In this document: one piece after another, positions 1-64,000 of the stretch
Position numbering within the stretch: the first letter of the stretch is position 1
Layout of the letters: the number at the start of each line of letters is the position of its first letter
NCBI GenBank assembly: GCA_002897655.1
Contig: BDTJ01000038.1
Span: forward strand, 1,957-65,956
Length of the DNA stretch: 64,000 bases
Origin: an archaeon BMS3Abin17
Lineage (GTDB): Archaea; Nanobdellota; Nanobdellia; Pacearchaeales; GW2011-AR1
Direction: 5' to 3'
Notes under the pieces: generated by a model
The model's input: the letters and a program-made list of their open reading frames with translations, nothing else
Databases searched by the model: none
What the model was told of the DNA's origin: nothing
Program-made: the position numbers and the translations under genes

Positions 1-2563
1 CTACATTTATGCTGATATTCCATTTCCCAGAACTGTTTGTATTAGTCCCGTCAAAACAGCTTATCCACCATTTATAATCTCCATCTGTCAAGGAGGTATT
101 TGCAGTAATTGTTGTTGAAGTTGCATTTAAGACACTTGCATTATTTCCGTAAGCAGTTGTATTTCCTGCACTATTGTTAAGCCATAAAGTACAATCCAAA
201 GTTGAAGCTTTTTCTTCAGTCACATTAAAAACAAAATCAGGAGAATTGTCTGTTGTGTTTAAAGTATTATTAGCAGGAAACTCCAATAAAACTATCGGAG
301 GGGAAATATCAGAGGCATCAATTGTAACTGTCCAATTTGCATCATTCCAATCTGATAATGAATTAACATCATAACAAAGGATGTTCCATTCATATGTCCC
401 ATCAGATATATTTGAAACATTAAAACTATTGTCGCCAGAAACTATATTTATAGAAGTTTGATTTAATAACCAAGTTCCGTTTATATTTGTGTACAAAGAA
501 CAATTTGCTATTCCTACATTGTCTGTTGCATTATAAACAAAAGTTATGTTTCCATCTGTATTGGTTGTTGCATTTGAAGGAGAAATTAAATTTACTATTG
601 GATTAGTTGTATCTGCTAAAATCGTGACAGTCTCGCTTGAAGTTTGTTCTGTATAGCCATTTTTAGTGCAAGTGATATTCCAATCATAGCTTCCTGCTAT
701 TGAAAATGTCTTGTTGACTTCCCATTTTCTCAAAGTATTATTCCATGTCATGTTATAAGAAGTTGTGTCATTAAAATTTGCAATGCAGGTTACAGATTGC
801 AAAATATGAGCATAGCCGTTTGCAGATGCCACTGCAATGTCATTTATTCCGTCATTGTTTATGTCAGAGATGTCTGTTGCTGGAGATGAACCATAATAAT
901 ACCCAATATATCCTAAACCAATAGTATACTCCCATAATAAGCTTCCTGATTTATTCAAAACATAAATTCTACTTCCTGCGCCAGCTATTATCTCATCAAA
1001 ACCATCATTATTCACATCTCCTATTGAAATTGACAGCACTGAACCAGAAGACAATGTAAAACTCCATAATTGACCAGAATTATTATTAAATCCTCTTAAA
1101 ATTCCTGAATCACCAACAATAACATCATCCTCCCATCCATCATTATCTAAATCTATGATAGTAGTTTCATAACCAAAACCAGTAGGCACTGTTGATTTCC
1201 AAATACAACCAGCAACTCCCCCATCACAAGTAAGACTCATTTGAGAACCCCATGTTCCATTCCAACTAAAAGCGAATAAATCTCCATATTCTCCAACAAT
1301 AATCTCGTCATTAAAGCCATCATGGTCTAAATCAACTGCCATTAATGCACGTGCATCTCCAAGATTAGAGGTATTAAAAATTAAAGTCCCATTGTCCCCG
1401 ACAAAAGCCATAAGATTTCCAGCCGAACCCCTCGTAACTCCGGCAACATCATCATCCCCATCCCGATCAAAATCCCCAACTGCAACTTCAAAAATCCTAT
1501 AACCAAAATTAGTTGAACCATTCCAAAAATTAGTCCAGGTTATTCCATCTGAAGTATTAAATGCAATGATTTTAGAACCACTCCCCACTACAAAATCATC
1601 TTTTATTCCATCATTATCCAAATCAGCAAGAACAACAGAATAAACATTCCCTAAATCACTGCTAGCCCATACTTGATCTCCAGTTTCATTAAACACCCTA
1701 ACATAACCAGCATCATCAGCAACAACAACCTCATTTTCATAACCATCATTGTCCAAATCTCCAACTTCAATTTCATATATATCGCTAGCAACACCAGTAT
1801 CTTGGGCAAATGAGGTTCCATTTGAATAATAAAAATATATCATGCCATAACCATTATCAGTTCCGACAGCAACACAATCTTTCTTCCCTTTGTTTTCACA
1901 ATCAAAATATGCAATTGACCAAGTTGAATCCTTATTATCCAAATCCCCTGTATTCCAAACAACCTGTCCAATTTCATAATTATTCAATCCAATGCCGGAA
2001 ACAGGCATCAAACTGCTTGTGTAATTAGCATAAAAATAAGTCTGCTCATTTACAACTTTCCCAGTATCATTTTCAATTGCTAAAGCCGTTGAATAAGAAC
2101 TAACATTAATTAAATCTGTAGTGCTCACATTTGCATAACTTAAATCATTAAAACAAGAAACATTCAAAGCATAAATTCCAATCGGCATTGTTGTTGTGTG
2201 GTTTGTGAGGTATTTTCCATCAGCAATTATTTCATACTGCAATGTCGAGGGATTAAAACTCATGTTAACAGCAGAAGTCCATAAACCTGTTTTATTGTGC
2301 CTGAACTCGCACCACACATTTGAACCATTAATGGAATTTCCAGAAGTTGCGTTTGTATAATTTGCGTAGATGACAGAATAATTCGCATAAACTATTTGTG
2401 AATCAGAATCATCCCAGACAGTTAAATTTGTCTCACCACTCTGCACACTCCCCAGACCAGTTACAAGAACTGTGTAAGCCAGACCAAAAAACAGCACACC
2501 AAGAATTAAAGTAAGACGCCAGAGGCCTTCGCCCCCCCCAGCTTTTTCGCCTGGCAAGTTCAT
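1..2563 (-). CDS. Secreted/anchored FG-GAP-like repeat (beta-propeller) surface protein with Ig-like C-terminal repeats; 3' end lies outside the window
   Basis: My own translation of the minus strand from the ATG at 2563 gives MNLPGEKAGGGEGLWRLTLILGVLFFGLAYTVLV, a signal/anchor segment. It is followed by many D-x-D-N-D-G-x-x-D/E calcium-binding FG-GAP-like motifs (DLDNDGYENEVVVADD, DLDNDGIKDDFVVGS, DFDRDGDDDVAGV, DLDHDGFNDEIIVGE, DLDNDGWEDDVIVGD, DVNNDGFDEIIAGA, DINNDGINDIAVAS) and many N-x-S/T sequons. The frame stays open to position 1. The supplied track does not list it because it runs off the window edge. Confidence 0.6.
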   Translation of the reverse strand, partial: MNLPGEKAGGGEGLWRLTLILGVLFFGLAYTVLVTGLGSVQSGETNLTVWDDSDSQIVYANYSVIYANYTNATSGNSINGSNVWCEFRHNKTGLWTSAVNMSFNPSTLQYEIIADGKYLTNHTTTMPIGIYALNVSCFNDLSYANVSTTDLINVSSYSTALAIENDTGKVVNEQTYFYANYTSSLMPVSGIGLNNYEIGQVVWNTGDLDNKDSTWSIAYFDCENKGKKDCVAVGTDNGYGMIYFYYSNGTSFAQDTGVASDIYEIEVGDLDNDGYENEVVVADDAGYVRVFNETGDQVWASSDLGNVYSVVLADLDNDGIKDDFVVGSGSKIIAFNTSDGITWTNFWNGSTNFGYRIFEVAVGDFDRDGDDDVAGVTRGSAGNLMAFVGDNGTLIFNTSNLGDARALMAVDLDHDGFNDEIIVGEYGDLFAFSWNGTWGSQMSLTCDGGVAGCIWKSTVPTGFGYETTIIDLDNDGWEDDVIVGDSGILRGFNNNSGQLWSFTLSSGSVLSISIGDVNNDGFDEIIAGAGSRIYVLNKSGSLLWEYTIGLGYIGYYYGSSPATDISDINNDGINDIAVASANGYAHILQSVTCIANFNDTTSYNMTWNNTLRKWEVNKTFSIAGSYDWNITCTKNGYTEQTSSETVTILADTTNPIVNLISPSNATTNTDGNITFVYNATDNVGIANCSLYTNINGTWLLNQTSINIVSGDNSFNVSNISDGTYEWNILCYDVNSLSDWNDANWTVTIDASDISPPIVLLEFPANNTLNTTDNSPDFVFNVTEEKASTLDCTLWLNNSAGNTTAYGNNASVLNATSTTITANTSLTDGDYKWWISCFDGTNTNSSGKWNISINV

Positions 2564-2616
2564 TTTAGAATGATTATACTGAATCAACAACAATTTATCC
2601 GTCCTCTTTTTATATA
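2426..2616. repeat. Direct repeat copy A (191 bp): promoter, 5' UTR and first ~40 codons of the FG-GAP surface protein gene
   Basis: Near-identical to 4703-4893 when read directly. It contains an 8-nt C run on the plus strand (poly-G on the coding strand). Confidence 0.75.
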
Positions 2617-2815
2617 ATAGAAATATGGGAAAAAGGATTTATATGTGTTTTGGATTTTGTAAGGAGACAAAATATTCTTCCGGTGAATTTTCTGCAAATA
2701 AAATAAATATTTTCAAAGATATCATCTAAGATTATAACGTTACTTAAATTATGTATAAAACAAACCATTCACCCTCTTACAATAATTATTTAAATGAGAG
2801 GTTTGTGATTAATTT

Positions 2816-3016
2816 ATGGAATCTATAAGTTTAGAAACAATACACAATGATTTGGAGTTGTTAAAAAAAGCTGTCGCAGAAATAAGAATTGCAGTAAACA
2901 TTGAACCGAAATTAAGAGAAGAAATTAAACAGCAGGTCAATGAAGCAAGAGAAAGAATCAAAAAAGGAGAGTTTGTCTCGAACGAAGAGATATTAAAAGA
3001 GTTCAATACAGCATGA
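2816..3016 (+). CDS. Putative antitoxin of a RelE/ParE-type TA pair
   Basis: 66-aa ORF overlapping the downstream toxin ORF by 4 nt; small charged helical protein. Confidence 0.45.
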   Translation: MESISLETIHNDLELLKKAVAEIRIAVNIEPKLREEIKQQVNEARERIKKGEFVSNEEILKEFNTA

Positions 3017-3288
3017 CCTATGAAATTATCTGGGATGAACAAGCGAGAAACTTTTTAAGAAAACTGGAAAAGAAAGAATCCCTAAGAATAATAAAAAAGA
3101 TTAATAGTATTGTTGAAAATCCAATGCATTTTTTAGAAACTCTTGTTGATATTAATAGTTATAAACTCAGAGTTGGTAATTATAGGGCACTAATTGATAT
3201 TGATAAAAAGAATAAATCTTTTAGCATTCTTTTTATAGGGCACAGGAAAAATATTTATAAGCATTTAAGAAACTTTAAAGACAAGTGA
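3013..3288 (+). CDS. RelE/ParE-family toxin
   Basis: 91 aa. The C-terminal segment YRALIDIDKKNKSFSILFIGHRKNIY is typical of RelE/ParE toxins. It is translationally coupled to the upstream small ORF. Confidence 0.6.
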   Translation: MTYEIIWDEQARNFLRKLEKKESLRIIKKINSIVENPMHFLETLVDINSYKLRVGNYRALIDIDKKNKSFSILFIGHRKNIYKHLRNFKDK

Positions 3289-3382
3289 ATCAATCCCTCT
3301 CGGCTTTTCCCCCGGGGAAATTCATTCTAAAATTATTATTCTGATTCAAAATCAATTTATCAACACACCTTTTATCATATTT

Positions 3383-4582
3383 TTATCCCTTTATTAATTC
3401 CCAGATATATTTTCCAGATTTTTTCCCTTTTAATCCGATTATTTCTCCCCTGCAATTATACTCTTTTGTAAAGGATTTTAAATTTCTTATATCAGAATTA
3501 TCAAAGTTATATTTAACTTCAATCCCGCAAATTTTATTTTTCCTCCCGATTAAAACAAAATCAACTTCTTGCTTATTCGTTGTCCTCCAAAATTTTATTT
3601 TTTCCCCTGATTTCATTAGCTCCAAAAAAACAAAAGTTTCAAATACATTTCCTAAGATTACTTTTGGGAATTCTTTAAACCAAAGTAAATTCATCATGCC
3701 TGTATCTAAAAAATATATCTTTGGATTTTTAGATAACTCGCTTCTTAAATTTTTATGAAAAGGGCTTATTCTTTTTATTATAAATGTATTCTCCAAAAGA
3801 TCAAGATATTCTGAAATAGTTTCCCTGTTTATATTAAGGGTGTTTGATAATTCCAGTATATTAAGAAGTTGCCCCGATTGCGATGCCAAAATCTCAATTA
3901 ATTTATTAAAAGAAGATATATTGCGGATATTTCCTATATCCCTTATATCTTTCCTTATATAGGTGTTAATTATCTGGGATAGATATGTTAGTTTTTTCTC
4001 TTCTAATCTCTCAAGAACTATTTTAGGATAACCGCCAAATTTTATATATTCTTCTGCCAGGATAATTAATTCATCATTTATTGCCTTAGTATTCTCAGTT
4101 TTTAATTGGTAATTTTTATTCTTAAAGATTAAAAACTCCTCAAAACTTAAAGGATAAAGCTCGAAATTAACTGTTCTTCCAACAAGACTTTCTTTAAATT
4201 TCTTTTTAATCTCAAATGTTGATGGTCCGGAAACAATTAATTTAACATTTTCATAATGATCATGCATTATCTTTAAAAAATTAGAGGGATTTTCCAGATA
4301 TTGTATTTCATCGATAATAAGGTAAATCTTTTTTTTATCATTAGCCCCTTTTTGGATAAGGTATTTATAAACACTTTCAGGACCCTCATTGCATAAATCT
4401 AATAAGTCTTTTAATTCCAAATCAAAATAAAAAGCATTTTCTTTTAAATGATTCTCAATTATATATTTTACAAGGGTTGTTTTACCGACCTGCCTAGAAC
4501 CATAAATGACTATCACTTCCCTTGATTTTAGATACTTTAGTATTTCATCTGTTATCTTTCTTTTGTATTTTCTATCTTTCAT
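3383..4582 (-). CDS. AAA+ ATPase of the DUF4143 (archaeal ATPase) family
   Basis: Walker A GSRQVGKTT near the N-terminus; 399 aa; overall organisation matches AAA/DUF4143 proteins. Confidence 0.65.
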   Translation of the reverse strand: MKDRKYKRKITDEILKYLKSREVIVIYGSRQVGKTTLVKYIIENHLKENAFYFDLELKDLLDLCNEGPESVYKYLIQKGANDKKKIYLIIDEIQYLENPSNFLKIMHDHYENVKLIVSGPSTFEIKKKFKESLVGRTVNFELYPLSFEEFLIFKNKNYQLKTENTKAINDELIILAEEYIKFGGYPKIVLERLEEKKLTYLSQIINTYIRKDIRDIGNIRNISSFNKLIEILASQSGQLLNILELSNTLNINRETISEYLDLLENTFIIKRISPFHKNLRSELSKNPKIYFLDTGMMNLLWFKEFPKVILGNVFETFVFLELMKSGEKIKFWRTTNKQEVDFVLIGRKNKICGIEVKYNFDNSDIRNLKSFTKEYNCRGEIIGLKGKKSGKYIWELIKG

Positions 4583-4702
4583 TTTAATATTAAATAATGC
4601 CCATAGATAGGGTAAATATTATTAGGTTATTTGTATACTATACTATGCACATTACTTTTTAAACCTTTCTTTTTCCTAGCTTTTCATTTCCTATATTGTA
4701 AG

Positions 4703-4893
4703 ATTTGTCTCACCACTCTGCACACTCCCCAGACCTGTTACAAGAACTGTGTAAGCCAGACCAAAAAACAGCACACCAAGAATTAAACTAAGACGCCAGA
4801 GGCCTTCGCCCCCCCCCATTTTTGGATGGGCAAGTTCATTTTATGAGTATTATACTGAATCAACAACAATTTTTCCACACCTCTTTTTATATG
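4703..4893. repeat. Direct repeat copy B (191 bp), a frameshifted duplicate of the surface-protein gene 5' end
   Basis: Same sequence as 2426-2616 but with 9 C instead of 8. On the minus strand it reads MNLPIQKWGG...* and stops after 19 codons. The -1 frame still encodes GEGLWRLSLILGVLFFGLAYTVLVTGLGSVQSGETNL. Confidence 0.75.
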
Positions 4894-4922
4894 ATATATT
4901 AAAGGAAAATTGTATTTATACT

Positions 4923-7730
4923 TCACTGTTTCGCTGATTTAAATGTTTTCCTTTTTTTATTCCTTTTTCTCAATAAAAGAATCACAATAGCAACTATAAA
5001 TGCCGGCACAAATACCTGGATAATAATCTTAAGTTTCTTTATTTCAAGATTCAAAAATTTTATTCTTTCCTTAATATTCTCGTCCTGGTTCTCACTTTCT
5101 TCATTTATTTCATTTTCAACAGCATTTCCTGTTATCTCTTGTTGTTTTGGTCTTGGAATTTCTTCATGAATTGTCTGAATTGTGATTTTTGCTTTTTTGT
5201 TTATAATGTTCTCTAATTTAACATATAGATTATAATAGCTCGGGGAAGTCAGATTCAATTTTGCACTCTGGCCTATTCCTAAAACTAATTTTATAATTGT
5301 GCTTTGAATAGTGATGTTAACAAAGTCTTTTCCAAGATAATTTAATGTTAGTGTGTGCGGTCTTGTTTTTTCATCGAAAAAAGTAAATGCAATTTTATCG
5401 TTTTTCTTCAGCTCTTTTGTGTATCCTGAAGAGATTTGTTCATTATTGAGTGTATATGTCTTAGATGCTGAAGTTCCCCCTCCGCCGCCAGTACTCTGTG
5501 CAACAACAGGGGGAGCACTCACAGTAAAAATTCTTTGACTTGAATTTTTCCTGTTGTTCGCTGAATCTGTGCAGTTCACAGACCAGTTATAATTTCCAGG
5601 GATAAATGTCTGGGTAAAATTTTGTGTTAAGGATAAATTTGTTACAGAAGAATTAGTCAGACTGATATTTTTATTTATAATCAAGCTACAGTTGGCAATA
5701 TTGAAATTATCTGTTATATTGTAGGTAAAAGTAATTTGCTGAGAATTAGAAGTGTAAGTAGCAGAATTACTTGGATTGATTAGCGTTATATTTGGTCTTG
5801 TTGCATCATAAGTTATGGTATAATTTGATTCAGCAAAACTATATTGGGATGCATTGTTATATGCCCTGCAATTCCAGAAATAAGATGTTTCGTCTGAGAG
5901 ATTATATTGAACAATTGTTGAATTAGAAGTTCCGGAAATGTTTTTTGTCAAATTATAAACCAGATTTTGTGAAGAATTCCAGACAAAAAATGTCAGATTA
6001 ATTAATTTAAAATTTGAAGATACCTCGGTTGAGCAGATGAGATTTGTTTGGTTTTGATTTGTGTGTGTGTTGTTTACAGGAGATTCCAAAGAAACACTTA
6101 TATTTGCAATATTAAAACTAAAATTCGCTTCAGCATATGCAGAGTTTCCATTACTATCAAAAGCAAAACAATTCCAGGTATAGCTATCTATAGAAAGCCC
6201 AATCACATTGAATGATGTTTCGCTGAATGAACTGGAAATTCCGGTGGTTGTTTGATTAATTAAATCAGAACTGGAATTCCATAAATAAAAAGTTATATTT
6301 GATAATTCAAGTGCATCAGTTGCATTGCAAATAAATGTCTGGTTTGTATTAAATGTTATAAAATTATCTGCAGGAGAAATTAAGTTTACATTGGGGGGGA
6401 TTTCATCAAAAGAAAGAACAGCAGAATAAATATCAATTCTTGAGAAATTTAATCCACTTCCTGAACTATCATCAATTAAAGCTCCGGTGTTATTCAGGGC
6501 ATTCTGAATTTCAGAAGGGGTTAAAACTCTACTGCTCTGTAATCTGTAAAATTGCCTGACTAATGCAAATGCTCCGGCAACATGGGGTGCTGCCATTGAG
6601 GTGCCTGATGCAACTGCATAAAGCCCTGAACATGCAATCTCAGAACAAATTGGAGCATTAAGATATTCTGTTGAATTTATATTTGAACCTGGAGCAAACA
6701 AATCTGTTATATTATTTCTATTTGAATAACTGGCTATATTATCACTTTTATCTGTTGCCCCGACAGCAGTTGCATTTTCAACACAAGCAGGAGAGGCAAT
6801 TTGAGTAGAAATTCCATTATTGCCTGTTGCAACTATAACTGAAATATTTTTTGCGACAGCAGAGTTAATAGACGGTGCCAGCGAATCATTATTGCAATAA
6901 TCATTGTATTGCCCTCCGCCCAAACTCATGCTTATTACAGAAATATTATAAATTGAAGAATTATCAACACACCAGTCTATAGCAGCCTGTATATCTGAGC
7001 TGAAACCACTGCCGCTTGAGTTTAATACTTTTATTGCTACTATGCCTGAACTTATTGCAACTCCTTTAATTCCTCCGCTTGCAGCAGCAATTCCTGCAAC
7101 ATGTGTTCCATGCCCATTATTATCTGCTGCATTGAAATTCTCTGATTGGTTATTAAGGCAGCAATATGTATCTTCTCCTTCTGTTGCAGAGCAATAGCAG
7201 TATTCTGCAACAACTCTTCCTTGCAGATCTGGATGAGTATTATTTATTCCAGTATCAATTACGCAGATTGCTTCATCAATCCCTGTTATGTTTATCCCAG
7301 AGATTTGTTTTGGCCAGAGTGTGCTGGCATTTATCAAAGGAACAGAATCCTGAAGAAAAGCTTTCATAACCCTATCTATTTTTATTGATTTAACATTAGG
7401 ATTGCCCCCTAACGCATTTAACTCCTTTTCAGAAACCTCAATAGCAATGCTTTCCTTAAAAATATGTTTTAAATTTTCTTCTTTAACCTGACTAATTATC
7501 TTATTTCTAATTTCCTCTTTTTCAGAATTTATTTCTGAGGGTGTTTTTTGAGTTTTAAAGAAAAAACCTTTTTCAGGAGCTGGCTCTTTTAATCCTACAA
7601 TAACCCTCACTTTCCCGTCCCCCAGATTTTTATAAACTTCTTCGCTGATTTTATTTGCCCTTGATGATGAACTGACAAATAAGATTAATGTTATTAAAAT
7701 TAGAAACCCAATTAAATATTTAATTTTCAT
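4923..7730 (-). CDS. Subtilisin-like serine protease (peptidase S8) with C-terminal repeat domains and a TM anchor
   Basis: Catalytic motifs DTGINNTHPDL, HGTHVAGIAA and GTSMAAPHVAG. Start chosen at the internal Met (MKIKYLIGFLILITLILFV signal peptide). C-terminal hydrophobic anchor plus a KRNKKRK tail; many N-glycosylation sequons. Confidence 0.85.
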   Translation of the reverse strand: MKIKYLIGFLILITLILFVSSSSRANKISEEVYKNLGDGKVRVIVGLKEPAPEKGFFFKTQKTPSEINSEKEEIRNKIISQVKEENLKHIFKESIAIEVSEKELNALGGNPNVKSIKIDRVMKAFLQDSVPLINASTLWPKQISGINITGIDEAICVIDTGINNTHPDLQGRVVAEYCYCSATEGEDTYCCLNNQSENFNAADNNGHGTHVAGIAAASGGIKGVAISSGIVAIKVLNSSGSGFSSDIQAAIDWCVDNSSIYNISVISMSLGGGQYNDYCNNDSLAPSINSAVAKNISVIVATGNNGISTQIASPACVENATAVGATDKSDNIASYSNRNNITDLFAPGSNINSTEYLNAPICSEIACSGLYAVASGTSMAAPHVAGAFALVRQFYRLQSSRVLTPSEIQNALNNTGALIDDSSGSGLNFSRIDIYSAVLSFDEIPPNVNLISPADNFITFNTNQTFICNATDALELSNITFYLWNSSSDLINQTTTGISSSFSETSFNVIGLSIDSYTWNCFAFDSNGNSAYAEANFSFNIANISVSLESPVNNTHTNQNQTNLICSTEVSSNFKLINLTFFVWNSSQNLVYNLTKNISGTSNSTIVQYNLSDETSYFWNCRAYNNASQYSFAESNYTITYDATRPNITLINPSNSATYTSNSQQITFTYNITDNFNIANCSLIINKNISLTNSSVTNLSLTQNFTQTFIPGNYNWSVNCTDSANNRKNSSQRIFTVSAPPVVAQSTGGGGGTSASKTYTLNNEQISSGYTKELKKNDKIAFTFFDEKTRPHTLTLNYLGKDFVNITIQSTIIKLVLGIGQSAKLNLTSPSYYNLYVKLENIINKKAKITIQTIHEEIPRPKQQEITGNAVENEINEESENQDENIKERIKFLNLEIKKLKIIIQVFVPAFIVAIVILLLRKRNKKRKTFKSAKQ

Positions 7731-8010
7731 TTGAAATAATCCCGCATTTTCCTCTAACACACCCGCAATAACCTGCACCACAATCTAACGGTCCTGCACA
7801 AACAGATGTACACATTATCTCCTTACAATAAGGAGCCTGTTTTTTTGGAACACAACTTTCAGGATGACAGCAAATTGCAGGAGCACATTCACTATTAGTT
7901 AGGCATCTCATAAGAGTATCTTGTTTATTTTGAGAGAGAAAATAAATCCCTCCAAAAATAACCAGTAATATAATAACTATCCAGAGGATTTTTTTGTGAT
8001 TAATTTTCAA
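7720..8010 (-). CDS. Small Cys-rich membrane-anchored protein
   Basis: 96 aa with an N-terminal TM helix and 14 Cys in an extracellular-like domain. Confidence 0.4.
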   Translation of the reverse strand: MKINHKKILWIVIILLVIFGGIYFLSQNKQDTLMRCLTNSECAPAICCHPESCVPKKQAPYCKEIMCTSVCAGPLDCGAGYCGCVRGKCGIISNEN

Positions 8011-8157
8011 ACCTCCTTTTATCTAATATATTAGAGGAAAAATGTTTTTTATATGTTATGATTTTATTAAGCTAAATTCATAAAGAAATATTGCACTCAT
8101 TTGTAAATTCACTTGCCTGCCAATAAAAATCTATTAATTAGAGTATTCCAACAATTT

Positions 8158-8709
8158 TCATTTTCTGCTCACATGTTTATTTTCTCTGACATAAAACCTC
8201 AGTTTTTCAGGCAAATCTTTTGTCACACCCACTCTGAATGCTTCTTCAATCTCAAATTTCTCATTGTTTTCCACAATCCATATTTCCGGATTACCAATTA
8301 TCTCTTTATTATGAAAACTTTTATCTATGTTCAGGGCTTTTGTAAGCAAACCAGGACCATTGCATCTTGCATTAAAGTTCAGTGGCTCAAGGGCTCTCAG
8401 AAGCACAGCCTCGGCTTTTCCCCTGCTTCCGGTAATAAAATTAATCAGCCAGTTATTATGAACTCCGTAAACAAGTATTGTTCCTGGCTCATCCTCCATT
8501 ACTTCCTTAAGATTGCCGTTTTTGCACGCCCTTGATGCAGGGTCTTCTCCTCCAAAATAAGCTTCTGTCTCAACAATCCTCGCCTTTAATATTTCCTTTC
8601 CCACTCTCCTGACCAAGACTTTCCCAAGCAGCTCCTGTGCAACTGTCTTCGCATCTCTTGAAAAAAATTTACCATTCAGTTTTTTGCTTGTGACCTTGAG
8701 GTTATTCAT
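8158..8709 (-). CDS. mpg: DNA-3-methyladenine glycosylase (Mpg/AAG family)
   Basis: The stretch TEAYFGGEDPASRA ... GPGLLTKALNID matches the conserved Mpg family core. Confidence 0.7.
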   Translation of the reverse strand: MNNLKVTSKKLNGKFFSRDAKTVAQELLGKVLVRRVGKEILKARIVETEAYFGGEDPASRACKNGNLKEVMEDEPGTILVYGVHNNWLINFITGSRGKAEAVLLRALEPLNFNARCNGPGLLTKALNIDKSFHNKEIIGNPEIWIVENNEKFEIEEAFRVGVTKDLPEKLRFYVRENKHVSRK

Positions 8710-9146
8710 TTTACAATTTTAAAATTTTTTATTCTAATAAACTCTTCAAAAGGTGCTTTAATAACATTTCCTTGGAAAAAAATATAAGTATCAGAATAAA
8801 AATCATGAGTTACTTGTTTAGAAATGTCGTAAATAAATGACTCTGTCGTTTTTCTAACCCTTATAAGCCTCCTTAACATAATTTCATCAGCATATTCCGG
8901 ATAATTAGAAATTTCCTCAAAAACAACCAAAGCTGGCCAGCTCATAACTATAATCTCAAAGATATCTTTTTTTGTTTTAACTTCCCTGCCTTTCTCTATT
9001 AATTCGAAAAAATAATCACATAATTCATTAAAAAAGTCTTCTGTTAGTTTCTCGTCCAAAACTCTATAAAATTCATTGCACTCTTCTTCATCATAATACA
9101 CAACTAGATTATTCCCTTCAACAACAAAAATAGAGTTAAAAAACAA
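8706..9146 (-). CDS. Hypothetical protein
   Basis: 146-aa ORF coupled by a 4-nt overlap to mpg. Confidence 0.35.
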   Translation of the reverse strand: MFFNSIFVVEGNNLVVYYDEEECNEFYRVLDEKLTEDFFNELCDYFFELIEKGREVKTKKDIFEIIVMSWPALVVFEEISNYPEYADEIMLRRLIRVRKTTESFIYDISKQVTHDFYSDTYIFFQGNVIKAPFEEFIRIKNFKIVK

Positions 9147-9285
9147 AATCCAGCCATTTTCTTAATTCATTAGATTCCCCTTCATACCAAGCCATTACAT
9201 CAAAGAGATAATGGTCTAACCTAGTAACCCCTTTAATATACCTCTTCTCCATTATATTTTTAAAAGTGAATGAGTTAAAAAAGCT

Positions 9286-10206
9286 ATGGCATCAACAAAC
9301 CAGTCACCATTTTATCAAAAAGCAGAAGTAAAGTTTCTATCATCCCAAACAGATGAAGAAAGAGTCAAGGCTTTAGAAGAAATGATAAGAGAGTGTCCTA
9401 AGCACAAATCTGCTGAGAAAATGCTTGCAAAATTAAAAACCCGTTATAAAAAATTAAAAGAAAGAATGGAAAGGGTGAAAAAAGTCCAAAAATCAAGAGG
9501 GGGAAAGGCGGGAATAAAAAAAGAAGACATGCAGGCAGTTATTATTGGCATGACTAATTCTGGAAAATCTTCATTAATCAATCTTTTGACAAATGCAAAA
9601 CCAGAGATAAATCCAAATAGATTCACAACAAATTATCCGATAGTGGGTATGATGAGTTATGCAGGAACAAGTATCCAGCTAGTAGAAGTTCCTGCAATTG
9701 AATCAGAATACTATGACAAAGGCATAGCACACACTGCAGACACAATAATTGTCTTAATTACAGGAATTGAGCAAATAAAACCAATACAAGAGTTTTTGAC
9801 AAAAGCTTATGGTAAAAAGATAATAGTTCTGAATAAATCAGACACTCTTTCTGAAAATGAAAAGAGAAAGATAGCGGCAACTCTTCAGAGCAAAAAACAT
9901 AACTTTGTCATCATATCCACAAAAGCAAAAGAGAATATTGAAGAATTAAAAAATAAAATATTCCAGAGCTTTGATAAAATAAGAATTTATACAAAAGAGC
10001 CTTGGAAAAAAGAAAAAACAGAAAAACCAATAATCCTTGAACCAAACTCAACAGTAAAAGATGTTGCAGAAAAAATACTAAAAGGATTTTCAGAAAAAGT
10101 CAAAGAAACAAAAATATGGGGTCCAAGCAGCAAATTTGCCGGGCAAAAAATAGGACTCCAGCATAAACTCAAAGATATGGATGTCGTAGAGTTTAAGACA
10201 AAGTAA
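9286..10206 (+). CDS. Obg/Drg-like GTP-binding protein with a C-terminal TGS-like domain
   Basis: G1 motif GMTNSGKSS and G4 motif NKSD. The C-terminal segment RIYTKEPWKK...KIGLQHKLKDMDVVEF resembles a TGS domain. The G3 motif is degenerate. Confidence 0.5.
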   Translation: MASTNQSPFYQKAEVKFLSSQTDEERVKALEEMIRECPKHKSAEKMLAKLKTRYKKLKERMERVKKVQKSRGGKAGIKKEDMQAVIIGMTNSGKSSLINLLTNAKPEINPNRFTTNYPIVGMMSYAGTSIQLVEVPAIESEYYDKGIAHTADTIIVLITGIEQIKPIQEFLTKAYGKKIIVLNKSDTLSENEKRKIAATLQSKKHNFVIISTKAKENIEELKNKIFQSFDKIRIYTKEPWKKEKTEKPIILEPNSTVKDVAEKILKGFSEKVKETKIWGPSSKFAGQKIGLQHKLKDMDVVEFKTK

Positions 10207-10210
10207 TTAA

Positions 10211-10621
10211 TTAAAGTAAGTCTTTTTTAGCATTCTCAGTTGCTATTTTTAAATCTTTTTCATATTTTAAAAAAATATCATTTGTCTCTTTCTTTTTTTC
10301 TTTGTTTATTGATTCTTTCACTTTTAATGTTAAATCTTTAGCATCTTTTAATATTTTTGGCTCTTCAACGGGAAAACCATTATTATAAACAGCAACTCTT
10401 CCACCAAAATAATTTATTTTAGTGTCTCTCACCTTATAACTAAACCAAGAATCATCATTAAAATCACTAGGTAAACTAACACATATTTCTTTTCCTTCAA
10501 CAATTAAGTGAAGGTCATTATAAAAAGAATCACATTTATGATTTTTACATCCAGATAATAAGAGACTAAATAATAAACCAGCAGTTAAAACTCCTGTAAC
10601 AAGTTTGGTTTTAAGGTTCAT
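10211..10621 (-). CDS. Putative lipoprotein
   Basis: Signal peptide followed by LLLSGC, a lipobox-like motif. Confidence 0.4.
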   Translation of the reverse strand: MNLKTKLVTGVLTAGLLFSLLLSGCKNHKCDSFYNDLHLIVEGKEICVSLPSDFNDDSWFSYKVRDTKINYFGGRVAVYNNGFPVEEPKILKDAKDLTLKVKESINKEKKKETNDIFLKYEKDLKIATENAKKDLL

Positions 10622-10912
10622 GTTTGTAACGATATCTCTTTGTTTTTAAACATTATTATACTTTAAAACATAATCAAGAATATTCCTCCTTTCCTACTCA
10701 AATTTTGCAATTAAGCATCTTCCTTTTCTCTTGCAATTTTTTCCTTCTAAAATTAAATAACATTCAGCGTTATAGGTTCTTGGTTTTGAATACACTCCAA
10801 TCATACCATTCTTATAAGCAACATCACTCATAGCATGAAGATTAGAACAAATATCCCAGTATAAAACTTCCATTATTTTTTTATCTTTTTTTACCATAGT
10901 TTTCTCAAAAAA

Positions 10913-11200
10913 TCACTTATTTTCAAAGATAATTCTCCCTTTATCCACAATTCTCTCAAGATTATAACTTATTGTGCAGACATTTTTCCATTCATCTTTG
11001 TCTCCTGGAAAATCAGGTAGGTCACTTATTGTAAAAATTCCATTATACCTTTTTCCATGCTCAAATAAAAGAATATTTTTCCCTTCTGTCTCAATAGAAT
11101 ACTTCCCACAAGGAGATGAAAAAACAACTTTCAAAGTCTTCTCTTTTCCTTTTTCCGGTCTTTCAACCTTAATATCCCACATTTCTGTTCTTTTAGGCAT
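10913..11200 (-). CDS. Hypothetical protein
   Basis: 95-aa ORF with coding-like composition. Confidence 0.3.
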   Translation of the reverse strand: MPKRTEMWDIKVERPEKGKEKTLKVVFSSPCGKYSIETEGKNILLFEHGKRYNGIFTISDLPDFPGDKDEWKNVCTISYNLERIVDKGRIIFENK

Positions 11201-11344
11201 TTTGATTAAAAGAATATTAAATTTAAAAAGAAATCTGTGTTAAAGTGCATACATTAACCATAAGCTTTTTTAGAAAGCTCTTCCAAGTCTTTCTTGTATA
11301 ACTTAAAAATGAATAAGAAAGTTTAAATATGATAAGTATCTCAT

Positions 11345-12703
11345 ATGGGTATGTTTTACACATTCAGTCCCAAAACCCCAAATATAAATAAAAGAGTTGT
11401 TAGGATACAAATACCTACAAAAATATATAAAAAAATTAAGAATAATTTTGTTAAAATAAATGTAAATGGTACAGAGTTAATAGATAAAATAACTTCAGAA
11501 AAAAGATTTGTTATACCAAAAGAACAAAAAATTATATTTTCTAATCAAAATATTGTTAAAATTGAGATTATTAAAAATAAAAAGAGAAAGAAAAAATCTT
11601 TCATTGTAAATAAAAAAATAGATATTCTAAATTGGCTCCCAGAAAAAAATCGTGAAGAAGTTAAAATAAATATTATTGGCAACAAGGACAATCTAACTTG
11701 TTTTATTAAAAATTTTAAAGGGAGAGTAAGGCAAGTAATTATTAAGAAATATGTCCCACTAGAATTTTGTAGATTGCTTGGATACTATCAAGCAGAAGGG
11801 GGAAAAGAAAAAATAATAAAGAAACGTCGAGGAAGAGAAGTTGTGATTACCAATACCAATCTTGACCTAGTCAAAGATTTTATTTTCTTGAGTAAATATC
11901 TAATAGATGCTTCCAATTGGAATGCTGAAATAAAGTTAACAAAAAGAAACGAGTTAAAAGAAAAGTTTATTATAAAAGAGCTAATAAAATTAGGAGTTAA
12001 AAAAAATAAGATAAAAATAAGAAAAGAAAAAAAATTAAAAGATTTTAGTATAAGGTTATCTATATGCTCAACGCTTTTGTCGGATATAATATTGAATTTC
12101 ATGAATTGCATCAGAAAAAAACTAATAGAGAGAAGACCACTGGGAAAAAATTACAAGATAATGTATATTAATTTTATGCAGGGTCTATTTTCAGGGGATG
12201 GAAACTATAATACATTTAAAAATAAAGATGGGGGAACACATCACAGATTAATCTTTTATGAGGGAAATAAGAACTATGCAATAGATTATCAAAAGTTATT
12301 AAGGAACGAAGGAATTAAAAGCAATATTATAAAAATCAAAGATAAAAATCTGTATATCATAAGAACTACTTTGAATTGGGAACTTTTGTTACTCCTCAAG
12401 GAATTAAATTTATTTGATTATCATAAAAAACATAAAGAAGCTTTAGTAAGTTCAATTAAAAGTCATAAAAGATATAAAAGTAATAAATATTTAATAAAAT
12501 TAGGAGATAATTTTAACATTAAACAAATTTGTGAGGTAAGTAATAAAAGTAAAGTAATATGTTATAATTGGATTAAAAAAATGGTTAATAATAATTTAAT
12601 TGTTAAAAATAAAATAAATGACTGGTCATCCTCATTAGGGGGGAAGAGAATTAAAGGTATTTTAAAAAATCTTGAAAATAAAGGAACTAATCCATCTCAC
12701 TAA
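11345..12703 (+). CDS. Free-standing LAGLIDADG-type homing-endonuclease-like protein
   Basis: Two LAGLIDADG-like motifs: LLGYYQAEGG and GLFSGDGNY. 452 aa and extremely Lys-rich. Confidence 0.45.
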   Translation: MGMFYTFSPKTPNINKRVVRIQIPTKIYKKIKNNFVKINVNGTELIDKITSEKRFVIPKEQKIIFSNQNIVKIEIIKNKKRKKKSFIVNKKIDILNWLPEKNREEVKINIIGNKDNLTCFIKNFKGRVRQVIIKKYVPLEFCRLLGYYQAEGGKEKIIKKRRGREVVITNTNLDLVKDFIFLSKYLIDASNWNAEIKLTKRNELKEKFIIKELIKLGVKKNKIKIRKEKKLKDFSIRLSICSTLLSDIILNFMNCIRKKLIERRPLGKNYKIMYINFMQGLFSGDGNYNTFKNKDGGTHHRLIFYEGNKNYAIDYQKLLRNEGIKSNIIKIKDKNLYIIRTTLNWELLLLLKELNLFDYHKKHKEALVSSIKSHKRYKSNKYLIKLGDNFNIKQICEVSNKSKVICYNWIKKMVNNNLIVKNKINDWSSSLGGKRIKGILKNLENKGTNPSH

Positions 12704-13721
12704 TTAATTTTTTTAATTCAACAATTCTTTTTTGAGACATATACTTTCTAACTGGCTCAAGAACCTTGATTAAAGATTCTGCAACAGCATTTTTTAAATC
12801 AAAGGGATGCAACTTTCCGCTTTCATATTTTTTTTCTAAACCCCCGTAATCATTAAACTCCAAATCCTCCCCATACTTTCTATCTCTCTTTACTTTTAAT
12901 TTTCCTTTTCTTGGGAAGATAATAAACTGGCAAATCTGTAAAATTGGGTTATTCTTAATCTCCTTTTCAGGACAGAATGATTTATTTATTTTTTTTCTTA
13001 TTGATTCTGGCTCTTCATCAATCATAATTCTTGAATTTGGGATGCTGGAAGACATCTTTCCGCCATTTAAACCAACCATATCTCCATGATGTATTATTAT
13101 TGGTGCCTTATAATCTAAATCAGGTAAATTCTCCCTCATTAACATATGAATCTTTCTTTGAGGCATATCTCCAAAAGCAATATCTACTTTCAAATGTTTG
13201 GCATCTATGGTTTGCATTAAAGGGTATAACATTTGAGCAACATGCGGGTCTTTCTCTTCCCTAGCAATAACAGCCATTGCTCTTTTAGCTCTCAAACCCC
13301 TAACTTTTAAAGATAATTTTAATACATCTAAAAAATATTCATGCCCCAACTGAAACTCGCTTCCTAAAATATAATCTGCTTTCTTCATATCAACCCCTAA
13401 AGCAGCAAATCCTTCTTTATACAATTCAGCTATATGTTCCACTTTTGCAAGACTTCCTTTTTCATTCAAAAAAGAGTGTAAATCTGCACAAAGTAATTTT
13501 AATTTCAAACCAGCTTTTTGAAAATCAATATGTTTGTTTACTCCAATCATAGTCCCAATATGCAACCCTTCCCCAGAAGGCTCAAACCCATGATATACCA
13601 CAACATTTTTCTTCTCTTTAAGAATTTCTTTTAACTCTTCTTCCCCAATTATCTCCTGTGTATTCCTCTTGATTAATTTAATCTTCTCATCCACATTTAA
13701 GTTCTTCTTTCTCCAAAACAT
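12687..13721 (-). CDS. tyrS: Tyrosyl-tRNA synthetase (archaeal type)
   Basis: N-terminus VVVYHGFEPSGEGLHIGTMIG (HIGH-like motif). KMSSS motif (GGKMSSSIPNS), the archaeal TyrRS form of KMSKS. 344 aa. Confidence 0.85.
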   Translation of the reverse strand: MFWRKKNLNVDEKIKLIKRNTQEIIGEEELKEILKEKKNVVVYHGFEPSGEGLHIGTMIGVNKHIDFQKAGLKLKLLCADLHSFLNEKGSLAKVEHIAELYKEGFAALGVDMKKADYILGSEFQLGHEYFLDVLKLSLKVRGLRAKRAMAVIAREEKDPHVAQMLYPLMQTIDAKHLKVDIAFGDMPQRKIHMLMRENLPDLDYKAPIIIHHGDMVGLNGGKMSSSIPNSRIMIDEEPESIRKKINKSFCPEKEIKNNPILQICQFIIFPRKGKLKVKRDRKYGEDLEFNDYGGLEKKYESGKLHPFDLKNAVAESLIKVLEPVRKYMSQKRIVELKKLISEMD

Positions 13722-13738
13722 GAAAAAGAGAGATTTTT

Positions 13739-14065
13739 TTAAGTTTTAAATGTTTTTGTTCTCATGTTAATAGAGATATTGCTCTTCCTTGTTAACAAAT
13801 TATCAACAGCTCCCATTAAAATAATCCCAGAAGTTTTATCCTTGTACTGTATGCCCTTCCTGTTATTTCTCCATATCTCTAATTTAGCTTTATCATTAAA
13901 AAGCTTGTATCCATTTCCAATCCCATATTCTCTTATTTCGGGAGGTAGTTCTCCTCTCTCCATAAACTTATCAAAGTGAATTTTTAGAATCTTATCCATT
14001 CCCCCTCTTAATTCATCGCAACTTTTCCAAAGAGAGCTGTATAATTCACTTTTCTTAATTGCCAT
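13739..14065 (-). CDS. Hypothetical protein
   Basis: 108-aa ORF between tyrS and AbiEii. Confidence 0.3.
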   Translation of the reverse strand: MAIKKSELYSSLWKSCDELRGGMDKILKIHFDKFMERGELPPEIREYGIGNGYKLFNDKAKLEIWRNNRKGIQYKDKTSGIILMGAVDNLLTRKSNISINMRTKTFKT

Positions 14066-14139
14066 ATTTATACACTCCTTTCCGCCTTTTTATCCTTTTC
14101 TTTAATTCTCATTTATCTCCAACTCTCCTACAATCCTTC

Positions 14140-15024
14140 CTATTTTTCCTGAAAGGCCCTAACAATCACCCCAATCATCTCCTTAACATTAACACTCTCA
14201 TCTGACTTCAACATTGAAGATATCTCTTTTTCATTCAAATCTGAAAGTTTAGAATCTAAGTTTTTAATAAAATCAAAGAGCTCTTTTCTTGTAAATTTCT
14301 CCTTAGAACTTTCATTTATTTTAGCAAGGATTAAATCAATTAGGACCTTGTCAATCTTAGCAATCTTATTCTTTAAAATAAAGTAAATGTCATATATATC
14401 CCTTATAGCAATGTTCTTTCTTACTAAAAGAGCTCTGAACTTTTCTGCAAGATTTTCGGTTAAATCAATTACTTCAATCTCAATATCTTTTTCTAAAATT
14501 GGCTGGCCCAGGGCATCAATAAATTCATGTTTGATTGTTTTCCTTTTTGTAGGTTTTCTCAACTTCTTTCTAAAAGAAATTTCTAATTTAATTGTCTGAA
14601 CAGAATTGTCAATTATAGAATTATATTTTGTTATAATCTCAAGTCCAACTATTCTGGGTTTAAATTTAGAAGTTAACATTTTCCAGCCTTTTCCTAACTC
14701 TTTGCTTGTTTCAAGTCCTAACTTATCTAAAATCTCAATTAACTCTCTTCTCAGTTTATCTAATATCATTTTTATTTGTCTTTTAGACATCTCTTTTGTA
14801 TCTTTATTATAAACAAAATCTAAATCCTCACTTAGTCTGTAAAATCCAAGATAACATTTATTCAAACATGTGCCTCCTTTAAAAACCAAATCTTTAATTC
14901 TCTTCTTTGATATTTTATGAAGAATTTTAGTTAAATGATAATCTTTCTCTAATAATCTGTCTGAAAATTTAAGTTTCTCAGCAAGATCCACAATTAGTTT
15001 TTTTAAATCAATCTTATTTTCCAT
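14140..15024 (-). CDS. AbiEii/DUF1814 nucleotidyltransferase toxin (type IV TA / abortive infection)
   Basis: Motif FKGGTCLNKCYLGFYRLSEDLDF matches the GGTAL...RFSEDLDF signature of AbiEii. Confidence 0.75.
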   Translation of the reverse strand: MENKIDLKKLIVDLAEKLKFSDRLLEKDYHLTKILHKISKKRIKDLVFKGGTCLNKCYLGFYRLSEDLDFVYNKDTKEMSKRQIKMILDKLRRELIEILDKLGLETSKELGKGWKMLTSKFKPRIVGLEIITKYNSIIDNSVQTIKLEISFRKKLRKPTKRKTIKHEFIDALGQPILEKDIEIEVIDLTENLAEKFRALLVRKNIAIRDIYDIYFILKNKIAKIDKVLIDLILAKINESSKEKFTRKELFDFIKNLDSKLSDLNEKEISSMLKSDESVNVKEMIGVIVRAFQEK

Positions 15025-15755
15025 TTTTTATCCAATAGTTTAGTTCTTGTTTTTTTGATTGTGGTATAATAAGACAATGCCTTTTTCTTTTTTAATAAAC
15101 TTAACAATTTATTGCTGTTAGTCAATAAACCAACAAGTTTTATTATTTTAATACTATCATACTTAATTGCATAATCAATTAACTTTGTTTTATCATATTT
15201 TACTTCCTTAATTCTATCCAAAACTTCACTCAAACCTCCAAGATATTCAGGATATTCAAGAACATCTATTATTGTTCTCTCTCTATCAGAATAAGGATAT
15301 TTATATTTCCTTAAAATTCCAAATAATTTATTCTTTTTAACTTTGAAAAATTTGTATTGATAGTGCAGGATTTTTTTATCAGCAGAATATTTAGTATTAA
15401 AGACAAACAGTTTATTAGGAATCTGTTCTGTAAATCCATGCAAATTAAACGCATTATACAAACCAACATAATACTCATCGGATTCTAAAAAATACTCATT
15501 CAACTCAAACTCATCTATTCCAACAGTTTTATCAACAGAACTAACAGGAACTACAATATAATATCCTCTCTTAAAAAAAACAAGCCTCTTTTTCTGCAGC
15601 ATTGACTTAATAAGATATTTAGGATTTTTTGATATTTTATATTTAGAGATCAAACTAATTAAATCATTTCTTTTAATTATCTTATATTTCTTATATTCTA
15701 AGATACCTTGTAACCTTCCTTGATTAGGGGTTAAGCTCAAATCCTTTGTTTTCAT
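15003..15755 (-). CDS. AbiEi-like antitoxin/transcriptional regulator
   Basis: 250-aa ORF immediately upstream of, and overlapping, AbiEii; the size and position fit AbiEi. Confidence 0.5.
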   Translation of the reverse strand: MKTKDLSLTPNQGRLQGILEYKKYKIIKRNDLISLISKYKISKNPKYLIKSMLQKKRLVFFKRGYYIVVPVSSVDKTVGIDEFELNEYFLESDEYYVGLYNAFNLHGFTEQIPNKLFVFNTKYSADKKILHYQYKFFKVKKNKLFGILRKYKYPYSDRERTIIDVLEYPEYLGGLSEVLDRIKEVKYDKTKLIDYAIKYDSIKIIKLVGLLTNSNKLLSLLKKKKALSYYTTIKKTRTKLLDKKWKIRLI

Positions 15756-16234
15756 CTTTCTTCACCCCTTTTTGGAAAGATGAAGGCTTGAAAATCTTTG
15801 ATTTTCATTGTTTTTTCCATTTTTGATAAGTTCTTATTTACTACCTTATTGAAAATAAGGAAAACAGGTATTTAAATCTTACCATCAAAGATTTATTTTT
15901 TCTGTTTATGATAACCCTGCAATTAATAATGTAATCTAAAATAACTAAAAAGTTACTGCATAAAACAAAATCTTTCTATTATTCACTATTCCTGGGGGAT
16001 TTCTCTATAAATTGCATCAAATAGCATAAAACATAGGGAAAATATTGTTCTATTTTCCATACAATTTAGTATAGTTTATGGAAGATTATTCTATTTTTAG
16101 CCCTATTTGCACAAAAATTTACAATATCTCTAACAAATAATGCTATATAGCGCAAACTTTATTTTATCATTCATTGACGGCACACCTATTTTTAGTAAAT
16201 ATAATCTTAAATATTCCTGAAACCCCTAAATCTC

Positions 16235-17422
16235 ATGTTAATCCAAATATCACTCTTCCTTTTAACAGGAATCCTAGCAGGCACTATCACAGGCCTGATA
16301 CCTGGAATACACATAAATCTTGTAGGAATAATTATTGTATCTTTATCTGTCTCCTATCTTAGCCCAATCTCCCCCATTTATCTCATTGTGTTCATTGTAT
16401 CAATGGCAATCACCCATACATTTATTGATTTTATCCCCTCCATACTCCTGGGATGCCCTGATACAGATACAGAACTCTCTGTTTTGCCAGGCCATAAGCT
16501 CCTGAAAAAAGGGCTTGGTTACGAAGCCATAATACTAACCTGCTATGGAAGTTTAGCAGCAATTTTTATCTTAATCCTGATATCTTTCCCTTCTGTTTTA
16601 ATTGTATCAAAAACATACGACAGCATAAGAAATTTGATTCCTTACTTTTTAATCCTGGTGTCTTTAACATTAATCTTAATGGAAAAAAAGAGATTATCGG
16701 CATTATTTGTTTTTTTGCTTACAGGTTTTCTTGGGTGGAGTGTTTTAAATCTTCACAGCATAAACCAGCCTCTTCTTCCATTATTGACAGGCCTTTTTGG
16801 GGGTTCTATGTTAATTCTTAGTATAAAAAACAAGATTAAAATTCCAAAACAAAAAATAACAAAGCCCAAGGCAAAATTAAAAATTCCATTATTAGGAGCA
16901 ATTATAGCTGCTCCAATCTGCAGTTTTCTTCCAGGCTTAGGAAGCGGACAGGCAGCAGTAATAGGAAATACTATTGCAAGAACAGACAAAAAAGGTTTTC
17001 TTGTTTTGCTTGGAGCAACAAACACCCTGGTCATGGGTTTTTCATTTATTTCACTATATACCATATCTAAAACAAGAACAGGTGCAGCAGTTGCAATACA
17101 TCAAATAATTGGAAATTTAGAGGTAAACATTCTTATCTTAATTCTTTTTGTGACATTGATTTCAGGCATAATATCCTTTTTTCTGACAATTCAGCTCGCA
17201 AAATTCTTTTCACAAAAAATAGACAGAATAAACTACACAAAACTCTCAATAATTACTTTGATAATCTTGGGGTTAATTGTTTATCTTGTATCTGATTTTA
17301 TTGGCTTGGCAATCCTAACAGCTTCAACCTTCACAGGAATATATTCCATAGGCTTGGGTGTCCGCAGAATAAGCATGATGGGCTGTTTATTGATTCCGAC
17401 AATATTATTATATTTGTTATAG
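16235..17422 (+). CDS. Polytopic membrane protein, TctA/DUF112-like
   Basis: About 10 predicted TM helices; the LLGCPDTDTELSVLPGHKLL region resembles the DUF112 family. Confidence 0.4.
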   Translation: MLIQISLFLLTGILAGTITGLIPGIHINLVGIIIVSLSVSYLSPISPIYLIVFIVSMAITHTFIDFIPSILLGCPDTDTELSVLPGHKLLKKGLGYEAIILTCYGSLAAIFILILISFPSVLIVSKTYDSIRNLIPYFLILVSLTLILMEKKRLSALFVFLLTGFLGWSVLNLHSINQPLLPLLTGLFGGSMLILSIKNKIKIPKQKITKPKAKLKIPLLGAIIAAPICSFLPGLGSGQAAVIGNTIARTDKKGFLVLLGATNTLVMGFSFISLYTISKTRTGAAVAIHQIIGNLEVNILILILFVTLISGIISFFLTIQLAKFFSQKIDRINYTKLSIITLIILGLIVYLVSDFIGLAILTASTFTGIYSIGLGVRRISMMGCLLIPTILLYLL

Positions 17423-17683
17423 AAAAAACCAAAGATTTATATAGTCAAAAAGACTATAAATTGCAAGGGAAATAAGAATGTATTTTAGGAGTATAAAGAA
17501 AACAAAACATTACAAAGAGCACCCTGAACAAAATTTCCCTTGGAGCAAAGTTATTGGGATTATACTAACAGCAAAAAATAAACGAAAGAAAGAAGATAAA
17601 ATTGAAATCAAAACAAAAAATCATTATATATTATGCCAATTAAAAAATAACATTTTAGGGGTAATAAACGCTAAACAAACAAA

Positions 17684-18010
17684 ATGAAAATTCAAAACTG
17701 TCCAGACTGCAAATCAAAATTAAAGAAAGTTCAGATTAAAATTGAAGATGCAGAAACCAAAGCAATTAGCTATCAGTGCCCTAACTGTGATTATTTCATT
17801 TTTGAACCAGAAACCACTTTAAAGATTATTGAAGAAATAAAAACAAAAGAGTCTCCTTTAAAAATAAAACAAAAAATAATAAAGTTGTCAAAAGACCGGC
17901 TTGGAATGTATTTTAATAAAGATATAATTGAAAGTTTAAATCTAAAATCTGGAGAGGAAATCCTGGTTTCTGTTCCTAACAAAAAGAAAGTAGTGTTAGA
18001 TATTTGTTAG
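17684..18010 (+). CDS. Zn-ribbon plus SpoVT/AbrB-like small DNA-binding protein
   Basis: Two Cys pairs (CPDC...CPNC), followed by KLSKDRLGMYFNKDIIESLNLKSGEEILV, which is AbrB-like. Confidence 0.4.
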   Translation: MKIQNCPDCKSKLKKVQIKIEDAETKAISYQCPNCDYFIFEPETTLKIIEEIKTKESPLKIKQKIIKLSKDRLGMYFNKDIIESLNLKSGEEILVSVPNKKKVVLDIC

Positions 18011-18615
18011 ATATTTATTATAAAGAATGAATAATATTATTGAAGGTTTGTAATAAGTTACAAAAGATATTCAGGAGAATATTCTCCAAAAGATGGCTTT
18101 TTTTTAATTTCATTGAGCCAAGGATTATATTTATACAAAGTATTCATTGTTCTAATTGATGTGTCTATTCTTCTAAAGAGTATATTAGCACCAGATTCAT
18201 CTTTTGATTTTTCTAAACTTTTTAAAATAGAAATATTGCAAAATATATCTTCTTTCACATCTGATAAAAAACTTAAAAGTTCTTTCTTCTCTTTTTTATT
18301 TACCATGAATAACCTCCAGATTAGAAATATTTAAACATTATTATACTCTAAAATGCCCAAAAACAATCTTTTAAAAAAATTATTTAATATAATTCTTCTA
18401 AATTTATTTTGCCTAAATCATGTCGTAACATATTTCTTCCGCAAATCTCTCTAACAACCTTAGTCTCTCCTTTGATATATTTAACAAAATCTCCAGCCAC
18501 TACATACACTCATACATTCTTTAATCTCATCCCCGCAAATACAACAAAACCTGTCCATCAACATAAGACCCCAGGAACATTTTTAAATATTAACTCCTTC
18601 TTATTTTTAATAAAA

Positions 18616-18834
18616 ATGGTGATAAATATTGAAGCAGTAATCTGGTACTTATTTCTCATAGATAGTATTGGTGCAAACATAATGGCATGGTGCTGTGCTA
18701 AATGGTATAAAAAGAAATACAAAGGATGGATGTACAAACATTTTCCTGCGGCAAAAGGCTGGATACTTTCCTATTTAATTCTCGTCCTATGGGTTGGATA
18801 TGCCCTATATAGATTAGGAGTATTGCCTTATTGA
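18616..18834 (+). CDS. Small membrane protein
   Basis: Two hydrophobic helices; start moved to the internal Met of the track ORF. Confidence 0.3.
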   Translation: MVINIEAVIWYLFLIDSIGANIMAWCCAKWYKKKYKGWMYKHFPAAKGWILSYLILVLWVGYALYRLGVLPY

Positions 18835-19124
18835 GAGATATATTTAATTTAGAATACATATTTTTAAACATAAGAAAATTAATCTCAGACTATGAATAAA
18901 CTTTTACACGCCTTAGACAATCTAATAATGCCAGACAGGTCAGTGAGAGAAATTAATAGAAAAATTGAAAAACATTTAGTTAATTTCCCTTTAGAAAGCT
19001 TAAATACCCATTACATTTCAGACATATATAGTAAAGCAAATATTTGCTGATTTCTCTAAAAAGATTATTTATGCTGTACCTATAAGATGGATTGTATCGC
19101 AAAAAAACCTCTTTACAATAGAAA

Positions 19125-21194
19125 TTATAAAAAATTATTTCTAGATTTACCAATATAGTGGTTCCAGAACGAAATTGCAATAACTTCTCCCGTTATACCG
19201 CCTCCATCTCCACTACTTGATTCTCCTCCGCCAGAGTTGCTTGTTCCTGAATCAGATGGTGCAGCTACACCTCCACCACTTGAAGAAGTTGTAGTGTCCT
19301 CTCCACCTTGAGTATAAACATCTGTAGGACCTTCATAACCTCCATCTCCTTCTGAAGGTGGTGTTTGCTGGGAACCTTCAGGAGGTTCACCATAATAATC
19401 TGAAGGCTCTCCAGGACCAGGACCTTCTCCAGAACCATATTGCTGTCCCTCATCTTCATAATAACATTTACACTGATCATTTATACAATCTGTTCTTGAA
19501 GCACCAGGACACTGGCTTGCGCAATCATCACATCCCGGACCAGGACCCCCTCTAAAATCATCTCCTTCTGGTGATCCTCTTTCCCATGGCTTATCTCCTT
19601 TATACTCCTTTTTCCATTTCTCTTCATCCTGATTCCATCTCTCTTCATTTTTTCTTCTCTCTTCATCATTTCTCCTCTCTTGTTCAGGCCATTCTTCTCT
19701 CATGAATTTTTCACAATCAGGAGGCCAGTGTATTCTGTTTTCCTTGCACTGCCAGGTTATCTCTCCTTCTGGTGCTTTAAACCCAGGACCAACACCATAT
19801 TGCTCCCCCATATCCTTGCCCATATTATCATAACATTCCAGTCTCTTCATAGAATCTTGTATTCCTCCGCAATCTTGTCCAAAACCAGGTCCAGGACCCA
19901 TTCCCGGCTTCATTGAAGAATCCATAAATTTTTTACACTCTCTTGGACTCAAGTCTTTTTCAACACATTCAGGAGGCATCATATTTCTTGCACACTCGTC
20001 AGGACTCATTCCTTCACATTCAGGAGGCATCATAATCCTGTCACATATATCTCTGGCACCTCTCTCATCTTTTATCTCGCCTGATTCAATTGCTTTTTTA
20101 ATAGCATCCTTACATTCAAAAGGTGCATGTACTCTGACCATAATCAACATACATTCTTTTGGAGTGCTGGCTCCCTCTTTTATACATTCTGGGGGCATAT
20201 GCATGTCATATCTTGCTTCCCCGTATTTCATTTCAATATCATCAAAAATTTCCTGCAAATGAGGAGGCAATTCAGGCATCTCAATTTCATCCATCATATC
20301 ACAAGCATCCTCAGACCCCGCATCACATTTAACAGCAAGAGGGGCTACTTTACTGCATGCAACTGAAAAATCATAAAAAGAAATATCCTCGCACCTGCAG
20401 TCATTTCCAGAAGTCTTAAAACACTCAGACATAATATCTCCAAACTCTCTTGCTTCTTTTTCCTGCTCTGCTGTCAGTGTCTTATGTAACTTTTTCTTCC
20501 ATTCAGGAGCATCATCTCCTGTCTTGCAAATTCTCGAGTATTCCATAGGATCTAATTCAGCCAATTGCACACATAAATCTTTAATTTTAGAGGAAATTTC
20601 AACAGCAGTTACAATAGAACTCTCTTTTTCAATTATGTCGTCATAAAATTCTTTTCTCTCTTCTTTAGGAATTTCGTCTTTTACCTCATTCAAGGCTCTG
20701 CGAATTACAGCTGCACTTCTTCTTGCTTCATCCCTCTTATCAGGATCCACATTTTTTTCAAGTTCTTTAGCATTTTCATTATACCTATCCAGTGCTTTTT
20801 TAGCAGCCTGATAGTCACCTTTTTCAATCATTGCTTTAACCTCTGCTATTCTTTCTTCCCTGTTATCTATTTCATTGCCAAATCTGTCAAAAAATTCATC
20901 AACAAAATAAAAAGCACTGTCAGGAGTCAGTCCAGGATTAGTAATCTTTTCCCCTGCATATTCCTCCTCCAGCCCTCCAAGAACTTTTTCACTTTCTGTT
21001 CCAGTAGCCACATCCCCCTGACCTTCATCAACTGTTGCATTTGTACCATCAATACCAATATCTGTAACTGCATCAGTTGCAGTGTCAGTTGTGTCTATCA
21101 AAGTATCATTTTCACCCTGAGCAAGAACAATTCCAGAAACTAATATTCCAAATACAGCTATGAATATAAATAAATATACCCCCCCTTTTCTCAT
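19125..21194 (-). CDS. Secreted acidic Cys-rich low-complexity protein with MMPPEC repeats and a Gly/Ser/Pro-rich tail
   Basis: Signal peptide MRKGGVYLFIFIAVFGILVSGIVLA. Repeated MMPPEC/MPPEC/PGPG motifs. The gene is noticeably GC-richer than its surroundings. Confidence 0.5.
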   Translation of the reverse strand: MRKGGVYLFIFIAVFGILVSGIVLAQGENDTLIDTTDTATDAVTDIGIDGTNATVDEGQGDVATGTESEKVLGGLEEEYAGEKITNPGLTPDSAFYFVDEFFDRFGNEIDNREERIAEVKAMIEKGDYQAAKKALDRYNENAKELEKNVDPDKRDEARRSAAVIRRALNEVKDEIPKEERKEFYDDIIEKESSIVTAVEISSKIKDLCVQLAELDPMEYSRICKTGDDAPEWKKKLHKTLTAEQEKEAREFGDIMSECFKTSGNDCRCEDISFYDFSVACSKVAPLAVKCDAGSEDACDMMDEIEMPELPPHLQEIFDDIEMKYGEARYDMHMPPECIKEGASTPKECMLIMVRVHAPFECKDAIKKAIESGEIKDERGARDICDRIMMPPECEGMSPDECARNMMPPECVEKDLSPRECKKFMDSSMKPGMGPGPGFGQDCGGIQDSMKRLECYDNMGKDMGEQYGVGPGFKAPEGEITWQCKENRIHWPPDCEKFMREEWPEQERRNDEERRKNEERWNQDEEKWKKEYKGDKPWERGSPEGDDFRGGPGPGCDDCASQCPGASRTDCINDQCKCYYEDEGQQYGSGEGPGPGEPSDYYGEPPEGSQQTPPSEGDGGYEGPTDVYTQGGEDTTTSSSGGGVAAPSDSGTSNSGGGESSSGDGGGITGEVIAISFWNHYIGKSRNNFL

Positions 21195-21401
21195 AAACCC
21201 TTAAAGAAAAAAGGGTTTATAAAATTAATTGAAAAAAAAATATCATTTTATTTTGATTAAAAATTTTGTTGATTATATTTATTATCAGGCATTTCTTGGG
21301 CTTTCAAAGATTGGACCAAGGTCAATTTATCCAAATCATTAACTCCTAATCTCCCTCAACCTTTTCCTTTTTTCTTCTTTCATTCATGAGAAATCATTTT
21401 C

Positions 21402-24400
21402 CTAAACCCACTTATCCAAGCCCTCTTGCTTTTCTGATTCCCTTCCAAAAATGCTATCAATATATCTTTTTGTTAATTCTAAATTCTGTCTCATGTATTT
21501 AGAGAGATTATACTTCTTAGCAAGGTCTAATGCAGGCTCTAGATATTTTCTTATTCCTCCCTCGTGGATTGTAAAAATTATTTTTCCCTTGCATTTAGGG
21601 CAAACCCCTGTTAAGGGAGGCCTTCTTAATATTTCATTGCATCCAACACATCTAAACTCCTGCATGGAAAATTTCCTCAAATTACCTTTCATATCTTTTA
21701 TAAAATGTCTTTCAATAATCAATCTTACAGTATCTGAAGTATCTGCTGCACGGACTCTTTCAACAAAACCCATCTGGTGCTGGACTTTTTCCTGCATTGT
21801 TGCAAGCAATTTGTAAGAAGAGCAAACAACCCCCTCATTAAAATCAGATGTATCATGAGTAAACCCAAAACCAGTAAAAGGATTTTTTTCTTGTTTCAAG
21901 ATTTGCCTAACATTATTTATTTTTACTTCAGAAGAATGTTTTCTTTGCTCAGCAAGCCTGTAAAGCTCAAGAGGATATTCATTTACAAACTCAAAATCAA
22001 GTATCTGGTCATCAACCTCTCCTGCATCAATCTTTGCATTTAGAACAAGAGGAGCATCCTGTGTTCCTCCCCTATGACTTGGCAAAAATTTTCTGGAAAA
22101 ATTTAACAGAACATCTCCCAAAAGCATGAGTGCAGCCTCGTCTCCATCACAATTATGAACAAGAATCTCATTGGCAAAAAAATTATGCTCTTCATCCACA
22201 TTAAAGCAATAGCTTTCCCTTTCCCCTAATTCTTCAATTTTCATAATTCTCGGATAAGCATAATTTTCATCGAAATCAATTCTCATTCCTCTTGGACTTT
22301 TCTGAATAAGCTCTGCTAAAATGCTCTTTTTCCTCTCTGAAATAAATCCTATCTGTTCAAACTTTTTGACAAAATTAGAAGGGATTGTTATCTTAGTTAT
22401 TTTAAATTTAGGAATTTCTCTGTTTTTCTTTATATAAAATTCACTAACTCTGTATCCTGGTTCTTTCTCATATTCATAAAATTTTGTAAAAATTCCAAAT
22501 CTTGATAAAACAAAACTTAAATCATGTTTTAATCCCTCGCTTACTGTATCACAGACCACCCTTGTATCACTTAAACTCACGCTTCCATCACCCTCAAAAT
22601 AACCTCTTAGCAATGCAGATAATTTCTCTTTATCTAAATCTAAAAATAAACTAGGAATTCTCTTATTTTTTGCGCCACTACTTAATCCAAGATAATCCTT
22701 AAATATTTCGTAAACAATCCTTGATGAAAAAGTTAAATGATCCTCATGGTTTTCGCTAGGTATTAAATTAAAATGAGATTTGAAAACATCCTTAATCAAT
22801 TCCTGAACTTCATTATTTGTGGCAGCAATAGAAACCTGATAAAAGCCTTTTTGAGAATTATTTTCTCTGATAAACCCTTCAGCAACGTATAATCCTAAAA
22901 CTTCCAACAATTTTTTATCAAAAGAAATTCTAATTGGAAGAGGAACATTATCTCTTTTAATAACTATTTTAACACTATTAGGTAAATCTTTCAATGTTTT
23001 TCCATATTTATTTAAAAATTCTTCGACAAAAATGATAGGAAAACTATCTCTCTGCCAAAAATTGTCATTTTTATTCAATCTCTCAAAAGAACCTAAATAA
23101 TCCTTGATATTTCTAAGCATTATATCTTTTCGTCCTCTAAAAATGTCTGGTAAAAAAATGTCTTTAATATCCTTTTCCTGAATATTTTTCTTGTAACCAA
23201 CCATTAATTTGTCTCCTTCCTGCAGTTGAAAGGCTCTTTTTTCTTTTTTCCCTTTAAGATATACTTTATGATTTTCAGTTAAATCTATCTGCCTCCCATC
23301 TTCTGAATAAATTTTAAGTAATTTTGTGGGAGTGTGTTTGGTTATCTCTTTTATTTTTTTCTCTCCAGGATTGCTCCATGTAGAAATACCAGATATATTC
23401 TTCTTTAAAGTCCCAAAATTATCTGCCTTCTCCTCGGGATTTGCCTCGTCAATAAATTTTCCTATTTTTTCAATGCTCCATCTTCCATCTTTATTAATAG
23501 AAACATAATTACCATATCCTAAACAATCCCTCCTAATTGCTGCATGCATAAAAGGGCTTGCAAATAATCCAAGAGTGTTTGAGAATCCAATAAATCTGCA
23601 GATAACTCCTGCACAATTATGAGGGGCCATACAAACACCTAACTGTCCAACTAAATCTTCTCTTTTTCTAATATTGTAGTATGGTTTTAATCCATAAAAC
23701 TTTACAAGCAGATCGTCCACAAAAGTAGCAACTCTCATAAACACATCATCTGCTTTTTCGTCAGGAGATTTATTAGAACAGGGCAATATAACATCATGAG
23801 GCATTAATTCCATTATTTGCTCGTCATTGACAAGAGGTTTTCCGTGTATGTCTTCTTCATATCCTAACTCTTTAAGCTTCTCAATACTGACAGAAATCTC
23901 TTTTGGCTTAAAAGACGTTAAAGGTAATTCAGTTGCATCAAATCTTATTGTCCCGTCTTTATTAACCTGCAGCCCATACATGGCTCTTAAAACTCCTTTT
24001 GCAAGAGATTCCACTTTATGCTCTGCTGACGAAGTTCCCCGGATTCCCTTAATCAAAAGAGGGATTTCTGTTTTATCAAGCCCAAGTTTTTCAATAGCTT
24101 TTTCAAGATAATGACCAATCCCTAAATCCTGTGCGCAATAAGTTTGCACTCTTTTGTGCTCCTCGCAGGGTTTTGAGGATTTTTCCCTGCACTCAAAACA
24201 ATAATACCCTCCTTCAGATTTATTCCCACAATTCTCACAGATCGGATAAATAGTATCTTTTTTGCACTTGCTGCAATAATAAATAGGAAAAGAGCTTTTT
24301 ACACTCCCAACTTCACAGGCAGTCTGAACACTTCTTAATCTTCCTCCCTCATTACCTACTGGAAACAAAACATTCGGGCTTCCTGCTAATTTTCTTACTT

Positions 24401-26234
24401 TTGCCTTTTCAGGCCTTCCCATCCTTGCTCCGATAAAATCCCCTGCCTTGTCCTTTATCTTAAATTCAGAAACAGAGTTGATTATTTCTAAAATCGGTTT
24501 ATCTGATTTGAATCTTTCTTCATCAATATGCTCTTTTAATATATTATTTTTATCAACTAAATTAAAATCAACCCCAAGATTTGCAAGCAAGGCCTTGCTG
24601 TTTTCCCTGCTTATCACAACATTCTCAATTGTTACTTCATGTTCTACCCCTAATAATTCAAGTGCTCTTTTTCCCCTCTTAAATTTCTCTTGCTCAGTCT
24701 GATTAAAAGGGAAGATAATTTTATTATCTGTTTTTGAATGTTTTAGCCAGTCTAATAATCCTAAAACCTGTTCTTTTGAAATCTCTGTCCAATAAAATAT
24801 AAATTTTGGGTGAAGAGGAATCTTATATTTCCTGCTTATTTCAACAGCTTTCTCAAAAGAAACCTCATAAAAATTAATTTCTTTTTCTAGTTCAGGATTT
24901 TTCTCCCGAAGTTCCAGACCCCACCACTCCTCTACATAACCTGGTTTTATCAAATCAGAATTCCTGTTGCTCAGGTCGCTAAAAGGAAATAAAATATCTC
25001 CAAGGTAAATTATCTCTTCAACATCTGGATAAAGTTTTTTTGCTTCTTCCATGCTTTCAAGTTTCTTAACACTTCCATTAAACAACTTTATTATAGGGCC
25101 ATCAATAAGGTCGCAGGTAGTTACAGCACAGCCTTTTGTGGGTTTTTCTAACTTTAATTGTGTCCCAATTGCAATAAAACCATCTGTCATTGCCATGGTG
25201 GCAGGATGTATTGACGCCGCACTAAATCCACTTACCCTTCCTCTCCCATATCTAAACCTAAATCCCCCTGATCTTGAAGGATGCCCAAAAATAGGTCTTC
25301 CGGCAACTAAATCCTTTATATAAGTTGGAGAATCATCTGTATCTCCTAAATCTCTTTTTTCATGCAATTTAATATATTCTTCTAAAAAATCAAAACCTGT
25401 TGAATTTATTCCTTTTTTCTTTGCCCGGGCCAATAACCTAAACCCTTTTGCTGCTTTTTGCGCAAGCCCTTCTGAAAAAATAAGGCACATCCCCCCTCTT
25501 ATATTATTTGTTTCAACTCTGCCTAAATTTTTATAATTAGAAACTTCTAATTTTTCAGTTTGCTCTCCAGAAATTTGGATAGGGAGATTTTTAGCTAAAA
25601 AATACATTTCCTCTTCAGTGGGAAAATACTGAAGATTAGTTATCCTCTCATGATAATCTGTATTTTCAGCAATATATCTTTTAATTTCTTCTTCACTAGG
25701 GTCATATTTTGCAAACCCAAAGGATTCTCTAAGGTAATCAATCAGCATCAATACAACACAACTTGCAGTAGTTCCTGCAGAACGAATTGGTCCTGAAAAA
25801 TAAGCTATAAAATACTCCTTTCCTTCCCTTGTTTTTCCAAGTTTTAGTTCAGTAAACCCCTCTATAGGAGAAGAGACAACCCCCAGAGTAGTATATGCAA
25901 AACCAACTCTTATTCCTGCTTCAATTGATTCCAACAAACTGGCAAACTTACAGAATTTTTGTTTTGATACTTCTTCTGCAATCTTAAAGGAAACCATAAT
26001 ATCCAACTTCCCATACTCTTTTTCAAGCTCAAGAATTCTTTCTGCAATTTTAGAGCCCTGCATTTGAGGATATAGTGTTGAAATTAACCCCACAACTTTT
26101 TCAGCCATTGTCATTGCAAGTGGAATCTCTACTTTATCCACAGGGTCTAATCCTTGTTTCCTCGCTTCCTCACAAACAGCATAGACACTCTTAACCTGTT
26201 TCTCAAGATCTTTGAAATATTTTTTGGGGTTCAT
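21402..26234 (-). CDS. polC: DNA polymerase II (PolD) large subunit DP2, containing an intein
   Basis: 1610 aa. The two-barrel DP2 regions are conserved, with Cys-cluster Zn fingers (CSKCKK...CENCG, CVGCNE...CPKC). Without the intein the extein is about 1152 aa. Confidence 0.9.
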   Translation of the reverse strand: MNPKKYFKDLEKQVKSVYAVCEEARKQGLDPVDKVEIPLAMTMAEKVVGLISTLYPQMQGSKIAERILELEKEYGKLDIMVSFKIAEEVSKQKFCKFASLLESIEAGIRVGFAYTTLGVVSSPIEGFTELKLGKTREGKEYFIAYFSGPIRSAGTTASCVVLMLIDYLRESFGFAKYDPSEEEIKRYIAENTDYHERITNLQYFPTEEEMYFLAKNLPIQISGEQTEKLEVSNYKNLGRVETNNIRGGMCLIFSEGLAQKAAKGFRLLARAKKKGINSTGFDFLEEYIKLHEKRDLGDTDDSPTYIKDLVAGRPIFGHPSRSGGFRFRYGRGRVSGFSAASIHPATMAMTDGFIAIGTQLKLEKPTKGCAVTTCDLIDGPIIKLFNGSVKKLESMEEAKKLYPDVEEIIYLGDILFPFSDLSNRNSDLIKPGYVEEWWGLELREKNPELEKEINFYEVSFEKAVEISRKYKIPLHPKFIFYWTEISKEQVLGLLDWLKHSKTDNKIIFPFNQTEQEKFKRGKRALELLGVEHEVTIENVVISRENSKALLANLGVDFNLVDKNNILKEHIDEERFKSDKPILEIINSVSEFKIKDKAGDFIGARMGRPEKAKVRKLAGSPNVLFPVGNEGGRLRSVQTACEVGSVKSSFPIYYCSKCKKDTIYPICENCGNKSEGGYYCFECREKSSKPCEEHKRVQTYCAQDLGIGHYLEKAIEKLGLDKTEIPLLIKGIRGTSSAEHKVESLAKGVLRAMYGLQVNKDGTIRFDATELPLTSFKPKEISVSIEKLKELGYEEDIHGKPLVNDEQIMELMPHDVILPCSNKSPDEKADDVFMRVATFVDDLLVKFYGLKPYYNIRKREDLVGQLGVCMAPHNCAGVICRFIGFSNTLGLFASPFMHAAIRRDCLGYGNYVSINKDGRWSIEKIGKFIDEANPEEKADNFGTLKKNISGISTWSNPGEKKIKEITKHTPTKLLKIYSEDGRQIDLTENHKVYLKGKKEKRAFQLQEGDKLMVGYKKNIQEKDIKDIFLPDIFRGRKDIMLRNIKDYLGSFERLNKNDNFWQRDSFPIIFVEEFLNKYGKTLKDLPNSVKIVIKRDNVPLPIRISFDKKLLEVLGLYVAEGFIRENNSQKGFYQVSIAATNNEVQELIKDVFKSHFNLIPSENHEDHLTFSSRIVYEIFKDYLGLSSGAKNKRIPSLFLDLDKEKLSALLRGYFEGDGSVSLSDTRVVCDTVSEGLKHDLSFVLSRFGIFTKFYEYEKEPGYRVSEFYIKKNREIPKFKITKITIPSNFVKKFEQIGFISERKKSILAELIQKSPRGMRIDFDENYAYPRIMKIEELGERESYCFNVDEEHNFFANEILVHNCDGDEAALMLLGDVLLNFSRKFLPSHRGGTQDAPLVLNAKIDAGEVDDQILDFEFVNEYPLELYRLAEQRKHSSEVKINNVRQILKQEKNPFTGFGFTHDTSDFNEGVVCSSYKLLATMQEKVQHQMGFVERVRAADTSDTVRLIIERHFIKDMKGNLRKFSMQEFRCVGCNEILRRPPLTGVCPKCKGKIIFTIHEGGIRKYLEPALDLAKKYNLSKYMRQNLELTKRYIDSIFGRESEKQEGLDKWV
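22152..23525 (-). mobile_element. Intein (458 aa) with a LAGLIDADG homing-endonuclease domain inside DP2
   Basis: The insert starts with Cys after ...FMHAAIRRD and ends ...ILVHN followed by CDGDEAA. Internal LAGLIDADG motifs LLEVLGLYVAEGFI and LLRGYFEGDGSV. Junction codons were checked on the nucleotide sequence. Confidence 0.85.
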
Positions 26235-26238
26235 TTTT

Positions 26239-26799
26239 TTATTTTAACAATAGCATTGCTGCATTGTATTTTGGTTTGATTAAATTTTGGGCTTCTGAAG
26301 AGATTTTATTATATGAGCGGATTAACTTCTCTCTTACCTCATCTTGAGCTTCTCCTTGGTTTTTATTCTCATATAGAAAGGCTGCCATAAAAATACCAGA
26401 TATATTATCAAAATGAGTCATGGCGTCTGCATCTGCAACTATCTGAGCCTCACGAGATTTTCTCTTATTCAACTGAGAACCCCTATGATTCAAAATGCAG
26501 TGTTTAACTCTTTCTATTTTTTCCTTAGAATAATTTAATTCTTTTAGTTTTTTTTCTGCAATTTTGGCAGAAGTTAGATGATGGTCATCTCTTCCAAAAA
26601 TTATTGACCCCACATCATGCAACCATGCTGCTAATTCAACTATTTCGACATCTGCCTTAAATTTTTCTGCTAAAAGTTTTGAGTATTTATGTACAAGAAC
26701 AAAATGAAAAGGATAGATCTCATAGCCATACTTGCTACTAGGTTTTTTGCACTCTTCTTCTACAAATTTTCTGATTTGCTCTACAATATTTTCATCCAT
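26239..26799 (-). CDS. HD-domain phosphohydrolase
   Basis: HD motif AAWLHDVGS; 186 aa. Confidence 0.6.
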   Translation of the reverse strand: MDENIVEQIRKFVEEECKKPSSKYGYEIYPFHFVLVHKYSKLLAEKFKADVEIVELAAWLHDVGSIIFGRDDHHLTSAKIAEKKLKELNYSKEKIERVKHCILNHRGSQLNKRKSREAQIVADADAMTHFDNISGIFMAAFLYENKNQGEAQDEVREKLIRSYNKISSEAQNLIKPKYNAAMLLLK

Positions 26800-26801
26800 T
26801 T

Positions 26802-28388
26802 TTATTCAAAATCCAGCATTTTAACAGCTCTTGTTTTTAAATTGAACATTGGCACCTTGCAATGATCTGGTTCATTTCCAAATTTCTCCTGATAAGGTGT
26901 TTTTTCTTCCCAAGAAGAACTTGAGATAAGTAAAATATTATTATAATAAGATACAGCGCTTTTGTGTGTGTGCCCTGCAAAAAAGATATCCGGAACTTGT
27001 CTTATAAGATGGGAGTCAAGCTTGCTTGGAAAATACTGGGCAGAGGTATGTGCAGGAGCCAGATGCCTGTTCTTTAAAAGATAGCTCATGATTTTTTCAG
27101 GAGCATTCATCACTTTTTCAGCCATTAGTTTTGGGATTGTGTTTGCATAATAGGGAAAAGAAAATCCATGATAAGTCAGAACATTAAACCCTGGAAAATC
27201 CTTTACAGCCCCTATATTTACTGTTGCAGGATTTTCTGTAAGAATTACATTTTTTAGATTATATAATGGCCAGGCATATTTTTCATCTAGCAAAGGCTGT
27301 GGCTCCATTAATCTTACACAATCATGATTTCCAGGGGAAATGATTATCTTAACATCTCTTCTTATCTTACTTAACAATTCTGAAACCATTATAAACTGCT
27401 CTTCTAAATCCTTTATTTTCAGGTCTTTTTCTTGGCCAGGGTAATTCCCAACACCTGTAACAAGGTCACCCACAATAAACAAATACTTTATTTTTTCAGA
27501 TTCAGGTGTATTTGGAACTTTGTTGTTGAGATAATCAATTAATTTGAGAAAATTCCCTTCTAAGAATTTTTTGCTTCCAAAATGCAAGTCCCCTATAAAC
27601 AAAACATGCTCTTCAACAGGGGATTTTTTTCTTTCAAATATTACAGAGTCTGGGAATACAATCTCCTTGGCAAAAAGAATCTCTCTTTTACCAGAGCCAT
27701 TAACCCCAATTACAGAATCAAGTGCAACATCCTCTGCTTTTTTGTAAAGTTCCTGATTGTTGCTGTTAATAAAAATCTTTGTTTTTCCAGTTAAATCTTC
27801 AACCTCAAGGAGAATATTCTTGTTCTTACTTACTCTTTTATCAGAAACCATTCCAATAATAGAGATTCCTCTTCTGTCTCCTGAAATCTTGTTTATAGAG
27901 ACAAGATTATCCAGTGCATAATGATTCTGAAGGATGTTTTTCATCTCAATAAATCTGTTTTTGAAGGAATCTAAAAAATCACTAACTCCTAATTTTTTTG
28001 GCTTTGAAAAATAAGTTGTTAGAACCTTTACCTTCTCTATATAAGCGCCCAATTCATTTGTAATCTCTGTTTTTTCAGGTTCATTGATTTTTGTAATCTC
28101 TGTTGAAACTTCTTTTGAAATTTTTATGCTTAATCCCAGCTGAATTTTTAATTTCTCTAATTTTTTCTGGTTTTCCTCAGGCAAGTCAGAAAAAAACTGA
28201 TTCACAGTTTCCTTATTCTCATTAAAAAGTTTTTTTGTGATTAGTCTTTTTTGGGTGTGGTTTTTTATCTTTTCTATAATAACTTTAACACTTTCAACAT
28301 CCCCTGTTTCACTAAATAAACTCAAAACCTCTTCATCAACTAACAAGCCTTTTTCTATACAAAATTTTAACAGTTCCGGGGTATTCAT
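26802..28388 (-). CDS. polB: DNA polymerase II (PolD) small subunit DP1
   Basis: Calcineurin-like phosphoesterase motifs GDLHFGS and GNHD. N-terminal OB-like region. Lies next to DP2. Confidence 0.85.
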   Translation of the reverse strand: MNTPELLKFCIEKGLLVDEEVLSLFSETGDVESVKVIIEKIKNHTQKRLITKKLFNENKETVNQFFSDLPEENQKKLEKLKIQLGLSIKISKEVSTEITKINEPEKTEITNELGAYIEKVKVLTTYFSKPKKLGVSDFLDSFKNRFIEMKNILQNHYALDNLVSINKISGDRRGISIIGMVSDKRVSKNKNILLEVEDLTGKTKIFINSNNQELYKKAEDVALDSVIGVNGSGKREILFAKEIVFPDSVIFERKKSPVEEHVLFIGDLHFGSKKFLEGNFLKLIDYLNNKVPNTPESEKIKYLFIVGDLVTGVGNYPGQEKDLKIKDLEEQFIMVSELLSKIRRDVKIIISPGNHDCVRLMEPQPLLDEKYAWPLYNLKNVILTENPATVNIGAVKDFPGFNVLTYHGFSFPYYANTIPKLMAEKVMNAPEKIMSYLLKNRHLAPAHTSAQYFPSKLDSHLIRQVPDIFFAGHTHKSAVSYYNNILLISSSSWEEKTPYQEKFGNEPDHCKVPMFNLKTRAVKMLDFE

Positions 28389-28529
28389 TTTTTTGTTTTT
28401 TTGTTTTATTTTAAAAAATTAATGCTCAAAACCGCGAAAATCATTGATTTTCGTAGCACCAAAAACTGAAAGTTTTTTAGTGTTTTTAATTTTGTTGTAT
28501 TCATTTTTTACAATTTCACAGTGTTTATC

Positions 28530-28955
28530 TTAAGTTAATATAAAATCTTTTACTTCATTTAATTCTTCTTTATTTAAATCTGTGAAAATTTCTTTTTCAT
28601 AAATCTGTGATTTTTTATAAAGTTCGTCTTCAAACCCTCTGGGGATTAAATGAAAATGCAGGTGATTTACCTTTAATTTGCTTTGAGGGAGAAATGGGCG
28701 ATAATTCTGGCATATATCCACTCCCCTAAATTTTTTTAATAATAGTAATTGCGTTTTGATTAACTGATTGAATATTTCTTTTTTTTCGTCATCTGTTAAT
28801 TCTGAAATGTTTTCTACATGTCTCTTAGGCACTATTAAGCAATGTGCTTTGGCCAATGCAGGATTGCTCAGGATAGTTAAGGTGTTTGGAGTTTCATCTA
28901 TAATAATCTCCCTGTCTCTATCTTCAACATATTTACAAAAAGGACAATGACTCAT
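28530..28955 (-). CDS. HIT-family (histidine triad) protein
   Basis: Motif HLHFHLIPR (HxHxHxx). Confidence 0.7.
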   Translation of the reverse strand: MSHCPFCKYVEDRDREIIIDETPNTLTILSNPALAKAHCLIVPKRHVENISELTDDEKKEIFNQLIKTQLLLLKKFRGVDICQNYRPFLPQSKLKVNHLHFHLIPRGFEDELYKKSQIYEKEIFTDLNKEELNEVKDFILT

Positions 28956-28962
28956 TTTATTT

Positions 28963-30174
28963 TTATTTATAATTCAAAGAATTTTCAATGATTTCTTTTG
29001 CCTTCTTAAGGATGTTATCTGTTATTGCCAGCTTTATCTCTCTCATTCTTCCCCCTCTTCCTTTTGAAATAACAGTCACATTAATAACGCCCAGCATATC
29101 AAATTCCTGAATAATATCCCCTACTCTTCTCTGAGTAAGTACTTCTAATTTGTTTTTTGAACACAATTCCTGATAATAGTTATAAACATCTCCTGTAAAA
29201 ATAGGTTGTTTTTTATTTTTTTGAGACAGCTGAATAATAGAATATAGCACTAATTGAAATTGCTTTGGCTCTGAGCTAATAACATCTAAAATCTTGTCTC
29301 TTTCTATCTTGTTGTTTGCTTCATCCAAATACTTCATGAGAATTTTCTTGCTATTATCTCTCTCTGCTAGTTCTCCCGCAATTCTCAATAGATCCAGTGC
29401 TCTTCTTGCATCCCCATGCTCTCTTGCAGCATAAGCAGCGCATTTAGCAATAACCCCTTCCTGAACAACCCCCTCTTTAAAAGCATCTTTTGCCCTTTTT
29501 GTCAAAATCTTCTGTAATTGCAAGGCGTTATATGGGTGAAATACTATCTCTTCCTCTGAAAGTGAACTTCTGACCCGGGGGTCTAGACCATCTAAAAAAG
29601 TCAAATCATTACTAATTCCCACAATACACATTTGTGTTTTTGAAAGCTCTGTATTAAGCCTTGTGAGATTATACAAAAAATCACTTGAAATTTTCTTCAT
29701 GGTCTGGTCAATCTCATCTAAAATCAAGACAATCATTTGTTTTTCTGCATCAATAATCTCAATAAATTTGTTATACACAGATTCTGTTGGCAAACCTGTT
29801 GCAGGAACCTTCCCCCCCATCTTCTTAATTAATTCTGCGAGAATCCGATATTCTGTATCTGAAACTTTCTTTAATTTACAGTTCAGGTATTCTATTCTTA
29901 ATTTAAACCCTGCGCCTTCTTTTGTTCTTTTAAAAAGCTCATCCCTAACAAACTGGATTGAAAGGGTTTTCCCTGTTCCTGTCTTTCCGTAAAGAAACAA
30001 ATTGCTGGTTCTCTCGCCTTTTAAGACAGGAGCAAGTATAGAAGCTATCTGTTTAATCTGTTCCTCTCTATGAGGGATGCTCTCTGGCTGATAGTTTGCC
30101 TGCAAAATTGATTTGTTTTTAAAAAGTCCTTCCCTATTTACAGAGTCAAAGATCTCATTAAGCTCTTTTTCCAT
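28963..30174 (-). CDS. cdc6: Orc1/Cdc6 replication initiator
   Basis: Walker A LYGKTGTGKT, AAA+ core and a C-terminal winged helix. Confidence 0.9.
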   Translation of the reverse strand: MEKELNEIFDSVNREGLFKNKSILQANYQPESIPHREEQIKQIASILAPVLKGERTSNLFLYGKTGTGKTLSIQFVRDELFKRTKEGAGFKLRIEYLNCKLKKVSDTEYRILAELIKKMGGKVPATGLPTESVYNKFIEIIDAEKQMIVLILDEIDQTMKKISSDFLYNLTRLNTELSKTQMCIVGISNDLTFLDGLDPRVRSSLSEEEIVFHPYNALQLQKILTKRAKDAFKEGVVQEGVIAKCAAYAAREHGDARRALDLLRIAGELAERDNSKKILMKYLDEANNKIERDKILDVISSEPKQFQLVLYSIIQLSQKNKKQPIFTGDVYNYYQELCSKNKLEVLTQRRVGDIIQEFDMLGVINVTVISKGRGGRMREIKLAITDNILKKAKEIIENSLNYK

Positions 30175-30382
30175 TTCTCACACACCTTTATTTCCTATGA
30201 AACTACATAGATATTTAAATTTTTCAACGGTAAAAAATTAATTTATTATATAAAGAATTAGGACTACTCAAAAAGAAAGACACCACAATTTCTAATGGAA
30301 AAATGAAATTAATGGCCTAAAAAACATCTTGCTTATAATTTTATTTTCCTTGTATTATAATTATATAAAAAATATTTGTAAT

Positions 30383-30496
30383 ATCAAAAAGTCCTTGTGT
30401 TTTACCGCACCTTAAAAGGTGCGGTTTGTTTGGACTTTAGGATGTCCAAGGATTCATCCACACACTAAAGTGTGTGGTTTTCTCCAGGAATCCCTG
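30383..30496. repeat. Inverted repeat arm 1 (~110 bp) containing two hairpins
   Basis: The reverse complement is about 97% identical to 31811-31919. Internal palindromes ACCGCACCTTAAAAGGTGCGGT and CCACACACTAAAGTGTGTGG. Confidence 0.8.
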
Positions 30497-30567
30497 ACAT
30501 AAAACTTTGAAGTTTTCTTATTATATTAAATAAAAAGATATTGCTATTATAATTAAAAGATTTATTT

Positions 30568-30630
30568 ATTATTATATATATTATATTATATATATTATAT
30601 ATATTATATTATATATATTATATTATATAA
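30568..30630. repeat. AT microsatellite (TATATATTATAT units)
   Basis: Visible tandem repetition. Confidence 0.8.
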
Positions 30631-30809
30631 ATTTTTTTAAATAAAATAAAAAAATAAAAAACCAAAAATTTCTTTTTAAAGGTTTCCATATGAAACCAAG
30701 GGGTCTGTGTCTGAGCTTAAATCCACCTTGATCTAAAACCTCTTCGTAATATATACTCTCAAAACCTATATAATTTTACAGAAAAGTTTATAAAGATTTT
30801 TCTTCTGAG

Positions 30810-31076
30810 TTGGTTATGCAGAACAATAAGAACCCTTTTAGTGTTATTTCCGGAAAAATGATAGTAACCAAAGAGGGGAAAAGGCTTGGGTTTGTTAAAG
30901 ATATTACATTTGAAACTAAATCTGGAGAACTTATTAACCTGGTAGTAAAAGATTCTACCCCCTATACTAAAAACCTTAATTTAGAGAGGACCAGCTCAAA
31001 CGAACTTCTTATACCTTACAGTGCAATAATCGCTATAGGCGATTTTGTAATAGTCTCTGAAGAAGATTTGATTTGA
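30810..31076 (+). CDS. PRC-barrel-like small protein
   Basis: 88 aa; the GKRLGFVKDITFETKSGELINLVV pattern is typical of archaeal PRC-barrel proteins. Confidence 0.45.
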   Translation: MVMQNNKNPFSVISGKMIVTKEGKRLGFVKDITFETKSGELINLVVKDSTPYTKNLNLERTSSNELLIPYSAIIAIGDFVIVSEEDLI

Positions 31077-31156
31077 ATAAATAATCTTCTAAAACCCCTT
31101 TAACTCTCCATTAATAATATACAAATATTTAAAAACATAATTTTGATTAAAATTAA

Positions 31157-31570
31157 ATGAAACTCTTAGGATTTAATTTCACTAAAATAAGTGTTGAAAG
31201 ATTTTTAGATACTAGCGAAAACCTGAAAATTAATACAAATGTGGATATAGGAGAGATAAAAAAAATAAAAGAAGACATTTTCAAAGGCAAAGAAGACTTC
31301 ATGGGAGTAAAATTCACATTTACAGTTGATTATGATCCAAATATAGCAAAAATAGAATTAAAAGGGACGATTCTTCTTTCTGTAGATCCAAAAACTGCAA
31401 AAGATGTTCTAAAACAATGGGAAGAAAAGAAAATCCCTGAAAAATTCAAACTAGTAGTTTTTAATACAATCCTGAGAAAAGCAAATATAAAAGCCCTTCA
31501 ATTAGAAGAAGATATGGGCCTCCCTTTGCATATAACACTTCCTCATGTAAAGGCAGAGGATAAGAAATAA
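31157..31570 (+). CDS. Hypothetical protein
   Basis: 137-aa ORF. Confidence 0.35.
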   Translation: MKLLGFNFTKISVERFLDTSENLKINTNVDIGEIKKIKEDIFKGKEDFMGVKFTFTVDYDPNIAKIELKGTILLSVDPKTAKDVLKQWEEKKIPEKFKLVVFNTILRKANIKALQLEEDMGLPLHITLPHVKAEDKK

Positions 31571-31810
31571 TTCTATTGAATAATTATTTAAACAGTAACC
31601 GAATAACTAACCAGGAAGAAACAATCCAATGTATGGGAGAACAGGGGAGAAAAACCCCCATTTTTGAAAACTAGCAGAGCATGGAAAATATTCCTTTAGA
31701 GAAGATTTAAACCATCATTGTCGCTCAAAATGGGAAGCTAATTATTGCCGCTTTCTATTATGGATCAAAAAGAAATATCAATACGAGTTAAAAACATTTG
31801 TTATGCCAAG

Positions 31811-31919
31811 GATTCTGGAGAAAACCACACACTTTAGTGTGTGGATGAATCCTTGGACATCCTAAAGTCCAAACAAACCGCACCTTAAAAGGTGCGGTAA
31901 AACACAAGGACTTTTTGAT
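31811..31919. repeat. Inverted repeat arm 2 (~110 bp)
   Basis: Reverse complement of 30383-30496. Confidence 0.8.
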
Positions 31920-32139
31920 TAAATTACCTAATGGAATAAAAGCTACATACACTCCTGATTTCTTAGTCGATAATAAAGAATGGCATGAAGTTAAGGGATG
32001 GAAGGGTCGCTCTAAGATAAGAAAGTGGGAATTATTCCAAAAACAATATCCAACCCAAAAATTAGTTCTTATTGATAAGAATAATTATAAAAAGATAGAA
32101 AGGTTATATAAATTTATAATCCCAAATTGGGAATTTTAG
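31915..32139 (+). CDS. Small protein with a PD-(D/E)xK-like motif
   Basis: YTPDFLVDNKEWHEVKG fits the PD...(D/E)xK pattern; 74 aa; it starts at the end of inverted repeat arm 2. Confidence 0.3.
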   Translation: MIKLPNGIKATYTPDFLVDNKEWHEVKGWKGRSKIRKWELFQKQYPTQKLVLIDKNNYKKIERLYKFIIPNWEF

Positions 32140-32380
32140 AGTTTTAAAATGAGTAGAATATCAAAAGAGAAACGAGAGAAAATTATGGCTGATATCTTGG
32201 CCACAATATACCAACACACTCCTAAACCCCTTTTTACAGTTAATATAGCTAGGTTCCTTGCAAGAGACGAGGAGTTTGTCAAAGGGCTCTTATTAGAGTT
32301 AAAAAACAAGAAATTAGTTGTAGAAGTAAAGAAAAACCCAAAAGGAGTAGAGTACCTTAGAAGATCTAGATGGAGACTCA

Positions 32381-33193
32381 GTGATTCAGCATATCAATCC
32401 TATAAGCAACACCAACCAACTCAAATATAATATATTCCACCCACTTAAAGTTTTTATACTTCTTAGTTTTGATTTTTTGATGGATGTAGTAAAAGAGGCA
32501 TTTCAAAAAGTAAAACAAGATATGGGGTTGATGAAACAAGAGATAGATTTCTTAAAAAAAACTCTTGAGGAAACAAGAAACCAGATGATTGAAATCTGTG
32601 AAATTTTAAAGAAAATAAACGAAAAAGACCCTGAAAAGACCTCTAAACCGGCTTCGACACACCCTTTTCCAACCCCGACACTTTCGACACATCCTTCGAC
32701 ACATAACATGTCTTTTAAGCCCTTAAAACACCAAAATATAGGGATTTCCACAGGAAACCAAGGGGTTCCAACAGACAGACAGACAAACCAACAGACAGAC
32801 AGACAGACACAAAATCAGCTAAAAATTAGTGAAAAAATCACTGAAGATTTCTCTCAAGATTCTATTGAAAACGCAGCAGAAATTCTCGAATCTCTTGACA
32901 CCCTCAAGAAAGAAATCAGGTTGAAATTTAAAAGACTTACAGAGCAGGAGATGTTGATTTTTTCAACATTATATCAGCTAGACGAGGAGCATGGACACAC
33001 AGATTATAAGACCCTTTCAAATAAGCTTAATCTTACTGAAAGCTCTATACGCGATTATATAGGGAGATTAATAAAAAAAGGAATTCCCGTCGACAAAGTT
33101 AAAATAAACAATAAAAACATTGAATTAAGAATATCCAGGAATCTTAAGAAAATAGCCTCACTTCACACAATCCTTCAATTAAGGGGGCTTTAG
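32381..33193 (+). CDS. Coiled-coil plus C-terminal winged-HTH protein with a QTDRQT low-complexity repeat
   Basis: (ACAG)n microsatellite at 32770-32815 encoding QTDRQTNQQTDRQTQ. The C-terminal region LIFSTLYQLDEEHGHTDYKTLSNKLNLTESSIRDYIGRLIKKGIP is wHTH-like. Confidence 0.4.
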   Translation: MIQHINPISNTNQLKYNIFHPLKVFILLSFDFLMDVVKEAFQKVKQDMGLMKQEIDFLKKTLEETRNQMIEICEILKKINEKDPEKTSKPASTHPFPTPTLSTHPSTHNMSFKPLKHQNIGISTGNQGVPTDRQTNQQTDRQTQNQLKISEKITEDFSQDSIENAAEILESLDTLKKEIRLKFKRLTEQEMLIFSTLYQLDEEHGHTDYKTLSNKLNLTESSIRDYIGRLIKKGIPVDKVKINNKNIELRISRNLKKIASLHTILQLRGL

Positions 33194-33384
33194 ATAGTTA
33201 TACCCTTCACCGAATAAACCTTATTTTAACTCTAACTTTCTGGGTTTAAAGGTCTTTTTTAGGTTTAAAGCCCCTAATCCCTTTAAATTTGCCTATTTCA
33301 ACATCTTTTTGGCTTTTAACAACTCTCACTTTTTGGGTTTTGAGCCTTGTTTTTAGGCAGATTTACACTCACTTTTGACCTTTT

Positions 33385-33996
33385 TTACCTATTTTTGACC
33401 TTTTTGGCCTTATTTACACTCACTTTTGCCTTCTTTAAGAGCCTGTCTTTAATATGGTCTGGTATATAGACCCTCTTTTTGCCATTCCTCTCAATCGACT
33501 CTTCTATCAATCCCTCACTTTTTTGTTTTATTGAATTTACCTGTCCCCTGATTGTTGATCTTTCTTTTCCAAGCATTGCCGCAAGATCATCATAGCTTAG
33601 CTTCATATCTGTATTCAAAAGTATCCAAAGGATTGCTCTTTCAGTGATTGAAAATTGGTCAAAATTTGGTGTTTGGACAGCTGTTTGGACAGCTGTTTGG
33701 ACAGCATAAACACCTGTTTGTTTCTTAAACACCTGTTTGGGTGTTTTAAACACCCTGTTTGTTTTCATCTCCCCAAGCATAGAGATGACATTTTTCAATC
33801 CTTCAACTTCATTATTTATCGACGATAAAATGCTTTTTACCTCTTCTATGTCCTTTTGTTGAAGGTTTCGCTCAGAATCTAAGTGTTTGATCCAACCACT
33901 AACAGAAAGTATGTCTTTTTTGACAGATTCAAAACCACTTTTTGTGTCCTCTTTTAACTGTTCAACCTCTTTTTTTCTCTTAAAAATCCAAAACAT
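33385..33996 (-). CDS. Paralogous coiled-coil plus wHTH protein with an AVQT repeat
   Basis: 12-bp tandem repeat at 33671-33706 encoding AVQTAVQTAVQT. The C-terminal region ILWILLNTDMKLSYDDLAAMLGKERSTIRGQVNSIKQK is wHTH-like. Confidence 0.4.
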   Translation of the reverse strand: MFWIFKRKKEVEQLKEDTKSGFESVKKDILSVSGWIKHLDSERNLQQKDIEEVKSILSSINNEVEGLKNVISMLGEMKTNRVFKTPKQVFKKQTGVYAVQTAVQTAVQTPNFDQFSITERAILWILLNTDMKLSYDDLAAMLGKERSTIRGQVNSIKQKSEGLIEESIERNGKKRVYIPDHIKDRLLKKAKVSVNKAKKVKNR

Positions 33997-34347
33997 ATAA
34001 TTATTTCGTAAAGGATATTTAAAAATGTTTTGTTTTCCCTCGCCAAATAATCTAATTTATTAAATTAATAATCTCAAAAAAATCCTAAAAAATGTGTCGA
34101 AGAACCTCCTTTCCTGTGGAAAAAGAGGGTGTTTGTCTTAAAAAAATAGGAAAACAGGCTGTTTAAACACCTTTAAACACCTAAACCTCTTTTAAACACC
34201 TTAAACACGGTTTAAATACTCAACAAACTAAGCTAACCTAAGTGCACAACATCCCCCAAAACTAAATAATTATTGAAATATTTACTGAAAAATTTAAAAA
34301 CACTAAATCTTTCTACATACATTAAAAGAAGGTTATGATAAATTATA

Positions 34348-34623
34348 ATGAAGGCTAAACTTATGCGTTTTTTAGGCATTGAAAGCAGGTTTAAGAGAGA
34401 GTTTCGACGGCAAGCGCGCTCATTCATCATTGTTTTCTTAGGGTTTACAATAGCATTTACTTGGCGTCAGACAATTTTTGACATCTCTTCTGCATTTATG
34501 GGAATTATAACTAACATAAAAGACTCTTCAACACTTAGTCTTTTAGCCTCGATATTCATAACTATGGTAAGCATTTTTTTTATATACTTAACTGCACGTC
34601 TTTTAAAGGAAGACCACTATTAA
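34348..34623 (+). CDS. Small membrane protein
   Basis: 91 aa with two TM helices. Confidence 0.35.
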   Translation: MKAKLMRFLGIESRFKREFRRQARSFIIVFLGFTIAFTWRQTIFDISSAFMGIITNIKDSSTLSLLASIFITMVSIFFIYLTARLLKEDHY

Positions 34624-34644
34624 TTAAGATAAGCTAAGTTCACA

Positions 34645-34988
34645 ATGGTAATAAAAAAATTAAGAATATATCTCAGAAAGGAAGAGAAAAAACACTGCAT
34701 CATACTAGAAGGTCCCTAACTTATGCAAGGTCTTCTGCAGCAAGGTTCAAAAATGAGTTTCGGAAGCATTTAGTTACTGTAATTGCAGCTGCTTTAGGGT
34801 TTCTTATTGCTTTAAGTTAGAGAGAACCACTCTCAGACCTTACAAATTTAATAATTGAAAGAGTTGGATTGCAAGGAGAAGCATTAATCTACAAGTTTAT
34901 AGCTGCAATAATTGTAACAATCCTCCTGGTCTTTGGATTAATCATCTTAACGAGCTGGGAAGTCAAGAAAGAAGATCCAAAGAAGTAA
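34645..34988 (+). pseudogene. Degraded tandem paralogue of the 34348 gene (frameshift plus TGG->TAG nonsense)
   Basis: My own translation gives ...SRFKNEFRKHLVTVIAAALGFLIALS*REPLSDLTNLI..., parallel to SRFKREFRRQARSFIIVFLGFTIAFTWRQTIFDISSAF in the upstream gene. The stop falls at the Trp position. Confidence 0.4.
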
Positions 34989-35300
34989 TTCCTCCAACAA
35001 AATCTTTAAATACACACTACCTAATAAAATATATGGGCTATAAATTCTGTAGATGGCAATTTGCTCTATTAAAAGACGAATCTTCTCTTATTTGCCATGG
35101 AAAATATGAGGGGTTTCTTAGTAAAGTAAATTGTTTATATTCTGAGGAGGAAATTAAAAAAGCTATTGAAGCTAATAAACAAGGAAAAACCCTTGAAGGA
35201 TTTTGTGACGAAGTTTTCTTCATAAAAGATAAACTAACTTAACCAAAGTTCACAATATAAGGACAATAATCCTTAAAAACAATAAATTTCTTAATCAAAC

Positions 35301-35621
35301 ATGCTAGAAAAGTTCTGTAAACAACAAGGCCATATCGCAATAGAAGAAGGTAAAGGAAATATTTCTTATTGTGAGGATCAAAAAGGAGCAAGATTTATTT
35401 GCAACCCTTATACAACTGGTGAAAGAATTACCTTGTGCCCTTATGACGCATCTCAGATTTGTAAGGATAGGAAGGAGAATTTAACTGTTGTGGATAAAAA
35501 AGGTGAGTGTATTGTATTTGTACCAACTGAAGATATTACCTCTTCACTAACTTCACCTTTGTACACAAAAGATGGTACTGCAGATGATATACATGAAGTA
35601 GGAGGCGATTATAATAATTAA
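35301..35621 (+). CDS. Small Cys-containing protein
   Basis: 106 aa; coupled to the next ORF (TAAAATG junction). Confidence 0.3.
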   Translation: MLEKFCKQQGHIAIEEGKGNISYCEDQKGARFICNPYTTGERITLCPYDASQICKDRKENLTVVDKKGECIVFVPTEDITSSLTSPLYTKDGTADDIHEVGGDYNN

Positions 35622-35622
35622 A

Positions 35623-35940
35623 ATGACAGAAGATTTAGGTGATAAAATTGGTTTTTATTCCTTAGCAGGAAATCTATGGGAAATTAGGAAGGAAGGAGGT
35701 AAACTTGTAACCCATAACGAATATGGTCGTGGTAGATTAAATGCTTCTGTAATCTATTCAAATGCTATCAAACTGAATAAATCAGAGTTAGAACTTAGAA
35801 AAGCATCATTACAGAAAAAAATATCTTTTATAGATGGAACTCTTTTTTCAGATCCTGCACAAACCTCAGCTAAGTGCACAAGTGGTTATGATGCAGACCA
35901 CACAGATCATGAACACCCAACAGATTTAGATCATCTATAA
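35623..35940 (+). CDS. Small hypothetical protein
   Basis: 105 aa. Confidence 0.3.
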   Translation: MTEDLGDKIGFYSLAGNLWEIRKEGGKLVTHNEYGRGRLNASVIYSNAIKLNKSELELRKASLQKKISFIDGTLFSDPAQTSAKCTSGYDADHTDHEHPTDLDHL

Positions 35941-36036
35941 AAATCCCTTTAAGAAGGGATAAAGTTCGCACAAGGCTTATTGTCGGTAATTCGTATTTTT
36001 ATAATATACGAACGTTATTATTAAGAAGTTAGAACA

Positions 36037-36543
36037 TTGTTATTTATATACAAACCTTTTTTTGTGCATATGAGGCCAATTAGGATTTGTAAAGAATGTG
36101 GTAAAGAGAAAGAACATCATGCAAAAGGCCTATGTTATTATTGTTATAAAAAATTTTTTTGGAAACCAGAGAAAAAAGAATGTAAAAGATGTGGAAGGAT
36201 TATAGCAATACATGCAAAAGGCCTTTGCCCTGGCTGTTATCAATTCATTTTCCATATAGAGAAAAATAAGGCTTGGAATAAGAAAAATCTCTATAATCTA
36301 AATTACGAGGTTTATAACAAGATAACAGAAAAATGCATAATCTGTGATTTTAATAAATTAGTAGATTTACACCATCTTGATGAAAACAGGCAAAATAATT
36401 CAGAAGAGAATTTAATTGGGCTATGTCCAAATCACCATCAAATGCTACATAATTTTAAATTCAGGAAAGAAATACGTAAATTATTGAAAGATAAAGGAAT
36501 AATTTTACCAGAAGATAAAAAACTTGATTTTACTTTAGAGTAA
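36037..36543 (+). CDS. HNH endonuclease with N-terminal tandem Zn ribbons
   Basis: Repeated C-x2-C...HAKGLC-x2-C ribbons. HNH core CIICDFNKLVDLHHLDENR...NLIGLCPNHHQMLH. Confidence 0.6.
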   Translation: MLFIYKPFFVHMRPIRICKECGKEKEHHAKGLCYYCYKKFFWKPEKKECKRCGRIIAIHAKGLCPGCYQFIFHIEKNKAWNKKNLYNLNYEVYNKITEKCIICDFNKLVDLHHLDENRQNNSEENLIGLCPNHHQMLHNFKFRKEIRKLLKDKGIILPEDKKLDFTLE

Positions 36544-37614
36544 ATGAGCTATTTTAAGCCATTATGAGACGCTCTTTACAAATAAAACATATTAGAGTCT
36601 TCCATCACCAAAACCACAATCACTCAAACATAATGGAGAATCCAATGCCTTCATTTCTTGTCCAACAAGTTTTTTTGTGAGTTGTGAAAAGACCCTCTCA
36701 AAGCCTATTTCAAGCTGAGCTATTACTTTAGGGGTTGCAACATAAATAACATCAGATTTTTCCATCTTAGAAAGATGACTAAGAATTTCCTGATAAGAAG
36801 AAAAACGTATAATTGGTTTGGTCCATTCTGTTACAAGAGAATCAGTTTCATCAGCCTTATTCGGAAATTGAACTCCAAACAATCCCTTTTTAGGAGAGTA
36901 TGTAAGTTTCCGCATTTTATTTGCACCAAAGGGACTTGGAACAGGGCCACTCCCCTTAAGTTCTAATATATTTTCAAAAAGAGAATATGGTGTGTTTGAA
37001 TCTTCCGGCATATTTATTTTGTAATTATTTAGGTTAATAAAGATTATTATTCTAGAATTTATTAATAATATCCTTCTCCCCCTTTATATTAGCCTTAATT
37101 CTTGAAAAAAGGGTTCTTTTCTTAAATAATCCTGGGTGATTACAAATCGTCCTAAGAGAAGCATAATCTTTCCCATCTTTATCACAAGCTCTATTTTCAT
37201 AATTAACACACTTTATAGTGCAACTTGGAAGAGCATAAGTTCCAGGAGGAATAAATCTTGCTAACAAACCATCAACAGATAAAAACATAACCACAATCTA
37301 CAAAGAAAGCATCGTTAATAAATATTATTATAATCTACCAAGGCATAAAACCATTAAAGAAGGGGCTAAGAACACCTTCTTCTAAATTTTTCAACAAAAC
37401 TTCTGGATGCCAACAAGGCCCGCCCTCTCTTACAGGCTCCCCATAATATTTGAACTCTTTGTGCCAGCATTTATCTTCCCCAAAACCTTCAACAGGGCAT
37501 TCTCCTCCAATGCAAAATGCTCCTTCAGAAGATTTTCTTAAATCACTATAATTTAAATCCATGATTTACAAAACATCTAGAATTAATAAATATTTCTTTT
37601 CAAAACTATCTACT

Positions 37615-37842
37615 TTATTTTTTCTTTTTCTTCTTTTTTCTGCCACGTTTTTCTCTTGAAAACATAGCAACAAGCTTATCATCAGGCTTTAATCCACGAT
37701 AACTTGTGCCTGATTTTGTTCTGACAGCACTTTTCCTTAAAATATCTTCAATTTGTTCTCTTAATGTAAGAAGATTTTTCTTTGCTCTTTTCTTTAAAAT
37801 CTTAGAAACATCATCGTCGATATTAATTGTTATTTTTGGCAT
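37615..37842 (-). CDS. Ribbon-helix-helix (CopG/Arc-like) small DNA-binding protein with a poly-Lys tail
   Basis: MPKITINIDDDVSKILKKRAKKNLLTLREQIEDILRK is an RHH-like pattern. Confidence 0.4.
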   Translation of the reverse strand: MPKITINIDDDVSKILKKRAKKNLLTLREQIEDILRKSAVRTKSGTSYRGLKPDDKLVAMFSREKRGRKKKKKKK

Positions 37843-37843
37843 T

Positions 37844-38119
37844 TCATTTCCTCTTCACATAAGTTTTCTGAACTTTAAATGATTTGTAAATACCCTCGAG
37901 GAGATCTGTGCCTGCATAACCCGCAAGTAGACTTAATCTTGGATCAAAATCAAAAATTATACCGACGAAAACACCAATAATCAATGCAACAGCGACGGTA
38001 ATCGCATAATAGCCCCATAAAATTCTTCTCCTGAGAGACAATGCCTTTAAAAGCCCGACGACACCACGAGTCAGCCCGCCAATTCCACCAAGCAATCCTG
38101 CAAGATAAATAGATTCCAT
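37844..38119 (-). CDS. Small membrane protein
   Basis: Two or three TM helices; coupled to the RHH gene. Confidence 0.3.
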   Translation of the reverse strand: MESIYLAGLLGGIGGLTRGVVGLLKALSLRRRILWGYYAITVAVALIIGVFVGIIFDFDPRLSLLAGYAGTDLLEGIYKSFKVQKTYVKRK

Positions 38120-38825
38120 TTAATTACAACCTCTTCCACCCATTTACATTCAATGGGAAGAAGTTATTTAAGAGTTTCGGGAAGAGAGAAATGTATATAT
38201 CTTAGAGTGTAATAATGTTTAAATATAATTAGAATTTATCAAGGAATATGGTTGAGAAAGTATGTGCTTATAATTATATTATTCTTGTTGCTGAGGATGG
38301 GACTTTGACTCGTAAAGGAAAAGGAAGGACTTTAGAGCACAAAACTTATCTCCTAGGTTGTAAAAAAGAAGAGAAAGTTACCCAATGTATATCTCCCAAC
38401 TCGCCAAAATTAGCAGAAAATTGTGAAAAATTAGCAGATAAAAGAAATTGGGGGAAAAACCAAGAAGAAGAGGTTCTTGATAAAGAAATAACTTATTCAA
38501 ACCCTTTAACAATTTTTTGTGGTAGACAAGAATTATTAAGAATTGAAACAGCGAAGAGGGGTGAAGTAAAAAGAGTTCCTTATTATATTGATGAAGGAGA
38601 ATTACCTGGAGGATATGTATCATGTAAAGGGAGGCAGAGATCACCACATCCCCAAGACAAATGCGGTTTTAGAATAGAAGATATTGGCCGTTCTTCAGAA
38701 GATAAACGAAGAATCATTGCAAGAATCCCTGGAGCAGTTTGTTATGATGTAAGTTTGATATCTTAACTAAAAAGAAACTGCAGAGGTTCCTCTTCAATTA
38801 CATATAACTTTTTTTGCATGAACTT

Positions 38826-39605
38826 TTATTTCCTTGCTTCAAGAATTAAAATATATGGATTCTGAACATATTTTTTCCAATTATATTTGGGATATTTCTT
38901 TATCCCTTCTTTTAAGATATTTAAAGACATCCATTTTATATTTTTAAAACCAGCTTCCTTAAGGCAAGATTCATAAGTACTTTTTGACCAGTGATATGTT
39001 TTAAAAGAGCATATTTCTTTTAGATTGTCATATAATTTGACTGTGAGCTCATCACCTTCTTTAAGAAATTTTGGGCCTTCTACTTTTGCACCAAACTCCT
39101 TAAAGTCCTGAAGGGGGTTTGTTGGACTTTGATTTAATGTAATAAATCTTCCCCCTTTTTTTAAGTTTATATAAATGTTTTTACACATCTGAATAAGTTC
39201 TTCTTTTGTTTTTGCGTAATGCAATAAGAAAGCTGCAATAACCATATCAAACTCTTTTATCTTTCCCAATTTAATAACATCTCCAACCAGATATTTAACA
39301 TCTAACGATTCTTGAAGAGTTTTTTCTTTAGCAAGTTTAATCATTTCTTTAGAAATGTCCACTCCCACAACTTCCTTAGCCCCCTCTTTTTTAAATTTCC
39401 TAGAAAAATTTCCATCTCCACAGGCCAGATCAAGCATTGTTCTCCCTTTAACCTTCCCAACTTTCTTGATAAAACTTGGGTTAATAATATAAATTCTTTC
39501 TAAACGACTCTCTTCTGATTCAGTATATCCTTCAGCGATTTCATCATATTCGGCCATAAACCTAATATAGTTTGTTATTCTTAAAAATCTTCTTACTTCA
39601 TACAA
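38826..39605 (-). CDS. Class I SAM-dependent methyltransferase
   Basis: Motif I LDLACGDGNFSRKF; 259 aa. Confidence 0.7.
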   Translation of the reverse strand: MYEVRRFLRITNYIRFMAEYDEIAEGYTESEESRLERIYIINPSFIKKVGKVKGRTMLDLACGDGNFSRKFKKEGAKEVVGVDISKEMIKLAKEKTLQESLDVKYLVGDVIKLGKIKEFDMVIAAFLLHYAKTKEELIQMCKNIYINLKKGGRFITLNQSPTNPLQDFKEFGAKVEGPKFLKEGDELTVKLYDNLKEICSFKTYHWSKSTYESCLKEAGFKNIKWMSLNILKEGIKKYPKYNWKKYVQNPYILILEARK

Positions 39606-39670
39606 TCCTTAAGAGAGCTTCCTAAAAAGAAAAAATAACCTACTAGATTATCGAGGAGAAAATTAATTAA

Positions 39671-39958
39671 TTAAACTTTATAGACTTCATCGTGGTGTTT
39701 GTATTTTTCAATTATAATTGTCTTGGTTTTTTCATTTATAGAATAAATTAGCACATAGTGTCCAATATGAACTCTCCAGAAATTTTGAAGCGGTTTTTTC
39801 AGGGGCTTAAAATGATAAGGGGTTTCTCTTATTTCCTTTATTTTTTTGGAGATATATACTGAACTTATTTTGTCTTTTTTAGCAAGTTTTTTTAGAACTT
39901 TCTCAACATCTTTTCTTATTTCAATATTATACATTTTAACAGGATTAATCCAACCCAA
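39671..39958 (-). CDS. RelE/ParE-family toxin
   Basis: FWRVHIGHYVLIYSINEKTKTIIIEKYKHH is a RelE-like C-terminal pattern. Confidence 0.55.
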   Translation of the reverse strand: MGWINPVKMYNIEIRKDVEKVLKKLAKKDKISSVYISKKIKEIRETPYHFKPLKKPLQNFWRVHIGHYVLIYSINEKTKTIIIEKYKHHDEVYKV

Positions 39959-40178
39959 AATGTTTATCCCAATCTTTAATCTTTACAGTTTCTTCTTTTT
40001 GAGCTTCTAATAATTCTTTAACAAATTCAGGCCTCAATTCAGGTTCTAAGAGCTCTTTTCCATAAGTGTTTAGAATAAGATTAATCGCGTCACTTTTATC
40101 ATTTAAATTTTCCTTAGCTTTCACTATGTTTAAAATTCTGTTTGCCTGATCATCAATATTCACTATTGCCTTTACCAT
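39945..40178 (-). CDS. Cognate antitoxin
   Basis: 77-aa ORF overlapping the toxin start. Confidence 0.45.
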   Translation of the reverse strand: MVKAIVNIDDQANRILNIVKAKENLNDKSDAINLILNTYGKELLEPELRPEFVKELLEAQKEETVKIKDWDKHFGLD

Positions 40179-40336
40179 TTTTATATATTAACACCACATT
40201 AATGCCATATTAATATAACTATATAAATCTTCCCAAAACTCCCGACAATCCTTCTTGTGCGAACTTAAAGATGTTATTGGGGGGTGGTTTGAGAAGGTCA
40301 GGAAAAAACTTTAAATGCCAATATATTTGCGAATAA

Positions 40337-42400
40337 ATGAAGGCTTTATTAAAAAAATATTTTGGATATGATTCTTTTAAACCTCTGCAAGAGGAGATTA
40401 TTAATAATGTTCTTAAAAAAGAAGATACTTTTGTTCTTATGCCAACAGGAGGTGGAAAATCTCTTTGCTACCAACTTCCCGCATTAAAATTTGAAGGAGT
40501 TACTATTGTAATTTCTCCCCTTATTTCTCTTATGAAAGATCAAGTAGATAATCTGAATGCAAATGGAATTAATGCAGAATACATTAATTCTTCCCTTTCT
40601 TTTGAAGAAATTGAAGATATCAAGGAAAAAATCCATAAAAAAGAAGTAAAGATTCTTTATGTTGCTCCTGAAAGACTGGCATTGGAAAGTTTTAAAATAT
40701 TTTTAGCAACGATTCAGATAAGTTTAATTGCTATAGATGAGGCACATTGCATCTCTGAATGGGGGCATGATTTTCGGCAGGAATACAGGAATTTGAGATT
40801 TTTAAAGACAATTTTTCCATATGTGCCAATAATTGCTTTGACTGCAACAGCTACATTAAAAGTAAGAGAAGATATCTTGAAACAGCTATCTTTAAAGAAC
40901 CCCCAAATTTCTGTTTCAAGTTTTAACAGGGAAAATCTCAACTTGATTGTGATGGAAAAAAAGAATACTTTTAATAAAATTTTAAGTTTAATTAAAAAAC
41001 ATAAAAATGAATCAGTGATTATTTATTGTTTTTCACGTAAGGATTCAGAGAAAATTGCTCAACGTTTAAGAGAAAATGGATTTAAAGCCCTTCCTTATCA
41101 TGCTGGACTGAATAATGAAACAAGAAAACAAAATCAGGATTTGTTTATTAAAGATAAAGTTGATATTATTGTAGCTACAATTGCATTTGGCATGGGAATT
41201 GATAAACCAGATGTTAGATTGATTATCCACCATACATTTTCAAAAACACTTGAGGGTTATTATCAAGAGATTGGAAGAGCAGGACGTGATGGCTTTTCAA
41301 GTGATTGTGTTTTATTCTATTCATGGGGGGATAAAAGGAAACATGAATTTTTTATTAAACAAATTATGGATGAATTTGCCCAAAAGAAGAGCATGGATCA
41401 ATTAAGGAAAATAATGGACTATTGCGAATATACTTCTTGCAGAAGAAAATATATCTTAAGATATTTTGGCGAAAATTTCCAGGAAGATAATTGTAAGGGT
41501 TGTGATATTTGTTTAAACTTGCAAGAAATAAAAGGAGAGGGGGATAAGAAATTATTCTTTGAAAAAGTAAAAGAAAATATATCTTATGATAAATCTTTAT
41601 TTGAAGAATTGCGTGTTTTGAGGAAGCAAATTGCTAATGAGAAGAATTTCCCCGCCTTTGTAATTTTTGGTGATGTTTCCTTAAGGGAAATGGCATCTTA
41701 CTTTCCAAAGAATAATGAAGAATTCTTAAGAATTAAAGGAGTTGGAGAACAGAAGTTAAATGATTATGGAGAATTATTTTTGGAAGCAATAAATAATTAT
41801 GTGAAGGAAAATGATATTGATGCTATGGGGATTCCTAGAAAGGAAAAGAAAAAGAGTAAAACAAGATTTTTGTCAAAAAACTATCAAAAAACAAAAGAGA
41901 TGATTTTAAAGAAAATCTCAATAGAAGAAATAGCAGGAATACATGGATTCAAAGAAAGAAGAATAATTTACCATATTGAAAAACTTCTAGAGGGTGGGGA
42001 AAACATTGATATCAATTATCTTATACCTTCTAAAGAGAGATTTGAGAGTATAAAATCTGCTTTTGAGGAATTTGGTACTAAACTGCTTGCTCCAATTTAT
42101 AATTATTTTAATGGAGAATTTTCTTATGATGAAATTAGATTAGTAAGAATGGCTATAAAGTTAAAAAATGAAGATGTGGAGAAAGATGATAAAGAAAATA
42201 ATTCAAAAATAGATTATCATCAAAGATTAGAAGAAATCAAAGAAGAATTTCCAAATGCTTATGAATCTTGGGATGAAGATGAAGATAATAAACTAAAAAG
42301 ATTGTTTTCTAAGAATGTTCCTATTCAAGCACTCACAAAAATCTTCAAAAGGCAACCAAGTGCAATTAGATCCAGATTAAGGAAATTTGGGGTTTTGTGA
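40337..42400 (+). CDS. recQ: RecQ-family ATP-dependent DNA helicase
   Basis: Walker A PTGGGKS, DEAH box AIDEAHCISEWGHDFR, helicase C, an RQC Zn-binding Cys cluster and a C-terminal HRDC-like region. Confidence 0.85.
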   Translation: MKALLKKYFGYDSFKPLQEEIINNVLKKEDTFVLMPTGGGKSLCYQLPALKFEGVTIVISPLISLMKDQVDNLNANGINAEYINSSLSFEEIEDIKEKIHKKEVKILYVAPERLALESFKIFLATIQISLIAIDEAHCISEWGHDFRQEYRNLRFLKTIFPYVPIIALTATATLKVREDILKQLSLKNPQISVSSFNRENLNLIVMEKKNTFNKILSLIKKHKNESVIIYCFSRKDSEKIAQRLRENGFKALPYHAGLNNETRKQNQDLFIKDKVDIIVATIAFGMGIDKPDVRLIIHHTFSKTLEGYYQEIGRAGRDGFSSDCVLFYSWGDKRKHEFFIKQIMDEFAQKKSMDQLRKIMDYCEYTSCRRKYILRYFGENFQEDNCKGCDICLNLQEIKGEGDKKLFFEKVKENISYDKSLFEELRVLRKQIANEKNFPAFVIFGDVSLREMASYFPKNNEEFLRIKGVGEQKLNDYGELFLEAINNYVKENDIDAMGIPRKEKKKSKTRFLSKNYQKTKEMILKKISIEEIAGIHGFKERRIIYHIEKLLEGGENIDINYLIPSKERFESIKSAFEEFGTKLLAPIYNYFNGEFSYDEIRLVRMAIKLKNEDVEKDDKENNSKIDYHQRLEEIKEEFPNAYESWDEDEDNKLKRLFSKNVPIQALTKIFKRQPSAIRSRLRKFGVL

Positions 42401-42461
42401 TGGATTAATCTGACTATTAAATTAAGATAAGTTTTTATAATTCTTTGAATATTTTTATATA

Positions 42462-43157
42462 ATGAAGATAAAAGACATTCCAAAAGATGGCAGACCAAGA
42501 GAAAGATTCCTAAAACATGGTCCTGAAACCCTAAGTGATGCAGAACTTTTTGCAATTATTCTTAGAACAGGGACAAGAGGAAAATTAAACAAAGAGAGGG
42601 AACTAATGCCCGGAGAAAACGTGGTTGATATGTCAAACAGATTAATCAAAGAATATGGTTTAGATAAATTATTTGATTGTTCTCTCAAAGAACTCCAGAA
42701 AATTAAAGGCATTGGACCTGCAAAAGCAATGCAGATTTTGTCCATGGCAGAATTAGGTAAAAGATATTCACAATCTAAAAATCCAATAACTAAAATAAAT
42801 GATGCCAAAGATGTTTTTAATTATTTTCATGAAAGACTTAAAGACAAAAAAGAAGAAAATTTCTATATTTTAATGTTAAATACTCAAAATAATATAATTG
42901 GAGAGCAATTAATAAGTAAAGGAATTCTCGATGCTTCAATAATTCACCCAAGAGAAATATTTAAGCCAGCAATTAAAAACAGTGCATCTAAGATAATTTT
43001 AGTGCATAATCATCCATCAGGAGACCCGAATCCCAGTGCAGAAGATGAAGAGATTGCAAAAAGGTTAATGAAAAATGGAGAAGAGCTAGGAATAAAGGTT
43101 TTGGACAATGTAATAATTGGAAATGAAAAGTTTTGGAGTTCGGTTGAGAAAGATTAA
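42462..43157 (+). CDS. radC: RadC-like JAB/MPN domain protein
   Basis: N-terminal HhH region and the JAMM motif HNHPSGDPNPSAED. Confidence 0.8.
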   Translation: MKIKDIPKDGRPRERFLKHGPETLSDAELFAIILRTGTRGKLNKERELMPGENVVDMSNRLIKEYGLDKLFDCSLKELQKIKGIGPAKAMQILSMAELGKRYSQSKNPITKINDAKDVFNYFHERLKDKKEENFYILMLNTQNNIIGEQLISKGILDASIIHPREIFKPAIKNSASKIILVHNHPSGDPNPSAEDEEIAKRLMKNGEELGIKVLDNVIIGNEKFWSSVEKD

Positions 43158-43176
43158 GTTTATCTTTTATCAGTCT

Positions 43177-43818
43177 TCAAAACATCAAATTAACTAAATT
43201 TGGGAATATGTATTTTTCCTTAGGGCAATTAATCTCAAAGTGTTCCTTAAGATATTCATATCCATTTGGATCTAAATCCTGACCATCTGCTGTAACAAAG
43301 TTAAATATTTTCTCTTTTATCTGCTGTAATTGCAATGCGCTGGCCAGAATTTTGCAATCTGCATGATTTGGAATTATGTCATGAATCTTACCAACTAAAT
43401 CTCCATTGATTTGATTTATCGGAATTACTTTTTCATCAACTTTTGTTTTTAAAAATTGTTCGATCTTTATTTCGGAAAGTCTTCTGTCAAGTTTAAGAGA
43501 ATTAGAAACCTCTTCTGAGTTTCCATATTTAAATCTTTCATATATCTGTTTAATAAAAGGAATATCTCTTTTAGATATTAAAGGGCTTTCTTCAAAAGAG
43601 TAGTTGGAATTCTGAAGCTTTCTGAGAACTTCTTTATGAATCCTCGCTCTTTTTTTAATTATCTCACTAAGTTCTCTTAAAACTGCCCAGCACAAAATAA
43701 ATTTTCCAGATTTATTTACAACAAAGAGATAACATTTTTTCACAATATTCCCGGAAGAATCATTATAATTTGAATAATTAAAGATTATATTAGTATCAAG
43801 AAAATTATCCTTTTTCAT
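43177..43818 (-). CDS. PIN-like domain protein
   Basis: N-terminal MKKDNFLDTNIIF (acidic LDTN start typical of PIN) plus later conserved acidic residues. Confidence 0.35.
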   Translation of the reverse strand: MKKDNFLDTNIIFNYSNYNDSSGNIVKKCYLFVVNKSGKFILCWAVLRELSEIIKKRARIHKEVLRKLQNSNYSFEESPLISKRDIPFIKQIYERFKYGNSEEVSNSLKLDRRLSEIKIEQFLKTKVDEKVIPINQINGDLVGKIHDIIPNHADCKILASALQLQQIKEKIFNFVTADGQDLDPNGYEYLKEHFEINCPKEKYIFPNLVNLMF

Positions 43819-44880
43819 TTAATCTTCCCCTGTCCAATTTTCCATTATCTTTCTGATTTCCTGAACTTCTTTAGATACTTCTAATGAATCTACATCAAAA
43901 TTTGCAAGATTAGTAATATAAATTGAATTTAAATCAGAAAGGGCCTCTTTAAGTGTTCTTTTTCTGTCCTCAAAGATATTTCCCAGATAAAAATTCATGA
44001 TAATTTCTTTTTCCATAACATTTGACCCGGTAGTTTTACTTTTATATAATTTATACAATGCTATCAGTTTCCAGAGAGAATCAAATGCAATAAAAATTTC
44101 TTTTCTATAATCCTGAAGTTTTAAGCCAATTAAATTCATTTTTCCCATTATTGAGATGGCTTTTTCTGTTAGGTCAAATATTTCCGGAAATTCAGGATTT
44201 ACAGGACAGGCAATAAAAAACTTATTCAGCAGATTTTCAATTTCTTGGTTTTTCCATTCAGATTTATTTAAAATATTAAAAATTTCATCAGAAAGAACAT
44301 ATAACTCTTCACCATATTTCTTGTGTTGCTCTTTTTGTATCTGAACAGAGCCTTTTTTTCTGTTTTCATCTGCAAATTCTTTAATTAAATTTTGGACTTT
44401 AACTTTATGTTTTAAATTATATTCTTCATGATATTCTGCAGTTGGATCCACCATTATCTGGGGCACCATGCCGTATAAATACCAAACAATCGGCAAATCA
44501 TTTAATCCGGATTCTTTATTATCAATAACATGCACTGCACATTTTGCAAGATGTGTTTTTGAAGGAATTCTTCCATGTTTTTTATATTCTTGTTTTATAA
44601 TGTAAAATAAAGTTCTAAATTTTTTCCTTTGTTCATCAGTTATTGGAAAATCAAAATAAGTATCCCCCATTACCTTTTGATATAATGTTAGCTTCTCTGT
44701 CGAGATGACCTCTTTAATTCTTCCCTCTTCACCCAGTTCTTTCACAAATTTCTCCACAGTCAGCCAGTTCGAATCAATGTCATTGCTTATTTGCTGGATA
44801 GTAAGAGGCTTTAACCATAAGATGTCAAGAATTCTCTCCTTTACCTCTTCACCCTTGCGCTTCATATGCACATCATGCAA
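43819..44880 (-). CDS. Hypothetical protein with an N-terminal wHTH
   Basis: 353 aa; abuts the PIN-like ORF in the same orientation. Confidence 0.35.
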   Translation of the reverse strand: MHDVHMKRKGEEVKERILDILWLKPLTIQQISNDIDSNWLTVEKFVKELGEEGRIKEVISTEKLTLYQKVMGDTYFDFPITDEQRKKFRTLFYIIKQEYKKHGRIPSKTHLAKCAVHVIDNKESGLNDLPIVWYLYGMVPQIMVDPTAEYHEEYNLKHKVKVQNLIKEFADENRKKGSVQIQKEQHKKYGEELYVLSDEIFNILNKSEWKNQEIENLLNKFFIACPVNPEFPEIFDLTEKAISIMGKMNLIGLKLQDYRKEIFIAFDSLWKLIALYKLYKSKTTGSNVMEKEIIMNFYLGNIFEDRKRTLKEALSDLNSIYITNLANFDVDSLEVSKEVQEIRKIMENWTGED

Positions 44881-44958
44881 AAACAGTTTTTAAATCTTTG
44901 GCTATCCGTTATATGATGTAATGGGCTGTTTTATCTTTTATAAGGTGGTGTTTTGGTT

Positions 44959-45318
44959 TCATTTGTCTTTTAAAGATATTCTAAAATCCCTTTCTTTTTT
45001 AATCAGGTCCAGGATTTCACTATCAAGTTCCTTCTTTCTGACTGCAGGAGCAAGTTTAAAATAATTTAAAGATGAAAATTTATCATATAAGCCTTTATTT
45101 TTAATGAGATTTACAAAGTTTTCTTTATCTTCAGGGTAAATAATCTTTTCATACTCCTTTACTGAACATTTTTTATTTGTTCCAAAAAGAATATCAGTAT
45201 TTTTTTCTTTAGCTAATTCAATAATTTTTATTTTAATTTCCTTCTCTTTCAGTTCTATTTCACTTTTTAATTTTTGAATTCTTTCAAATTCATCAACTAA
45301 ACCATCATCATTTGCCAT
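44959..45318 (-). CDS. Stand-alone homologue of the C-terminal domain of the Cas4-like nuclease at 60395-61576
   Basis: KKCSVKEYEKIIYPEDKENFVNLIKNKGLYDKF...ERDFRISLKDK aligns with KKASVREFDRIVMPEGEDKAKFLQLLKDKGVYEEC...EKDYRISLSRRK. Confidence 0.45.
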   Translation of the reverse strand: MANDDGLVDEFERIQKLKSEIELKEKEIKIKIIELAKEKNTDILFGTNKKCSVKEYEKIIYPEDKENFVNLIKNKGLYDKFSSLNYFKLAPAVRKKELDSEILDLIKKERDFRISLKDK

Positions 45319-45916
45319 TTTTTATATCCTGTATTTTAATCTCAAGTTCTTTTTCTTCACCAAAATCATATGTAAATCTAAAAGAATCCTTTTTATTCAG
45401 TCCTCCTGCTTCAAGAACAAAACCTATTTTATAATCATCAAGTCCGTCGAATCTTTCCTGCCATTCATCGCAAAGAGTTCCAAAAACATATTTTCCAATA
45501 TGGAATTCATATAAATGCCCAGGATCTAAATCAAATTCCTGTTCTATTCTTTCAAATAAATCTCTCAATGTCTTATTTCCATTGATTTCTATTTCTGAAT
45601 TGTCTTTCTTCCCAGAGATTTTAAATATAAAGGTTTTATCCATCCCAGCCCATTTAAAGTTCTTTAATTCTAATCTCTTCTTTTCATGTTCAATTAGGTT
45701 TGTAATCCTGTCAAAATCTGCTTCTTCAAACATGCTTATTTCTTTTGCTTTAGATAAACCTTCTTTGAGGTCTTTAATAAGAAGTTTTGTAAACCTCTCT
45801 TTAGTCAGTTTTTCCATTTCAGATAGTTTTTCCAGCATTGATTTTTTAGTTTGTTTTGATTGTTGAGCTGGCATTTTATTTTTTGGCTTCACTTGTGAAT
45901 TTTTTATTTTTATCAT
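45308..45916 (-). CDS. Hypothetical protein, partner of the 119-aa ORF
   Basis: 202 aa; overlaps the downstream ORF by 11 nt. Confidence 0.35.
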   Translation of the reverse strand: MIKIKNSQVKPKNKMPAQQSKQTKKSMLEKLSEMEKLTKERFTKLLIKDLKEGLSKAKEISMFEEADFDRITNLIEHEKKRLELKNFKWAGMDKTFIFKISGKKDNSEIEINGNKTLRDLFERIEQEFDLDPGHLYEFHIGKYVFGTLCDEWQERFDGLDDYKIGFVLEAGGLNKKDSFRFTYDFGEEKELEIKIQDIKNGK

Positions 45917-45934
45917 TTTTGATTTAATTGATAG

Positions 45935-46367
45935 TTATCTTTTATCAACCCAGGCTTTAGAATAACCTTTTTTCTCATAAATTTCTTTCATTCTTTCCGG
46001 TGCAAGTTCAGGATTTTCAATTTCATCGACTCTTTCGCTTCCTACTTTTGCCAACCATAGTTTAAATGGCTCTGCTTTCCTTGAAGGAATTGATTGGATT
46101 ATTCTGAATATTGTTTCCACAATCTGTTAGATAATATTTTCCATCAGAAGATTTAAATTTTAGTTGTCCGATTTTTGCGGACAACTCAGAACCTTCTTGT
46201 TTAAGTTTTACTTTCAAATCAGACCAGTATTTTCTAGGACGAGCACTTTCAGTCAAAATCGCAACAATATCTATAATAGAATAAAACCATGCTCCTTCAT
46301 TCAATGTTTTGGGGTACACTGAGCAGTGCTTATTATCTATCCAAATCCTTCTTATTTTCAAAAACAA
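45935..46367 (-). pseudogene. Bro-N/DinD-like (antirepressor-family) gene split by a frameshift
   Basis: Two overlapping ORFs (46062-46367 and 45935-46120). Together they give a Bro-N-like sequence: ...SIPSRKAEPFKLWLAKVGSERVDEI. Confidence 0.4.
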
Positions 46368-46880
46368 TTAATTTTTTACCTCGAAGAGGTCTTGCCCCTC
46401 TTTGGGGTTCTCGTGACCTTTGATTATCTTTTTCATCCATCTTCAACCTCTGAAACCTCGAATACTTTTCTTAATTCCTCAAGTTTTTTCTTATCCAAGT
46501 AAATAAAAATAAAATATTCTTTTTTTCCAATATCAATGCTCCTTATTCCGATTTCTAGATAATCCATTTTTTTAAATTTATCAGAAAATAAACCAAATAC
46601 ATTTACATCTTTTCTTAGGATAATTACAAAAAAACCCACTGATTTTTTATCAATTAAATCAAAAATTTCATCAAAGGTTTTATCTGCTTTTTCTCTTCTA
46701 AGCGATTTACTGCAATCTAACACATCAACTTTTATAATTTTGCTATTCTCTTTAGCCCATTTTAAGACTTTCTTTATTTTTTTAACATTCTTTTTTTTCA
46801 ATTCATAAAAAATATCACCCATCTTCAACCTCCAAACCAACCTTCTTCAAATTTAATATCTTTCTGATTCATTTTTCACA

Positions 46881-48308
46881 TTAATTTTTAACAATCCAGC
46901 TCCCCCCTTTATCAGGACCAATTCTTTTAATAATACTTTTCTGCTTTAATTGTTTAATATTTTTTTTAATTCCTTCAAGGCTTAATCTTAATTCATTTGC
47001 TAATTCTTCTCCAGTAATCTTAGGATTCCTGCTCATAAGATAGATTATTCTTAGTTGGGTCTTATTTGTTTCAGGGTACTTTTCAGAGTACTTTTCAGGG
47101 TACTTTTCAGAGGCATTTCCATCAAATTTAACTTTAAGAGGAAAACTAATTTTATAAAAAGTTGTTCCATCTTCTACAATAGGTTCAGTTTTATAATAAG
47201 ATTTCCAACCATTAAACATCTTATCAAAACCATATCCTGCATTTTCAGCTAACTTTAAAACTCTAAAGAGCTTTATTAAAATAGGATTTCTTGGAAAAGT
47301 TAGTTCTTGTTTTCTTAGCACTTCCACAGGAACAGGCAAACTCCCGGGATTCATAAATTCAATTCTATCTAAAAAAACTCGAATTCTCGGTTTCATAGTG
47401 CTAAAATAGTCTGAATGTGCCAATAAATTCACAATTGCCTCTCTAATTGCAAGAACTTGCGGTTGATTTTCATCCCTAAAAAATCCCTTGAGTTTAAAGG
47501 GGATATCTATTTTAGTGTGTAATCTTTCAGATAAACTAAAAAAATAATTAAAAAGATTTTTTTGCAAAGGCATTCTATATGTATATCTTTCTGGAGCATC
47601 GGCATAGGAAGTCCCATGAATTTCTAAATAATCTATCATAAAATTTGGGAAGATCTTGCTGATAGAATCCTCGGTTCCAAACATTAAAAGTCCTGCAATA
47701 CTCACCTCCTTATTAATCGTTACCCTTAATTTCTCAAAGATTTTTTCCTGAGATAGTTCATTATAAGGGTTTGAGGGATCTAGATTTCTTAGATAATTCC
47801 TAAATCTTTCTAATGTCTCATTATCTAAATCTTTTAATTTAAATTCAGTGGTTTCTTTATCTTTGGTTCCAAAAGCAGAATCTCTAAACATAGAATTAAC
47901 TTCCTCCTGTGTTGCTCTTTGATCTCCACTTCCAGAACGAATAAAAGTATTTTTTGGATTATTATAAAAAACAGGTTTGTTTTCAGAAAGAGGAATATAA
48001 AATGCCAAGATAGTTTTATCTTCAAATTTATACTTTTTTGATTTCACTTTAATTACAGAATTGAATTTAGATTTGTTCCTCAAAACAGTTGTAAAATCTT
48101 GTTCAATTTTTTCAGGGGTTTTAACTCCCCGAATGGAATACTTTTTTCCTTCTTTCCTGACTCCAAAAATTAACCATCCCCCATTAGTGTTTGCAAATGC
48201 AGAAATACTCTCCCAACTATTTTTTGGAATTTCTGATTTTGCTTCTTTAACTTCAAAATCTTCCCATTCAATGTCCTGTAGTTTTTTTATCAATTCACCT
48301 TTGTTCAT
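46881..48308 (-). CDS. AlbA_2 (Schlafen-like divergent AAA) plus HATPase_c_4 putative DNA-binding regulator
   Basis: SAFANTNGGWLIFGV is the AlbA_2 signature. C-terminal HTH. 13-bp tandem repeat at 47073-47112 encoding YPEKYSEKYPE. Confidence 0.55.
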   Translation of the reverse strand: MNKGELIKKLQDIEWEDFEVKEAKSEIPKNSWESISAFANTNGGWLIFGVRKEGKKYSIRGVKTPEKIEQDFTTVLRNKSKFNSVIKVKSKKYKFEDKTILAFYIPLSENKPVFYNNPKNTFIRSGSGDQRATQEEVNSMFRDSAFGTKDKETTEFKLKDLDNETLERFRNYLRNLDPSNPYNELSQEKIFEKLRVTINKEVSIAGLLMFGTEDSISKIFPNFMIDYLEIHGTSYADAPERYTYRMPLQKNLFNYFFSLSERLHTKIDIPFKLKGFFRDENQPQVLAIREAIVNLLAHSDYFSTMKPRIRVFLDRIEFMNPGSLPVPVEVLRKQELTFPRNPILIKLFRVLKLAENAGYGFDKMFNGWKSYYKTEPIVEDGTTFYKISFPLKVKFDGNASEKYPEKYSEKYPETNKTQLRIIYLMSRNPKITGEELANELRLSLEGIKKNIKQLKQKSIIKRIGPDKGGSWIVKN

Positions 48309-48570
48309 TTTACTCCAAAACCAACCTTCTTCTTAGTTCCATTAACAGGCACACCGTGAGTTCTGTTTATCCCCTGATTAATTAATTCTTTTTTTGCATC
48401 TTCTTTTTCCATTCATTTCTTCCTCAACTTTATTTCACCTTTTTTGGCAGATGCTTCAAGTTCATCACCTTCCTTAAGAGAAGAATCTTTGACTATTTTT
48501 TTTGGTAATACAATAACGTATTTGTGATAGATTTTATCACCTCTTTTTTTAGATAATTGTTTTTGGATTT

Positions 48571-49152
48571 TCATTTTTTATTCTCAAATTTTTTAATAAA
48601 CCACAACCTTATGAACATAGGGGGATGAAGAATCCACTTATTATATATCTTACCTATTGAAAAAGGAATATAGTCATTATAATCATAAACTTTTCTTAAA
48701 GTAGAACTTAACAATCCTTTTTCAGTTCTTTTTAGAGAATGAATATCTGCAAGTATCTCCTTTGGCCAACAAAATAAGGCTTCTAGTATTGCCCCCATTA
48801 AAATTAAAACTGGAAAAAATCCAATTAAAATAGCAAAAGTAATAATTGCTGGAACTTTAAGTAAAAAGAAAATTATTTCTTGATTAAAAGTTAATACAAA
48901 CCATAATGCAATGGATAAACTAATTAAAAAAGGCAGTATTGATAATATTTGGTTAAAGGGAGTTAAATGCCCCGCTTCATGGAGAAGTACAGAATTGTAT
49001 TCTTTTGGATTTAAGAAGGTCTTTATCCTCCCAGTCACAATAATAGTTTTACCATCTAATTTTGCCCACGCATTAACTTCAGCAGGCTTTGTTTTAATAA
49101 TGACTTTTTTTCCATCAAGAATTTTAGACTCCTTTAATTTCATAATTTTCAT
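48571..49152 (-). CDS. Membrane zinc metalloprotease-like protein (HExxH)
   Basis: Motif LLHEAGHL followed by three or four TM helices. Confidence 0.4.
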   Translation of the reverse strand: MKIMKLKESKILDGKKVIIKTKPAEVNAWAKLDGKTIIVTGRIKTFLNPKEYNSVLLHEAGHLTPFNQILSILPFLISLSIALWFVLTFNQEIIFFLLKVPAIITFAILIGFFPVLILMGAILEALFCWPKEILADIHSLKRTEKGLLSSTLRKVYDYNDYIPFSIGKIYNKWILHPPMFIRLWFIKKFENKK

Positions 49153-49373
49153 AATTCAATGAAGTATTTATGTTTTTCTGTACCGAAACTACTTAAGAGT
49201 AAAGACGTCTGTACCGAAAGATATATAATGTGTCTGTACCTACAAACGTTATGCCACTCTGCTACCACAAAGAAGCCTTTGTTTCAGGGGCTGTATCTGC
49301 CCTTTTCCTGTTTGCAGTGATAACTCTCTTTGAGGATGTTATTTGGGGGTGGTTTGGGAGGGTTAGGGAAAAG

Positions 49374-50828
49374 TTAATCTTTAAGGTCACTTTGAATTTC
49401 TTTTAATTGTTCTAAGGCAGATTCTAATTCTTCTGTTAATTCATCTGCAATAATATCAGGATCAGGAAGTTTGTCTAAATCATCTAAACTTTCATCTTTT
49501 AACCAGAAAATATCTAGATTAGTCTTATCTCTCTTTAGTATCTCTTCGTAACTAAAACATTTAAATCGTTCAGACTCTTTTCTTTTATGTCTATTGTTAG
49601 GATTATAGCATTTTACAAAATCATCTAAATCTTCTTCTTTTAAGGTATTTTCTTTTAATGTAAAATGTTTATTTGTTCTTAAGTCATAAATCCATATTTT
49701 AGAAGTTTGGGATTGTTTTGAAGCTTCTCTTTTATCAAAAAATAAGACATTCGCTTTAACACCCTGAGCATAAAATATTCCTGTTGGTAATCTCAATATT
49801 GTGTGTAAATCACAAGTTTCCATTAATTTCTTCCTTATTATTTCTCCTGCTCCACCTTCAAATAGAACATTATCTGGAAGAACGATTGCTGCCCTCCCAT
49901 TTATCTTTAATATGCTTTTTACGTGTTGTAAAAAGTTTAATTGTTTATTACTTGTTTCTGTCCAAAAGTCATCTCTTACAACTGTTAAGGTCTGTTTAGA
50001 TGTTTCTCCTTCTTCTGTTACAATTGTCTCAGAAGATTTTTTTCCAAAAGGAGGATTTGTCAGAACTATATCATAAACTGCCCCTGGATTTTTCTTCAAG
50101 GAATCCTCAAGGCTTATTGGGCTTTGTTCTCCATTGATCCCATGTAGATATAAATTCATTACACAAAGTCTTGCAACCATTGGGACAATATCATTTCCAC
50201 TAAATGTCTTGTGTTTTAATTTTATATTTTGGTCTCTGTCTAATTCATAATTTTTAACAATATGATTATATGCAGAAAGTAAAAATCCTCCTGTTCCAGA
50301 AGCAGGATCATGAATTTTTATTCCTGGTTCTGGTTTTATAACTTTAACAATTGAGTTAATTAAGGGTCTTGGTGTGAAATATTGCCCTGCTCCGCCCTTA
50401 ACATCTGCCGCATTTTTTTCTAAAAGCCCTTCATAAGCATCACCTTTAACATCTGCATCTAAGTTCAACCAATTTTCTTTGTTTATTAAATCAACAATTA
50501 ATTTTCTTAATTTCGCAGGATCTTGTATTCTATTTTGAGATTTTCTGAATATAACCCCTATAATTCCAGATTCTTTTCCCAATTCATTTAATAATTTAAT
50601 ATAATGTCTTTCTAGTTCTGGACCTTCTTTGTCTAAAAGAGATTGCCAATTATATTTCTTAGGAATATCGCTTTTTTTACTGTAAGGAGGCTTTGTTCTC
50701 TCATCATCCATTTTCAAAAACAGCAGATATGTCAGTTGTTCAACGTAATCCCCATAAGAAAGACCGTCATCTCTAAGTACATTACAATAATTCCATAATT
50801 TACTTACTAATTGTTGTGATGTTGTCAT
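49374..50828 (-). CDS. hsdM: Type I restriction-modification methyltransferase subunit
   Basis: HsdM N-terminal region, an AdoMet pocket and the motif NPPFG (LTNPPFGKKS). Confidence 0.9.
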   Translation of the reverse strand: MTTSQQLVSKLWNYCNVLRDDGLSYGDYVEQLTYLLFLKMDDERTKPPYSKKSDIPKKYNWQSLLDKEGPELERHYIKLLNELGKESGIIGVIFRKSQNRIQDPAKLRKLIVDLINKENWLNLDADVKGDAYEGLLEKNAADVKGGAGQYFTPRPLINSIVKVIKPEPGIKIHDPASGTGGFLLSAYNHIVKNYELDRDQNIKLKHKTFSGNDIVPMVARLCVMNLYLHGINGEQSPISLEDSLKKNPGAVYDIVLTNPPFGKKSSETIVTEEGETSKQTLTVVRDDFWTETSNKQLNFLQHVKSILKINGRAAIVLPDNVLFEGGAGEIIRKKLMETCDLHTILRLPTGIFYAQGVKANVLFFDKREASKQSQTSKIWIYDLRTNKHFTLKENTLKEEDLDDFVKCYNPNNRHKRKESERFKCFSYEEILKRDKTNLDIFWLKDESLDDLDKLPDPDIIADELTEELESALEQLKEIQSDLKD

Positions 50829-51055
50829 TTTTTTAGATAATTTATAACTTTATTATATCTTACTATTTGTAAAATGTCAAAGAAGATTACTCCTATTAAA
50901 ACAATCCATGTTACATAAGCTAATTTTAATTTAAATGTTAAATCTTCAATAGTGTAATACCCAATTGAAGTTGATAAAGTAACTGCTAAAAGAGTAAACA
51001 ACCAAGTCCTCGCGTTTTCATATTTTACCTTTAATAATTCATATTCTCTATCCAT
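50825..51055 (-). CDS. Small two-TM protein embedded between hsdS and hsdM
   Basis: 76 aa; its ends overlap both neighbours. Confidence 0.35.
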   Translation of the reverse strand: MDREYELLKVKYENARTWLFTLLAVTLSTSIGYYTIEDLTFKLKLAYVTWIVLIGVIFFDILQIVRYNKVINYLKK

Positions 51056-52205
51056 TTTTCACCAACTTTCCTTCAAAAGCAACTTTCAGGATTGATTTTC
51101 TGAGCATCTCTGCCTTTTTCAAAGAGTTATCAACAACTTCTTCAACTTTGTCTATAACTGAAAATTTTGATTCTATATTGGAGACTATTTTTTCCCAATC
51201 TTCTTTATCTGGAAGAGTCACAATAAAAGAGTTAAGGGTATTTTTGGATATTGCTTTAAAAGTAGTGCCAGTCCCTTTACTATCTAATCTTTGCCCATAA
51301 TAATTTATTAAATAGAAAAGTAAAAGAGATTCAGTTTCATTTTTAGCTTTTATTGCCGCAATTCCTCTACCAATAGCACATTTTTCAGGAGAAATATTAC
51401 AAGGACCAATTGGAGCTCTTATTGATACTAACAAGTCCCCTTTATCTGCTTCTTTGTTATACTTCTCAGTCCAAATTTCTATATTTGGAAATTTATAATT
51501 AAATTCTTTTTTTCCTTGAAAAAAAGCTAAACCTTTTTTTTCTTTATTATAATATTCAGATTTTGGTGATTGCCCCATAATTATTTCAAATGCTTTTCCA
51601 AGTTCTGTTTCTTTTCCATTCTCAAAAGCCTTTTTCAAGACAGCTTTTTTGTAAAGTTCTATTTTTTGTTTGACTGTTTTTAGTGATTTGATTGCTTCGT
51701 CAAGTCGTGTGAATTGAGTTTCTATGGCAGAGACGATTTTTTGTCTATCTTCAAATTTTTCTGGATAATATATTACATATTCTTTTAAAGTATTCGGAGA
51801 AATATTTGGTTGTGCCCCCCCATACGCTTCTTTGAGAATTTGTTGGCTTTTTGTTTGTAGAAAATAATAAATATAATCTTCTGATTTTTTATCTTTAGAT
51901 CTTATTAGCGCAATCCTTTGATTTAATAAAGCTGGTTTACTTTCCTTATAAATCCCAATTTTTCCAGTAGTTGCACCAGATAAGGCAATTAAAATATCAT
52001 CTTTTTTCAACACAGAATTTTTTATTTTCTCATTTAATTCCTTATCATAATAATGTTGATTTTTTTCTAAAATCATAACTTCTTGACCATTAGTTATATT
52101 TGAAATTCTAATTATTGGGATTCCTTGTTTTGCAAATTCTGAACTTTTGAAAGCAAACCCTGATTTTACTTTTGCTACTTCGTTAAGTTTTTTTGTTTGT
52201 CGCAT
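51048..52205 (-). CDS. hsdS: Type I R-M specificity subunit
   Basis: Two target-recognition-domain halves separated by conserved central and C-terminal coiled regions; 385 aa. Confidence 0.8.
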   Translation of the reverse strand: MRQTKKLNEVAKVKSGFAFKSSEFAKQGIPIIRISNITNGQEVMILEKNQHYYDKELNEKIKNSVLKKDDILIALSGATTGKIGIYKESKPALLNQRIALIRSKDKKSEDYIYYFLQTKSQQILKEAYGGAQPNISPNTLKEYVIYYPEKFEDRQKIVSAIETQFTRLDEAIKSLKTVKQKIELYKKAVLKKAFENGKETELGKAFEIIMGQSPKSEYYNKEKKGLAFFQGKKEFNYKFPNIEIWTEKYNKEADKGDLLVSIRAPIGPCNISPEKCAIGRGIAAIKAKNETESLLLFYLINYYGQRLDSKGTGTTFKAISKNTLNSFIVTLPDKEDWEKIVSNIESKFSVIDKVEEVVDNSLKKAEMLRKSILKVAFEGKLVKNG

Positions 52206-52206
52206 C

Positions 52207-52611
52207 TTAACTTCTTCCCCCTTTTTTTATTAATTCAATAATTTGTGGTAGATACTGAACAATCCAGGGTGCATTGATCAATAACCATTTACCTATATCT
52301 TTTCCCTTTACTTTTTTTTGTAATTCTATTTCTTCAACAAGTCTTTGACCCTCAGAAGTAATTTTTATATTAAGTGGTTTCCCATTCACCATTCTTATAT
52401 CTATAATTAGATTTTCTTCTTCTAAGAATTTCATTTGCTGATTTATGTTAACCTCGGAGCAACTCAATTTTTGAACTATTTCCTTAAATGAAGCTCTTTT
52501 ATTTTCCTGGTTTAACAAATAAAGAAATCCTAAAATTTTATATCTAATTAATATATTTTCTAAAATTAAATCTTTCATTTTCTTTCTTTCCTTGGAAATA
52601 AAAAATACCAA
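52207..52611 (-). CDS. wHTH transcriptional-regulator-like protein
   Basis: 134 aa; ILGFLYLLNQENKRASFKEIVQKLSCSEVNINQQMKFLEEENLI looks PadR/MarR-like. Confidence 0.35.
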   Translation of the reverse strand: MVFFISKERKKMKDLILENILIRYKILGFLYLLNQENKRASFKEIVQKLSCSEVNINQQMKFLEEENLIIDIRMVNGKPLNIKITSEGQRLVEEIELQKKVKGKDIGKWLLINAPWIVQYLPQIIELIKKGGRS

Positions 52612-53048
52612 ATTTCTTTAATTAATACACCTGATAATCCTGCAATAAAAATTCCAAATATAATTAAGGAAACTGGCTTAGCCCAATTTGATTTTTCAAG
52701 ATTAAGGATAAAAATAAAAAGGGTTATTAAAACATTTAATGCTGTTGCAACCGCAATAATTATAGTAGCTTTAAGAGTTTTATTATTAATCTGTTCTTGT
52801 CTTTGATTTTTATTATATTCTTCCAAGGAAGCAAAACCCTTTGGTGCAAGTTTGATATAAAATATATCTATCCAATTATTTGATTTATTTTTCTCCCTTA
52901 TTTTTTGTAAAAATATAAACCTTTCTTCACGCATAGCTTCAAAATCAGTTAGAAAAAACCCCAAGTCCTCAAATTTTTCTATTAATTCTAAGACATTTGG
53001 CTCTTGTTTTGATAATATTTCAAAGAGTTTTATGTAGTTGTTTTTCAT
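52575..53048 (-). CDS. Membrane protein (C-terminal two TM helices)
   Basis: 157 aa. Confidence 0.3.
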   Translation of the reverse strand: MKNNYIKLFEILSKQEPNVLELIEKFEDLGFFLTDFEAMREERFIFLQKIREKNKSNNWIDIFYIKLAPKGFASLEEYNKNQRQEQINNKTLKATIIIAVATALNVLITLFIFILNLEKSNWAKPVSLIIFGIFIAGLSGVLIKEIWYFLFPRKERK

Positions 53049-53076
53049 TTTGATTGTGGCTATTTATTTTGAGCTG

Positions 53077-53634
53077 TCATTTTTCTAATATTCTCTGGGC
53101 TTCATCTATTCCAATAATTTCTAATTTATATTTAGTAAATCTCTTAGCAATTTTTTTAGATTCTTTTTTGAATTGACTATCGCTTGTTATTAAAAAATCG
53201 CATTCATTACTTAAAGCCGTTGCTAAATGAACACAATCTGGAGACCAGATATTTGAACTTGAACTAATATCACTAGCAACTTGCCAACCATCTTCTGATA
53301 AAGAAAGTTTTTCTAAGAAAGGATAAGATTCTAATAAATTATCAAGGTATTCAGAAATTTTCTTGAAATGATGATCTTCTAAATTAGGATTATTTCTTTC
53401 TCTAATTATCCTTTTAAATTCAAATTTTTTATTAATTGCTTCTTGAAAGAATAAATCATCTTTTTTAGCATCACAAAGTTCCATTAAAAGAAATGCAGAG
53501 GTATAACAGCTACATTTTTTCTTATTTTGAAGATTTCTTATTACTTCAATTAAATGAATCGCTTTTGTATTTCTTTTTTCCATAATATCTCTAATAAAAT
53601 TTGTATCTAAGTAAATCTTAGGATATTTCTTCAT
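53077..53634 (-). CDS. PIN-domain (VapC-like) protein
   Basis: N-terminus MKKYPKIYLDTNFIRD plus downstream acidic residues. Confidence 0.45.
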   Translation of the reverse strand: MKKYPKIYLDTNFIRDIMEKRNTKAIHLIEVIRNLQNKKKCSCYTSAFLLMELCDAKKDDLFFQEAINKKFEFKRIIRERNNPNLEDHHFKKISEYLDNLLESYPFLEKLSLSEDGWQVASDISSSSNIWSPDCVHLATALSNECDFLITSDSQFKKESKKIAKRFTKYKLEIIGIDEAQRILEK

Positions 53635-53795
53635 TTTCTCCTCCTCTTTTTTGTAGTATAAAAAGTAACTTTTACAGGTTTTTTTATTGTTTTAGTCGCT
53701 TTAAATTTTACAAGAGTTCCATCTGACCTTCTAAAACGAACTACTGTTGGTTTTTTTATTTTCTTTTTCGCCCAAAAACTAATTCTTCTTGCCAT
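53631..53795 (-). CDS. Unlisted 54-aa strongly basic ORF, translationally coupled (ATGA) to the PIN gene
   Basis: My own translation: MARRISFWAKKKIKKPTVVRFRRSDGTLVKFKATKTIKKPVKVTFYTTKKRRRK. It contains the GGAGG upstream of the PIN start. Confidence 0.3.
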   Translation of the reverse strand: MARRISFWAKKKIKKPTVVRFRRSDGTLVKFKATKTIKKPVKVTFYTTKKRRRK

Positions 53796-54456
53796 CTTCA
53801 ATCTCCAAAATTTTAATTAACTCTGAATCAATATGTTTTATTTTATTAACGCTTCTTATTGTAATATCAACTTTTCCACCAGGAGCGGATTTTATATTTA
53901 TATCAATTTTCTCTTTTTTTCCAGTTATTTTATTATCAAAAATCTCTTTATCCCAGATAATTGCATTTTTATCTATAATCATTATTTTTCCTCCCAACAC
54001 TTTTTCAGAAACTGGGATTATTCTATATCTTCTATCTAATCTTGGATATTTTTCTTCATAGTCAATTCTATTCATTAGTTTAGTAAACACTTCTACATAA
54101 AACTTAGTTGAAAGGAGAATTATAGCATTATTAAGATCAAATATATACTTTGGAAATTCATTAATATCTTCTTTAAATTTTATCTTTTCTATTTCATTTT
54201 TATCTAAAATACTTTTTATTAAAAAATCTACCTCCCCCCCCGCAACCATTCTACCTGCGCCAGGAAGGTATTCGGAAAATGAAGGACTGATAAAAATATT
54301 CTCATCAATTAAAGGCCTTATCCCTATTTGAATAAATTTTCCATCAGTTTTTTCAACTAAATTCACCTTAGCAATATCTTCAATAATTAAACTTCTATTA
54401 TAATCTTCTAAAGTATATTCATAAAATTTCTTAATTTTTTCTTTATTATAACTCAT
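53779..54456 (-). CDS. Hypothetical protein
   Basis: 225 aa, within the R-M operon. Confidence 0.35.
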   Translation of the reverse strand: MSYNKEKIKKFYEYTLEDYNRSLIIEDIAKVNLVEKTDGKFIQIGIRPLIDENIFISPSFSEYLPGAGRMVAGGEVDFLIKSILDKNEIEKIKFKEDINEFPKYIFDLNNAIILLSTKFYVEVFTKLMNRIDYEEKYPRLDRRYRIIPVSEKVLGGKIMIIDKNAIIWDKEIFDNKITGKKEKIDINIKSAPGGKVDITIRSVNKIKHIDSELIKILEIEDGKKN

Positions 54457-54680
54457 TTTGTTTTCTCTCCTTTTTCAAAGGGGTTAAGAGTTATTTTTTC
54501 TAAAAGTTCAATTTTTGCATTTTTATTTGAATTCTCATTTTCTAAAAATCTTATCCTAGGTTTAATATCTTTTTTTAAATCTGAAACCTGTTTTAAAACC
54601 CACCCCAAAAAAATCAAAATTAAAGTTATAAATATCCCTAGAATCCATTCCCAACTTAAACTAATTGTTGAAGTTCCCAT
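54453..54680 (-). CDS. Small single-TM protein
   Basis: 75 aa; shares its boundary with the hsdR stop. Confidence 0.3.
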   Translation of the reverse strand: MGTSTISLSWEWILGIFITLILIFLGWVLKQVSDLKKDIKPRIRFLENENSNKNAKIELLEKITLNPFEKGEKTK

Positions 54681-57451
54681 TACCCCCCAACCCCCAAATT
54701 TATTCCCCTAATCATCTTTCCAAACTTTTCCTGTCCTTCAAAGACCTTCACGGCTTTGCCTAATCCTCCCATTTGCTGAAGTGAACCATATTCAAAATCA
54801 TCTGCTTCAATTTCTGCTGTTGTTGCAATATGTTGTTTTATTTTTCCTAACCAGGTTAGTTGCTCTTTTGTGAATTCTACTCCTTGTTCTTTTTGTGTTG
54901 CAAGCCATTCTTTAAATCTCTTTTCAATTGTATCGAGATATGGCTCAAGCTCTTTTGTTTTTTCTATCTCATGCCTGAGGAGAGATATAAAATCTGCTAT
55001 TCTCTCAGATTTTGATTGGCCTTTAACCTTCCCTTCTTCTAAATTTTTGTAAGCATTCCAAAGTCTTGAAGTGGTTAGCCCATAAGAGGGGGATTTAATT
55101 GTCTCTGAAAGACTTTTAAGATCTTTCCATTTAATCTTTCCTTTATGTTTATATAATATCTGAATTGCATCTAATTCGTCTTTATTTTTCTTGATAAATT
55201 CTCTAAAAGAACCTACAACCTCTTTTGCTTTTTCTTTAGCAATTTCAGAAAATCCTGCATACTCAACTTCATCAAGAGTAACATCATCAAGAATTATCTC
55301 TGTTTCTCTTTTAATTTCAGGAAGTCTTTCTAAAAGTTTTGGATTCTTAGTAAAGTCTAGGGAAGCATTTTTGATTCTTTTTCTTGTAAATTCTTCAATT
55401 TGTGTTTTTGTTGGTTCATAGCCAAATTCTTTTTGAGCTTCTTCTAATATTTTATCTCCATCAACTGCCAATACTAGTTCCTTAGAAAAATCACTTAGTT
55501 TTTTACCTGAAATATTCTGGATTTCTTTATTTTGCTTTTCTGTTAATCTTTTTTCTAATCTAGAAAGTCTTGAAGCCATAGAAGAAAGATGCTCTTTCTT
55601 TAACTTGCCTTTTCCATATTGAAATAATTTTATTAACTTTTCAAAAGAAATCTTTTTACCTAACTGTTCTAATGGAGAAGTCTCATTTAAATCTTTATTG
55701 TCTAAAACCCCCACTGCATCAACAATAACAAATCTTTCTTTAACTGCATTAGGTGTAACTTGTCTAAAATCTTCTGCTTTCATAACTCTAACCCCCCTAC
55801 CTTTCATTTGTTCAAATAATAACCTGCTTTTAACAGCCCTCATAAAAAATACTATCTCCAAAGGTTTAATATCAGTTCCTGTCGCAATCATATCCACAGT
55901 AACAGCAATCCGAATTTTAGGAGATGTTCTAAAATCCTTAATCAGTTGTTTTGGACTTATACCCTCTGTTTTATAAGTTATTTTAACTGCAAAATCATTC
56001 CCTTCTCCAAAAACCTCTCTGACAATTTCCAAGATATCCTCTGCATGGTCGTCACTTTTTGCAAAAATTAAGGTTTTAGGAACCCAATCTCTATTAGGAA
56101 AAATACTTGGCAACATTTTATCTTTAAATGTTTTTATTATTGTCCTAATTTGGTCTTTTGATACAACTCTTCTATCAAGTTCCTCTGCATTATATTGAAC
56201 TTCATCCTCAAGTTTTTCCCATCTTTTTTGTCTTGTTCTTTTGTCTCTTTTAATAATCGTCTCTCCTTTTGGAATAATATTTCCTGTTTTTGTAACTTTT
56301 GTTCTAATATCATAAACATCAAAATCAACATTTACATTATCTGCAACAGCTTCCTCATGCCCATACTCCATAACGAGATTTTTATTAAAAAAACCAATAG
56401 TGCCTTTAGAAGGTGTAGCTGTTAAACCAATTAAAAAAGCATCAAAATATTCTAAAACCTGCCTCCATAATTTATAAATGGATCTATGGCACTCATCAAC
56501 AATAATTACATCAAATGTTTCTATTGGGATCTTAGGGTTATATTCTAATTTTTCATACTCTCCAGATAAAGCATCTATAAACTTTTCATCATCCTCTTGT
56601 TCCCCTGTTAATTTTTCTCCTTTAATTATAGAATACATTCTTTGAATCGTGGAAATACAAACCCTTGTAGAGTCACTTATTTTGTTTCCTTTCAACAATT
56701 GAAGATTGTGCAAATCAGTAAATTTCCTCCCATCTCCAGGAACTTCAAAATTCTCAAATTCTTGTTCTGTTTGTTCCCCTAAATTAGACCTGTCCACTAA
56801 AAATAAAATTCTATGAGCATTGCCATTTTTAATTAAATCCTCACAAATATTAACTGCAGTAAAAGTTTTTCCAGAGCCTGTTGCCATCTGAATTAATGCT
56901 TTTGGATTTCCATTAGCCAAAGACTCCTTAATGTTTTTTATAGCTTTAATTTGAACAGGCCAAAGGTTTTTATTTTTATATTCTTTGTTTAAAGAAAGAT
57001 TATACCTTAAATTTCCTTTTTTTCCTTTTTTAATCCAATCCTCCAGAGTTTCAGGTTTATGAAAAGCGAAAACCTCTCTGCTTCTTGGCTTTGCATCCCA
57101 CTTATTAGTGAATCTAATTTCAGAGCCAGAGGATTCATAAAGAAAAGGCAATTCTCCTTCGAGTTTCTCAAAATCCTCTGGAAATCCTTCAGAATATTTT
57201 GCAGTTTGAGGCTCTTTACCCATTAATGACTCCCCTTCTTTTTTAGCCTCAATTACTCCTACTGCTTTTCCATTTACAAATAAAACATAATCTGCCTGGT
57301 CTTTACCCATTTGGAAGTATTCAACAGCAACTCCTTTTGAGCTATGAACATTGGCAATTTTATAGTTTTGAATATTCCACCCAACAGCATCTAATTGGGG
57401 GTTAATCTTCTCATGCCTTGCTTTATCTTCTGGTCTTAATGAGTGTGTCAT
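54680..57451 (-). CDS. hsdR: Type I R-M restriction subunit
   Basis: Walker A QMATGSGKT, DECH box (IIVDECHRS) and helicase C; 923 aa. Confidence 0.9.
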   Translation of the reverse strand: MTHSLRPEDKARHEKINPQLDAVGWNIQNYKIANVHSSKGVAVEYFQMGKDQADYVLFVNGKAVGVIEAKKEGESLMGKEPQTAKYSEGFPEDFEKLEGELPFLYESSGSEIRFTNKWDAKPRSREVFAFHKPETLEDWIKKGKKGNLRYNLSLNKEYKNKNLWPVQIKAIKNIKESLANGNPKALIQMATGSGKTFTAVNICEDLIKNGNAHRILFLVDRSNLGEQTEQEFENFEVPGDGRKFTDLHNLQLLKGNKISDSTRVCISTIQRMYSIIKGEKLTGEQEDDEKFIDALSGEYEKLEYNPKIPIETFDVIIVDECHRSIYKLWRQVLEYFDAFLIGLTATPSKGTIGFFNKNLVMEYGHEEAVADNVNVDFDVYDIRTKVTKTGNIIPKGETIIKRDKRTRQKRWEKLEDEVQYNAEELDRRVVSKDQIRTIIKTFKDKMLPSIFPNRDWVPKTLIFAKSDDHAEDILEIVREVFGEGNDFAVKITYKTEGISPKQLIKDFRTSPKIRIAVTVDMIATGTDIKPLEIVFFMRAVKSRLLFEQMKGRGVRVMKAEDFRQVTPNAVKERFVIVDAVGVLDNKDLNETSPLEQLGKKISFEKLIKLFQYGKGKLKKEHLSSMASRLSRLEKRLTEKQNKEIQNISGKKLSDFSKELVLAVDGDKILEEAQKEFGYEPTKTQIEEFTRKRIKNASLDFTKNPKLLERLPEIKRETEIILDDVTLDEVEYAGFSEIAKEKAKEVVGSFREFIKKNKDELDAIQILYKHKGKIKWKDLKSLSETIKSPSYGLTTSRLWNAYKNLEEGKVKGQSKSERIADFISLLRHEIEKTKELEPYLDTIEKRFKEWLATQKEQGVEFTKEQLTWLGKIKQHIATTAEIEADDFEYGSLQQMGGLGKAVKVFEGQEKFGKMIRGINLGVGG

Positions 57452-57485
57452 ATTTACCTAAGAAACCTCTTGATTTTAAGTTTAT

Positions 57486-59189
57486 CTATTCAAATCTTCT
57501 CATAAATTTATTAATTTCTTCTGCAATTCTCTTTCTTCTGAACTCTAAAAATTTCTTATAATTATTTATCTCCCAATCCTCTTTTTCTAGAGAAATAAGT
57601 TGCGAAGCGAGTGTATCTTTGCCCCTTTTTTCAATAATCTCTTTAAGATATATTTTTGGCTCCTTTTTTGCTATTTGACGGTTTGTTTTCCCCCCTATAA
57701 ATGCAAGATTAGATATTTCATTTACTTCTTTTTTCTCAAATCCCGCCTTTTTTAGTAGAGATTTGGGAAATATGTGGTGATATTGTAATGAATGAGCTCT
57801 TCCAATATGCCTTTCTGATAGAGAAAGGCCAGTCCACCAGTCTTTTGCTTCATTTTGTTTAAGAACAAAATATAACATTGAAAAAAATGGACTTCTTATC
57901 CCCTTTTCAAATATGTCCTTTTCACCCACTTCAAACTTTTTAACATGTGTTTGTAATTGGTTAAGCAAATTATCTACACTATTCCCTCTAAAAATAATAG
58001 ATATATCTAAATCTAGGATTGATTCAGAAGAACCCATCCCATAATGACCCCTCATATGTGCTAAATAAAACCACCTTAATAATCTTTTTTCATCTTCTCC
58101 AGATAATTTTTCATTATTATTCATTGCATAAATTGCTATCGGGATTAATAAAAAAGGGGAGGAGATATTGGAAAGATTATCTACTCCAGCATTGCTTCTT
58201 AGGAAATTCACAGCAAATCTTAGACCATTCTTTGCAAGTTCCCATGACTCCTCTAATTTTTTCTTTTTTATTTTCCCCACAGTCTTGAATTTACTTTGTT
58301 GGGTAGCAAATACTACAAGAGTTCTTACAGGTAACCCGGATTCAAGAATATAATCTTCATCTTCTTTGAATTCTTTAGCAAATTCCTCAATTTGATCCAT
58401 AAAACCTTTCCATTTAGAAGTAATTTGAGCAAGTGCTAAATCAGAACCTCTCAACTTTATCCCTAAAGAATTAACTCTAACAAATATCTCTGTTACTTCT
58501 TCATAAGATTTATTTTTATCTAAAACTTGCATACCATATGTATAATCTGCTATTTTCTTTAAATTTTGTAATCGTGCAGAATATTTGTCCCATTTTTCGT
58601 CATCAGAATTTATCCCAATCGATTTTAAAATTTGACTTTCAGATTTCTTAAAAACATCTGAAACTGGTATCCATAAAGGATTATTTTTTAAGGTTTTACT
58701 TGATACAACAAAAATTTTCTTTTTTAGTTCTTCCCATATATCTCTTTCAGAAGAATCTCCATTTTCTAAATTCTCAGAACTTTCTTGGCCATCATTTTCA
58801 TCAACTTCAGTCACTTCAACAGGGGGGCCTTCTGGATGTTCTAGATTGAATAAGATCTCGATAGGCCTTTTCCTTTTTCTAACATGAACTGGTTCTCCCG
58901 ATATAATTGCAGATAAAGAAGTGATTCTTTGCTGACCATCTAAAAGAAGCCATTTTTGTGAGGTTGTTGGAGGTTTAGTAGACTTTATTGCTAAATCTCT
59001 TTCTTGAATATCTTCATCTGTTTCCCAGACTAATATAGTCCCTGAAGGATATTTTCTATACAAAGAATCTAATAGGTCTCTTACCCTTGTTCCAGGCCAG
59101 ATATACTTTCTTTGCATTTCAGGCAATTTTAATTCTTTTCTCAATACTTTATCTACTAATTCTCTTACCGAAATATATGTTTCAACCAT
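57486..59189 (-). CDS. GmrSD-like DUF262/DUF1524 type IV restriction-like enzyme
   Basis: N-terminal DUF262 motif LLLDGQQRITSL. C-terminal His-Me finger (HHIFPKS...N). Confidence 0.8.
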   Translation of the reverse strand: MVETYISVRELVDKVLRKELKLPEMQRKYIWPGTRVRDLLDSLYRKYPSGTILVWETDEDIQERDLAIKSTKPPTTSQKWLLLDGQQRITSLSAIISGEPVHVRKRKRPIEILFNLEHPEGPPVEVTEVDENDGQESSENLENGDSSERDIWEELKKKIFVVSSKTLKNNPLWIPVSDVFKKSESQILKSIGINSDDEKWDKYSARLQNLKKIADYTYGMQVLDKNKSYEEVTEIFVRVNSLGIKLRGSDLALAQITSKWKGFMDQIEEFAKEFKEDEDYILESGLPVRTLVVFATQQSKFKTVGKIKKKKLEESWELAKNGLRFAVNFLRSNAGVDNLSNISSPFLLIPIAIYAMNNNEKLSGEDEKRLLRWFYLAHMRGHYGMGSSESILDLDISIIFRGNSVDNLLNQLQTHVKKFEVGEKDIFEKGIRSPFFSMLYFVLKQNEAKDWWTGLSLSERHIGRAHSLQYHHIFPKSLLKKAGFEKKEVNEISNLAFIGGKTNRQIAKKEPKIYLKEIIEKRGKDTLASQLISLEKEDWEINNYKKFLEFRRKRIAEEINKFMRRFE

Positions 59190-59227
59190 ATTATTTCCTA
59201 TAATTCTCCATTTTTAATCATTTCCAT

Positions 59228-59356
59228 TCACTCCTCCCCAACATCCCCTCTCTTACTCAAAGATATCCTGTGATCTTTTTCAATGTTTGCCCTATCCTTT
59301 TCCGGCATTGCATCAAGCATTCTTTTTCTGTTCTTGGGTGCCTGCAATCCAGTCAT
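59228..59356 (-). pseudogene. 42-aa ORF that duplicates the Cas4-like C-terminal tail
   Basis: My own translation: MTGLQAPKNRKRMLDAMPEKDRANIEKDHRISLSKRGDVGEE, compared with the Cas4-like end ...KDKVNIEKDYRISLSRRKDLEEE. ATGA overlap with the Fic stop. Confidence 0.4.
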
Positions 59357-60300
59357 TTTTTCTTTTTTTCAAGCTTCTCCTGAAATTTTTTGTATTCTTT
59401 TATATACAATTTTATTGTTGGTTTTAAATTTTTATTTAGTTCATATTCTTTTAATGTTCTGTAATATTCCTGGCTATTTTTAAAATCAATATTAACCGGG
59501 GGGAGGTTATGTTTAATTAAGATATTATTTAATAAGATTCTTCCAACCCTTCCATTTCCATCTGCAAATGGATGGACATTCTCAAATTGGTTGTGTATTA
59601 CAGCACCAAGAATTAATGCAGGATATTTCTCTTTATTTTTGTTATACCAATTTATTAATTCTTTTAATAAGTAATTAATTCTGGTCTGTGGCGCCCCTTC
59701 ATGAACCACTTGCCCAAGATTATTTGTGACAACAACTTCTTCTCCTTTTTTTCTTAAGCTTCCTGCAAAGGATTTAGAATTTTTAAAAACAATTTTATGG
59801 ATTTTTTTAATTAAATTAATTGAAATATGCTCTTTGGCCTGCCTGATAAATCTTATTGCTTCATCTACTCCATAAGCTTCTGCAATATCTTCTTTTGATT
59901 TGTCCAGCCATTTGTCTTTTTCTAAAATATCCTTAACTTCTTTCTGGCTTAATTTGCTTCCTTCTATAGCATTAGTATTATAGGTAAAAATTTTAGAGAA
60001 TATTTTCCAGTCTTTTTCAGATAAATGGAATATCTTTAAGGGAATCTCTGCCTCTAATTTTTTTATTTCCTTAATCTCCTGTTTAGTCAATTCAAAATCT
60101 AAAGGGTCTTTTATGACTTTATATTTGTGTATTTCTTCAAGGATTAGTTTTTCTGCAATTTCTCTCCTTTCTTTTAATTTTCTGTTGCTTAAATCAGTTC
60201 CAAGATACTTTCTGAATTTATGAACTTTTAATCCCTCCCTATAAGAATGAGCTAAATAATATTTTGTTTTCTTTCCCTGCTTTCTTTTTTCAATATGCAT
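59353..60300 (-). CDS. Fic/Doc-family protein
   Basis: Fic motif HPFADGNGRVGR. Confidence 0.8.
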   Translation of the reverse strand: MHIEKRKQGKKTKYYLAHSYREGLKVHKFRKYLGTDLSNRKLKERREIAEKLILEEIHKYKVIKDPLDFELTKQEIKEIKKLEAEIPLKIFHLSEKDWKIFSKIFTYNTNAIEGSKLSQKEVKDILEKDKWLDKSKEDIAEAYGVDEAIRFIRQAKEHISINLIKKIHKIVFKNSKSFAGSLRKKGEEVVVTNNLGQVVHEGAPQTRINYLLKELINWYNKNKEKYPALILGAVIHNQFENVHPFADGNGRVGRILLNNILIKHNLPPVNIDFKNSQEYYRTLKEYELNKNLKPTIKLYIKEYKKFQEKLEKKKK

Positions 60301-60394
60301 AATAATATATGGGTGTCTACATATTTAAATCTTTTGTTCTCAGGTGTCTACATTTTAAGTAATTTGTAGTCACCTCTCTTGTGGTGCGAGTTTC

Positions 60395-61576
60395 TCACTC
60401 CTCCTCCAAATCCTTCCTTCTACTCAATGATATCCTGTAATCTTTTTCAATGTTTACTTTATCCTTGATTTCTTGCTCAATTTCATCCTTGAGGACCTTG
60501 CTGTTAAGCTTTGGATAGCAGAGCATAGAGCATTCTTCATACACCCCTTTATCTTTTAATAACTGCAGGAACTTTGCCTTATCTTCTCCTTCAGGCATGA
60601 CAATCCTGTCAAACTCCCTGACAGAGGCTTTCTTATTGCTTCCATACGCCACATCTATCTCAAACTGCTTTGCATATCTTATCAGGTTATCCTTAAATTC
60701 TTCTTCTGCTGTTTTTAATTCTGAAAGCTTTGTCTTTATCTCAGAATACTTATCAACCAACTTAACACCTTCATCTTCCTTGAACTGTTCAACAACTTCA
60801 ATCTTTTCCAATTCTGCCTGATGCTTGAATGAGGGGCATTCTCCCCTGAACCCGCAATAATCACATAAAGCAGTAACATTTGTAGGAAACTCTGTCGCAG
60901 ATTCAATCTCTCTTATCCTCTCAATAACTTCATCCTGCAGTTTTTCCACCTGTTTATCTGTTCTTTCAGAGACAGCATCTTTATTAAAAGCCAGCATATG
61001 CCAGATTAACTTTACTGACTTTGCATCTTTGAATTTATCCTTAACCCAGATAGAATACATTGCCAGCTGCCTGTCTTCATCTGCTTCATTCTGGTCTTTC
61101 ATTCTTGAATTTGTCTTGTAATCACAAACATAATAATTTCCCTTGCTGTCACAACCCAGCTTATCTATCCTCACATGCCACTGATTCCCGTCTTTCAGGG
61201 TCATCCTGTCCTGAGTCTCTAATCCCAGTATTGTCATATCCTCAAAAGGCTTCATCCTGTCATAATAATCTGTCAGGAACTTTTCACCCATCTTCCTGTA
61301 ATTCTCAGCATCAAGGCCTTTCTTAACAATTAAAATATCATAAGAATAATTCTTCTTCCACAAATCCCTGTAGAACTTAACAAGGCTCTCCTTTGCAACC
61401 CTTTGCCTGAATTTCTTTCTTTTATACAGGTCTTCCAGAGCCTGATGCACCATGTCCCCCATAAATGCCTCAATAGTAGTGGGAGTTTCTGGCTTCTTCT
61501 TATCAATATAACGCAGTTTATACTGATATGGGCAATTTTCAAAAGTCGTAACTCTCGAATGCGAGTATGTTGCCAT
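60395..61576 (-). CDS. Stand-alone Cas4-like PD-(D/E)xK nuclease (DUF83-like) with a C-terminal extension
   Basis: N-terminal Cys (FENCPYQYKLRY), a D...VCDYKT motif, QLAMY and a C-terminal CDYCGFRGECP cluster. No cas genes or CRISPR array nearby. Confidence 0.6.
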   Translation of the reverse strand: MATYSHSRVTTFENCPYQYKLRYIDKKKPETPTTIEAFMGDMVHQALEDLYKRKKFRQRVAKESLVKFYRDLWKKNYSYDILIVKKGLDAENYRKMGEKFLTDYYDRMKPFEDMTILGLETQDRMTLKDGNQWHVRIDKLGCDSKGNYYVCDYKTNSRMKDQNEADEDRQLAMYSIWVKDKFKDAKSVKLIWHMLAFNKDAVSERTDKQVEKLQDEVIERIREIESATEFPTNVTALCDYCGFRGECPSFKHQAELEKIEVVEQFKEDEGVKLVDKYSEIKTKLSELKTAEEEFKDNLIRYAKQFEIDVAYGSNKKASVREFDRIVMPEGEDKAKFLQLLKDKGVYEECSMLCYPKLNSKVLKDEIEQEIKDKVNIEKDYRISLSRRKDLEEE

Positions 61577-61609
61577 AAAATTAGATATATTAGGGGGTTT
61601 TAAGGTTTT
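61577..61609. promoter_or_regulatory. Shared promoter/leader module, copy 1
   Basis: AAAATTAGATATATTA... directly 5' of the Cas4-like ATG (minus strand). Confidence 0.5.
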
Positions 61610-61662
61610 TTATGTTGGTTTATTCACACAAAACCTGATATCTAAAGCTATTAGGAAGAATT

Positions 61663-61950
61663 TTAATAAACATTCTTTCTATATCCAATTCTAAGGACAA
61701 TTATTTTTCTCCCTGAGACAATTATGTCTAGAATTGCCCTGTATTTTAAGACTCTTAATCTCCAAAGCTTAGAGCCTTTTAATTTCTTTAAATGTGGAAA
61801 AGGATTTTCTCTTATAGAATATAATTTTTTTAATATCATATCTGCATCTTTTTTCTGAATTTTTTTAAGAAATCTTTCAGCAATCTCCTCAATTTGGAGT
61901 GAATGCATTTTAATGCAAGGATACTCCAAGTTCCTTTGCAACTTGTTCAA
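61663..61950 (-). CDS. RelE/ParE-family toxin
   Basis: LWRLRVLKYRAILDIIVSGRKIIVLRIGYRKNVY. Confidence 0.6.
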   Translation of the reverse strand: MNKLQRNLEYPCIKMHSLQIEEIAERFLKKIQKKDADMILKKLYSIRENPFPHLKKLKGSKLWRLRVLKYRAILDIIVSGRKIIVLRIGYRKNVY

Positions 61951-62146
61951 TTGATTTTATTTTTCCTTTCTTGACATTTTCTAGTGCTATTTTAATGTCG
62001 TCAATTTCTTCTGGAGTTAACTCGTCCTCTTCGACTTCGTCCAATACATTGTTTAAAACCTCGTCATAAGATTCTCTTTCATATCTTTTCATTGTTCTAA
62101 GCCGATTAAGAGTTTCTTGGCTTATTTGCACAGTTGTTTTTTCCAT
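61910..62146 (-). CDS. Cognate antitoxin
   Basis: 78 aa; overlaps the toxin start. Confidence 0.45.
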   Translation of the reverse strand: MEKTTVQISQETLNRLRTMKRYERESYDEVLNNVLDEVEEDELTPEEIDDIKIALENVKKGKIKSIEQVAKELGVSLH

Positions 62147-62350
62147 GTTATATAGTAACTATAATTACTATATAAATGTTCTGTTTTTGGGATTATCTGG
62201 AGTTTTGAGAAAATTTATATACTCTTTTGCTCTTTATATTTAAGGCAGTAATGCGCTTTGGCGTTTCATCTTTTGGGATGAGACAAATGAGAGTAAGGTT
62301 CTTTGAACCCTGGCCACTGTCTATTTTTTTATTATTTTGACCAACTCTTC

Positions 62351-62545
62351 TTATTTCTCTTTTTTTCTGCTTGTAGATTCTATTTTCAATTGCAGGGCAT
62401 TAAACAAATGCACAATTTGGTCCTTTAATTTTTGCGGGACATTAATTCCATAGATAATTTTTTTATTTTTAATTAATGCAACAGAGTAATCTTTTTCAAA
62501 AATCTCGCTTCCAGATTTATCAATCCGAAATAAAGTAATTGCCAT
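62351..62545 (-). CDS. Small hypothetical protein
   Basis: 64 aa, preceded by promoter module copy 2. Confidence 0.3.
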   Translation of the reverse strand: MAITLFRIDKSGSEIFEKDYSVALIKNKKIIYGINVPQKLKDQIVHLFNALQLKIESTSRKKEK

Positions 62546-62585
62546 AAAATTAGATATATTAAATGGTTTTAAAGAATTCGGTGTT
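62546..62585. promoter_or_regulatory. Shared promoter/leader module, copy 2
   Basis: 35 nt identical to copy 3 and 22 nt identical to copy 1. Confidence 0.5.
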
Positions 62586-62612
62586 ATTGCTTTTTACATA
62601 GAATTTATTTTA

Positions 62613-62969
62613 TCAATTATACACCAGTATCTCTTTTCTTGGAGATTTATGCCCTAAACTCAGTGTTAAGGGAATCTGCACATTAACTTCTTTCTTGTTT
62701 TTATTAAAAGAAATCATAAGCAAAACATAAATATTATTTGTTTTATATGTAATTGACATCTTTATGTTTTTAATATTGCTTAAAACATCTTTATTAATTC
62801 CTAAATTCTCACTTGCACTCATTATTTCCATCCCGCAAAGAAGATTATTATGGCTTACATCTAAGACAAAATCTCCAATATCTAAAGAAGCTTTTACCTT
62901 CTCGCCGTCAGATATAAAGAATATATCATTATCAGCATCATAATCTATTGTTTTAATTTGTCTTGCCAT
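62613..62969 (-). CDS. DUF2283-like antitoxin
   Basis: MARQIKTIDYDADNDIFFISDGEKV...GMEIMSAS fits the pattern YD.eaD.lyi...GiEil. Confidence 0.5.
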   Translation of the reverse strand: MARQIKTIDYDADNDIFFISDGEKVKASLDIGDFVLDVSHNNLLCGMEIMSASENLGINKDVLSNIKNIKMSITYKTNNIYVLLMISFNKNKKEVNVQIPLTLSLGHKSPRKEILVYN

Positions 62970-63253
62970 TTTCTATCACTATTCCAAGCACTTATGACTT
63001 TTAAATCTTTTGAGAGATTAATCTCAATTATTGAAACTAATGAATATTTCCTGCTCATCCTAAACCATAGCTTAAATCTGTTTATTTCCTTTCCCCGCTC
63101 AATTTTTTCTAACTTATTAATCTGAGATAAAAAACTTCTGACAATACTTTCATTTATTGGCCTTTCCCTTGTTCTCTTATAAAAATGAGGGTCAAAAATA
63201 ATGTTATCCTGATTTAATCTTTCAAGAAACTTTTTAACCTCTTTTAATTCCAT
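62945..63253 (-). CDS. DUF4258-like (RelE/ParE-superfamily) toxin
   Basis: DPHFYKRTRERPINESIV matches the H..R..ER.I signature. Confidence 0.5.
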   Translation of the reverse strand: MELKEVKKFLERLNQDNIIFDPHFYKRTRERPINESIVRSFLSQINKLEKIERGKEINRFKLWFRMSRKYSLVSIIEINLSKDLKVISAWNSDRKWQDKLKQ

Positions 63254-63292
63254 TTAACTAGATATATTAAATGGTTTTAAAGAATTCGGTGT
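63254..63292. promoter_or_regulatory. Shared promoter/leader module, copy 3
   Basis: TTAACTAGATATATTAAATGGTTTTAAAGAATTCGGTGT. Confidence 0.5.
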
Positions 63293-63311
63293 CAGACTCT
63301 CCCGCACTCCT

Positions 63312-64000
63312 TTATTTCTTCTCTTTTTTCATACCTTCAAAAGCCCTTAAAATCTCAAGAGGAAGTCCAAGAACTACTGTATTGCTTTTATCAGAACTTA
63401 AATCATTGAGAGTCTGCAAAGTTCTCAAATGCAAAGCACCAGGCCCAGTTGCAAGGGTTCTTGCTGCTTTTGCCATATTATCTGAAGCAATAACTTCTCC
63501 TTGTGCTTTAATAATAACAGCCCTTTTCTCTCTTTCAGCTTCTGCTTCTTTTCCAATTGTTCTTTTTAACTGCTCTGGCAATTCAACATGTTTTAATTCA
63601 ACAGATTCAACTTTAATTCCCCAAGGGTCTGTTGCTTTGTCAACAATCTCCCTTATTCTTTTAGAAACAGAATCTCTTTTACTTAATAATTCATCTAACG
63701 ATACCTCTCCAACAACATCTCTCATTGTTGTCTGAGCTAATTGAGAAACCGCATAATTAAATTCTTCTACTTCAATAATTGCTTTTTTTGAATCAGCAAC
63801 TTTGTAATAAAGCACAGCATTTACTTTAAGAGAAACATTATCTTTTGTAATAGCATCCTGGTCAGGAACATCAACTGCCTTTACCCTTATATCAACTCTT
63901 TGCCATGATTGAATAATAGGAATAACAATCCTTAGCCCGGGAATCATTATCCCGGAGAATTTTCCTAATGTAAATTTCACACCCCTTTCATATTCTTTGA
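63312..64000 (-). CDS. SPFH/band-7 (stomatin/prohibitin-like) protein; 5' end probably outside the window
   Basis: SPFH core VDIRVKAVDVPDQDAITKDNVSLKVNAVLYYKV... The frame is open to the window end (the track start is a GTG). Confidence 0.6.
   Translation of the reverse strand, partial: KEYERGVKFTLGKFSGIMIPGLRIVIPIIQSWQRVDIRVKAVDVPDQDAITKDNVSLKVNAVLYYKVADSKKAIIEVEEFNYAVSQLAQTTMRDVVGEVSLDELLSKRDSVSKRIREIVDKATDPWGIKVESVELKHVELPEQLKRTIGKEAEAEREKRAVIIKAQGEVIASDNMAKAARTLATGPGALHLRTLQTLNDLSSDKSNTVVLGLPLEILRAFEGMKKEKK

What the first reader, a model, noticed from the sequence alone, without database searches (positions are those of the whole stretch)
49374..57451. Type I R-M operon with six or seven extra genes embedded between hsdR and hsdS-hsdM
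On the minus strand the genes run hsdR, a 75-aa TM protein, a 225-aa unknown, a 54-aa basic ORF, a PIN protein, a 157-aa membrane protein, a 134-aa wHTH protein, hsdS, a 76-aa two-TM protein and hsdM. Almost all of these overlap by 1-20 nt, so this is a single transcription unit. Canonical hsdRMS operons do not contain a PIN nuclease with a coupled small partner, membrane proteins or a regulator. The arrangement suggests an R-M-coupled accessory defence module (toxin-like PIN plus membrane effectors under R-M control), or a nested insertion.
Basis: partly seen in the sequence, partly recalled or inferred. Interest (0 to 1): 0.7.

Follow-up and report, generated by a model that had tools for sequence, protein, structure and literature searches.

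The report
Capsid-fold protein embedded in restriction operons
A restriction-modification operon of a tiny symbiotic (DPANN) archaeon carries several swappable extra gene cassettes, and the 225-aa "unknown" is predicted to have the fold of a virus capsid/encapsulin shell protein and sits right after the restriction gene in dozens of related archaea, a pairing I found described nowhere.

Summary
Ten co-oriented, mostly overlapping minus-strand genes run hsdR to hsdM at 49374-57451, and the R, S and M genes look intact (EcoEI/EcoAI-like type I).

The embedded genes are not one module. They form at least three independently shuffled cassettes.

2. bas56 + PIN. This toxin-antitoxin-like pair also occurs without p225 in another type I operon.

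3. tm157 (+ wHTH). This pair is absent from the closest relatives of the operon. The tm157 family recurs in other R-M operons.

Embedding of defence genes in type I R-M operons is a known phenomenon. An R-M-linked HK97-fold family appears to be new. Its mechanism is inferred, not shown: most likely an assembly-competent sensor or scaffold coupled to membrane or nuclease effectors.

The parts
54680..57451 (-). hsdR, type I restriction subunit (EcoEI/EcoAI-like)
   Evidence: Pfam ResIII 6e-40, EcoEI_R_C 4e-34, HSDR_N, Helicase_C. NCBIfam PRK11448 1.5e-107 and EcoAI/FtnUII 6e-57, both below their curated cut-offs. 87-88% identical to hsdR of L046/L047.
54453..54680 (-). tm75: small membrane protein with an N-terminal TM helix, a coiled-coil-like tail and a conserved C-terminal PFEKGEK motif. 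It is the upstream partner of p225.
   Evidence: One TM segment, residues 4-35. Homologues lie immediately upstream of p225 in 8 loci at 36-68% identity, and the C-terminal motif is conserved. 4-nt overlap with p225. No family hit.
53779..54456 (-). p225: HK97-fold (capsid/encapsulin-like) protein, the conserved R-M-embedded gene
53631..53801 (-). bas56: very basic 54/56-aa protein with an internal repeat (V.F.ATKK.KKP.KV). It is the partner of the PIN gene.
   Evidence: Alignment of 14 homologues. Internal DNA repeat with 72-nt spacing. Followed by a PIN gene in about 20 loci. An 85% identical copy sits with a PIN gene in an R-M operon that lacks p225.
53077..53634 (-). PIN-domain nuclease, translationally coupled to bas56
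   Evidence: PF01850 5e-7. E52 and D133 are invariant and D10 is nearly invariant; D152 lies in a mostly conserved S/N-D motif. 86-89% identical in L046/L047/L024. Elsewhere it is paired with bas56 (L093) or with a MazE-like 51-aa gene (L092).
52575..53048 (-). tm157: soluble N-terminal domain of about 85 aa plus two TM helices. Absent from the closest relatives of this operon, so gained here or lost there.
   Evidence: TM segments at 90-118 and 123-147. 21 homologues, embedded in other R-M loci: L090 hsdM...hsdS...hsdR, and L089 next to an N6_N4 MTase + ResIII. Absent from L046/L047, where PIN abuts hsdS. Only a weak PycTM-like hit, 0.0018.
52207..52611 (-). winged-helix DNA-binding protein (probable regulator), seen only in this locus
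   Evidence: HTH_34 2e-6, HTH_11 1e-4. Weak hits to CARF/Csa3-associated wHTH models. No homologue in the first 80 related loci, L001-L080.
51048..52205 (-). hsdS specificity subunit with two target-recognition domains
   Evidence: Methylase_S 3e-32, two stretches. PADLOC Specificity_I 3e-51. Only 32-36% identical to hsdS of L046/L047, whereas R and M are 87-93% identical. That is the expected pattern of TRD swapping.
50825..51055 (-). tm76: small predicted membrane ORF between hsdS and hsdM. Coding status rests on the ORF and its overlaps only.
   Evidence: One TM segment above threshold at 39-59, plus a second hydrophobic stretch. 8-nt and 4-nt overlaps with its neighbours. No homologue or family hit. 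Other loci carry different small or TM genes in this slot.
49374..50828 (-). hsdM methyltransferase subunit
   Evidence: N6_Mtase 2e-71, HsdM_N 6e-13. PADLOC MTase_I 1.8e-196. 90-93% identical to L046/L047.

Best explanation
SHOWN. The locus lies in a chromosomal defence island of a DPANN (Pacearchaeota) archaeon. It contains an intact-looking EcoEI/EcoAI-like type I R-M operon whose inter-gene slots hold at least three independently exchangeable cassettes. Cassette 1 is tm75 + p225. p225 is predicted to have a complete HK97 capsid/encapsulin fold. It belongs to a cellular family that sits downstream of the restriction gene (type I HsdR or type IIG enzyme) in about 90% of informative loci. It is almost always preceded by a small membrane protein, an RHH-like protein, or both. 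More distant relatives carry the domain at the C-terminus of proteins with 4-TM DUF2254 or Mrr-nuclease N-termini, or follow an AlbA_2 gene. Cassette 2 is bas56 + PIN, an autonomous two-gene pair that resembles a toxin-antitoxin module. Cassette 3 is tm157 (+ wHTH), absent from the closest relatives of the operon. INFERRED. All cassettes are co-transcribed with the R-M genes and act as second-line defence, following the 'guilt-by-embedding' logic. For p225 I commit to this mechanism: it is an oligomerising HK97-fold sensor/scaffold domain, tethered to the membrane through the conserved C-terminal tail of tm75. It engages capsid-assembly components of infecting HK97-type viruses, or self-assembles when triggered. 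That clusters and activates the variable partner effector (membrane protein, Mrr, HNH or AlbA_2), aborting infection or poisoning capsid assembly when restriction fails. The general framing (mosaic of embedded accessory cassettes; p225 has an HK97 fold and is R-M-linked) is well supported, at about 0.8. The specific sensing mechanism has a probability of roughly 0.3. The confidence given is for the statement as a whole.
For: Fold. R-M linkage: of 33 non-redundant loci with at least 1.5 kb upstream, 25 have an EcoEI-like hsdR directly upstream, 4 have a type IIG enzyme directly upstream, and one has an HsdR of another family 2.4 kb upstream. 25 of 29 loci with enough downstream sequence have hsdS downstream. 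Independent shuffling: p225 versus hsdR Spearman -0.11, hsdR versus hsdM +0.87. Window versus L046/L047: R, M, PIN and bas56 are 83-96% identical, but p225 is 53-55%. Partner types are scattered over the p225 tree. Variable effector-like partners and fusions: TM partners, DUF2254 and Mrr_cat fusions, an AlbA_2 partner next to GmrSD, an HNH-like partner. Autonomy of bas56-PIN. tm157 in other R-M operons. Defence-type occupants of the same slots: PIN, NYN, PD-(D/E)XK/Shedu-like. Precedent for embedding in type I R-M: Payne et al., bioRxiv 10.1101/2024.01.29.577857. No viral relatives by sequence.
Against: There is no experimental or multimer-model evidence that p225 oligomerises, binds tm75, or senses anything. 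The RHH-like partner or N-terminal extension is not an effector, and neither Pfam nor the monomer model confirmed it as RHH. The very specific position right after the restriction gene suggests a functional tie to the R subunit that the sensor model does not explain. Sensor domains of defence systems usually diversify fast, yet p225 is about as conserved as hsdR (mean pairwise identity 54% versus 52.5%). Known HK97-fold proteins are shell builders (own knowledge), which favours a compartment reading. PADLOC holds no model for p225. Co-transcription was not tested.
Confidence: 0.45

Rival explanations
1. p225 is a true encapsulin-like nanocompartment. It self-assembles into a closed shell that cages a toxic or DNA-active cargo until needed. 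Candidate cargos are the neighbouring nucleases PIN, Mrr-like or PD-(D/E)XK, the basic bas56 protein, the RHH domain, or even HsdR. The result would be an R-M-coupled 'caged nuclease' or a restriction-alleviation device.
Against: The commonest partners are membrane proteins, and six clusters fuse a 4-TM DUF2254 domain to the N-terminus. That topology is hard to fit inside a closed shell. Nuclease partners shuffle independently and are sometimes absent, with p225 directly followed by hsdS in L034, L049, L063 and L064. bas56-PIN exists without p225. No shared cargo-targeting peptide was identified. There is no sequence relation to Pfam encapsulin families.
Confidence: 0.2
2. p225 (+ tm75/RHH) is an accessory subunit or regulator of the restriction enzyme itself, not a separate defence system. 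For example, it could localise HsdR or type IIG enzymes at the membrane where foreign DNA enters. In these nucleotide-scavenging episymbionts it could also control self-restriction.
For: Its position is invariant, downstream of the nuclease-bearing gene, across at least four different R-M backbones: two EcoEI-like lineages, an HSDR_N/T1R_D3 type I, and type IIG enzymes. It has membrane-anchor partners. An RHH-like DNA-binding partner could be a controller.
Against: p225 alleles are exchanged independently of hsdR. A dedicated subunit would be expected to co-evolve with it. Relatives occur without any R-M gene, with AlbA_2, a TM partner or wHTH genes. Most type I systems work without such a protein (established knowledge).
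Confidence: 0.15
3. The embedded genes are selfish hitch-hikers or decaying remnants, with no function linked to the R-M system. They could be a relic capsid gene of an extinct provirus or satellite plus addiction modules that lodge in a permissive operon.
For: The cassettes have a lower G+C content (0.24-0.26) than hsdR and hsdM (0.29-0.35). Their content is mosaic and variable. bas56-PIN looks like an addiction module.
Against: p225 is intact and 45-81% identical across more than 50 non-redundant loci, with 18 invariant residues. That indicates purifying selection. No other virion genes were seen in the neighbourhoods inspected, and there are no viral relatives. Positional conservation after the R gene is about 90%.
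Confidence: 0.08

Closest known systems
Defence genes embedded in type I R-M operons (PrrC/EcoprrI; 'guilt-by-embedding' candidates of Payne et al. 2024, bioRxiv 10.1101/2024.01.29.577857)
   Same: Extra genes are nested between hsd genes. They are co-oriented and translationally coupled, and their occupants are variable and nuclease-rich (PIN, NYN, Shedu-like, HNH).
   Different: None of the embedded proteins here matches PrrC or a PADLOC HEC/PDC model convincingly. The best hits are the PIN to PDC-M11A at E about 1e-3 and a NYN occupant to HEC-09 at 4e-4. The conserved occupant is an HK97-fold protein, and that paper does not mention capsid, HK97 or encapsulin. The hosts are DPANN archaea.
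Family 1 encapsulins / Pyrococcus furiosus virus-like particle (PDB 2e0z)
   Different: About 15% identity and no Pfam Linocin_M18/CL0373 hit. No oxidative-stress, iron or sulfur cargo enzyme nearby. The genomic partners are restriction enzymes, small membrane proteins and nucleases. Shell formation is untested.
HK97-type major capsid proteins of tailed viruses and capsid-redirecting satellite proteins (e.g. SaPIbov5 Ccm, PDB 7rwz)
   Different: No portal, terminase, protease or scaffold genes were seen in the neighbourhoods inspected. No sequence relatives in IMG/VR or GenBank phages. p225 is shorter, at 225 aa.
VapBC-type toxin-antitoxin pairs
   Same: The bas56-PIN pair is a small upstream gene overlapping a PIN nuclease whose PIN-type acidic residues are conserved. 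It moves as an autonomous unit. In L092 the same PIN family pairs with a MazE/AbrB-like gene.
   Different: bas56 is an extremely basic repeat peptide with no AbrB, RHH or PHD match. Toxicity and neutralisation are untested.

Membership tests
Type I restriction-modification system (EcoEI/EcoAI-like) | HsdR with an N-terminal nuclease region and an SF2 translocase | tested here: met
   HSDR_N, ResIII, Helicase_C, EcoEI_R_C. PRK11448 1.5e-107 and EcoAI family 6e-57, both below their curated equivalog cut-offs.
Type I restriction-modification system (EcoEI/EcoAI-like) | HsdM N6-adenine methyltransferase and HsdS with two target-recognition domains in the same operon | tested here: met
   N6_Mtase 2e-71 + HsdM_N. 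Methylase_S with two stretches.
Type I restriction-modification system (EcoEI/EcoAI-like) | ATP-dependent restriction of unmodified DNA and site-specific methylation | not testable with these tools
   Needs biochemistry or methylome data.
Encapsulin | HK97 fold of the shell protein | tested here: met
Encapsulin | Sequence membership in a described encapsulin family (Pfam Linocin_M18 / clan CL0373, families 1-4) | tested here: not met
   No Pfam hit even at E<=0.1. No PDB sequence hit at E<=10.
Encapsulin | Self-assembly into closed icosahedral shells | not testable with these tools
   Only monomer prediction is available. N-terminal 4-TM fusions in distant relatives argue against a closed shell for those members.
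Encapsulin | Dedicated cargo encoded in the operon and carrying a targeting peptide or fused to the shell protein | tested here: inconclusive
   No classical cargo enzyme. Possible analogues are the Mrr_cat and RHH-like N-terminal fusions and the conserved C-terminal PFEKGEK tail of tm75. The neighbouring nucleases shuffle independently.
Provirus or satellite capsid gene (Duplodnaviria) | Co-located portal, terminase, protease or scaffold genes, or relatives in viral genomes | tested here: not met
   Gene maps of 80 loci show R-M, nuclease and TM genes only. Many small neighbours remain unannotated. No relatives in IMG/VR or GenBank phages.
VapBC-like toxin-antitoxin (bas56-PIN) | PIN toxin with conserved acidic active-site residues, preceded by a translationally coupled small gene | tested here: met
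   E52 and D133 invariant, D10 nearly invariant, D152 mostly conserved. 4-nt overlap. The pair is conserved in about 20 loci and in L093 without p225.
VapBC-like toxin-antitoxin (bas56-PIN) | Antitoxin with an AbrB, RHH, PHD or HTH DNA-binding fold that neutralises the toxin | tested here: not met
   bas56 has no family hit and is a basic repeat peptide. Neutralisation is untestable here.
PrrC/RloC-type R-M-guarding anticodon nuclease | ABC-ATPase + HEPN anticodon nuclease embedded in hsd genes | tested here: not met
   No ATPase or HEPN hit in any embedded protein of the window.
PADLOC HEC/PDC embedded defence candidates | Match to a PADLOC-DB v2 model | tested here: not met
   p225, tm75, bas56 and tm76 have no hits. 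PIN hits PDC-M11A at 1e-3 and tm157 hits PycTM at 2e-3, both weak.

The most novel reading that the evidence does not exclude
DPANN archaea run a previously unknown kind of immune or DNA-processing organelle. In this reading an HK97-fold protein, exapted from a capsid or encapsulin, forms a membrane-tethered cage or lattice that is genetically and physically coupled to restriction enzymes. The cage either holds nucleases or DNA-binding cargo, or it detects capsid assembly of infecting viruses homotypically. It would be the first link between capsid-fold compartments and R-M immunity, and a fifth, sequence-orphan lineage of cellular HK97-fold proteins.
Probability: 0.3. Interest if true: 0.9.

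Novelty: new variant of a known kind. Interest (0 to 1): 0.75.

Why it matters
To my knowledge, cellular HK97-fold proteins are known only as encapsulin shells for metabolic or stress enzymes. Here a sequence-orphan HK97-fold family is tied to restriction enzymes, small membrane proteins and nucleases. That would widen what capsid-derived proteins do in cells.

It would also give a concrete candidate for the 'missing' immunity of DPANN archaea. A recent survey reports R-M and CRISPR-Cas as under-represented in DPANN and candidate systems as enriched (PMC12988326).

The family is small (225 aa), is predicted with high confidence, and would probably be easy to express. The shell-or-sensor question is therefore directly testable.

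The locus also shows that archaeal R-M operons act as cassette hotspots, like the bacterial ones used for 'guilt-by-embedding' discovery. It supplies several further unannotated candidates: bas56-PIN, tm157, and the c7 and c9 nucleases.

Tried and rejected
- **Family searches.** Pfam, NCBIfam, PHROGs and PADLOC found nothing for p225, bas56 or tm76. tm75 and tm157 gave only weak, non-specific hits. A profile search of PDB sequences with the p225 alignment found nothing even at E<=10.
- **Unavailable library.** The afdb50 fold library was not on the machine.
- **RHH assignment.** I called the small upstream ORF and the N-terminal extension RHH-like from the sequence pattern. Pfam did not confirm this; the only hit was a weak ParG match for cluster c16. 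The monomer model of the long form shows three helices at moderate confidence. I keep the label as 'RHH-like, unconfirmed'.
- **HEPN motif.** I suspected an Rx4H (HEPN) motif in the 163-aa partner in the type IIG loci. Pfam and PADLOC gave no support, so I dropped it.
- **Conservation argument.** I first thought p225 was far more conserved than the R-M genes. That held only relative to this window's rare hsdR lineage. Across 17 operons the mean identities are similar, so I withdrew the argument.
- **Cassette boundaries.** I looked for repeats flanking the embedded cassettes and found none beyond chance-level AT-rich matches.
- **Promoter and terminator scan.** It uses bacterial consensus signals and was uninformative for an archaeon. 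Counts matched the shuffled controls.
- **Viral origin.** No relatives in IMG/VR or GenBank phages.
- **Literature.** Searches combining encapsulin or HK97 with restriction, defence or DPANN found no prior description. The library is incomplete, so prior work cannot be excluded.

Full report
**1. Observation**

| Gene | Coordinates | Length |
|---|---|---|
| hsdR | 54680-57451 | 923 aa |
| tm75 (75-aa TM protein) | 54453-54680 | 75 aa |
| p225 (225-aa unknown) | 53779-54456 | 225 aa |
| bas56 (basic ORF) | 53631-53801 | 56 aa from TTG, 54 aa from ATG |
| PIN | 53077-53634 | 185 aa |
| tm157 (157-aa membrane protein) | 52575-53048 | 157 aa |
| wHTH | 52207-52611 | 134 aa |
| hsdS | 51048-52205 | 385 aa |
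| tm76 (76-aa ORF) | 50825-51055 | 76 aa |
| hsdM | 49374-50828 | 484 aa |

All junctions are overlaps of 1-37 nt or gaps of 28 nt or less.

Pfam and PADLOC confirm several assignments:
- HsdR: ResIII, EcoEI_R_C, and the EcoAI/FtnUII family.
- HsdS: two Methylase_S stretches.
- HsdM, the PIN domain and the winged helix.

A hydropathy scan supports the TM predictions.

The window is chromosomal DNA of a DPANN archaeon. The p225 sequence is 100% identical to a protein of 'archaeon BMS3Abin17', and tm157 to a Candidatus Pacearchaeota MAG protein. Elsewhere the window encodes PolD (with an intein), Cdc6/Orc1 and RecQ.

The operon sits in a defence island:
- GmrSD, Fic and a Cas4-like PD-(D/E)XK gene lie upstream.
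- A MazE-like/M48-like pair and an AlbA_2 protein lie downstream.

Co-transcription is plausible but not demonstrated. The promoter/terminator scan uses bacterial signals, and its counts matched the shuffled controls.

**2. The 225-aa protein is the key**

It matches nothing in Pfam, NCBIfam, PHROGs or PADLOC, and nothing among PDB sequences. It has 103 close homologues at 46-81% identity. All of those that carry a taxonomic name come from Pacearchaeota or Nanoarchaeota MAGs. A profile search of 1.84 billion representatives finds 182 clusters.

| Match | Score |
|---|---|

Foldseek against the PDB (E=2e-9) and against BFVD agrees. Every top BFVD hit that carries a name is a capsid or head protein. 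p225 is therefore a compact but complete HK97-fold protein, and an orphan at the sequence level.

**3. Genomic association**

I fetched 80 loci encoding p225 relatives. I called ORFs, searched them with the window's proteins and clustered them.

After removing redundancy, 52 loci remain.

Upstream, 33 loci have at least 1.5 kb of sequence:
- 25 have an EcoEI-like hsdR directly upstream on the same strand.
- 4 have a type IIG Eco57I/MmeI-like enzyme directly upstream.
- 1 has an HsdR of another family (HSDR_N + SWI2_SNF2 + T1R_D3) 2.4 kb upstream.
- 3 show no R-M gene.

Downstream, 25 of the 29 loci with at least 3 kb of sequence have hsdS.

My own rough estimate is that a random gene lies just downstream of a restriction gene well under 1% of the time. 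The association is therefore far beyond chance.

**4. Anatomy of the variable region**

The recurrent order is: R, then small gene(s), then p225, then an optional nuclease, then hsdS, then variable genes, then hsdM.

Small upstream genes:
- An RHH-like ORF of 80-100 aa. It is homologous to the 55-aa N-terminal extension of the 281-286-aa p225 forms.
- Small TM + coiled-coil proteins: tm75 in 8 loci, c26, and c6 with 3-4 TM helices.
- An HNH-like zinc-finger protein (c12).

Nuclease slot after p225:
- bas56 with one of two PIN families, about 20 loci.
- A protein of about 330 aa with a PD-(D/E)XK-like motif by eye (c7), 11 loci.
- A PD-(D/E)XK/Shedu-like protein (c9), 9 loci.
- Nothing.

The slot between hsdS and hsdM often holds a NYN nuclease (HEC-09-like) or TM proteins.

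**5. Modularity**

Across 17 complete operons, hsdR and hsdM identities correlate strongly (Spearman 0.87). p225 identity is uncorrelated with either (-0.11 and -0.04).

The window's closest operons are L046 and L047:

| Gene | Identity to the window |
|---|---|
| hsdR | 87-88% |
| hsdM | 90-93% |
| PIN | 86-89% |
| bas56 | 83-96% |
| p225 | 53-55% |
| tm75 | 36-63% |

The window's p225 is 70-81% identical to alleles whose flanking R-M genes are, where they could be compared, only 26-30% identical to the window's. Partner types are scattered over the p225 tree.

In L046, L047 and L024 the PIN gene abuts hsdS. tm157 + wHTH therefore distinguish this lineage, most simply as an insertion.

tm157 has 21 homologues, and these again sit inside other R-M loci.

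An 85% identical bas56 with a PIN gene is embedded in a different type I operon that lacks p225. The same PIN family also pairs with a MazE-like gene elsewhere.

The embedded region is therefore a mosaic of at least three autonomous cassettes, not one module.

**6. The wider p225 family**

More distant members carry the domain at the C-terminus of long proteins. Their N-termini are 4-TM DUF2254 domains (six clusters) or an Mrr_cat nuclease. Others follow a translationally coupled AlbA_2 gene next to GmrSD. In a locus without R-M genes, which looks non-DPANN from its gene content, one follows a 2-TM protein and is followed by a wHTH gene.

A small membrane partner is thus the most widespread companion. 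The partner set (TM, Mrr, HNH, AlbA_2) resembles the effector repertoire of abortive-infection systems; that comparison is my inference from general knowledge of such systems. No relatives exist in IMG/VR or GenBank phages.

**7. Mechanism**

These points are shown: the fold, the R-M linkage, the partners, the shuffling and the fusions. Everything below is inferred.

I favour p225 as an oligomerising HK97-fold sensor/scaffold. It would be tethered to the membrane through the conserved PFEKGEK tail of tm75. It would then activate variable effectors, or poison capsid assembly, when HK97-type viruses assemble, as a back-up to restriction. I put this at about 0.3.

The rivals are:
- **A true encapsulin-like cage for nucleases or DNA-binding cargo (0.2).** The best structural hits and the N-terminal fusions support it. 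The N-terminal multi-TM fusions and the independent shuffling of the nucleases argue against it.
- **An accessory or localisation factor of the restriction subunit itself (0.15).** The invariant position after the R gene supports it. The lack of co-evolution with hsdR argues against it.
- **Selfish or relic DNA (0.08).** Strong conservation argues against it.

bas56-PIN is most simply a VapBC-like addiction or abortive module with an atypical basic repeat partner. Its acidic residues E52 and D133 are invariant and D10 is nearly so.

**8. Comparison with what is known**

Embedding of defence genes in type I R-M operons is established. PrrC is the classic case, and Payne et al. 2024 developed 'guilt-by-embedding'. 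That paper does not mention capsid, HK97 or encapsulin.

The encapsulin census of Andreas & Giessen 2021 does not mention restriction, nucleases or DPANN. It was built on Pfam clan CL0373, which p225 does not match.

Other searches found no prior description.

I therefore rate the locus a new variant of a known kind. The open possibility is that the p225 module is something categorically new.

Noticed in passing
window 59228-59299 and 60395-60466; also 44959-45318: The 3' end of the Cas4-like PD-(D/E)XK gene (60395-61576) is duplicated as a 72-nt direct repeat (82% identity) on the other side of the Fic gene, as if Fic had been inserted with a target duplication. A third, diverged copy of the same C-terminal 117 aa (43% identity, E=8e-25) forms a separate 119-aa ORF at the far end of the island. 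Related loci (L061, L046, L080) also have this PD-(D/E)XK gene or a fragment near the R-M operon. It may be an integration hotspot that anchors the island.
   Followed up: partly
window 57486-59189, 59353-60300, 46881-48308, 48413-49152: The R-M operon is flanked by further defence-type genes: GmrSD (ending 34 nt before hsdR on the same strand), Fic, an AlbA_2/Schlafen + HATPase_c_4 + wHTH protein, and a MazE-like 53-aa gene coupled to an M48-like membrane peptidase. The MazE-like protein looks by eye like the 51-aa partner of the PIN gene in L092; I made no direct comparison.
   Followed up: partly
window 21402-26234 and 11345-12703: The PolD large subunit (DP2) carries an intein with a LAGLIDADG homing endonuclease. 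A separate 452-aa ORF also has a LAGLIDADG_3 domain.
   Followed up: no
window 61573-61615, 62542-62584, 63250-63292: A 43-nt direct repeat occurs three times (79-93% identity) at 708-969-nt spacing. The copies lie at or near the starts of small minus-strand genes next to the island. They may be a shared promoter or regulatory element, or cassette boundaries.
   Followed up: no
window 61663-62146: Two overlapping small minus-strand ORFs (78 aa and 95 aa) look by eye like an RHH-antitoxin/RelE-type toxin pair. They were not profiled.
   Followed up: no
window 60500-61500: G+C rises to 0.39-0.40 over the PD-(D/E)XK gene, against about 0.30 elsewhere. The embedded cassettes at 52500-54500 drop to 0.24-0.26.
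   Followed up: no
L090/L091 7001-7504; L093 4635-13744: Other DPANN type I operons, in the order hsdM...hsdS...hsdR, also carry several embedded genes: small TM proteins, DUF4145, AlbA_2-Fic-like proteins, and unknown proteins of 301 and 488 aa. RadC and Fic genes are frequent neighbours. Embedding looks like a general feature of DPANN R-M loci.
   Followed up: partly

Follow-up and report, generated by a model that had tools for sequence, protein, structure and literature searches.

The Fic gene in this 64,000-nucleotide stretch of archaeal DNA (the window) lies between two copies of a 72-nt direct repeat, which we consider probably to be a recombination scar: an incoming segment carrying a PD-(D/E)XK nuclease gene and Fic would have been joined illegitimately inside the 3′ end of the nuclease gene already in place. 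Related archaea show scars of this kind at the same nuclease gene, which marks this gene out as the anchor of a rapidly changing restriction and defence island.

A diverged direct repeat brackets the Fic gene

The two copies (59228–59299 and 60395–60466, minus strand) lie 1,167 nt apart and align without gaps at 59/72 positions (82%), by far the longest repeat found by repeat search in 57000–62400. This confirms the initial annotation, which had placed repeats of about 80% identity at 59229–59298 and 60396–60456, within 1–10 nt of these limits. Both copies are in frame and terminate exactly at a TGA stop. The resident copy (60395–60466) supplies the final 23 codons and stop of a 393-aa PD-(D/E)XK nuclease gene (61576–60395), ending ...KDKVNIEKDYRISLSRRKDLEEE* and encoding the final β-strand and acidic tail of its C-terminal domain (CTD). 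The orphan copy (59228–59299) ends ...KDRANIEKDHRISLSKRGDVGEE* and forms the C-terminus of a 42-aa open reading frame (ORF; 59356–59228); it is a putative displaced 3′ remnant (23 codons and stop) of another allele of the nuclease, still followed by its own downstream context, a GmrSD-like gene.

A nucleotide profile covering the final 195 aligned positions of related alleles, with the resident copy left out, matched the orphan at 59297–59229 (E = 9e-10), and a protein profile matched it too (E = 2.6e-5). The orphan is thus homologous to the family C-terminus; the repeat is neither chance nor low complexity. The sequences 3′ of the two TGA codons do not align: the stop codon is the precise limit of similarity, and the 3′ UTRs therefore do not match, contrary to what had been claimed.

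Orphan and resident differ at 13 of 69 coding positions, in a pattern shaped by selection within the family. The orphan scores 32.8 bits against the family profile, compared with 17.1 ± 6.2 for random mutants of the resident tail (n = 2,000, 13 substitutions each, uniform mutation model), only 0.4% of which reach the orphan's score. Over a run of 24 nt the orphan matches the allele at locus L121 without a difference, the resident differing at 8/24 of these positions, and other alleles (P0008) end in precisely SLSKRGDVGEE. The orphan therefore reads as a displaced allele remnant, with divergence of the kind tolerated in working alleles, and not as the fresh duplication of the target 3′ end that had been proposed. 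Among about 100 sampled alleles its best overall match is the resident tail (82%; inter-allele tail identity has a median of 71% and a 95th percentile of 82%), and an origin within the lineage may therefore hold.

A conserved nuclease natively ends in the repeated sequence

The nuclease gene (60395–61576, minus strand) is intact and belongs to the RecB/Cas4 superfamily. An N-terminal nuclease domain with a Cys cluster (PF12705 PDDEXK_1, residues 4–248, E = 1e-28) is followed by the CTD, an uncharacterised domain of ~130 aa whose structure model (pLDDT 92) places the repeated tail as its last β-strand. The earlier Cas4-like label stands at superfamily level (PF12705) and fails at the level of the Cas4 family (TIGR00372, 31 bits against a cutoff of 65). 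No CRISPR-type tandem array was found in the 64-kb window, as had been noted, and the nuclease neighbours are restriction–modification (R-M) genes.

We retrieved 1,592 nuclease homologues, the best 120 of which are 70–87% identical and come from Nanoarchaeota, Woesearchaeota and Pacearchaeota MAGs (DPANN archaea). The C-terminus is ...KDFRLSLSKRKDVEEE-like in 118/118 full-length homologues; the repeat corresponds to the conserved C-terminus native to this family. Mean pairwise amino-acid identity is 0.73 (90 distinct alleles). Synonymous-site conservation is 0.59 in the tail and 0.59 over the whole gene, and the tail therefore holds no conserved DNA site. The gene is usually the first of a co-oriented array.

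A stand-alone paralogue of the CTD is present in the same window (44959–45318), and another lies directly upstream of the nuclease gene at L094. These paralogues lend something to an in-situ history, in which tandem copies of the nuclease (or of the stand-alone CTD), both functional, would have diverged before Fic, landing between them, nearly erased the downstream one. Such a history would also suit an orphan that resembles the resident tail more than it does most of the sampled alleles, and allele-like divergence asks only for two copies that were each functional at some time, whether or not in different genomes. We nevertheless judge it unlikely. Second nuclease copies nearby are rare (102 cluster members in 100 loci), the orphan tail resembles the full-length family and not the stand-alone CTD family, which ends ...RDFRISLKDK, and two events are needed, a duplication followed by a deletion that was nearly complete and stopped right at the end of Fic. 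Recurrence with different cargos would be left unexplained.

Fic is a portable module

The Fic gene (59353–60300, minus strand, 315 aa) matches PF02661 (E = 3e-18) and the PADLOC models PDC-S04 (E = 1e-35) and SoFic (E = 2e-33). Its translation reads HPFADGNGRVGR at the active site, fitting the Fic core HxFx(D/E)GNGRxxR, and TNAIEG at an N-terminal inhibitory-helix-type motif, class II-like. The NCBIfam SoFic equivalog model gives 52 bits against a cutoff of 550, which makes it a family member and not an equivalog; it is a Fic/DOC AMPylase family protein and a putative SoFic-like defence gene. The best 120 of 3,087 homologues are 75–91% identical. The initial annotation was thus right about the Fic family, less so about a single-gene system, since in this lineage the module usually sits within type I R-M operons, between hsdS and hsdM.

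The Fic gene travels with a conserved operator and TATA box of its own as a portable module of ~1.0 kb, whose left end is the same in seven contexts. Promoter and operator (60301–60374, minus strand) comprise a half-site GGTGACTACA (60374–60365), two copies of TGTAGACACC (60352–60343 and 60321–60312) and an archaeal TATA-like TTTAAATA (60329–60322), and the operator motif occurs nowhere else in the 64-kb window. The same arrangement lies 5′ of Fic at L009, L122/123, L124/125, L126, L127/128, L129/130 and L131/132, with unrelated sequence to the left of the module in each, bearing out the view of Fic as an inserted unit. Here the left end falls 20 nt after the nuclease stop codon (spacer 60375–60394), and the interval 59300–60394 contains Fic alone.

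The 42-aa ORF is probably a scar

The chimeric 42-aa ORF (59228–59356, minus strand) is probably a scar; it is not a conserved gene. It is a by-product, because the AAA-TGA end of Fic creates its ATG; the resulting ATGA overlap with the Fic stop is present whichever gene comes next. The ATG is followed by junction filler of ~50 nt and untraceable origin (59300–59352, minus strand), between the Fic stop and detectable nuclease-tail homology, and then by the nuclease remnant. The filler has no significant match in the window or any fetched locus; the nuclease-tail profile alignment begins at 59297, its envelope extending to 59317. Family profile searches returned no match to the ORF, and its N-terminal 19 residues match nothing. 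The initial annotation had proposed checking its conservation: there is no conserved homologue, and analogous chimeric ORFs elsewhere carry different N-terminal parts.

We give very little credence to the idea that this is a real small gene, translationally coupled to Fic via ATGA, whose nuclease-like C-terminal peptide might, for example, compete with or mimic the nuclease tail. The frame is open up to the native stop, and open frames also run through remnants elsewhere (a 40-aa ORF at L087, an in-frame HNH–tail fusion at L050), but open frames of 20–50 codons are unremarkable. The 23 residues would form only the last strand of a 130-aa fold and are not expected to fold alone, a conserved aromatic residue in the tail is replaced by His, and remnant lengths and N-terminal parts vary at every locus.

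The surroundings form a restriction and defence island

Beyond the scar lies the first gene of the older downstream context, a GmrSD-like putative type IV restriction enzyme (57486–59189, minus strand; DUF262 plus weak DUF1524). It matches GmrSD_N (E = 7e-29) and, over its full length, PADLOC HEC-05 (E = 9e-49); the GmrSD_C match (20.3 bits) is under the cutoff of 23. Next come a type I restriction subunit, HsdR (54680–57451, minus strand, 923 aa; ResIII, EcoEI_R_C and HSDR_N domains), and HsdS (51048–52205) and HsdM (49374–50828) of the same system, both on the minus strand. A 76-aa ORF within 49374–52205 (minus strand) occupies the place where close relatives have Fic; at L122 and L131 HsdM is 92–93% identical, and Pfam matches there are Methylase_S, HsdM_N and N6_Mtase. 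The ORFs scanned over 54–63 kb contain no integrase-like or recombinase domain, in agreement with the initial annotation. Its composite defence hotspot also holds up: the region contains restriction and defence genes, with the nuclease gene as anchor. Both flanks of this gene are hypervariable, with almost no gene families in common, and the anchor therefore resembles a component of the island itself more than it does a housekeeping marker.

Relatives carry donor-like and recipient-like arrangements and further orphan tails

Donor-like and recipient-like arrangements both exist among relatives. At L129/L130 the nuclease stop codon directly abuts the Fic module and there is no orphan; at L126 a 204-aa gene stands between the nuclease gene and Fic. 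A GmrSD-like gene comes directly after the nuclease gene, without Fic, at L042, L059, L078 and L110, these neighbours being only 21–32% identical to the window GmrSD. At L104, also without Fic, an HsdR orthologue (87% identical) lies 40 nt after the nuclease stop codon, with a similar short leader. The Fic-less junction that the initial annotation had proposed looking for is thus found with other GmrSD-like genes; a true empty site, with exactly this GmrSD adjoining the nuclease in a closely related genome, was not found.

Orphan tails recur with other cargos and different breakpoints at three further loci. At L050, an HNH-like gene runs in frame into a ~16-aa remnant, after which come Bro-N and a membrane ORF and then a 51-aa remnant, a tail–cassette–tail–cassette–tail layout. 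L087 has a 133-aa ORF and an MNT nucleotidyltransferase before its remnant, and the 40-aa ORF through the remnant overlaps the upstream stop. L100 has a 169-aa unknown gene and then a remnant. Remnants at these loci and in the window span about 16 to 51 aa, and the three cargos contain no recombinase domains. A representative library holds many further chimeric ORFs in which an unrelated N-terminal part is joined to a nuclease 3′ remnant at varying cut points; in P0260 the 5′ half of an NAD-epimerase joins the remnant at a common VYG(S) motif, a junction that looks like microhomology.

The L050 layout speaks for site-specific integration or an integron-like variant of it, in which a recombinase would act on an att site at the nuclease 3′ end and insert there either the Fic module or a small circle combining Fic with a copy of the tail, so that each cassette is tail-bounded. 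Cargo also starts at or very near the nuclease stop: 29/69 co-oriented downstream ORFs overlap it, and the spacer is 20 nt in the window, absent in L129/130 and replaced by overlap in L050 and L100. The ends of the Fic module are sharp and reproducible, and between the window and L130 the nucleases are 61% and the Fic proteins 84% identical, a discordance suggesting that nuclease–Fic adjacency arose more than once. Even so, we hold such integration, with the integrative-element mechanism of the initial annotation, to be quite unlikely. Neither the 1.17-kb interval nor the other small inserts contain an integrase or recombinase. Repeat lengths (72, ~34–50, ~122–160 and 48 nt) vary among loci, as do 5′ boundaries, and the tail, no more conserved at synonymous sites than the gene average, offers no conserved att core. 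The two copies are 18% diverged, with similarity that ends exactly at the stop and spans no core. Orphans occur in only about 4/79 loci having enough downstream sequence, and the Fic module also sits where there is no nuclease tail.

A model for scar formation

In the recombination-scar model, the GmrSD and type I R-M genes of the ancestor would have come immediately after its conserved PD-(D/E)XK nuclease gene. Incoming DNA, derived from a related archaeon and bearing the same nuclease gene and then the portable Fic module, would have paired with the resident nuclease gene and recombined homologously on one side; its non-homologous far end would have been joined illegitimately within the last ~25–40 codons of the resident gene, with ~50 nt of filler. 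The process may have been homology-facilitated illegitimate recombination, or sequential displacement. It would yield, in order, an intact nuclease with the incoming tail, Fic with its own promoter, the 23-codon orphan of the former resident and the earlier downstream genes. What we infer is the event's direction, in other words which copy is resident, together with the one-sided crossover and the end-joining step. A conserved nuclease gene (0.73 identity) between hypervariable flanks is the substrate that such recombination needs; we know of no demonstration of homology-facilitated illegitimate recombination in DPANN archaea. Counting against a scar, cargo genes at several loci begin directly at the nuclease stop or no more than ~20 nt from it, which could point to a more precise insertion process instead.

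Comparison with known systems

Sequential displacement via homology-facilitated illegitimate recombination was proposed for Vibrio cholerae T6SS effector–immunity arrays with their 3′ remnants (Kirchberger et al. 2017, PMC5361080), and the same model for displacement of Rhs C-termini at Rhs loci (Jackson et al. 2009, as cited in PMC5361080). As there, a conserved upstream anchor would receive incoming DNA whose non-homologous end is joined illegitimately, older 3′ fragments are pushed downstream as orphans, no recombinase is involved and repeated events build arrays, here at L050. Unlike there, what is displaced is the conserved 3′ extremity of the anchor gene instead of a variable toxin tip together with its immunity gene, restriction, defence and toxin–antitoxin genes make up the cargos, the hosts are DPANN archaea, and the mechanism is read from sequence only.

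Islands inserted by tyrosine integrases at the 3′ ends of tRNA, tmRNA and protein genes carry a replacement 3′ end, leaving attL/attR direct repeats. Our locus shares with them an intact gene, an insert and a displaced partial 3′ copy in direct orientation, with target function preserved; it differs in its one-gene, 1.17-kb insert without an integrase, and in repeats that are diverged, end exactly at the stop and have variable breakpoints and no conserved core. As in integron cassette arrays, cassettes of one gene each line up downstream of a fixed point, probably transcribed from upstream, and at L050 a repeated element follows each cassette. Here, however, there is no IntI-like recombinase or attC-like palindromic structure, and what is repeated is coding sequence whose length varies.

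The defence-island concept reportedly goes back to Makarova et al. in 2011. As in hotspots flanked by core genes, a hypervariable stretch with many R-M and other defence genes adjoins a conserved gene; in contrast to them, both anchor flanks vary, and the anchor encodes a nuclease of the RecB/Cas4 superfamily whose C-terminal domain is novel. Fic/Doc-like toxins within R-M operons were noted by Anantharaman et al. 2013 (PMC3710099), and the Fic module described here likewise lies between hsdS and hsdM, in the order hsdS–Fic–hsdM, at L122 and L131.

The nuclease 3′ end is repeated behind Fic

The window comes from archaeon BMS3Abin17, whose recorded nuclease and Fic proteins match those encoded here at 100% identity. 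It has a GC content of ~31%, and all of its genes between 43 and 63 kb lie on the minus strand. In transcription order, these include a ParE/antitoxin pair (61663–62146), a 393-aa PD-(D/E)XK nuclease (61576..60395), Fic (60300..59353), a 42-aa ORF (59356..59228), a GmrSD-like gene (59189..57486), HsdR (57451..54680) and, 3′ of several small genes, HsdS (52205..51048) and lastly HsdM (50828..49374), identities that are backed by Pfam, PADLOC and NCBIfam. The ParE-like toxin and its antitoxin sit directly 5′ of the nuclease gene, a position that the same pair (34–42% identity) takes in two other loci (L021, 7381–7918; L116, 8822–9359). A RadC/JAB-domain gene is found at 42462–43157 (+). Others are present in L043, L120, L124 and L129, so that in several loci such genes lie no more than a few kb from nuclease, Fic and restriction–modification (R-M) genes. 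Along with genes for PIN-like, Schlafen/AlbA_2 and KAP NTPase proteins, they may belong to a set that recurs in DPANN islands.

A repeat search aligns 59228–59299, behind Fic, with 60395–60466, the 3′ end of the intact nuclease gene (72 nt, ungapped, 82% identical). Both copies are in frame and terminate in TGA. The direct repeat of the initial annotation is therefore real; its added claim of a matching 3′ UTR is not borne out, there being no alignment beyond the two stops. A nucleotide profile built from the alleles of other genomes matches the orphan copy at 59297–59229 (E = 9e-10), so the similarity is true homology and not a coincidence of low-complexity, Lys/Glu-rich ends.

Relative to the resident copy, 13 of 69 coding positions of the orphan are changed, giving seven amino-acid changes, six of them to residues common among working alleles. 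Its end, SLSKRGDVGEE, is the exact tail of the homologue P0008, and the L121 allele matches it exactly over 24 nt (TCTTTGAGTAAGAGAGGGGATGTT), 8 of which are different in the resident copy. Scored with a family profile from which the resident protein was omitted, the orphan reaches 32.8 bits; when 13 random substitutions are put into the resident tail (2,000 mutants), the scores are 17.1 ± 6.2 bits, with 0.4% attaining that value. On these sequence comparisons, the orphan is best described as a displaced allele, rather than the fresh target duplication first supposed. Over the whole 72 nt, its best match among ~100 alleles is still the resident tail (82%; inter-allele identity over the tail has a median of 71% and a 95th percentile of 82%), which makes it probable that the donor was a relative of the recipient. 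That best match and the allele-like changes would also suit a tandem copy made in situ and deleted later, a history that we regard as unlikely.

The 42-aa ORF owes its start to the end of Fic, whose terminal AAA-TGA makes an ATG (sequences following Fic tend to begin with this ATGA overlap). It continues through ~50 nt of filler, for which no match was found in the window or the fetched loci, into the orphan tail. With this make-up, a functional micro-ORF is scarcely credible. A weak 'PK...L' likeness, seen by eye, hinted at orphan homology further upstream and was set aside, as no protein or nucleotide profile match reaches beyond ~59317. Synonymous-site conservation in the tail shows no excess over the gene as a whole (0.59 versus 0.59), and hence nothing points to a conserved site of DNA recombination; amino-acid identity is lower in the tail (0.59) than in the rest of the nuclease gene (0.73).

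A conserved nuclease with a novel C-terminal domain

The repeated piece is the terminal part of a ~130-aa C-terminal domain (CTD), and every full-length family member ends ...(V/I)xKDFR(L/I)SLSKRKDVEEE. The best 120 of 1,592 nuclease homologues are 70–87% identical, and nearly all of these come from MAGs of Nanoarchaeota, Woesearchaeota and Pacearchaeota. Alleles filed under 'bacterium' or Patescibacteria MAGs (L008, L017/L108 and P0073; 68–75% identical to archaeal ones) reflect either binning error or inter-domain island transfer between DPANN archaea and CPR bacteria. In L017/L108 there are, in addition, orthologues of HsdM (88%) and HsdR (75%), the orientation being inverted. The protein had been termed Cas4-like and lacking a CRISPR array. 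No CRISPR-like array was indeed found in the 64-kb window, but membership of the Cas4 family falls away (31 bits against a model cutoff of 65).

A search of representative proteins shows that the CTD commonly occurs as stand-alone proteins too; no solved structure related to its fold was found. One such paralogue (119 aa, E = 2e-32; 44959–45318, minus strand) closes the co-oriented island of the window, where it follows a PRiA4_ORF3/MM3350-like gene and a Bro-N gene that is split and pseudogenised (45308–45916 and 45935–46367, both minus strand). In L094, a gene for a similar stand-alone CTD is directly 5′ of the nuclease gene.

Orphan tails recur at other loci

Searching six-frame translations of the fetched loci with a CTD profile, we found further orphan tails 3′ of intact nuclease genes in L050, L087 and L100. 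L050 has two, with an intact Bro-N homologue between them. One, ...KDFRISLSKRRGGEE, is the in-frame continuation of an HNH-like ORF; the other, of 51 aa, comes after the Bro-N gene and a small ORF for a membrane protein. The L087 remnant is behind a 133-aa ORF and an MNT nucleotidyltransferase, that of L100 behind a 169-aa unknown gene. With the window included, repeat extents vary (72, ~34–50, ~122–160 and 48 nt). A fifth candidate, L103, is better read as the frameshifted end of an intact gene and was left out.

Extending the CTD search to 1.8 billion representative proteins returned many chimeric small ORFs (for example, P0369, P0334, P0387, P0290 and P0291), in which an unrelated N-terminal part precedes a nuclease remnant, the cut point differing in each. 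P0260, a 215-aa ORF, joins the 5′ half of an NAD-epimerase (Pfam Epimerase, profile positions 1–124 of 240) to the last ~70 nuclease residues at a shared VYG(S), in frame between ...SSSVYG and SNKK, an apparent microhomology junction. Small ORFs ending ...RISLSKRKD..EE should be annotated as remnants, not as genes.

The nuclease gene heads hypervariable defence arrays

The comparison took in 118 fetched loci, each of which carries a homologue of the nuclease gene. Clustering of all flanking ORFs finds no conserved synteny on either side. Immediate downstream neighbours are mostly co-oriented with the nuclease gene (88% of 78), and 29 of the 69 co-oriented ones overlap its stop codon. Methyltransferase and restriction families predominate among the 78 (by Pfam: N6_N4_Mtase, 9; N6_Mtase, 7; HsdM_N, 5; Eco57I, 4; GmrSD_N, 4; C-5 methylase, 2), in keeping with the initial annotation of the region as a defence hotspot. 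The largest flanking families besides the nuclease are HsdM (20 loci), type III Mod-like methylases (19), HsdS (13) and HsdR (8), mostly downstream; upstream neighbours include HTH regulators, CARF proteins, Fic (3 loci), Schlafen-like proteins and transposases. Numerous metagenomic contigs end in or just after the nuclease gene (L007, L014, L028, L033–L035, L071, L098, L109, L113, L117 and L118), which fits assembly breaks caused by strain-level island variation beside a conserved gene.

Junctions lacking Fic, sought as empty sites, do exist: a GmrSD-like gene directly follows the nuclease gene in L042, L059, L078 and L110, and in L104 an HsdR orthologue (87%) follows after 40 nt, with a leader resembling that of the window. 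With GmrSD proteins only 21–32% identical to that of the window, none of these qualifies as an empty site in the strict sense. L001 (an 83% allele; nuclease, small ORF and DUF262 gene) was rejected as an empty site, its DUF262 gene not being orthologous; the resemblance over the ~80-nt leader is borderline (E = 1e-4, from a small database).

Across Nano-, Woese- and Pacearchaeota, then, a very conserved nuclease of the RecB/Cas4 superfamily with a novel CTD heads hypervariable arrays of type I, type III, type IIG and GmrSD restriction genes, toxin–antitoxin pairs and Fic. Archaeal defence genes being poorly catalogued, this nuclease gene therefore offers a landmark by which to find them.

Fic is a portable module

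Both HPFADGNGRVGR and an inhibitory-type motif, TNAIEG, are present in Fic, whose family is 75–91% conserved in these archaea (best 120 of 3,087 homologues). Operator-like sites at 60312–60374, one GGTGACTACA and two TGTAGACACC, flank a TATA-like box: GGTGACTACA, 12 nt, TGTAGACACC, 13 nt, TTTAAATA, then TGTAGACACC, 11 nt and the ATG. The motif has no other occurrence in the window, and Fic's own N-terminal region could be what binds this candidate operator. Sigma-70-type promoter and terminator scans gave background levels, such models not being applicable to an archaeon.

This layout is identical in seven unrelated genomic contexts, with unrelated sequence preceding it. The module is divergent from the nuclease gene in L009 (homology spanning window 60374 to 59364), lies between hsdS and hsdM in L122/123 and L131/132, adjoins hsdR in L124/125 with hsdM fragments after it, follows the nuclease and a 204-aa gene and precedes an hsdM 5′ remnant in L126, falls between unrelated genes in L127/128 and directly abuts the nuclease stop codon in L129/130. 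Fic is thus an inserted unit, as the initial annotation proposed, and moves as a module complete in itself, its conserved operator included. Its usual location in type I R-M operons argues against annotating it here as a stand-alone defence system; Fic/Doc genes within R-M operons were already known (PMC3710099). A scan of viral contigs with Fic gave no relative.

The type I operon of L122 is orthologous to that of the window (HsdR 86%, PIN-like protein 84%, HsdM 92%), but hsdS and hsdM are separated by Fic in L122 and by a 76-aa ORF in the window. The latter (50825–51055, minus strand), a predicted membrane protein with no family match, overlaps both genes of the window, at the very position that Fic has in the orthologous operons of L122 and L131. 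Frameshifted or truncated hsdM 5′ fragments 3′ of Fic in L124 (5945–6400) and L126 (5939–6200), exemplified by a 31-aa ORF (MTSSNQLVNKLWNYCNILRDDGLSYRDYVEN), are recombination scars of another type and suggest hsdS–Fic–hsdM as the ancestral order. As hsdM or its 5′ fragments follow Fic in L122, L124, L126 and L131, we considered the ATGACT of the 42-aa ORF as an hsdM relic; this was rejected as unproven, the ATGA deriving from the end of Fic and only 1–2 further bases being informative.

Origin of the scar

The simplest history for the Fic insertion scar, and a fairly probable one, combines one-sided homologous recombination with an illegitimate join. The conserved nuclease gene would anchor the former, and the latter would fall within the 3′ end of the resident copy; which way the event ran, and how the ends were joined, is inferred. 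Similarity would break exactly at the stop codons because each copy retains its own downstream context. Such recombination also accounts for the allele-like orphan and its ~50-nt filler, for the variable breakpoints at other loci and the L050 array, and for the absence of any recombinase.

Site-specific or integron-like capture would be more precise, its main point being that cargos begin 0–20 nt after the stop in independent alleles. We judge it unlikely: the lack of a recombinase among the ORFs scanned at 54–63 kb, the variable repeat extents and the lack of a conserved DNA site do not indicate the integrative-element mechanism of the initial annotation. It is very improbable that the nuclease stop codon is a dedicated defence-cassette capture site in DPANN archaea, integron-like with no known integrase. 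Cassettes could then enter precisely after the stop and be expressed from the nuclease promoter, the nuclease and its CTD perhaps taking part, and orphan tails would be by-products of the reaction. The sharp ends of the Fic module, the array-like look of L050 and a nuclease–Fic adjacency that seemingly arose more than once are compatible with such a site.

Under one-sided recombination, the nuclease gene appears to be a homology anchor that moves neighbouring defence genes between genomes without mobile-element machinery, a simple way for reduced genomes to turn over their defence islands. Ordinary in itself, the scar dates and orients a gene-transfer event in an unculturable lineage. Our additions are two and modest: a conserved nuclease gene anchoring DPANN restriction and defence islands, and Fic as a self-contained module. 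Recombination scars of this kind are known, and what is new is the setting; the same recombination model was put forward for T6SS effector–immunity arrays and Rhs loci (PMC5361080).

Follow-up and report, generated by a model that had tools for sequence, protein, structure and literature searches.

The locus and its genomic setting

The 64,000-nt stretch of DNA analysed here (the window) comes from the Pacearchaeota (DPANN) MAG BMS3Abin17, an archaeal host that encodes PolD DP1/DP2 and Cdc6. The surroundings of the locus form a defence island with SoFic-like, GmrSD, type I restriction-modification and toxin-antitoxin genes. Within it lie three copies of a repeat of ~40 nt (the module), all in direct orientation on the minus strand and each ending at the ATG of an open reading frame (Table 1). 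Copy 3 stands before a 102-aa gene that overlaps its DUF2283 partner by 25 nt, copy 2 before a 64-aa ORF, and copy 1 before a PD-(D/E)XK (RecB-family) nuclease gene. The interval between copies 2 and 1 additionally holds a DUF7557/VapB-like antitoxin gene and a ParE-like toxin gene, preceded by a spacer that carries a terminator-like hairpin and the pair's own promoter (TTTATATA with a 28-nt palindrome). The module does not drive this pair, which has that different promoter instead. The original prediction of exactly one toxin-antitoxin-like cassette per interval does not describe this arrangement, as a 64-aa gene remnant and the DUF7557/ParE pair share one interval. Elsewhere in the island, the Fic gene is flanked by a direct repeat of ~76 nt (82% identity, spacing 1167), which is a diverged gene tail and not a promoter.

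Table 1 Features of the module locus, in window coordinates.
Feature	Position	Strand	Remarks
Module copy 3	63251-63292	minus	Ends at ATG of 102-aa ORF
34-nt block of copy 3	63259-63292	minus	Same sequence as in copy 2; GTTAA and ATG follow
TTTAAAA of copy 3	63275-63281	minus
Palindrome near copy 3	63243-63281		Between TATA box and ATG
102-aa gene	62945-63253	minus	Behind copy 3 (putative promoter)
DUF2283 partner gene	62613-62969	minus	118 aa; overlaps 102-aa gene
Module copy 2	62543-62584	minus	Ends at ATG of 64-aa ORF
5' 34 nt of copy 2	62551-62584	minus	Identical to copy 3
3' 23 nt of copy 2	62539-62561	minus	Identical to copy 1
TTTAAAA of copy 2	62567-62573	minus
64-aa ORF	62351-62545	minus	Behind copy 2 (putative promoter)
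Spacer	62147-62350	minus	Hairpin and promoter of toxin-antitoxin pair
Terminator-like hairpin	62295-62311		Within spacer
28-nt palindrome	62148-62175		In promoter of toxin-antitoxin pair; between TATA box and ATG
DUF7557/VapB-like antitoxin gene	61910-62146	minus
ParE-like toxin gene	61663-61908	minus
Module copy 1	61574-61615	minus	Ends at ATG of PD-(D/E)XK ORF; A-rich BRE-like stretch
23-nt block of copy 1	61570-61592	minus	Identical to copy 2
TTAAAA of copy 1	61598-61603	minus
PD-(D/E)XK nuclease gene	60395-61576	minus	393 aa; behind copy 1 (putative promoter)
Fic-flanking repeat	60395-60470 and 59228-59303		Diverged gene tail

Structure of the repeated module

The copies resemble one another in pairs, over different segments. 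Copies 2 and 3 have 34 nt in common (ACACCGAATTCTTTAAAACCATTTAATATATCTA) and differ in the last 5 nt only, while copies 1 and 2 share 23 nt (TAATATATCTAATTTTATGGCAA) and differ in the first 21 nt only. All three copies contain TTAAAACC-N3-TAATATATCTA, and the 5' arm of the module reads ACACCGAATTC...TTTAAAACC. The original prediction of a triplicated module thus holds in that three copies each end at an ATG, with the lengths of the identical segments corrected from 35 to 34 nt and from 22 to 23 nt. Compared in register with copy 2, copy 3 matches at 35/38 positions and copy 1 at 29/38, against a mean of 12.6/38 and a maximum of 19/38 for 45 other genes of the window. A search of the 64-kb window (part of a ~1-Mb genome) with the core pattern, run as had been proposed, returned no fourth copy at up to 3 mismatches, and none of 100 dinucleotide shuffles gave at least two matches to the 41-mer or 22-mer. 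The repeat therefore exceeds chance.

No conservation between the copies was found 5' of the module, and no terminal inverted repeats were found at the copies, which, unlike a MITE or insertion-sequence-type repeat, are all clustered. The copies also have no hairpin in common (single-strand folding z = +0.46 for copy 2 and -0.38 for copy 1), no inverted repeat common to them was found in 59-64 kb, and the core is not palindromic. An Rfam search of the whole window at gathering thresholds was empty, and an E-value search of 59-64 kb gave no credible match.

In every module-led unit a separate TATA box precedes the ATG at the canonical distance. In copies 2 and 3 it is a TTTAAA whose first base lies at -28 relative to the ATG, and copy 1 carries TTAAAA in register with it; the centre of the box lies ~25 nt 5' of the ATG. 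The 21 nt separating the box from the ATG contain no GGAGG or GGTG that could serve as a Shine-Dalgarno sequence. The module thus looks like a putative archaeal core promoter for leaderless mRNA, its activity and transcription starts being read from this geometry, and the proposal that TTTAAAA is a TATA-like box in a leaderless layout is borne out to that extent. The layout is common in the window: TATA-like hexamers show a sharp peak at -29 to -27 from the start codons of 18 further genes (mode -28), and other first-in-operon genes have the same TATA-to-ATG geometry. The TATA box and leaderless layout are therefore generic, but the extended module sequence is not. The generic promoter consensus of the window comprises just an A-rich BRE and TTTtAAAAt; the BRE position of copy 1 (ATAAAAAACC) fits it, while that of copies 2 and 3 (CCGAATTC) is poorer in A. 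A generic consensus, or a chance likeness in AT-rich DNA, would account for the TATA box and its distance from the ATG, but is refuted for the 64-kb window by the shuffles, by the lack of any other site at up to 3 mismatches and by the ceiling of 19/38 at other promoters, and is as an explanation extremely improbable. Within the 64 kb, the finding that would have refuted the original prediction, a module that is simply the genome-wide consensus promoter, was thus not made.

In every copy and every strain variant, only the 11-nt core TAATATATCTA is invariant, together with TTAAAACC. Such invariance would be expected of a shared operator: selection would keep the sequence identical because a single transcription factor, possibly an antitoxin or an HTH protein encoded nearby, binds to the TATA-proximal TAATATATCTA region and controls the three units jointly as a small defence regulon. 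Archaeal repressors commonly act between the TATA box and the start, which is where the core sits, and HTH proteins are encoded near the module copies. However, the perfect identity extends to ACACCG upstream of the BRE, which should be unconstrained, the core is non-palindromic, the sites in the 64-kb window are all adjacent and not dispersed, and homologous genes in relatives lack the core. Maintenance as a common operator is consequently considered unlikely.

Genes behind the copies

The 102-aa family is conserved in Pacearchaeota and Nanoarchaeota (75-86% identity), and the DUF2283 gene is paired with it in nearly all related contigs examined. The best match of the predicted structure of the 102-aa protein is BrnT (E 6.9e-3, TM 0.54/0.69), followed by HigB2 and MqsR, so that the protein at best resembles BrnT/RelE-type RNase toxins, at marginal significance. 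It had been labelled a DUF4258 toxin, an assignment that finds little backing: the window protein has no match to the DUF4258 profile (PF14076) even at E up to 10, and only 2 of 28 homologues match it weakly (best E 0.008).

The 64-aa ORF is a truncated remnant that corresponds to the 5' third of an uncharacterised gene family of ~170 aa. Of the 27 relatives recovered by a full HMMER scan, most measure 147-177 aa and align from residue 1, and the ORF lacks the C-terminal two thirds that are conserved in the family. Codon usage in the frame is coding-like, and a nonsense allele (Q52 to stop) is present in other strains. An orphan or de novo gene had been considered when a word-indexed search returned only the ORF itself and a 51-aa nonsense variant, and was ruled out by the HMMER relatives. 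Derivation of the region from the nuclease gene was likewise rejected, as only 14-nt matches connect the two apart from the module. Loci of the ~170-aa family were not found in viral contigs or among the loci retrieved for the other genes.

The third product had been called Cas4-like, but the 393-aa RecB-family protein scores 31 bits against a Cas4 cut-off of 65 bits. It is conserved, with 70-87% identity across the best 120 of 1,589 DPANN homologues. With one gene a truncated remnant, one not detectably DUF4258 and one encoding a nuclease of 393 aa, the description of the three as small defence genes is inaccurate. The shared start ATG-GCA(-A) of copies 1 and 2 had further been read as a sign of copying. 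The PD-(D/E)XK homologues all begin ATG(G/A)CAACA and the ~170-aa family natively begins M-A-I (seen in three members), so the shared start is native to both gene families and acquisition of ATGGCAA by copy 2 from the nuclease start was discarded.

Homologues of two of the three genes were compared for what lies upstream. In 11 other contigs, the 102-aa/DUF2283 pair is preceded by three distinct upstream sequences, all unrelated to the module, and the DNA upstream of three PD-(D/E)XK homologues (81-87% identical) is also unrelated to it. These homologues occur in unrelated contexts, and no close relative with a syntenic locus was found for an empty-site comparison. Scans with the core in one genome, one metagenome and one viral collection, from which BMS3Abin17 and its close relatives are apparently absent, gave isolated single matches (34 genome, 11 viral and 119 metagenome loci), none of them flanked by module sequence, and the 5' arm had no match in viral contigs. 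The upstream DNA of the homologues and the collection scans together show that these genes did not bring the module with them.

Strain variation and the origin of the copies

Ten contigs of the same population were retrieved. All are collinear with the window at 99.5-100% identity, and no unit is missing, moved or added in any of them. The ends of some contigs (63303, 61594, 60358 and ~62580) were considered as structural variants but are uninformative; Logan contigs are built with k=31 and therefore break at the 34-nt repeat.

Sequence differences between strains concentrate in the 5-nt spacer 3' of the TATA box. In the metagenome contigs L063 (chimeric, with 1.3x coverage and adapter sequence in it) and L064, the spacer of copy 2 has CCCC in place of CCATT and is thus copy-1-like; over 1,019 nt there are only 4 differences, and this change supplies 3 of them. 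In L002, which spans all three copies, the spacer of copy 1 has CCCCT in place of CCCCC and is copy-2-like; 3 SNPs follow within 50 nt of this change, and the other 2,077 nt are identical.

Local duplication and gene conversion are suggested by the mosaic structure of copy 2 and by the concentration of strain differences in the spacer. The reading favoured here, with reasonable though far from complete confidence, is that an ordinary archaeal core promoter was copied locally before three units and that the copies were reshuffled by short-tract recombination or gene conversion. Three adjacent, unrelated transcription units, namely the 102-aa gene with its DUF2283 partner, the truncated ~170-aa gene and the conserved PD-(D/E)XK nuclease, would then start from paralogous promoters. 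Exchange between the copies would keep them similar while reshuffling their segments. Copy 2 is cleanly divided into a 5' part of 34 nt that equals copy 3 and a 3' part of 23 nt that equals copy 1, and in other strains the junction of the two parts falls elsewhere. Gene conversion is the presumed mechanism. Simple conversion from copy 1 is not exact, since the variant copy 2 has four C and copy 1 five, and C-tract slippage or mutation is an alternative source of this variant. Gene conversion alone also leaves unexplained how the 40-nt segment was first placed at the exact ATG distance before unrelated genes.

A rival reading is a duplicative landing pad, in which units are inserted serially at the head of the array, by site-specific recombination in trans or by a single crossover with a circle bearing short homology, and each leaves a direct repeat of the promoter target, every unit thus retaining a promoter copy. 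The logic is integron-like, with the promoter copies as att-like scars. Direct repeats do bound three successive units in 4 kb (100% identity over 34 nt with a spacing of 708 and over 23 nt with 969, and the ~76-nt repeat at Fic), and similarity is greatest in the upstream-most pair of copies, as entry of new units at the head would predict. The 102-aa/DUF2283 unit is moreover closely delimited (5 nt ahead of the ATG and 28 nt past the stop), and the region is a defence island. However, Pfam scans of ~40 window ORFs detected no integrase of the tyrosine or serine recombinase type, the sole related match being a sub-threshold Phage_int_SAM_5 inside a Schlafen/HTH protein. The retrieved population contigs are all collinear, the module was not found elsewhere in the collection scans, the copies lack a common hairpin or inverted repeat, and a common att site is lacking, the repeat at Fic being a gene tail and not a promoter. 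Serial insertion is therefore regarded as doubtful. A broader form of the idea, a cassette-stacking hotspot that is recombinase-independent or served in trans and at which a promoter landing pad by the SPFH gene takes up small units with defence or toxin-antitoxin functions, appears less probable still. If it were true, every insertion would duplicate the pad and thereby give the unit a leaderless promoter at the exact ATG distance, the direct repeats would permit excision, exchange or loss of units, and expression might be tuned or switched by the variable C/T spacer that follows the TATA box. The original prediction of integron-like cassettes, each delivered with its own promoter, fits poorly with homologues that lack the module, the lack of an integrase or hairpin and a constant gene order, and the comparison of strains that it suggested, for cassette gain or loss, showed neither among the public contigs of the population.

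Under local duplication with gene conversion, the three units may be expected to have similar expression and possibly common regulation, and the direct repeats of 23-34 nt could mediate deletion or duplication of the intervening genes. In a leaderless genome, expression of a gene requires no more than a TATA box correctly spaced from the ATG, and the locus offers a concrete case of unrelated neighbours under near-identical putative 40-nt promoters in such an archaeal genome, with short-tract exchange between promoter copies apparently taking place inside a DPANN population in nature. Should the copies mediate gene gain and loss as well, defence islands could be assembled by a simple route that needs no integrase; at present, the locus is a local curiosity of one uncultivated lineage.

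Comparison with known systems

Integron cassettes occur in archaea, where toxin-antitoxin and restriction functions are prevalent among them (Ghaly et al. 2022, PMC9668308). The locus resembles integron cassette arrays in its tandem small genes, rich in toxin-antitoxin and defence functions and separated by a repeated sequence. In integrons, however, the cassettes carry 3' attC sites, DNA structures recognised by the integrase IntI, whereas the repeat here is direct, unstructured, TATA-containing and located 5' of the gene, and no integrase was found among the ~40 ORFs. Integron cassettes are also mostly promoterless, in contrast to the module-led units, every one of which has its own TATA box.

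Direct repeats at att sites flank integrated archaeal elements, and Campbell-type insertions arise by a single crossover. Perfect direct repeats of 23-34 nt similarly flank discrete gene units at this locus, but the units lack an integrase, the repeat is a putative promoter and not a tRNA or the 3' end of a gene, and no excised or empty form was seen in the contigs retrieved.

As in type II toxin-antitoxin operons, the 102-aa/DUF2283 and DUF7557/ParE genes form two-gene units that overlap or abut, each with a palindrome between its TATA box and its ATG, as in the autoregulated promoters of such operons. The repeated module differs from these promoters in being non-palindromic and in also preceding a nuclease gene outside the toxin-antitoxin class and a gene remnant.

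In layout the module resembles the BRE/TATA core promoters from which leaderless mRNAs are transcribed in archaea such as Haloferax and Sulfolobus, with which it shares a TATA centre ~25 nt before the ATG, no Shine-Dalgarno sequence and, putatively, no 5' UTR. Unlike ordinary leaderless promoters, 34-41 nt that include unconstrained positions are repeated here before three unrelated neighbours, and the copies show the mosaic pattern typical of gene conversion.

Structure of the promoter-like repeat

A ~41-nt sequence occurs in three direct copies on the minus strand, each ending in an ATG and numbered 3, 2 and 1 in the direction of reading. Identity extends over 34 nt between copies 2 and 3 (ACACCGAATTCTTTAAAACCATTTAATATATCTA) and over 23 nt between copies 1 and 2 (TAATATATCTAATTTTATGGCAA), each one base off the length originally predicted, and all three share TTAAAACC-N3-TAATATATCTA. 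When the window was shuffled 100 times, no shuffle gave two matches, and a search of the 64 kb for the core pattern with up to three mismatches recovered no site beyond the three copies. The predicted triplication is real, and this local promoter-like repeat is non-random. It lies at the margin of a defence island.

Order of the features around the repeat, 5' to 3' along the minus strand
Feature	Position	Strand	Context
SPFH/Band 7 gene			first, then copy 3
Copy 3	63251-63292	minus	precedes 102-aa ORF
102-aa gene, then DUF2283 gene		minus	after copy 3
Copy 2	62543-62584	minus	precedes 64-aa ORF
64-aa ORF	62351-62545	minus	after copy 2
DUF7557/VapB-like and ParE-like pair		minus	between 64-aa ORF and copy 1; own promoter
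Copy 1	61574-61615	minus	precedes 393-aa PD-(D/E)XK ORF
PD-(D/E)XK nuclease		minus	after copy 1
SoFic-like Fic gene, GmrSD, type I restriction-modification system			beyond nuclease

First genes in archaea are usually leaderless and internal genes Shine-Dalgarno-led. The window shows this arrangement: across the upstream regions of 48 of its ORFs, TATA-like hexamers peaked sharply, with starts between -29 and -27 relative to the start codon, and GGAGG/GGTG-like motifs were found instead in ORFs close behind another gene. Because the TTTAAA of the module begins at -28, the exact mode of this distribution, its reading as a putative leaderless core promoter is well founded. Within the window, the module is also distinct from a generic promoter, the alternative raised with the original prediction: the consensus of 18 other promoters comprises an A-rich BRE and TTTtAAAAt and nothing more, and when aligned with copy 2 at the ATG, copies 3 and 1 are identical at 35 and 29 of 38 positions, respectively, versus a mean of 12.6 and a maximum of 19 for the other 45 genes. 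A second promoter-segment duplication occurs in the same island, where a TATA-like box plus ATGTAGACACC is duplicated in tandem in the Fic promoter region (60312-60358, minus strand; TTAAAATGTAGACACC ... TTAAATATGTAGACACC).

Host and genomic context

Genes for Cdc6/Orc1 and for both PolD subunits, DP1 and the intein-containing DP2, show that the window is archaeal. Its G+C content is 31%, and proteins identical to its own are annotated in 'archaeon BMS3Abin17', a MAG from deep-sea metal sulfide deposits assigned to the Pacearchaeota in a published comparison (PMC11537232). The intein of DP2, the PolD large subunit (21402-26234, minus strand), contains a LAGLIDADG domain, as does a separate 452-aa ORF (11345-12703, plus strand). 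A 980-nt intergenic region (30175-31156) adjoins cdc6/orc1 (28963-30174) and the PolD genes, and is likely a replication origin, since an 80-nt pure A/T palindromic tract (30555-30637) lies within it. Elsewhere, a 135-nt repeat with 92% identity (2412-2546 and 4689-4823) and a three-copy 68-nt family (2533-2600, 3295-3362 and 4809-4876) are located immediately 3' of minus-strand genes, one of them a subtilase gene, and may represent 3' ends or terminators shared by adjacent genes.

Genes downstream of the repeat

The description of the downstream genes as three small defence genes holds loosely at most, given what these genes are. For the first, labelled a DUF4258 toxin, no Pfam match was found in the 102-aa protein, and DUF4258 was touched weakly by two of 28 homologues and by no others. 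Its structural model is confident (pLDDT 85) and best matches BrnT in the PDB (E 6.9e-3), with HigB2 and MqsR next; the modelled fold would thus be marginally RelE-like. In copy 3 only, a perfect 8-nt inverted repeat (CCATTTAA-N9-TTAAATGG; 63243-63281, minus strand) spans the start codon of this gene (single-strand fold z = -2.6), and at the equivalent place the homologous pair on another contig (L053) carries an 11-nt inverted repeat of different sequence (AAAATTATTAA ... TTAATAATTTT, read by eye).

The 64-aa ORF appeared to be an orphan in a word-indexed search, a status ruled out by 27 relatives in a full HMMER scan. Most of these are 147-177 aa, aligned from residue 1 with 45-57% identity, and they run on into an invariant ICNDxDGHxHEIK block for which the window has no coding sequence, indicating that the ORF is the 5' (N-terminal) third of a truncated gene. 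The ~147-177-aa family (P0243, P0247, P0251 and others) is uncharacterised, with no Pfam, PHROG or NCBIfam match. Codon usage in the ORF is still coding-like, and codon 52 has a nonsense allele (Q52 to stop) in two contigs from other samples. A terminator-like hairpin (62295-62311, minus strand) followed by a T-rich tail lies ~40 nt past its stop codon. The 206-nt spacer folds better than shuffles (z = -3.9), partly via the toxin-antitoxin palindrome, a 28-nt near-perfect element (TTATATAGTAACTA/TAATTACTATATAA; 62148-62175, minus strand) that overlaps both the TATA box of the DUF7557/ParE pair and its start region and is probably the autoregulatory operator of this pair.

The third gene, originally called Cas4-like, encodes a RecB-family exonuclease that scored 31 bits, below the Cas4 cut-off of 65. 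A 119-aa ORF without a Pfam match (44959-45318, minus strand) is a stand-alone homologue (42% identity) of its C-terminal ~120 residues. The Fic stop codon is followed directly by a remnant of 42 codons (59228-59356, minus strand) with homology to the nuclease C-terminal tail; over its last ~76 nt the remnant shares 82% identity with 60395-60470. A copy of the tail thus stands on either side of the Fic gene, suggesting either an insertion or a decayed paralogue.

Distribution of the module and its genes

The 102-aa family comprises >350 proteins, the best 120 of which (75-86% identity) belong to Pacearchaeota and Nanoarchaeota. Among 11 contigs inspected, which cover three or more unrelated genomic contexts, the DUF2283 gene follows the 102-aa homologue with the same 25-nt overlap in ten (the exception being L054, a 1.1-kb contig), and the module was found upstream of none. 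The nuclease has >1,500 homologues (best 120, 70-87% identical); at three loci (81-87% identity), the upstream DNA is unrelated apart from a generic TATA box, and synteny with the window is absent. Exact-pattern scans for the core across 185,579 species-representative genomes, IMG/VR and a metagenome collection returned only single matches, with neither the module flanks nor a correctly placed ATG, and the 5' arm had no match in IMG/VR. Because neither homologues nor collections yielded the module, it is not a portable part of the two testable downstream genes, contrary to the proposal that module and gene were delivered together, and appears specific to the BMS3Abin17 population.

Exchange between copies

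Copy 2 is a clean mosaic: its differences from copy 3 are confined to the 5 nt directly preceding the ATG, and those from copy 1 to the first 21 nt. Contigs of the same population from other samples match the window at 99.5-100% identity, and the few positions that differ are concentrated in the 5-nt spacer separating the TATA box from TAATATATCTA. The copy 2 spacer of L063 and L064 is CCCC for CCATT (copy-1-like and one base shorter), accounting for three of only four differences in 1,019 nt. In L002 the copy 1 spacer is CCCCT for CCCCC (copy-2-like); the following 50 nt hold three further SNPs, and the remaining 2,000 nt hold none. Of the 11 differences seen in ~14 kb of compared strain sequence, four lie inside these 15 spacer nt. 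We interpret this clustering as the signature of short-tract exchange between copies, with end points differing among strains, and C-tract slippage may contribute to the spacer variants. Such exchange between the promoter copies would be ongoing and is probably gene conversion. The ATGGCAA shared by two copies is no evidence of copying, as both gene families natively start Met-Ala. Strain differences are tightly clustered in L002 (four within 50 nt, window 61544-61593, covering copy 1 and the nuclease 5' end) and in L050, another contig of the population (two within 8 nt, 59535-59542, in Fic), suggesting short recombination tracts in the BMS3Abin17 population.

Comparison with cassette arrays and integrons

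Accretion of the units as cassettes between direct repeats is improbable, and its support is circumstantial: three successive units have direct repeats around them (34 nt, 23 nt and, at Fic, a ~76-nt diverged copy of the nuclease 3' end), the most similar pair of promoter copies is the most upstream one, and the locus lies within a defence island. Cassette gain or loss between copies, the comparison proposed for strains, was not seen, gene order being the same in every public contig of the population. The locus likewise provided no evidence for the suggested integron-like array: no integrase domain was found in ~40 window ORFs, the three copies share no conservation upstream of the module, folding potential is absent from copies 1 and 2 (z = -0.38 and +0.46), and the only inverted repeat in copy 3 is 8 nt long, unique to that copy and formed with its own start codon. 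The repeats of this locus are direct and stand at the 5' end of each unit, TATA box included.
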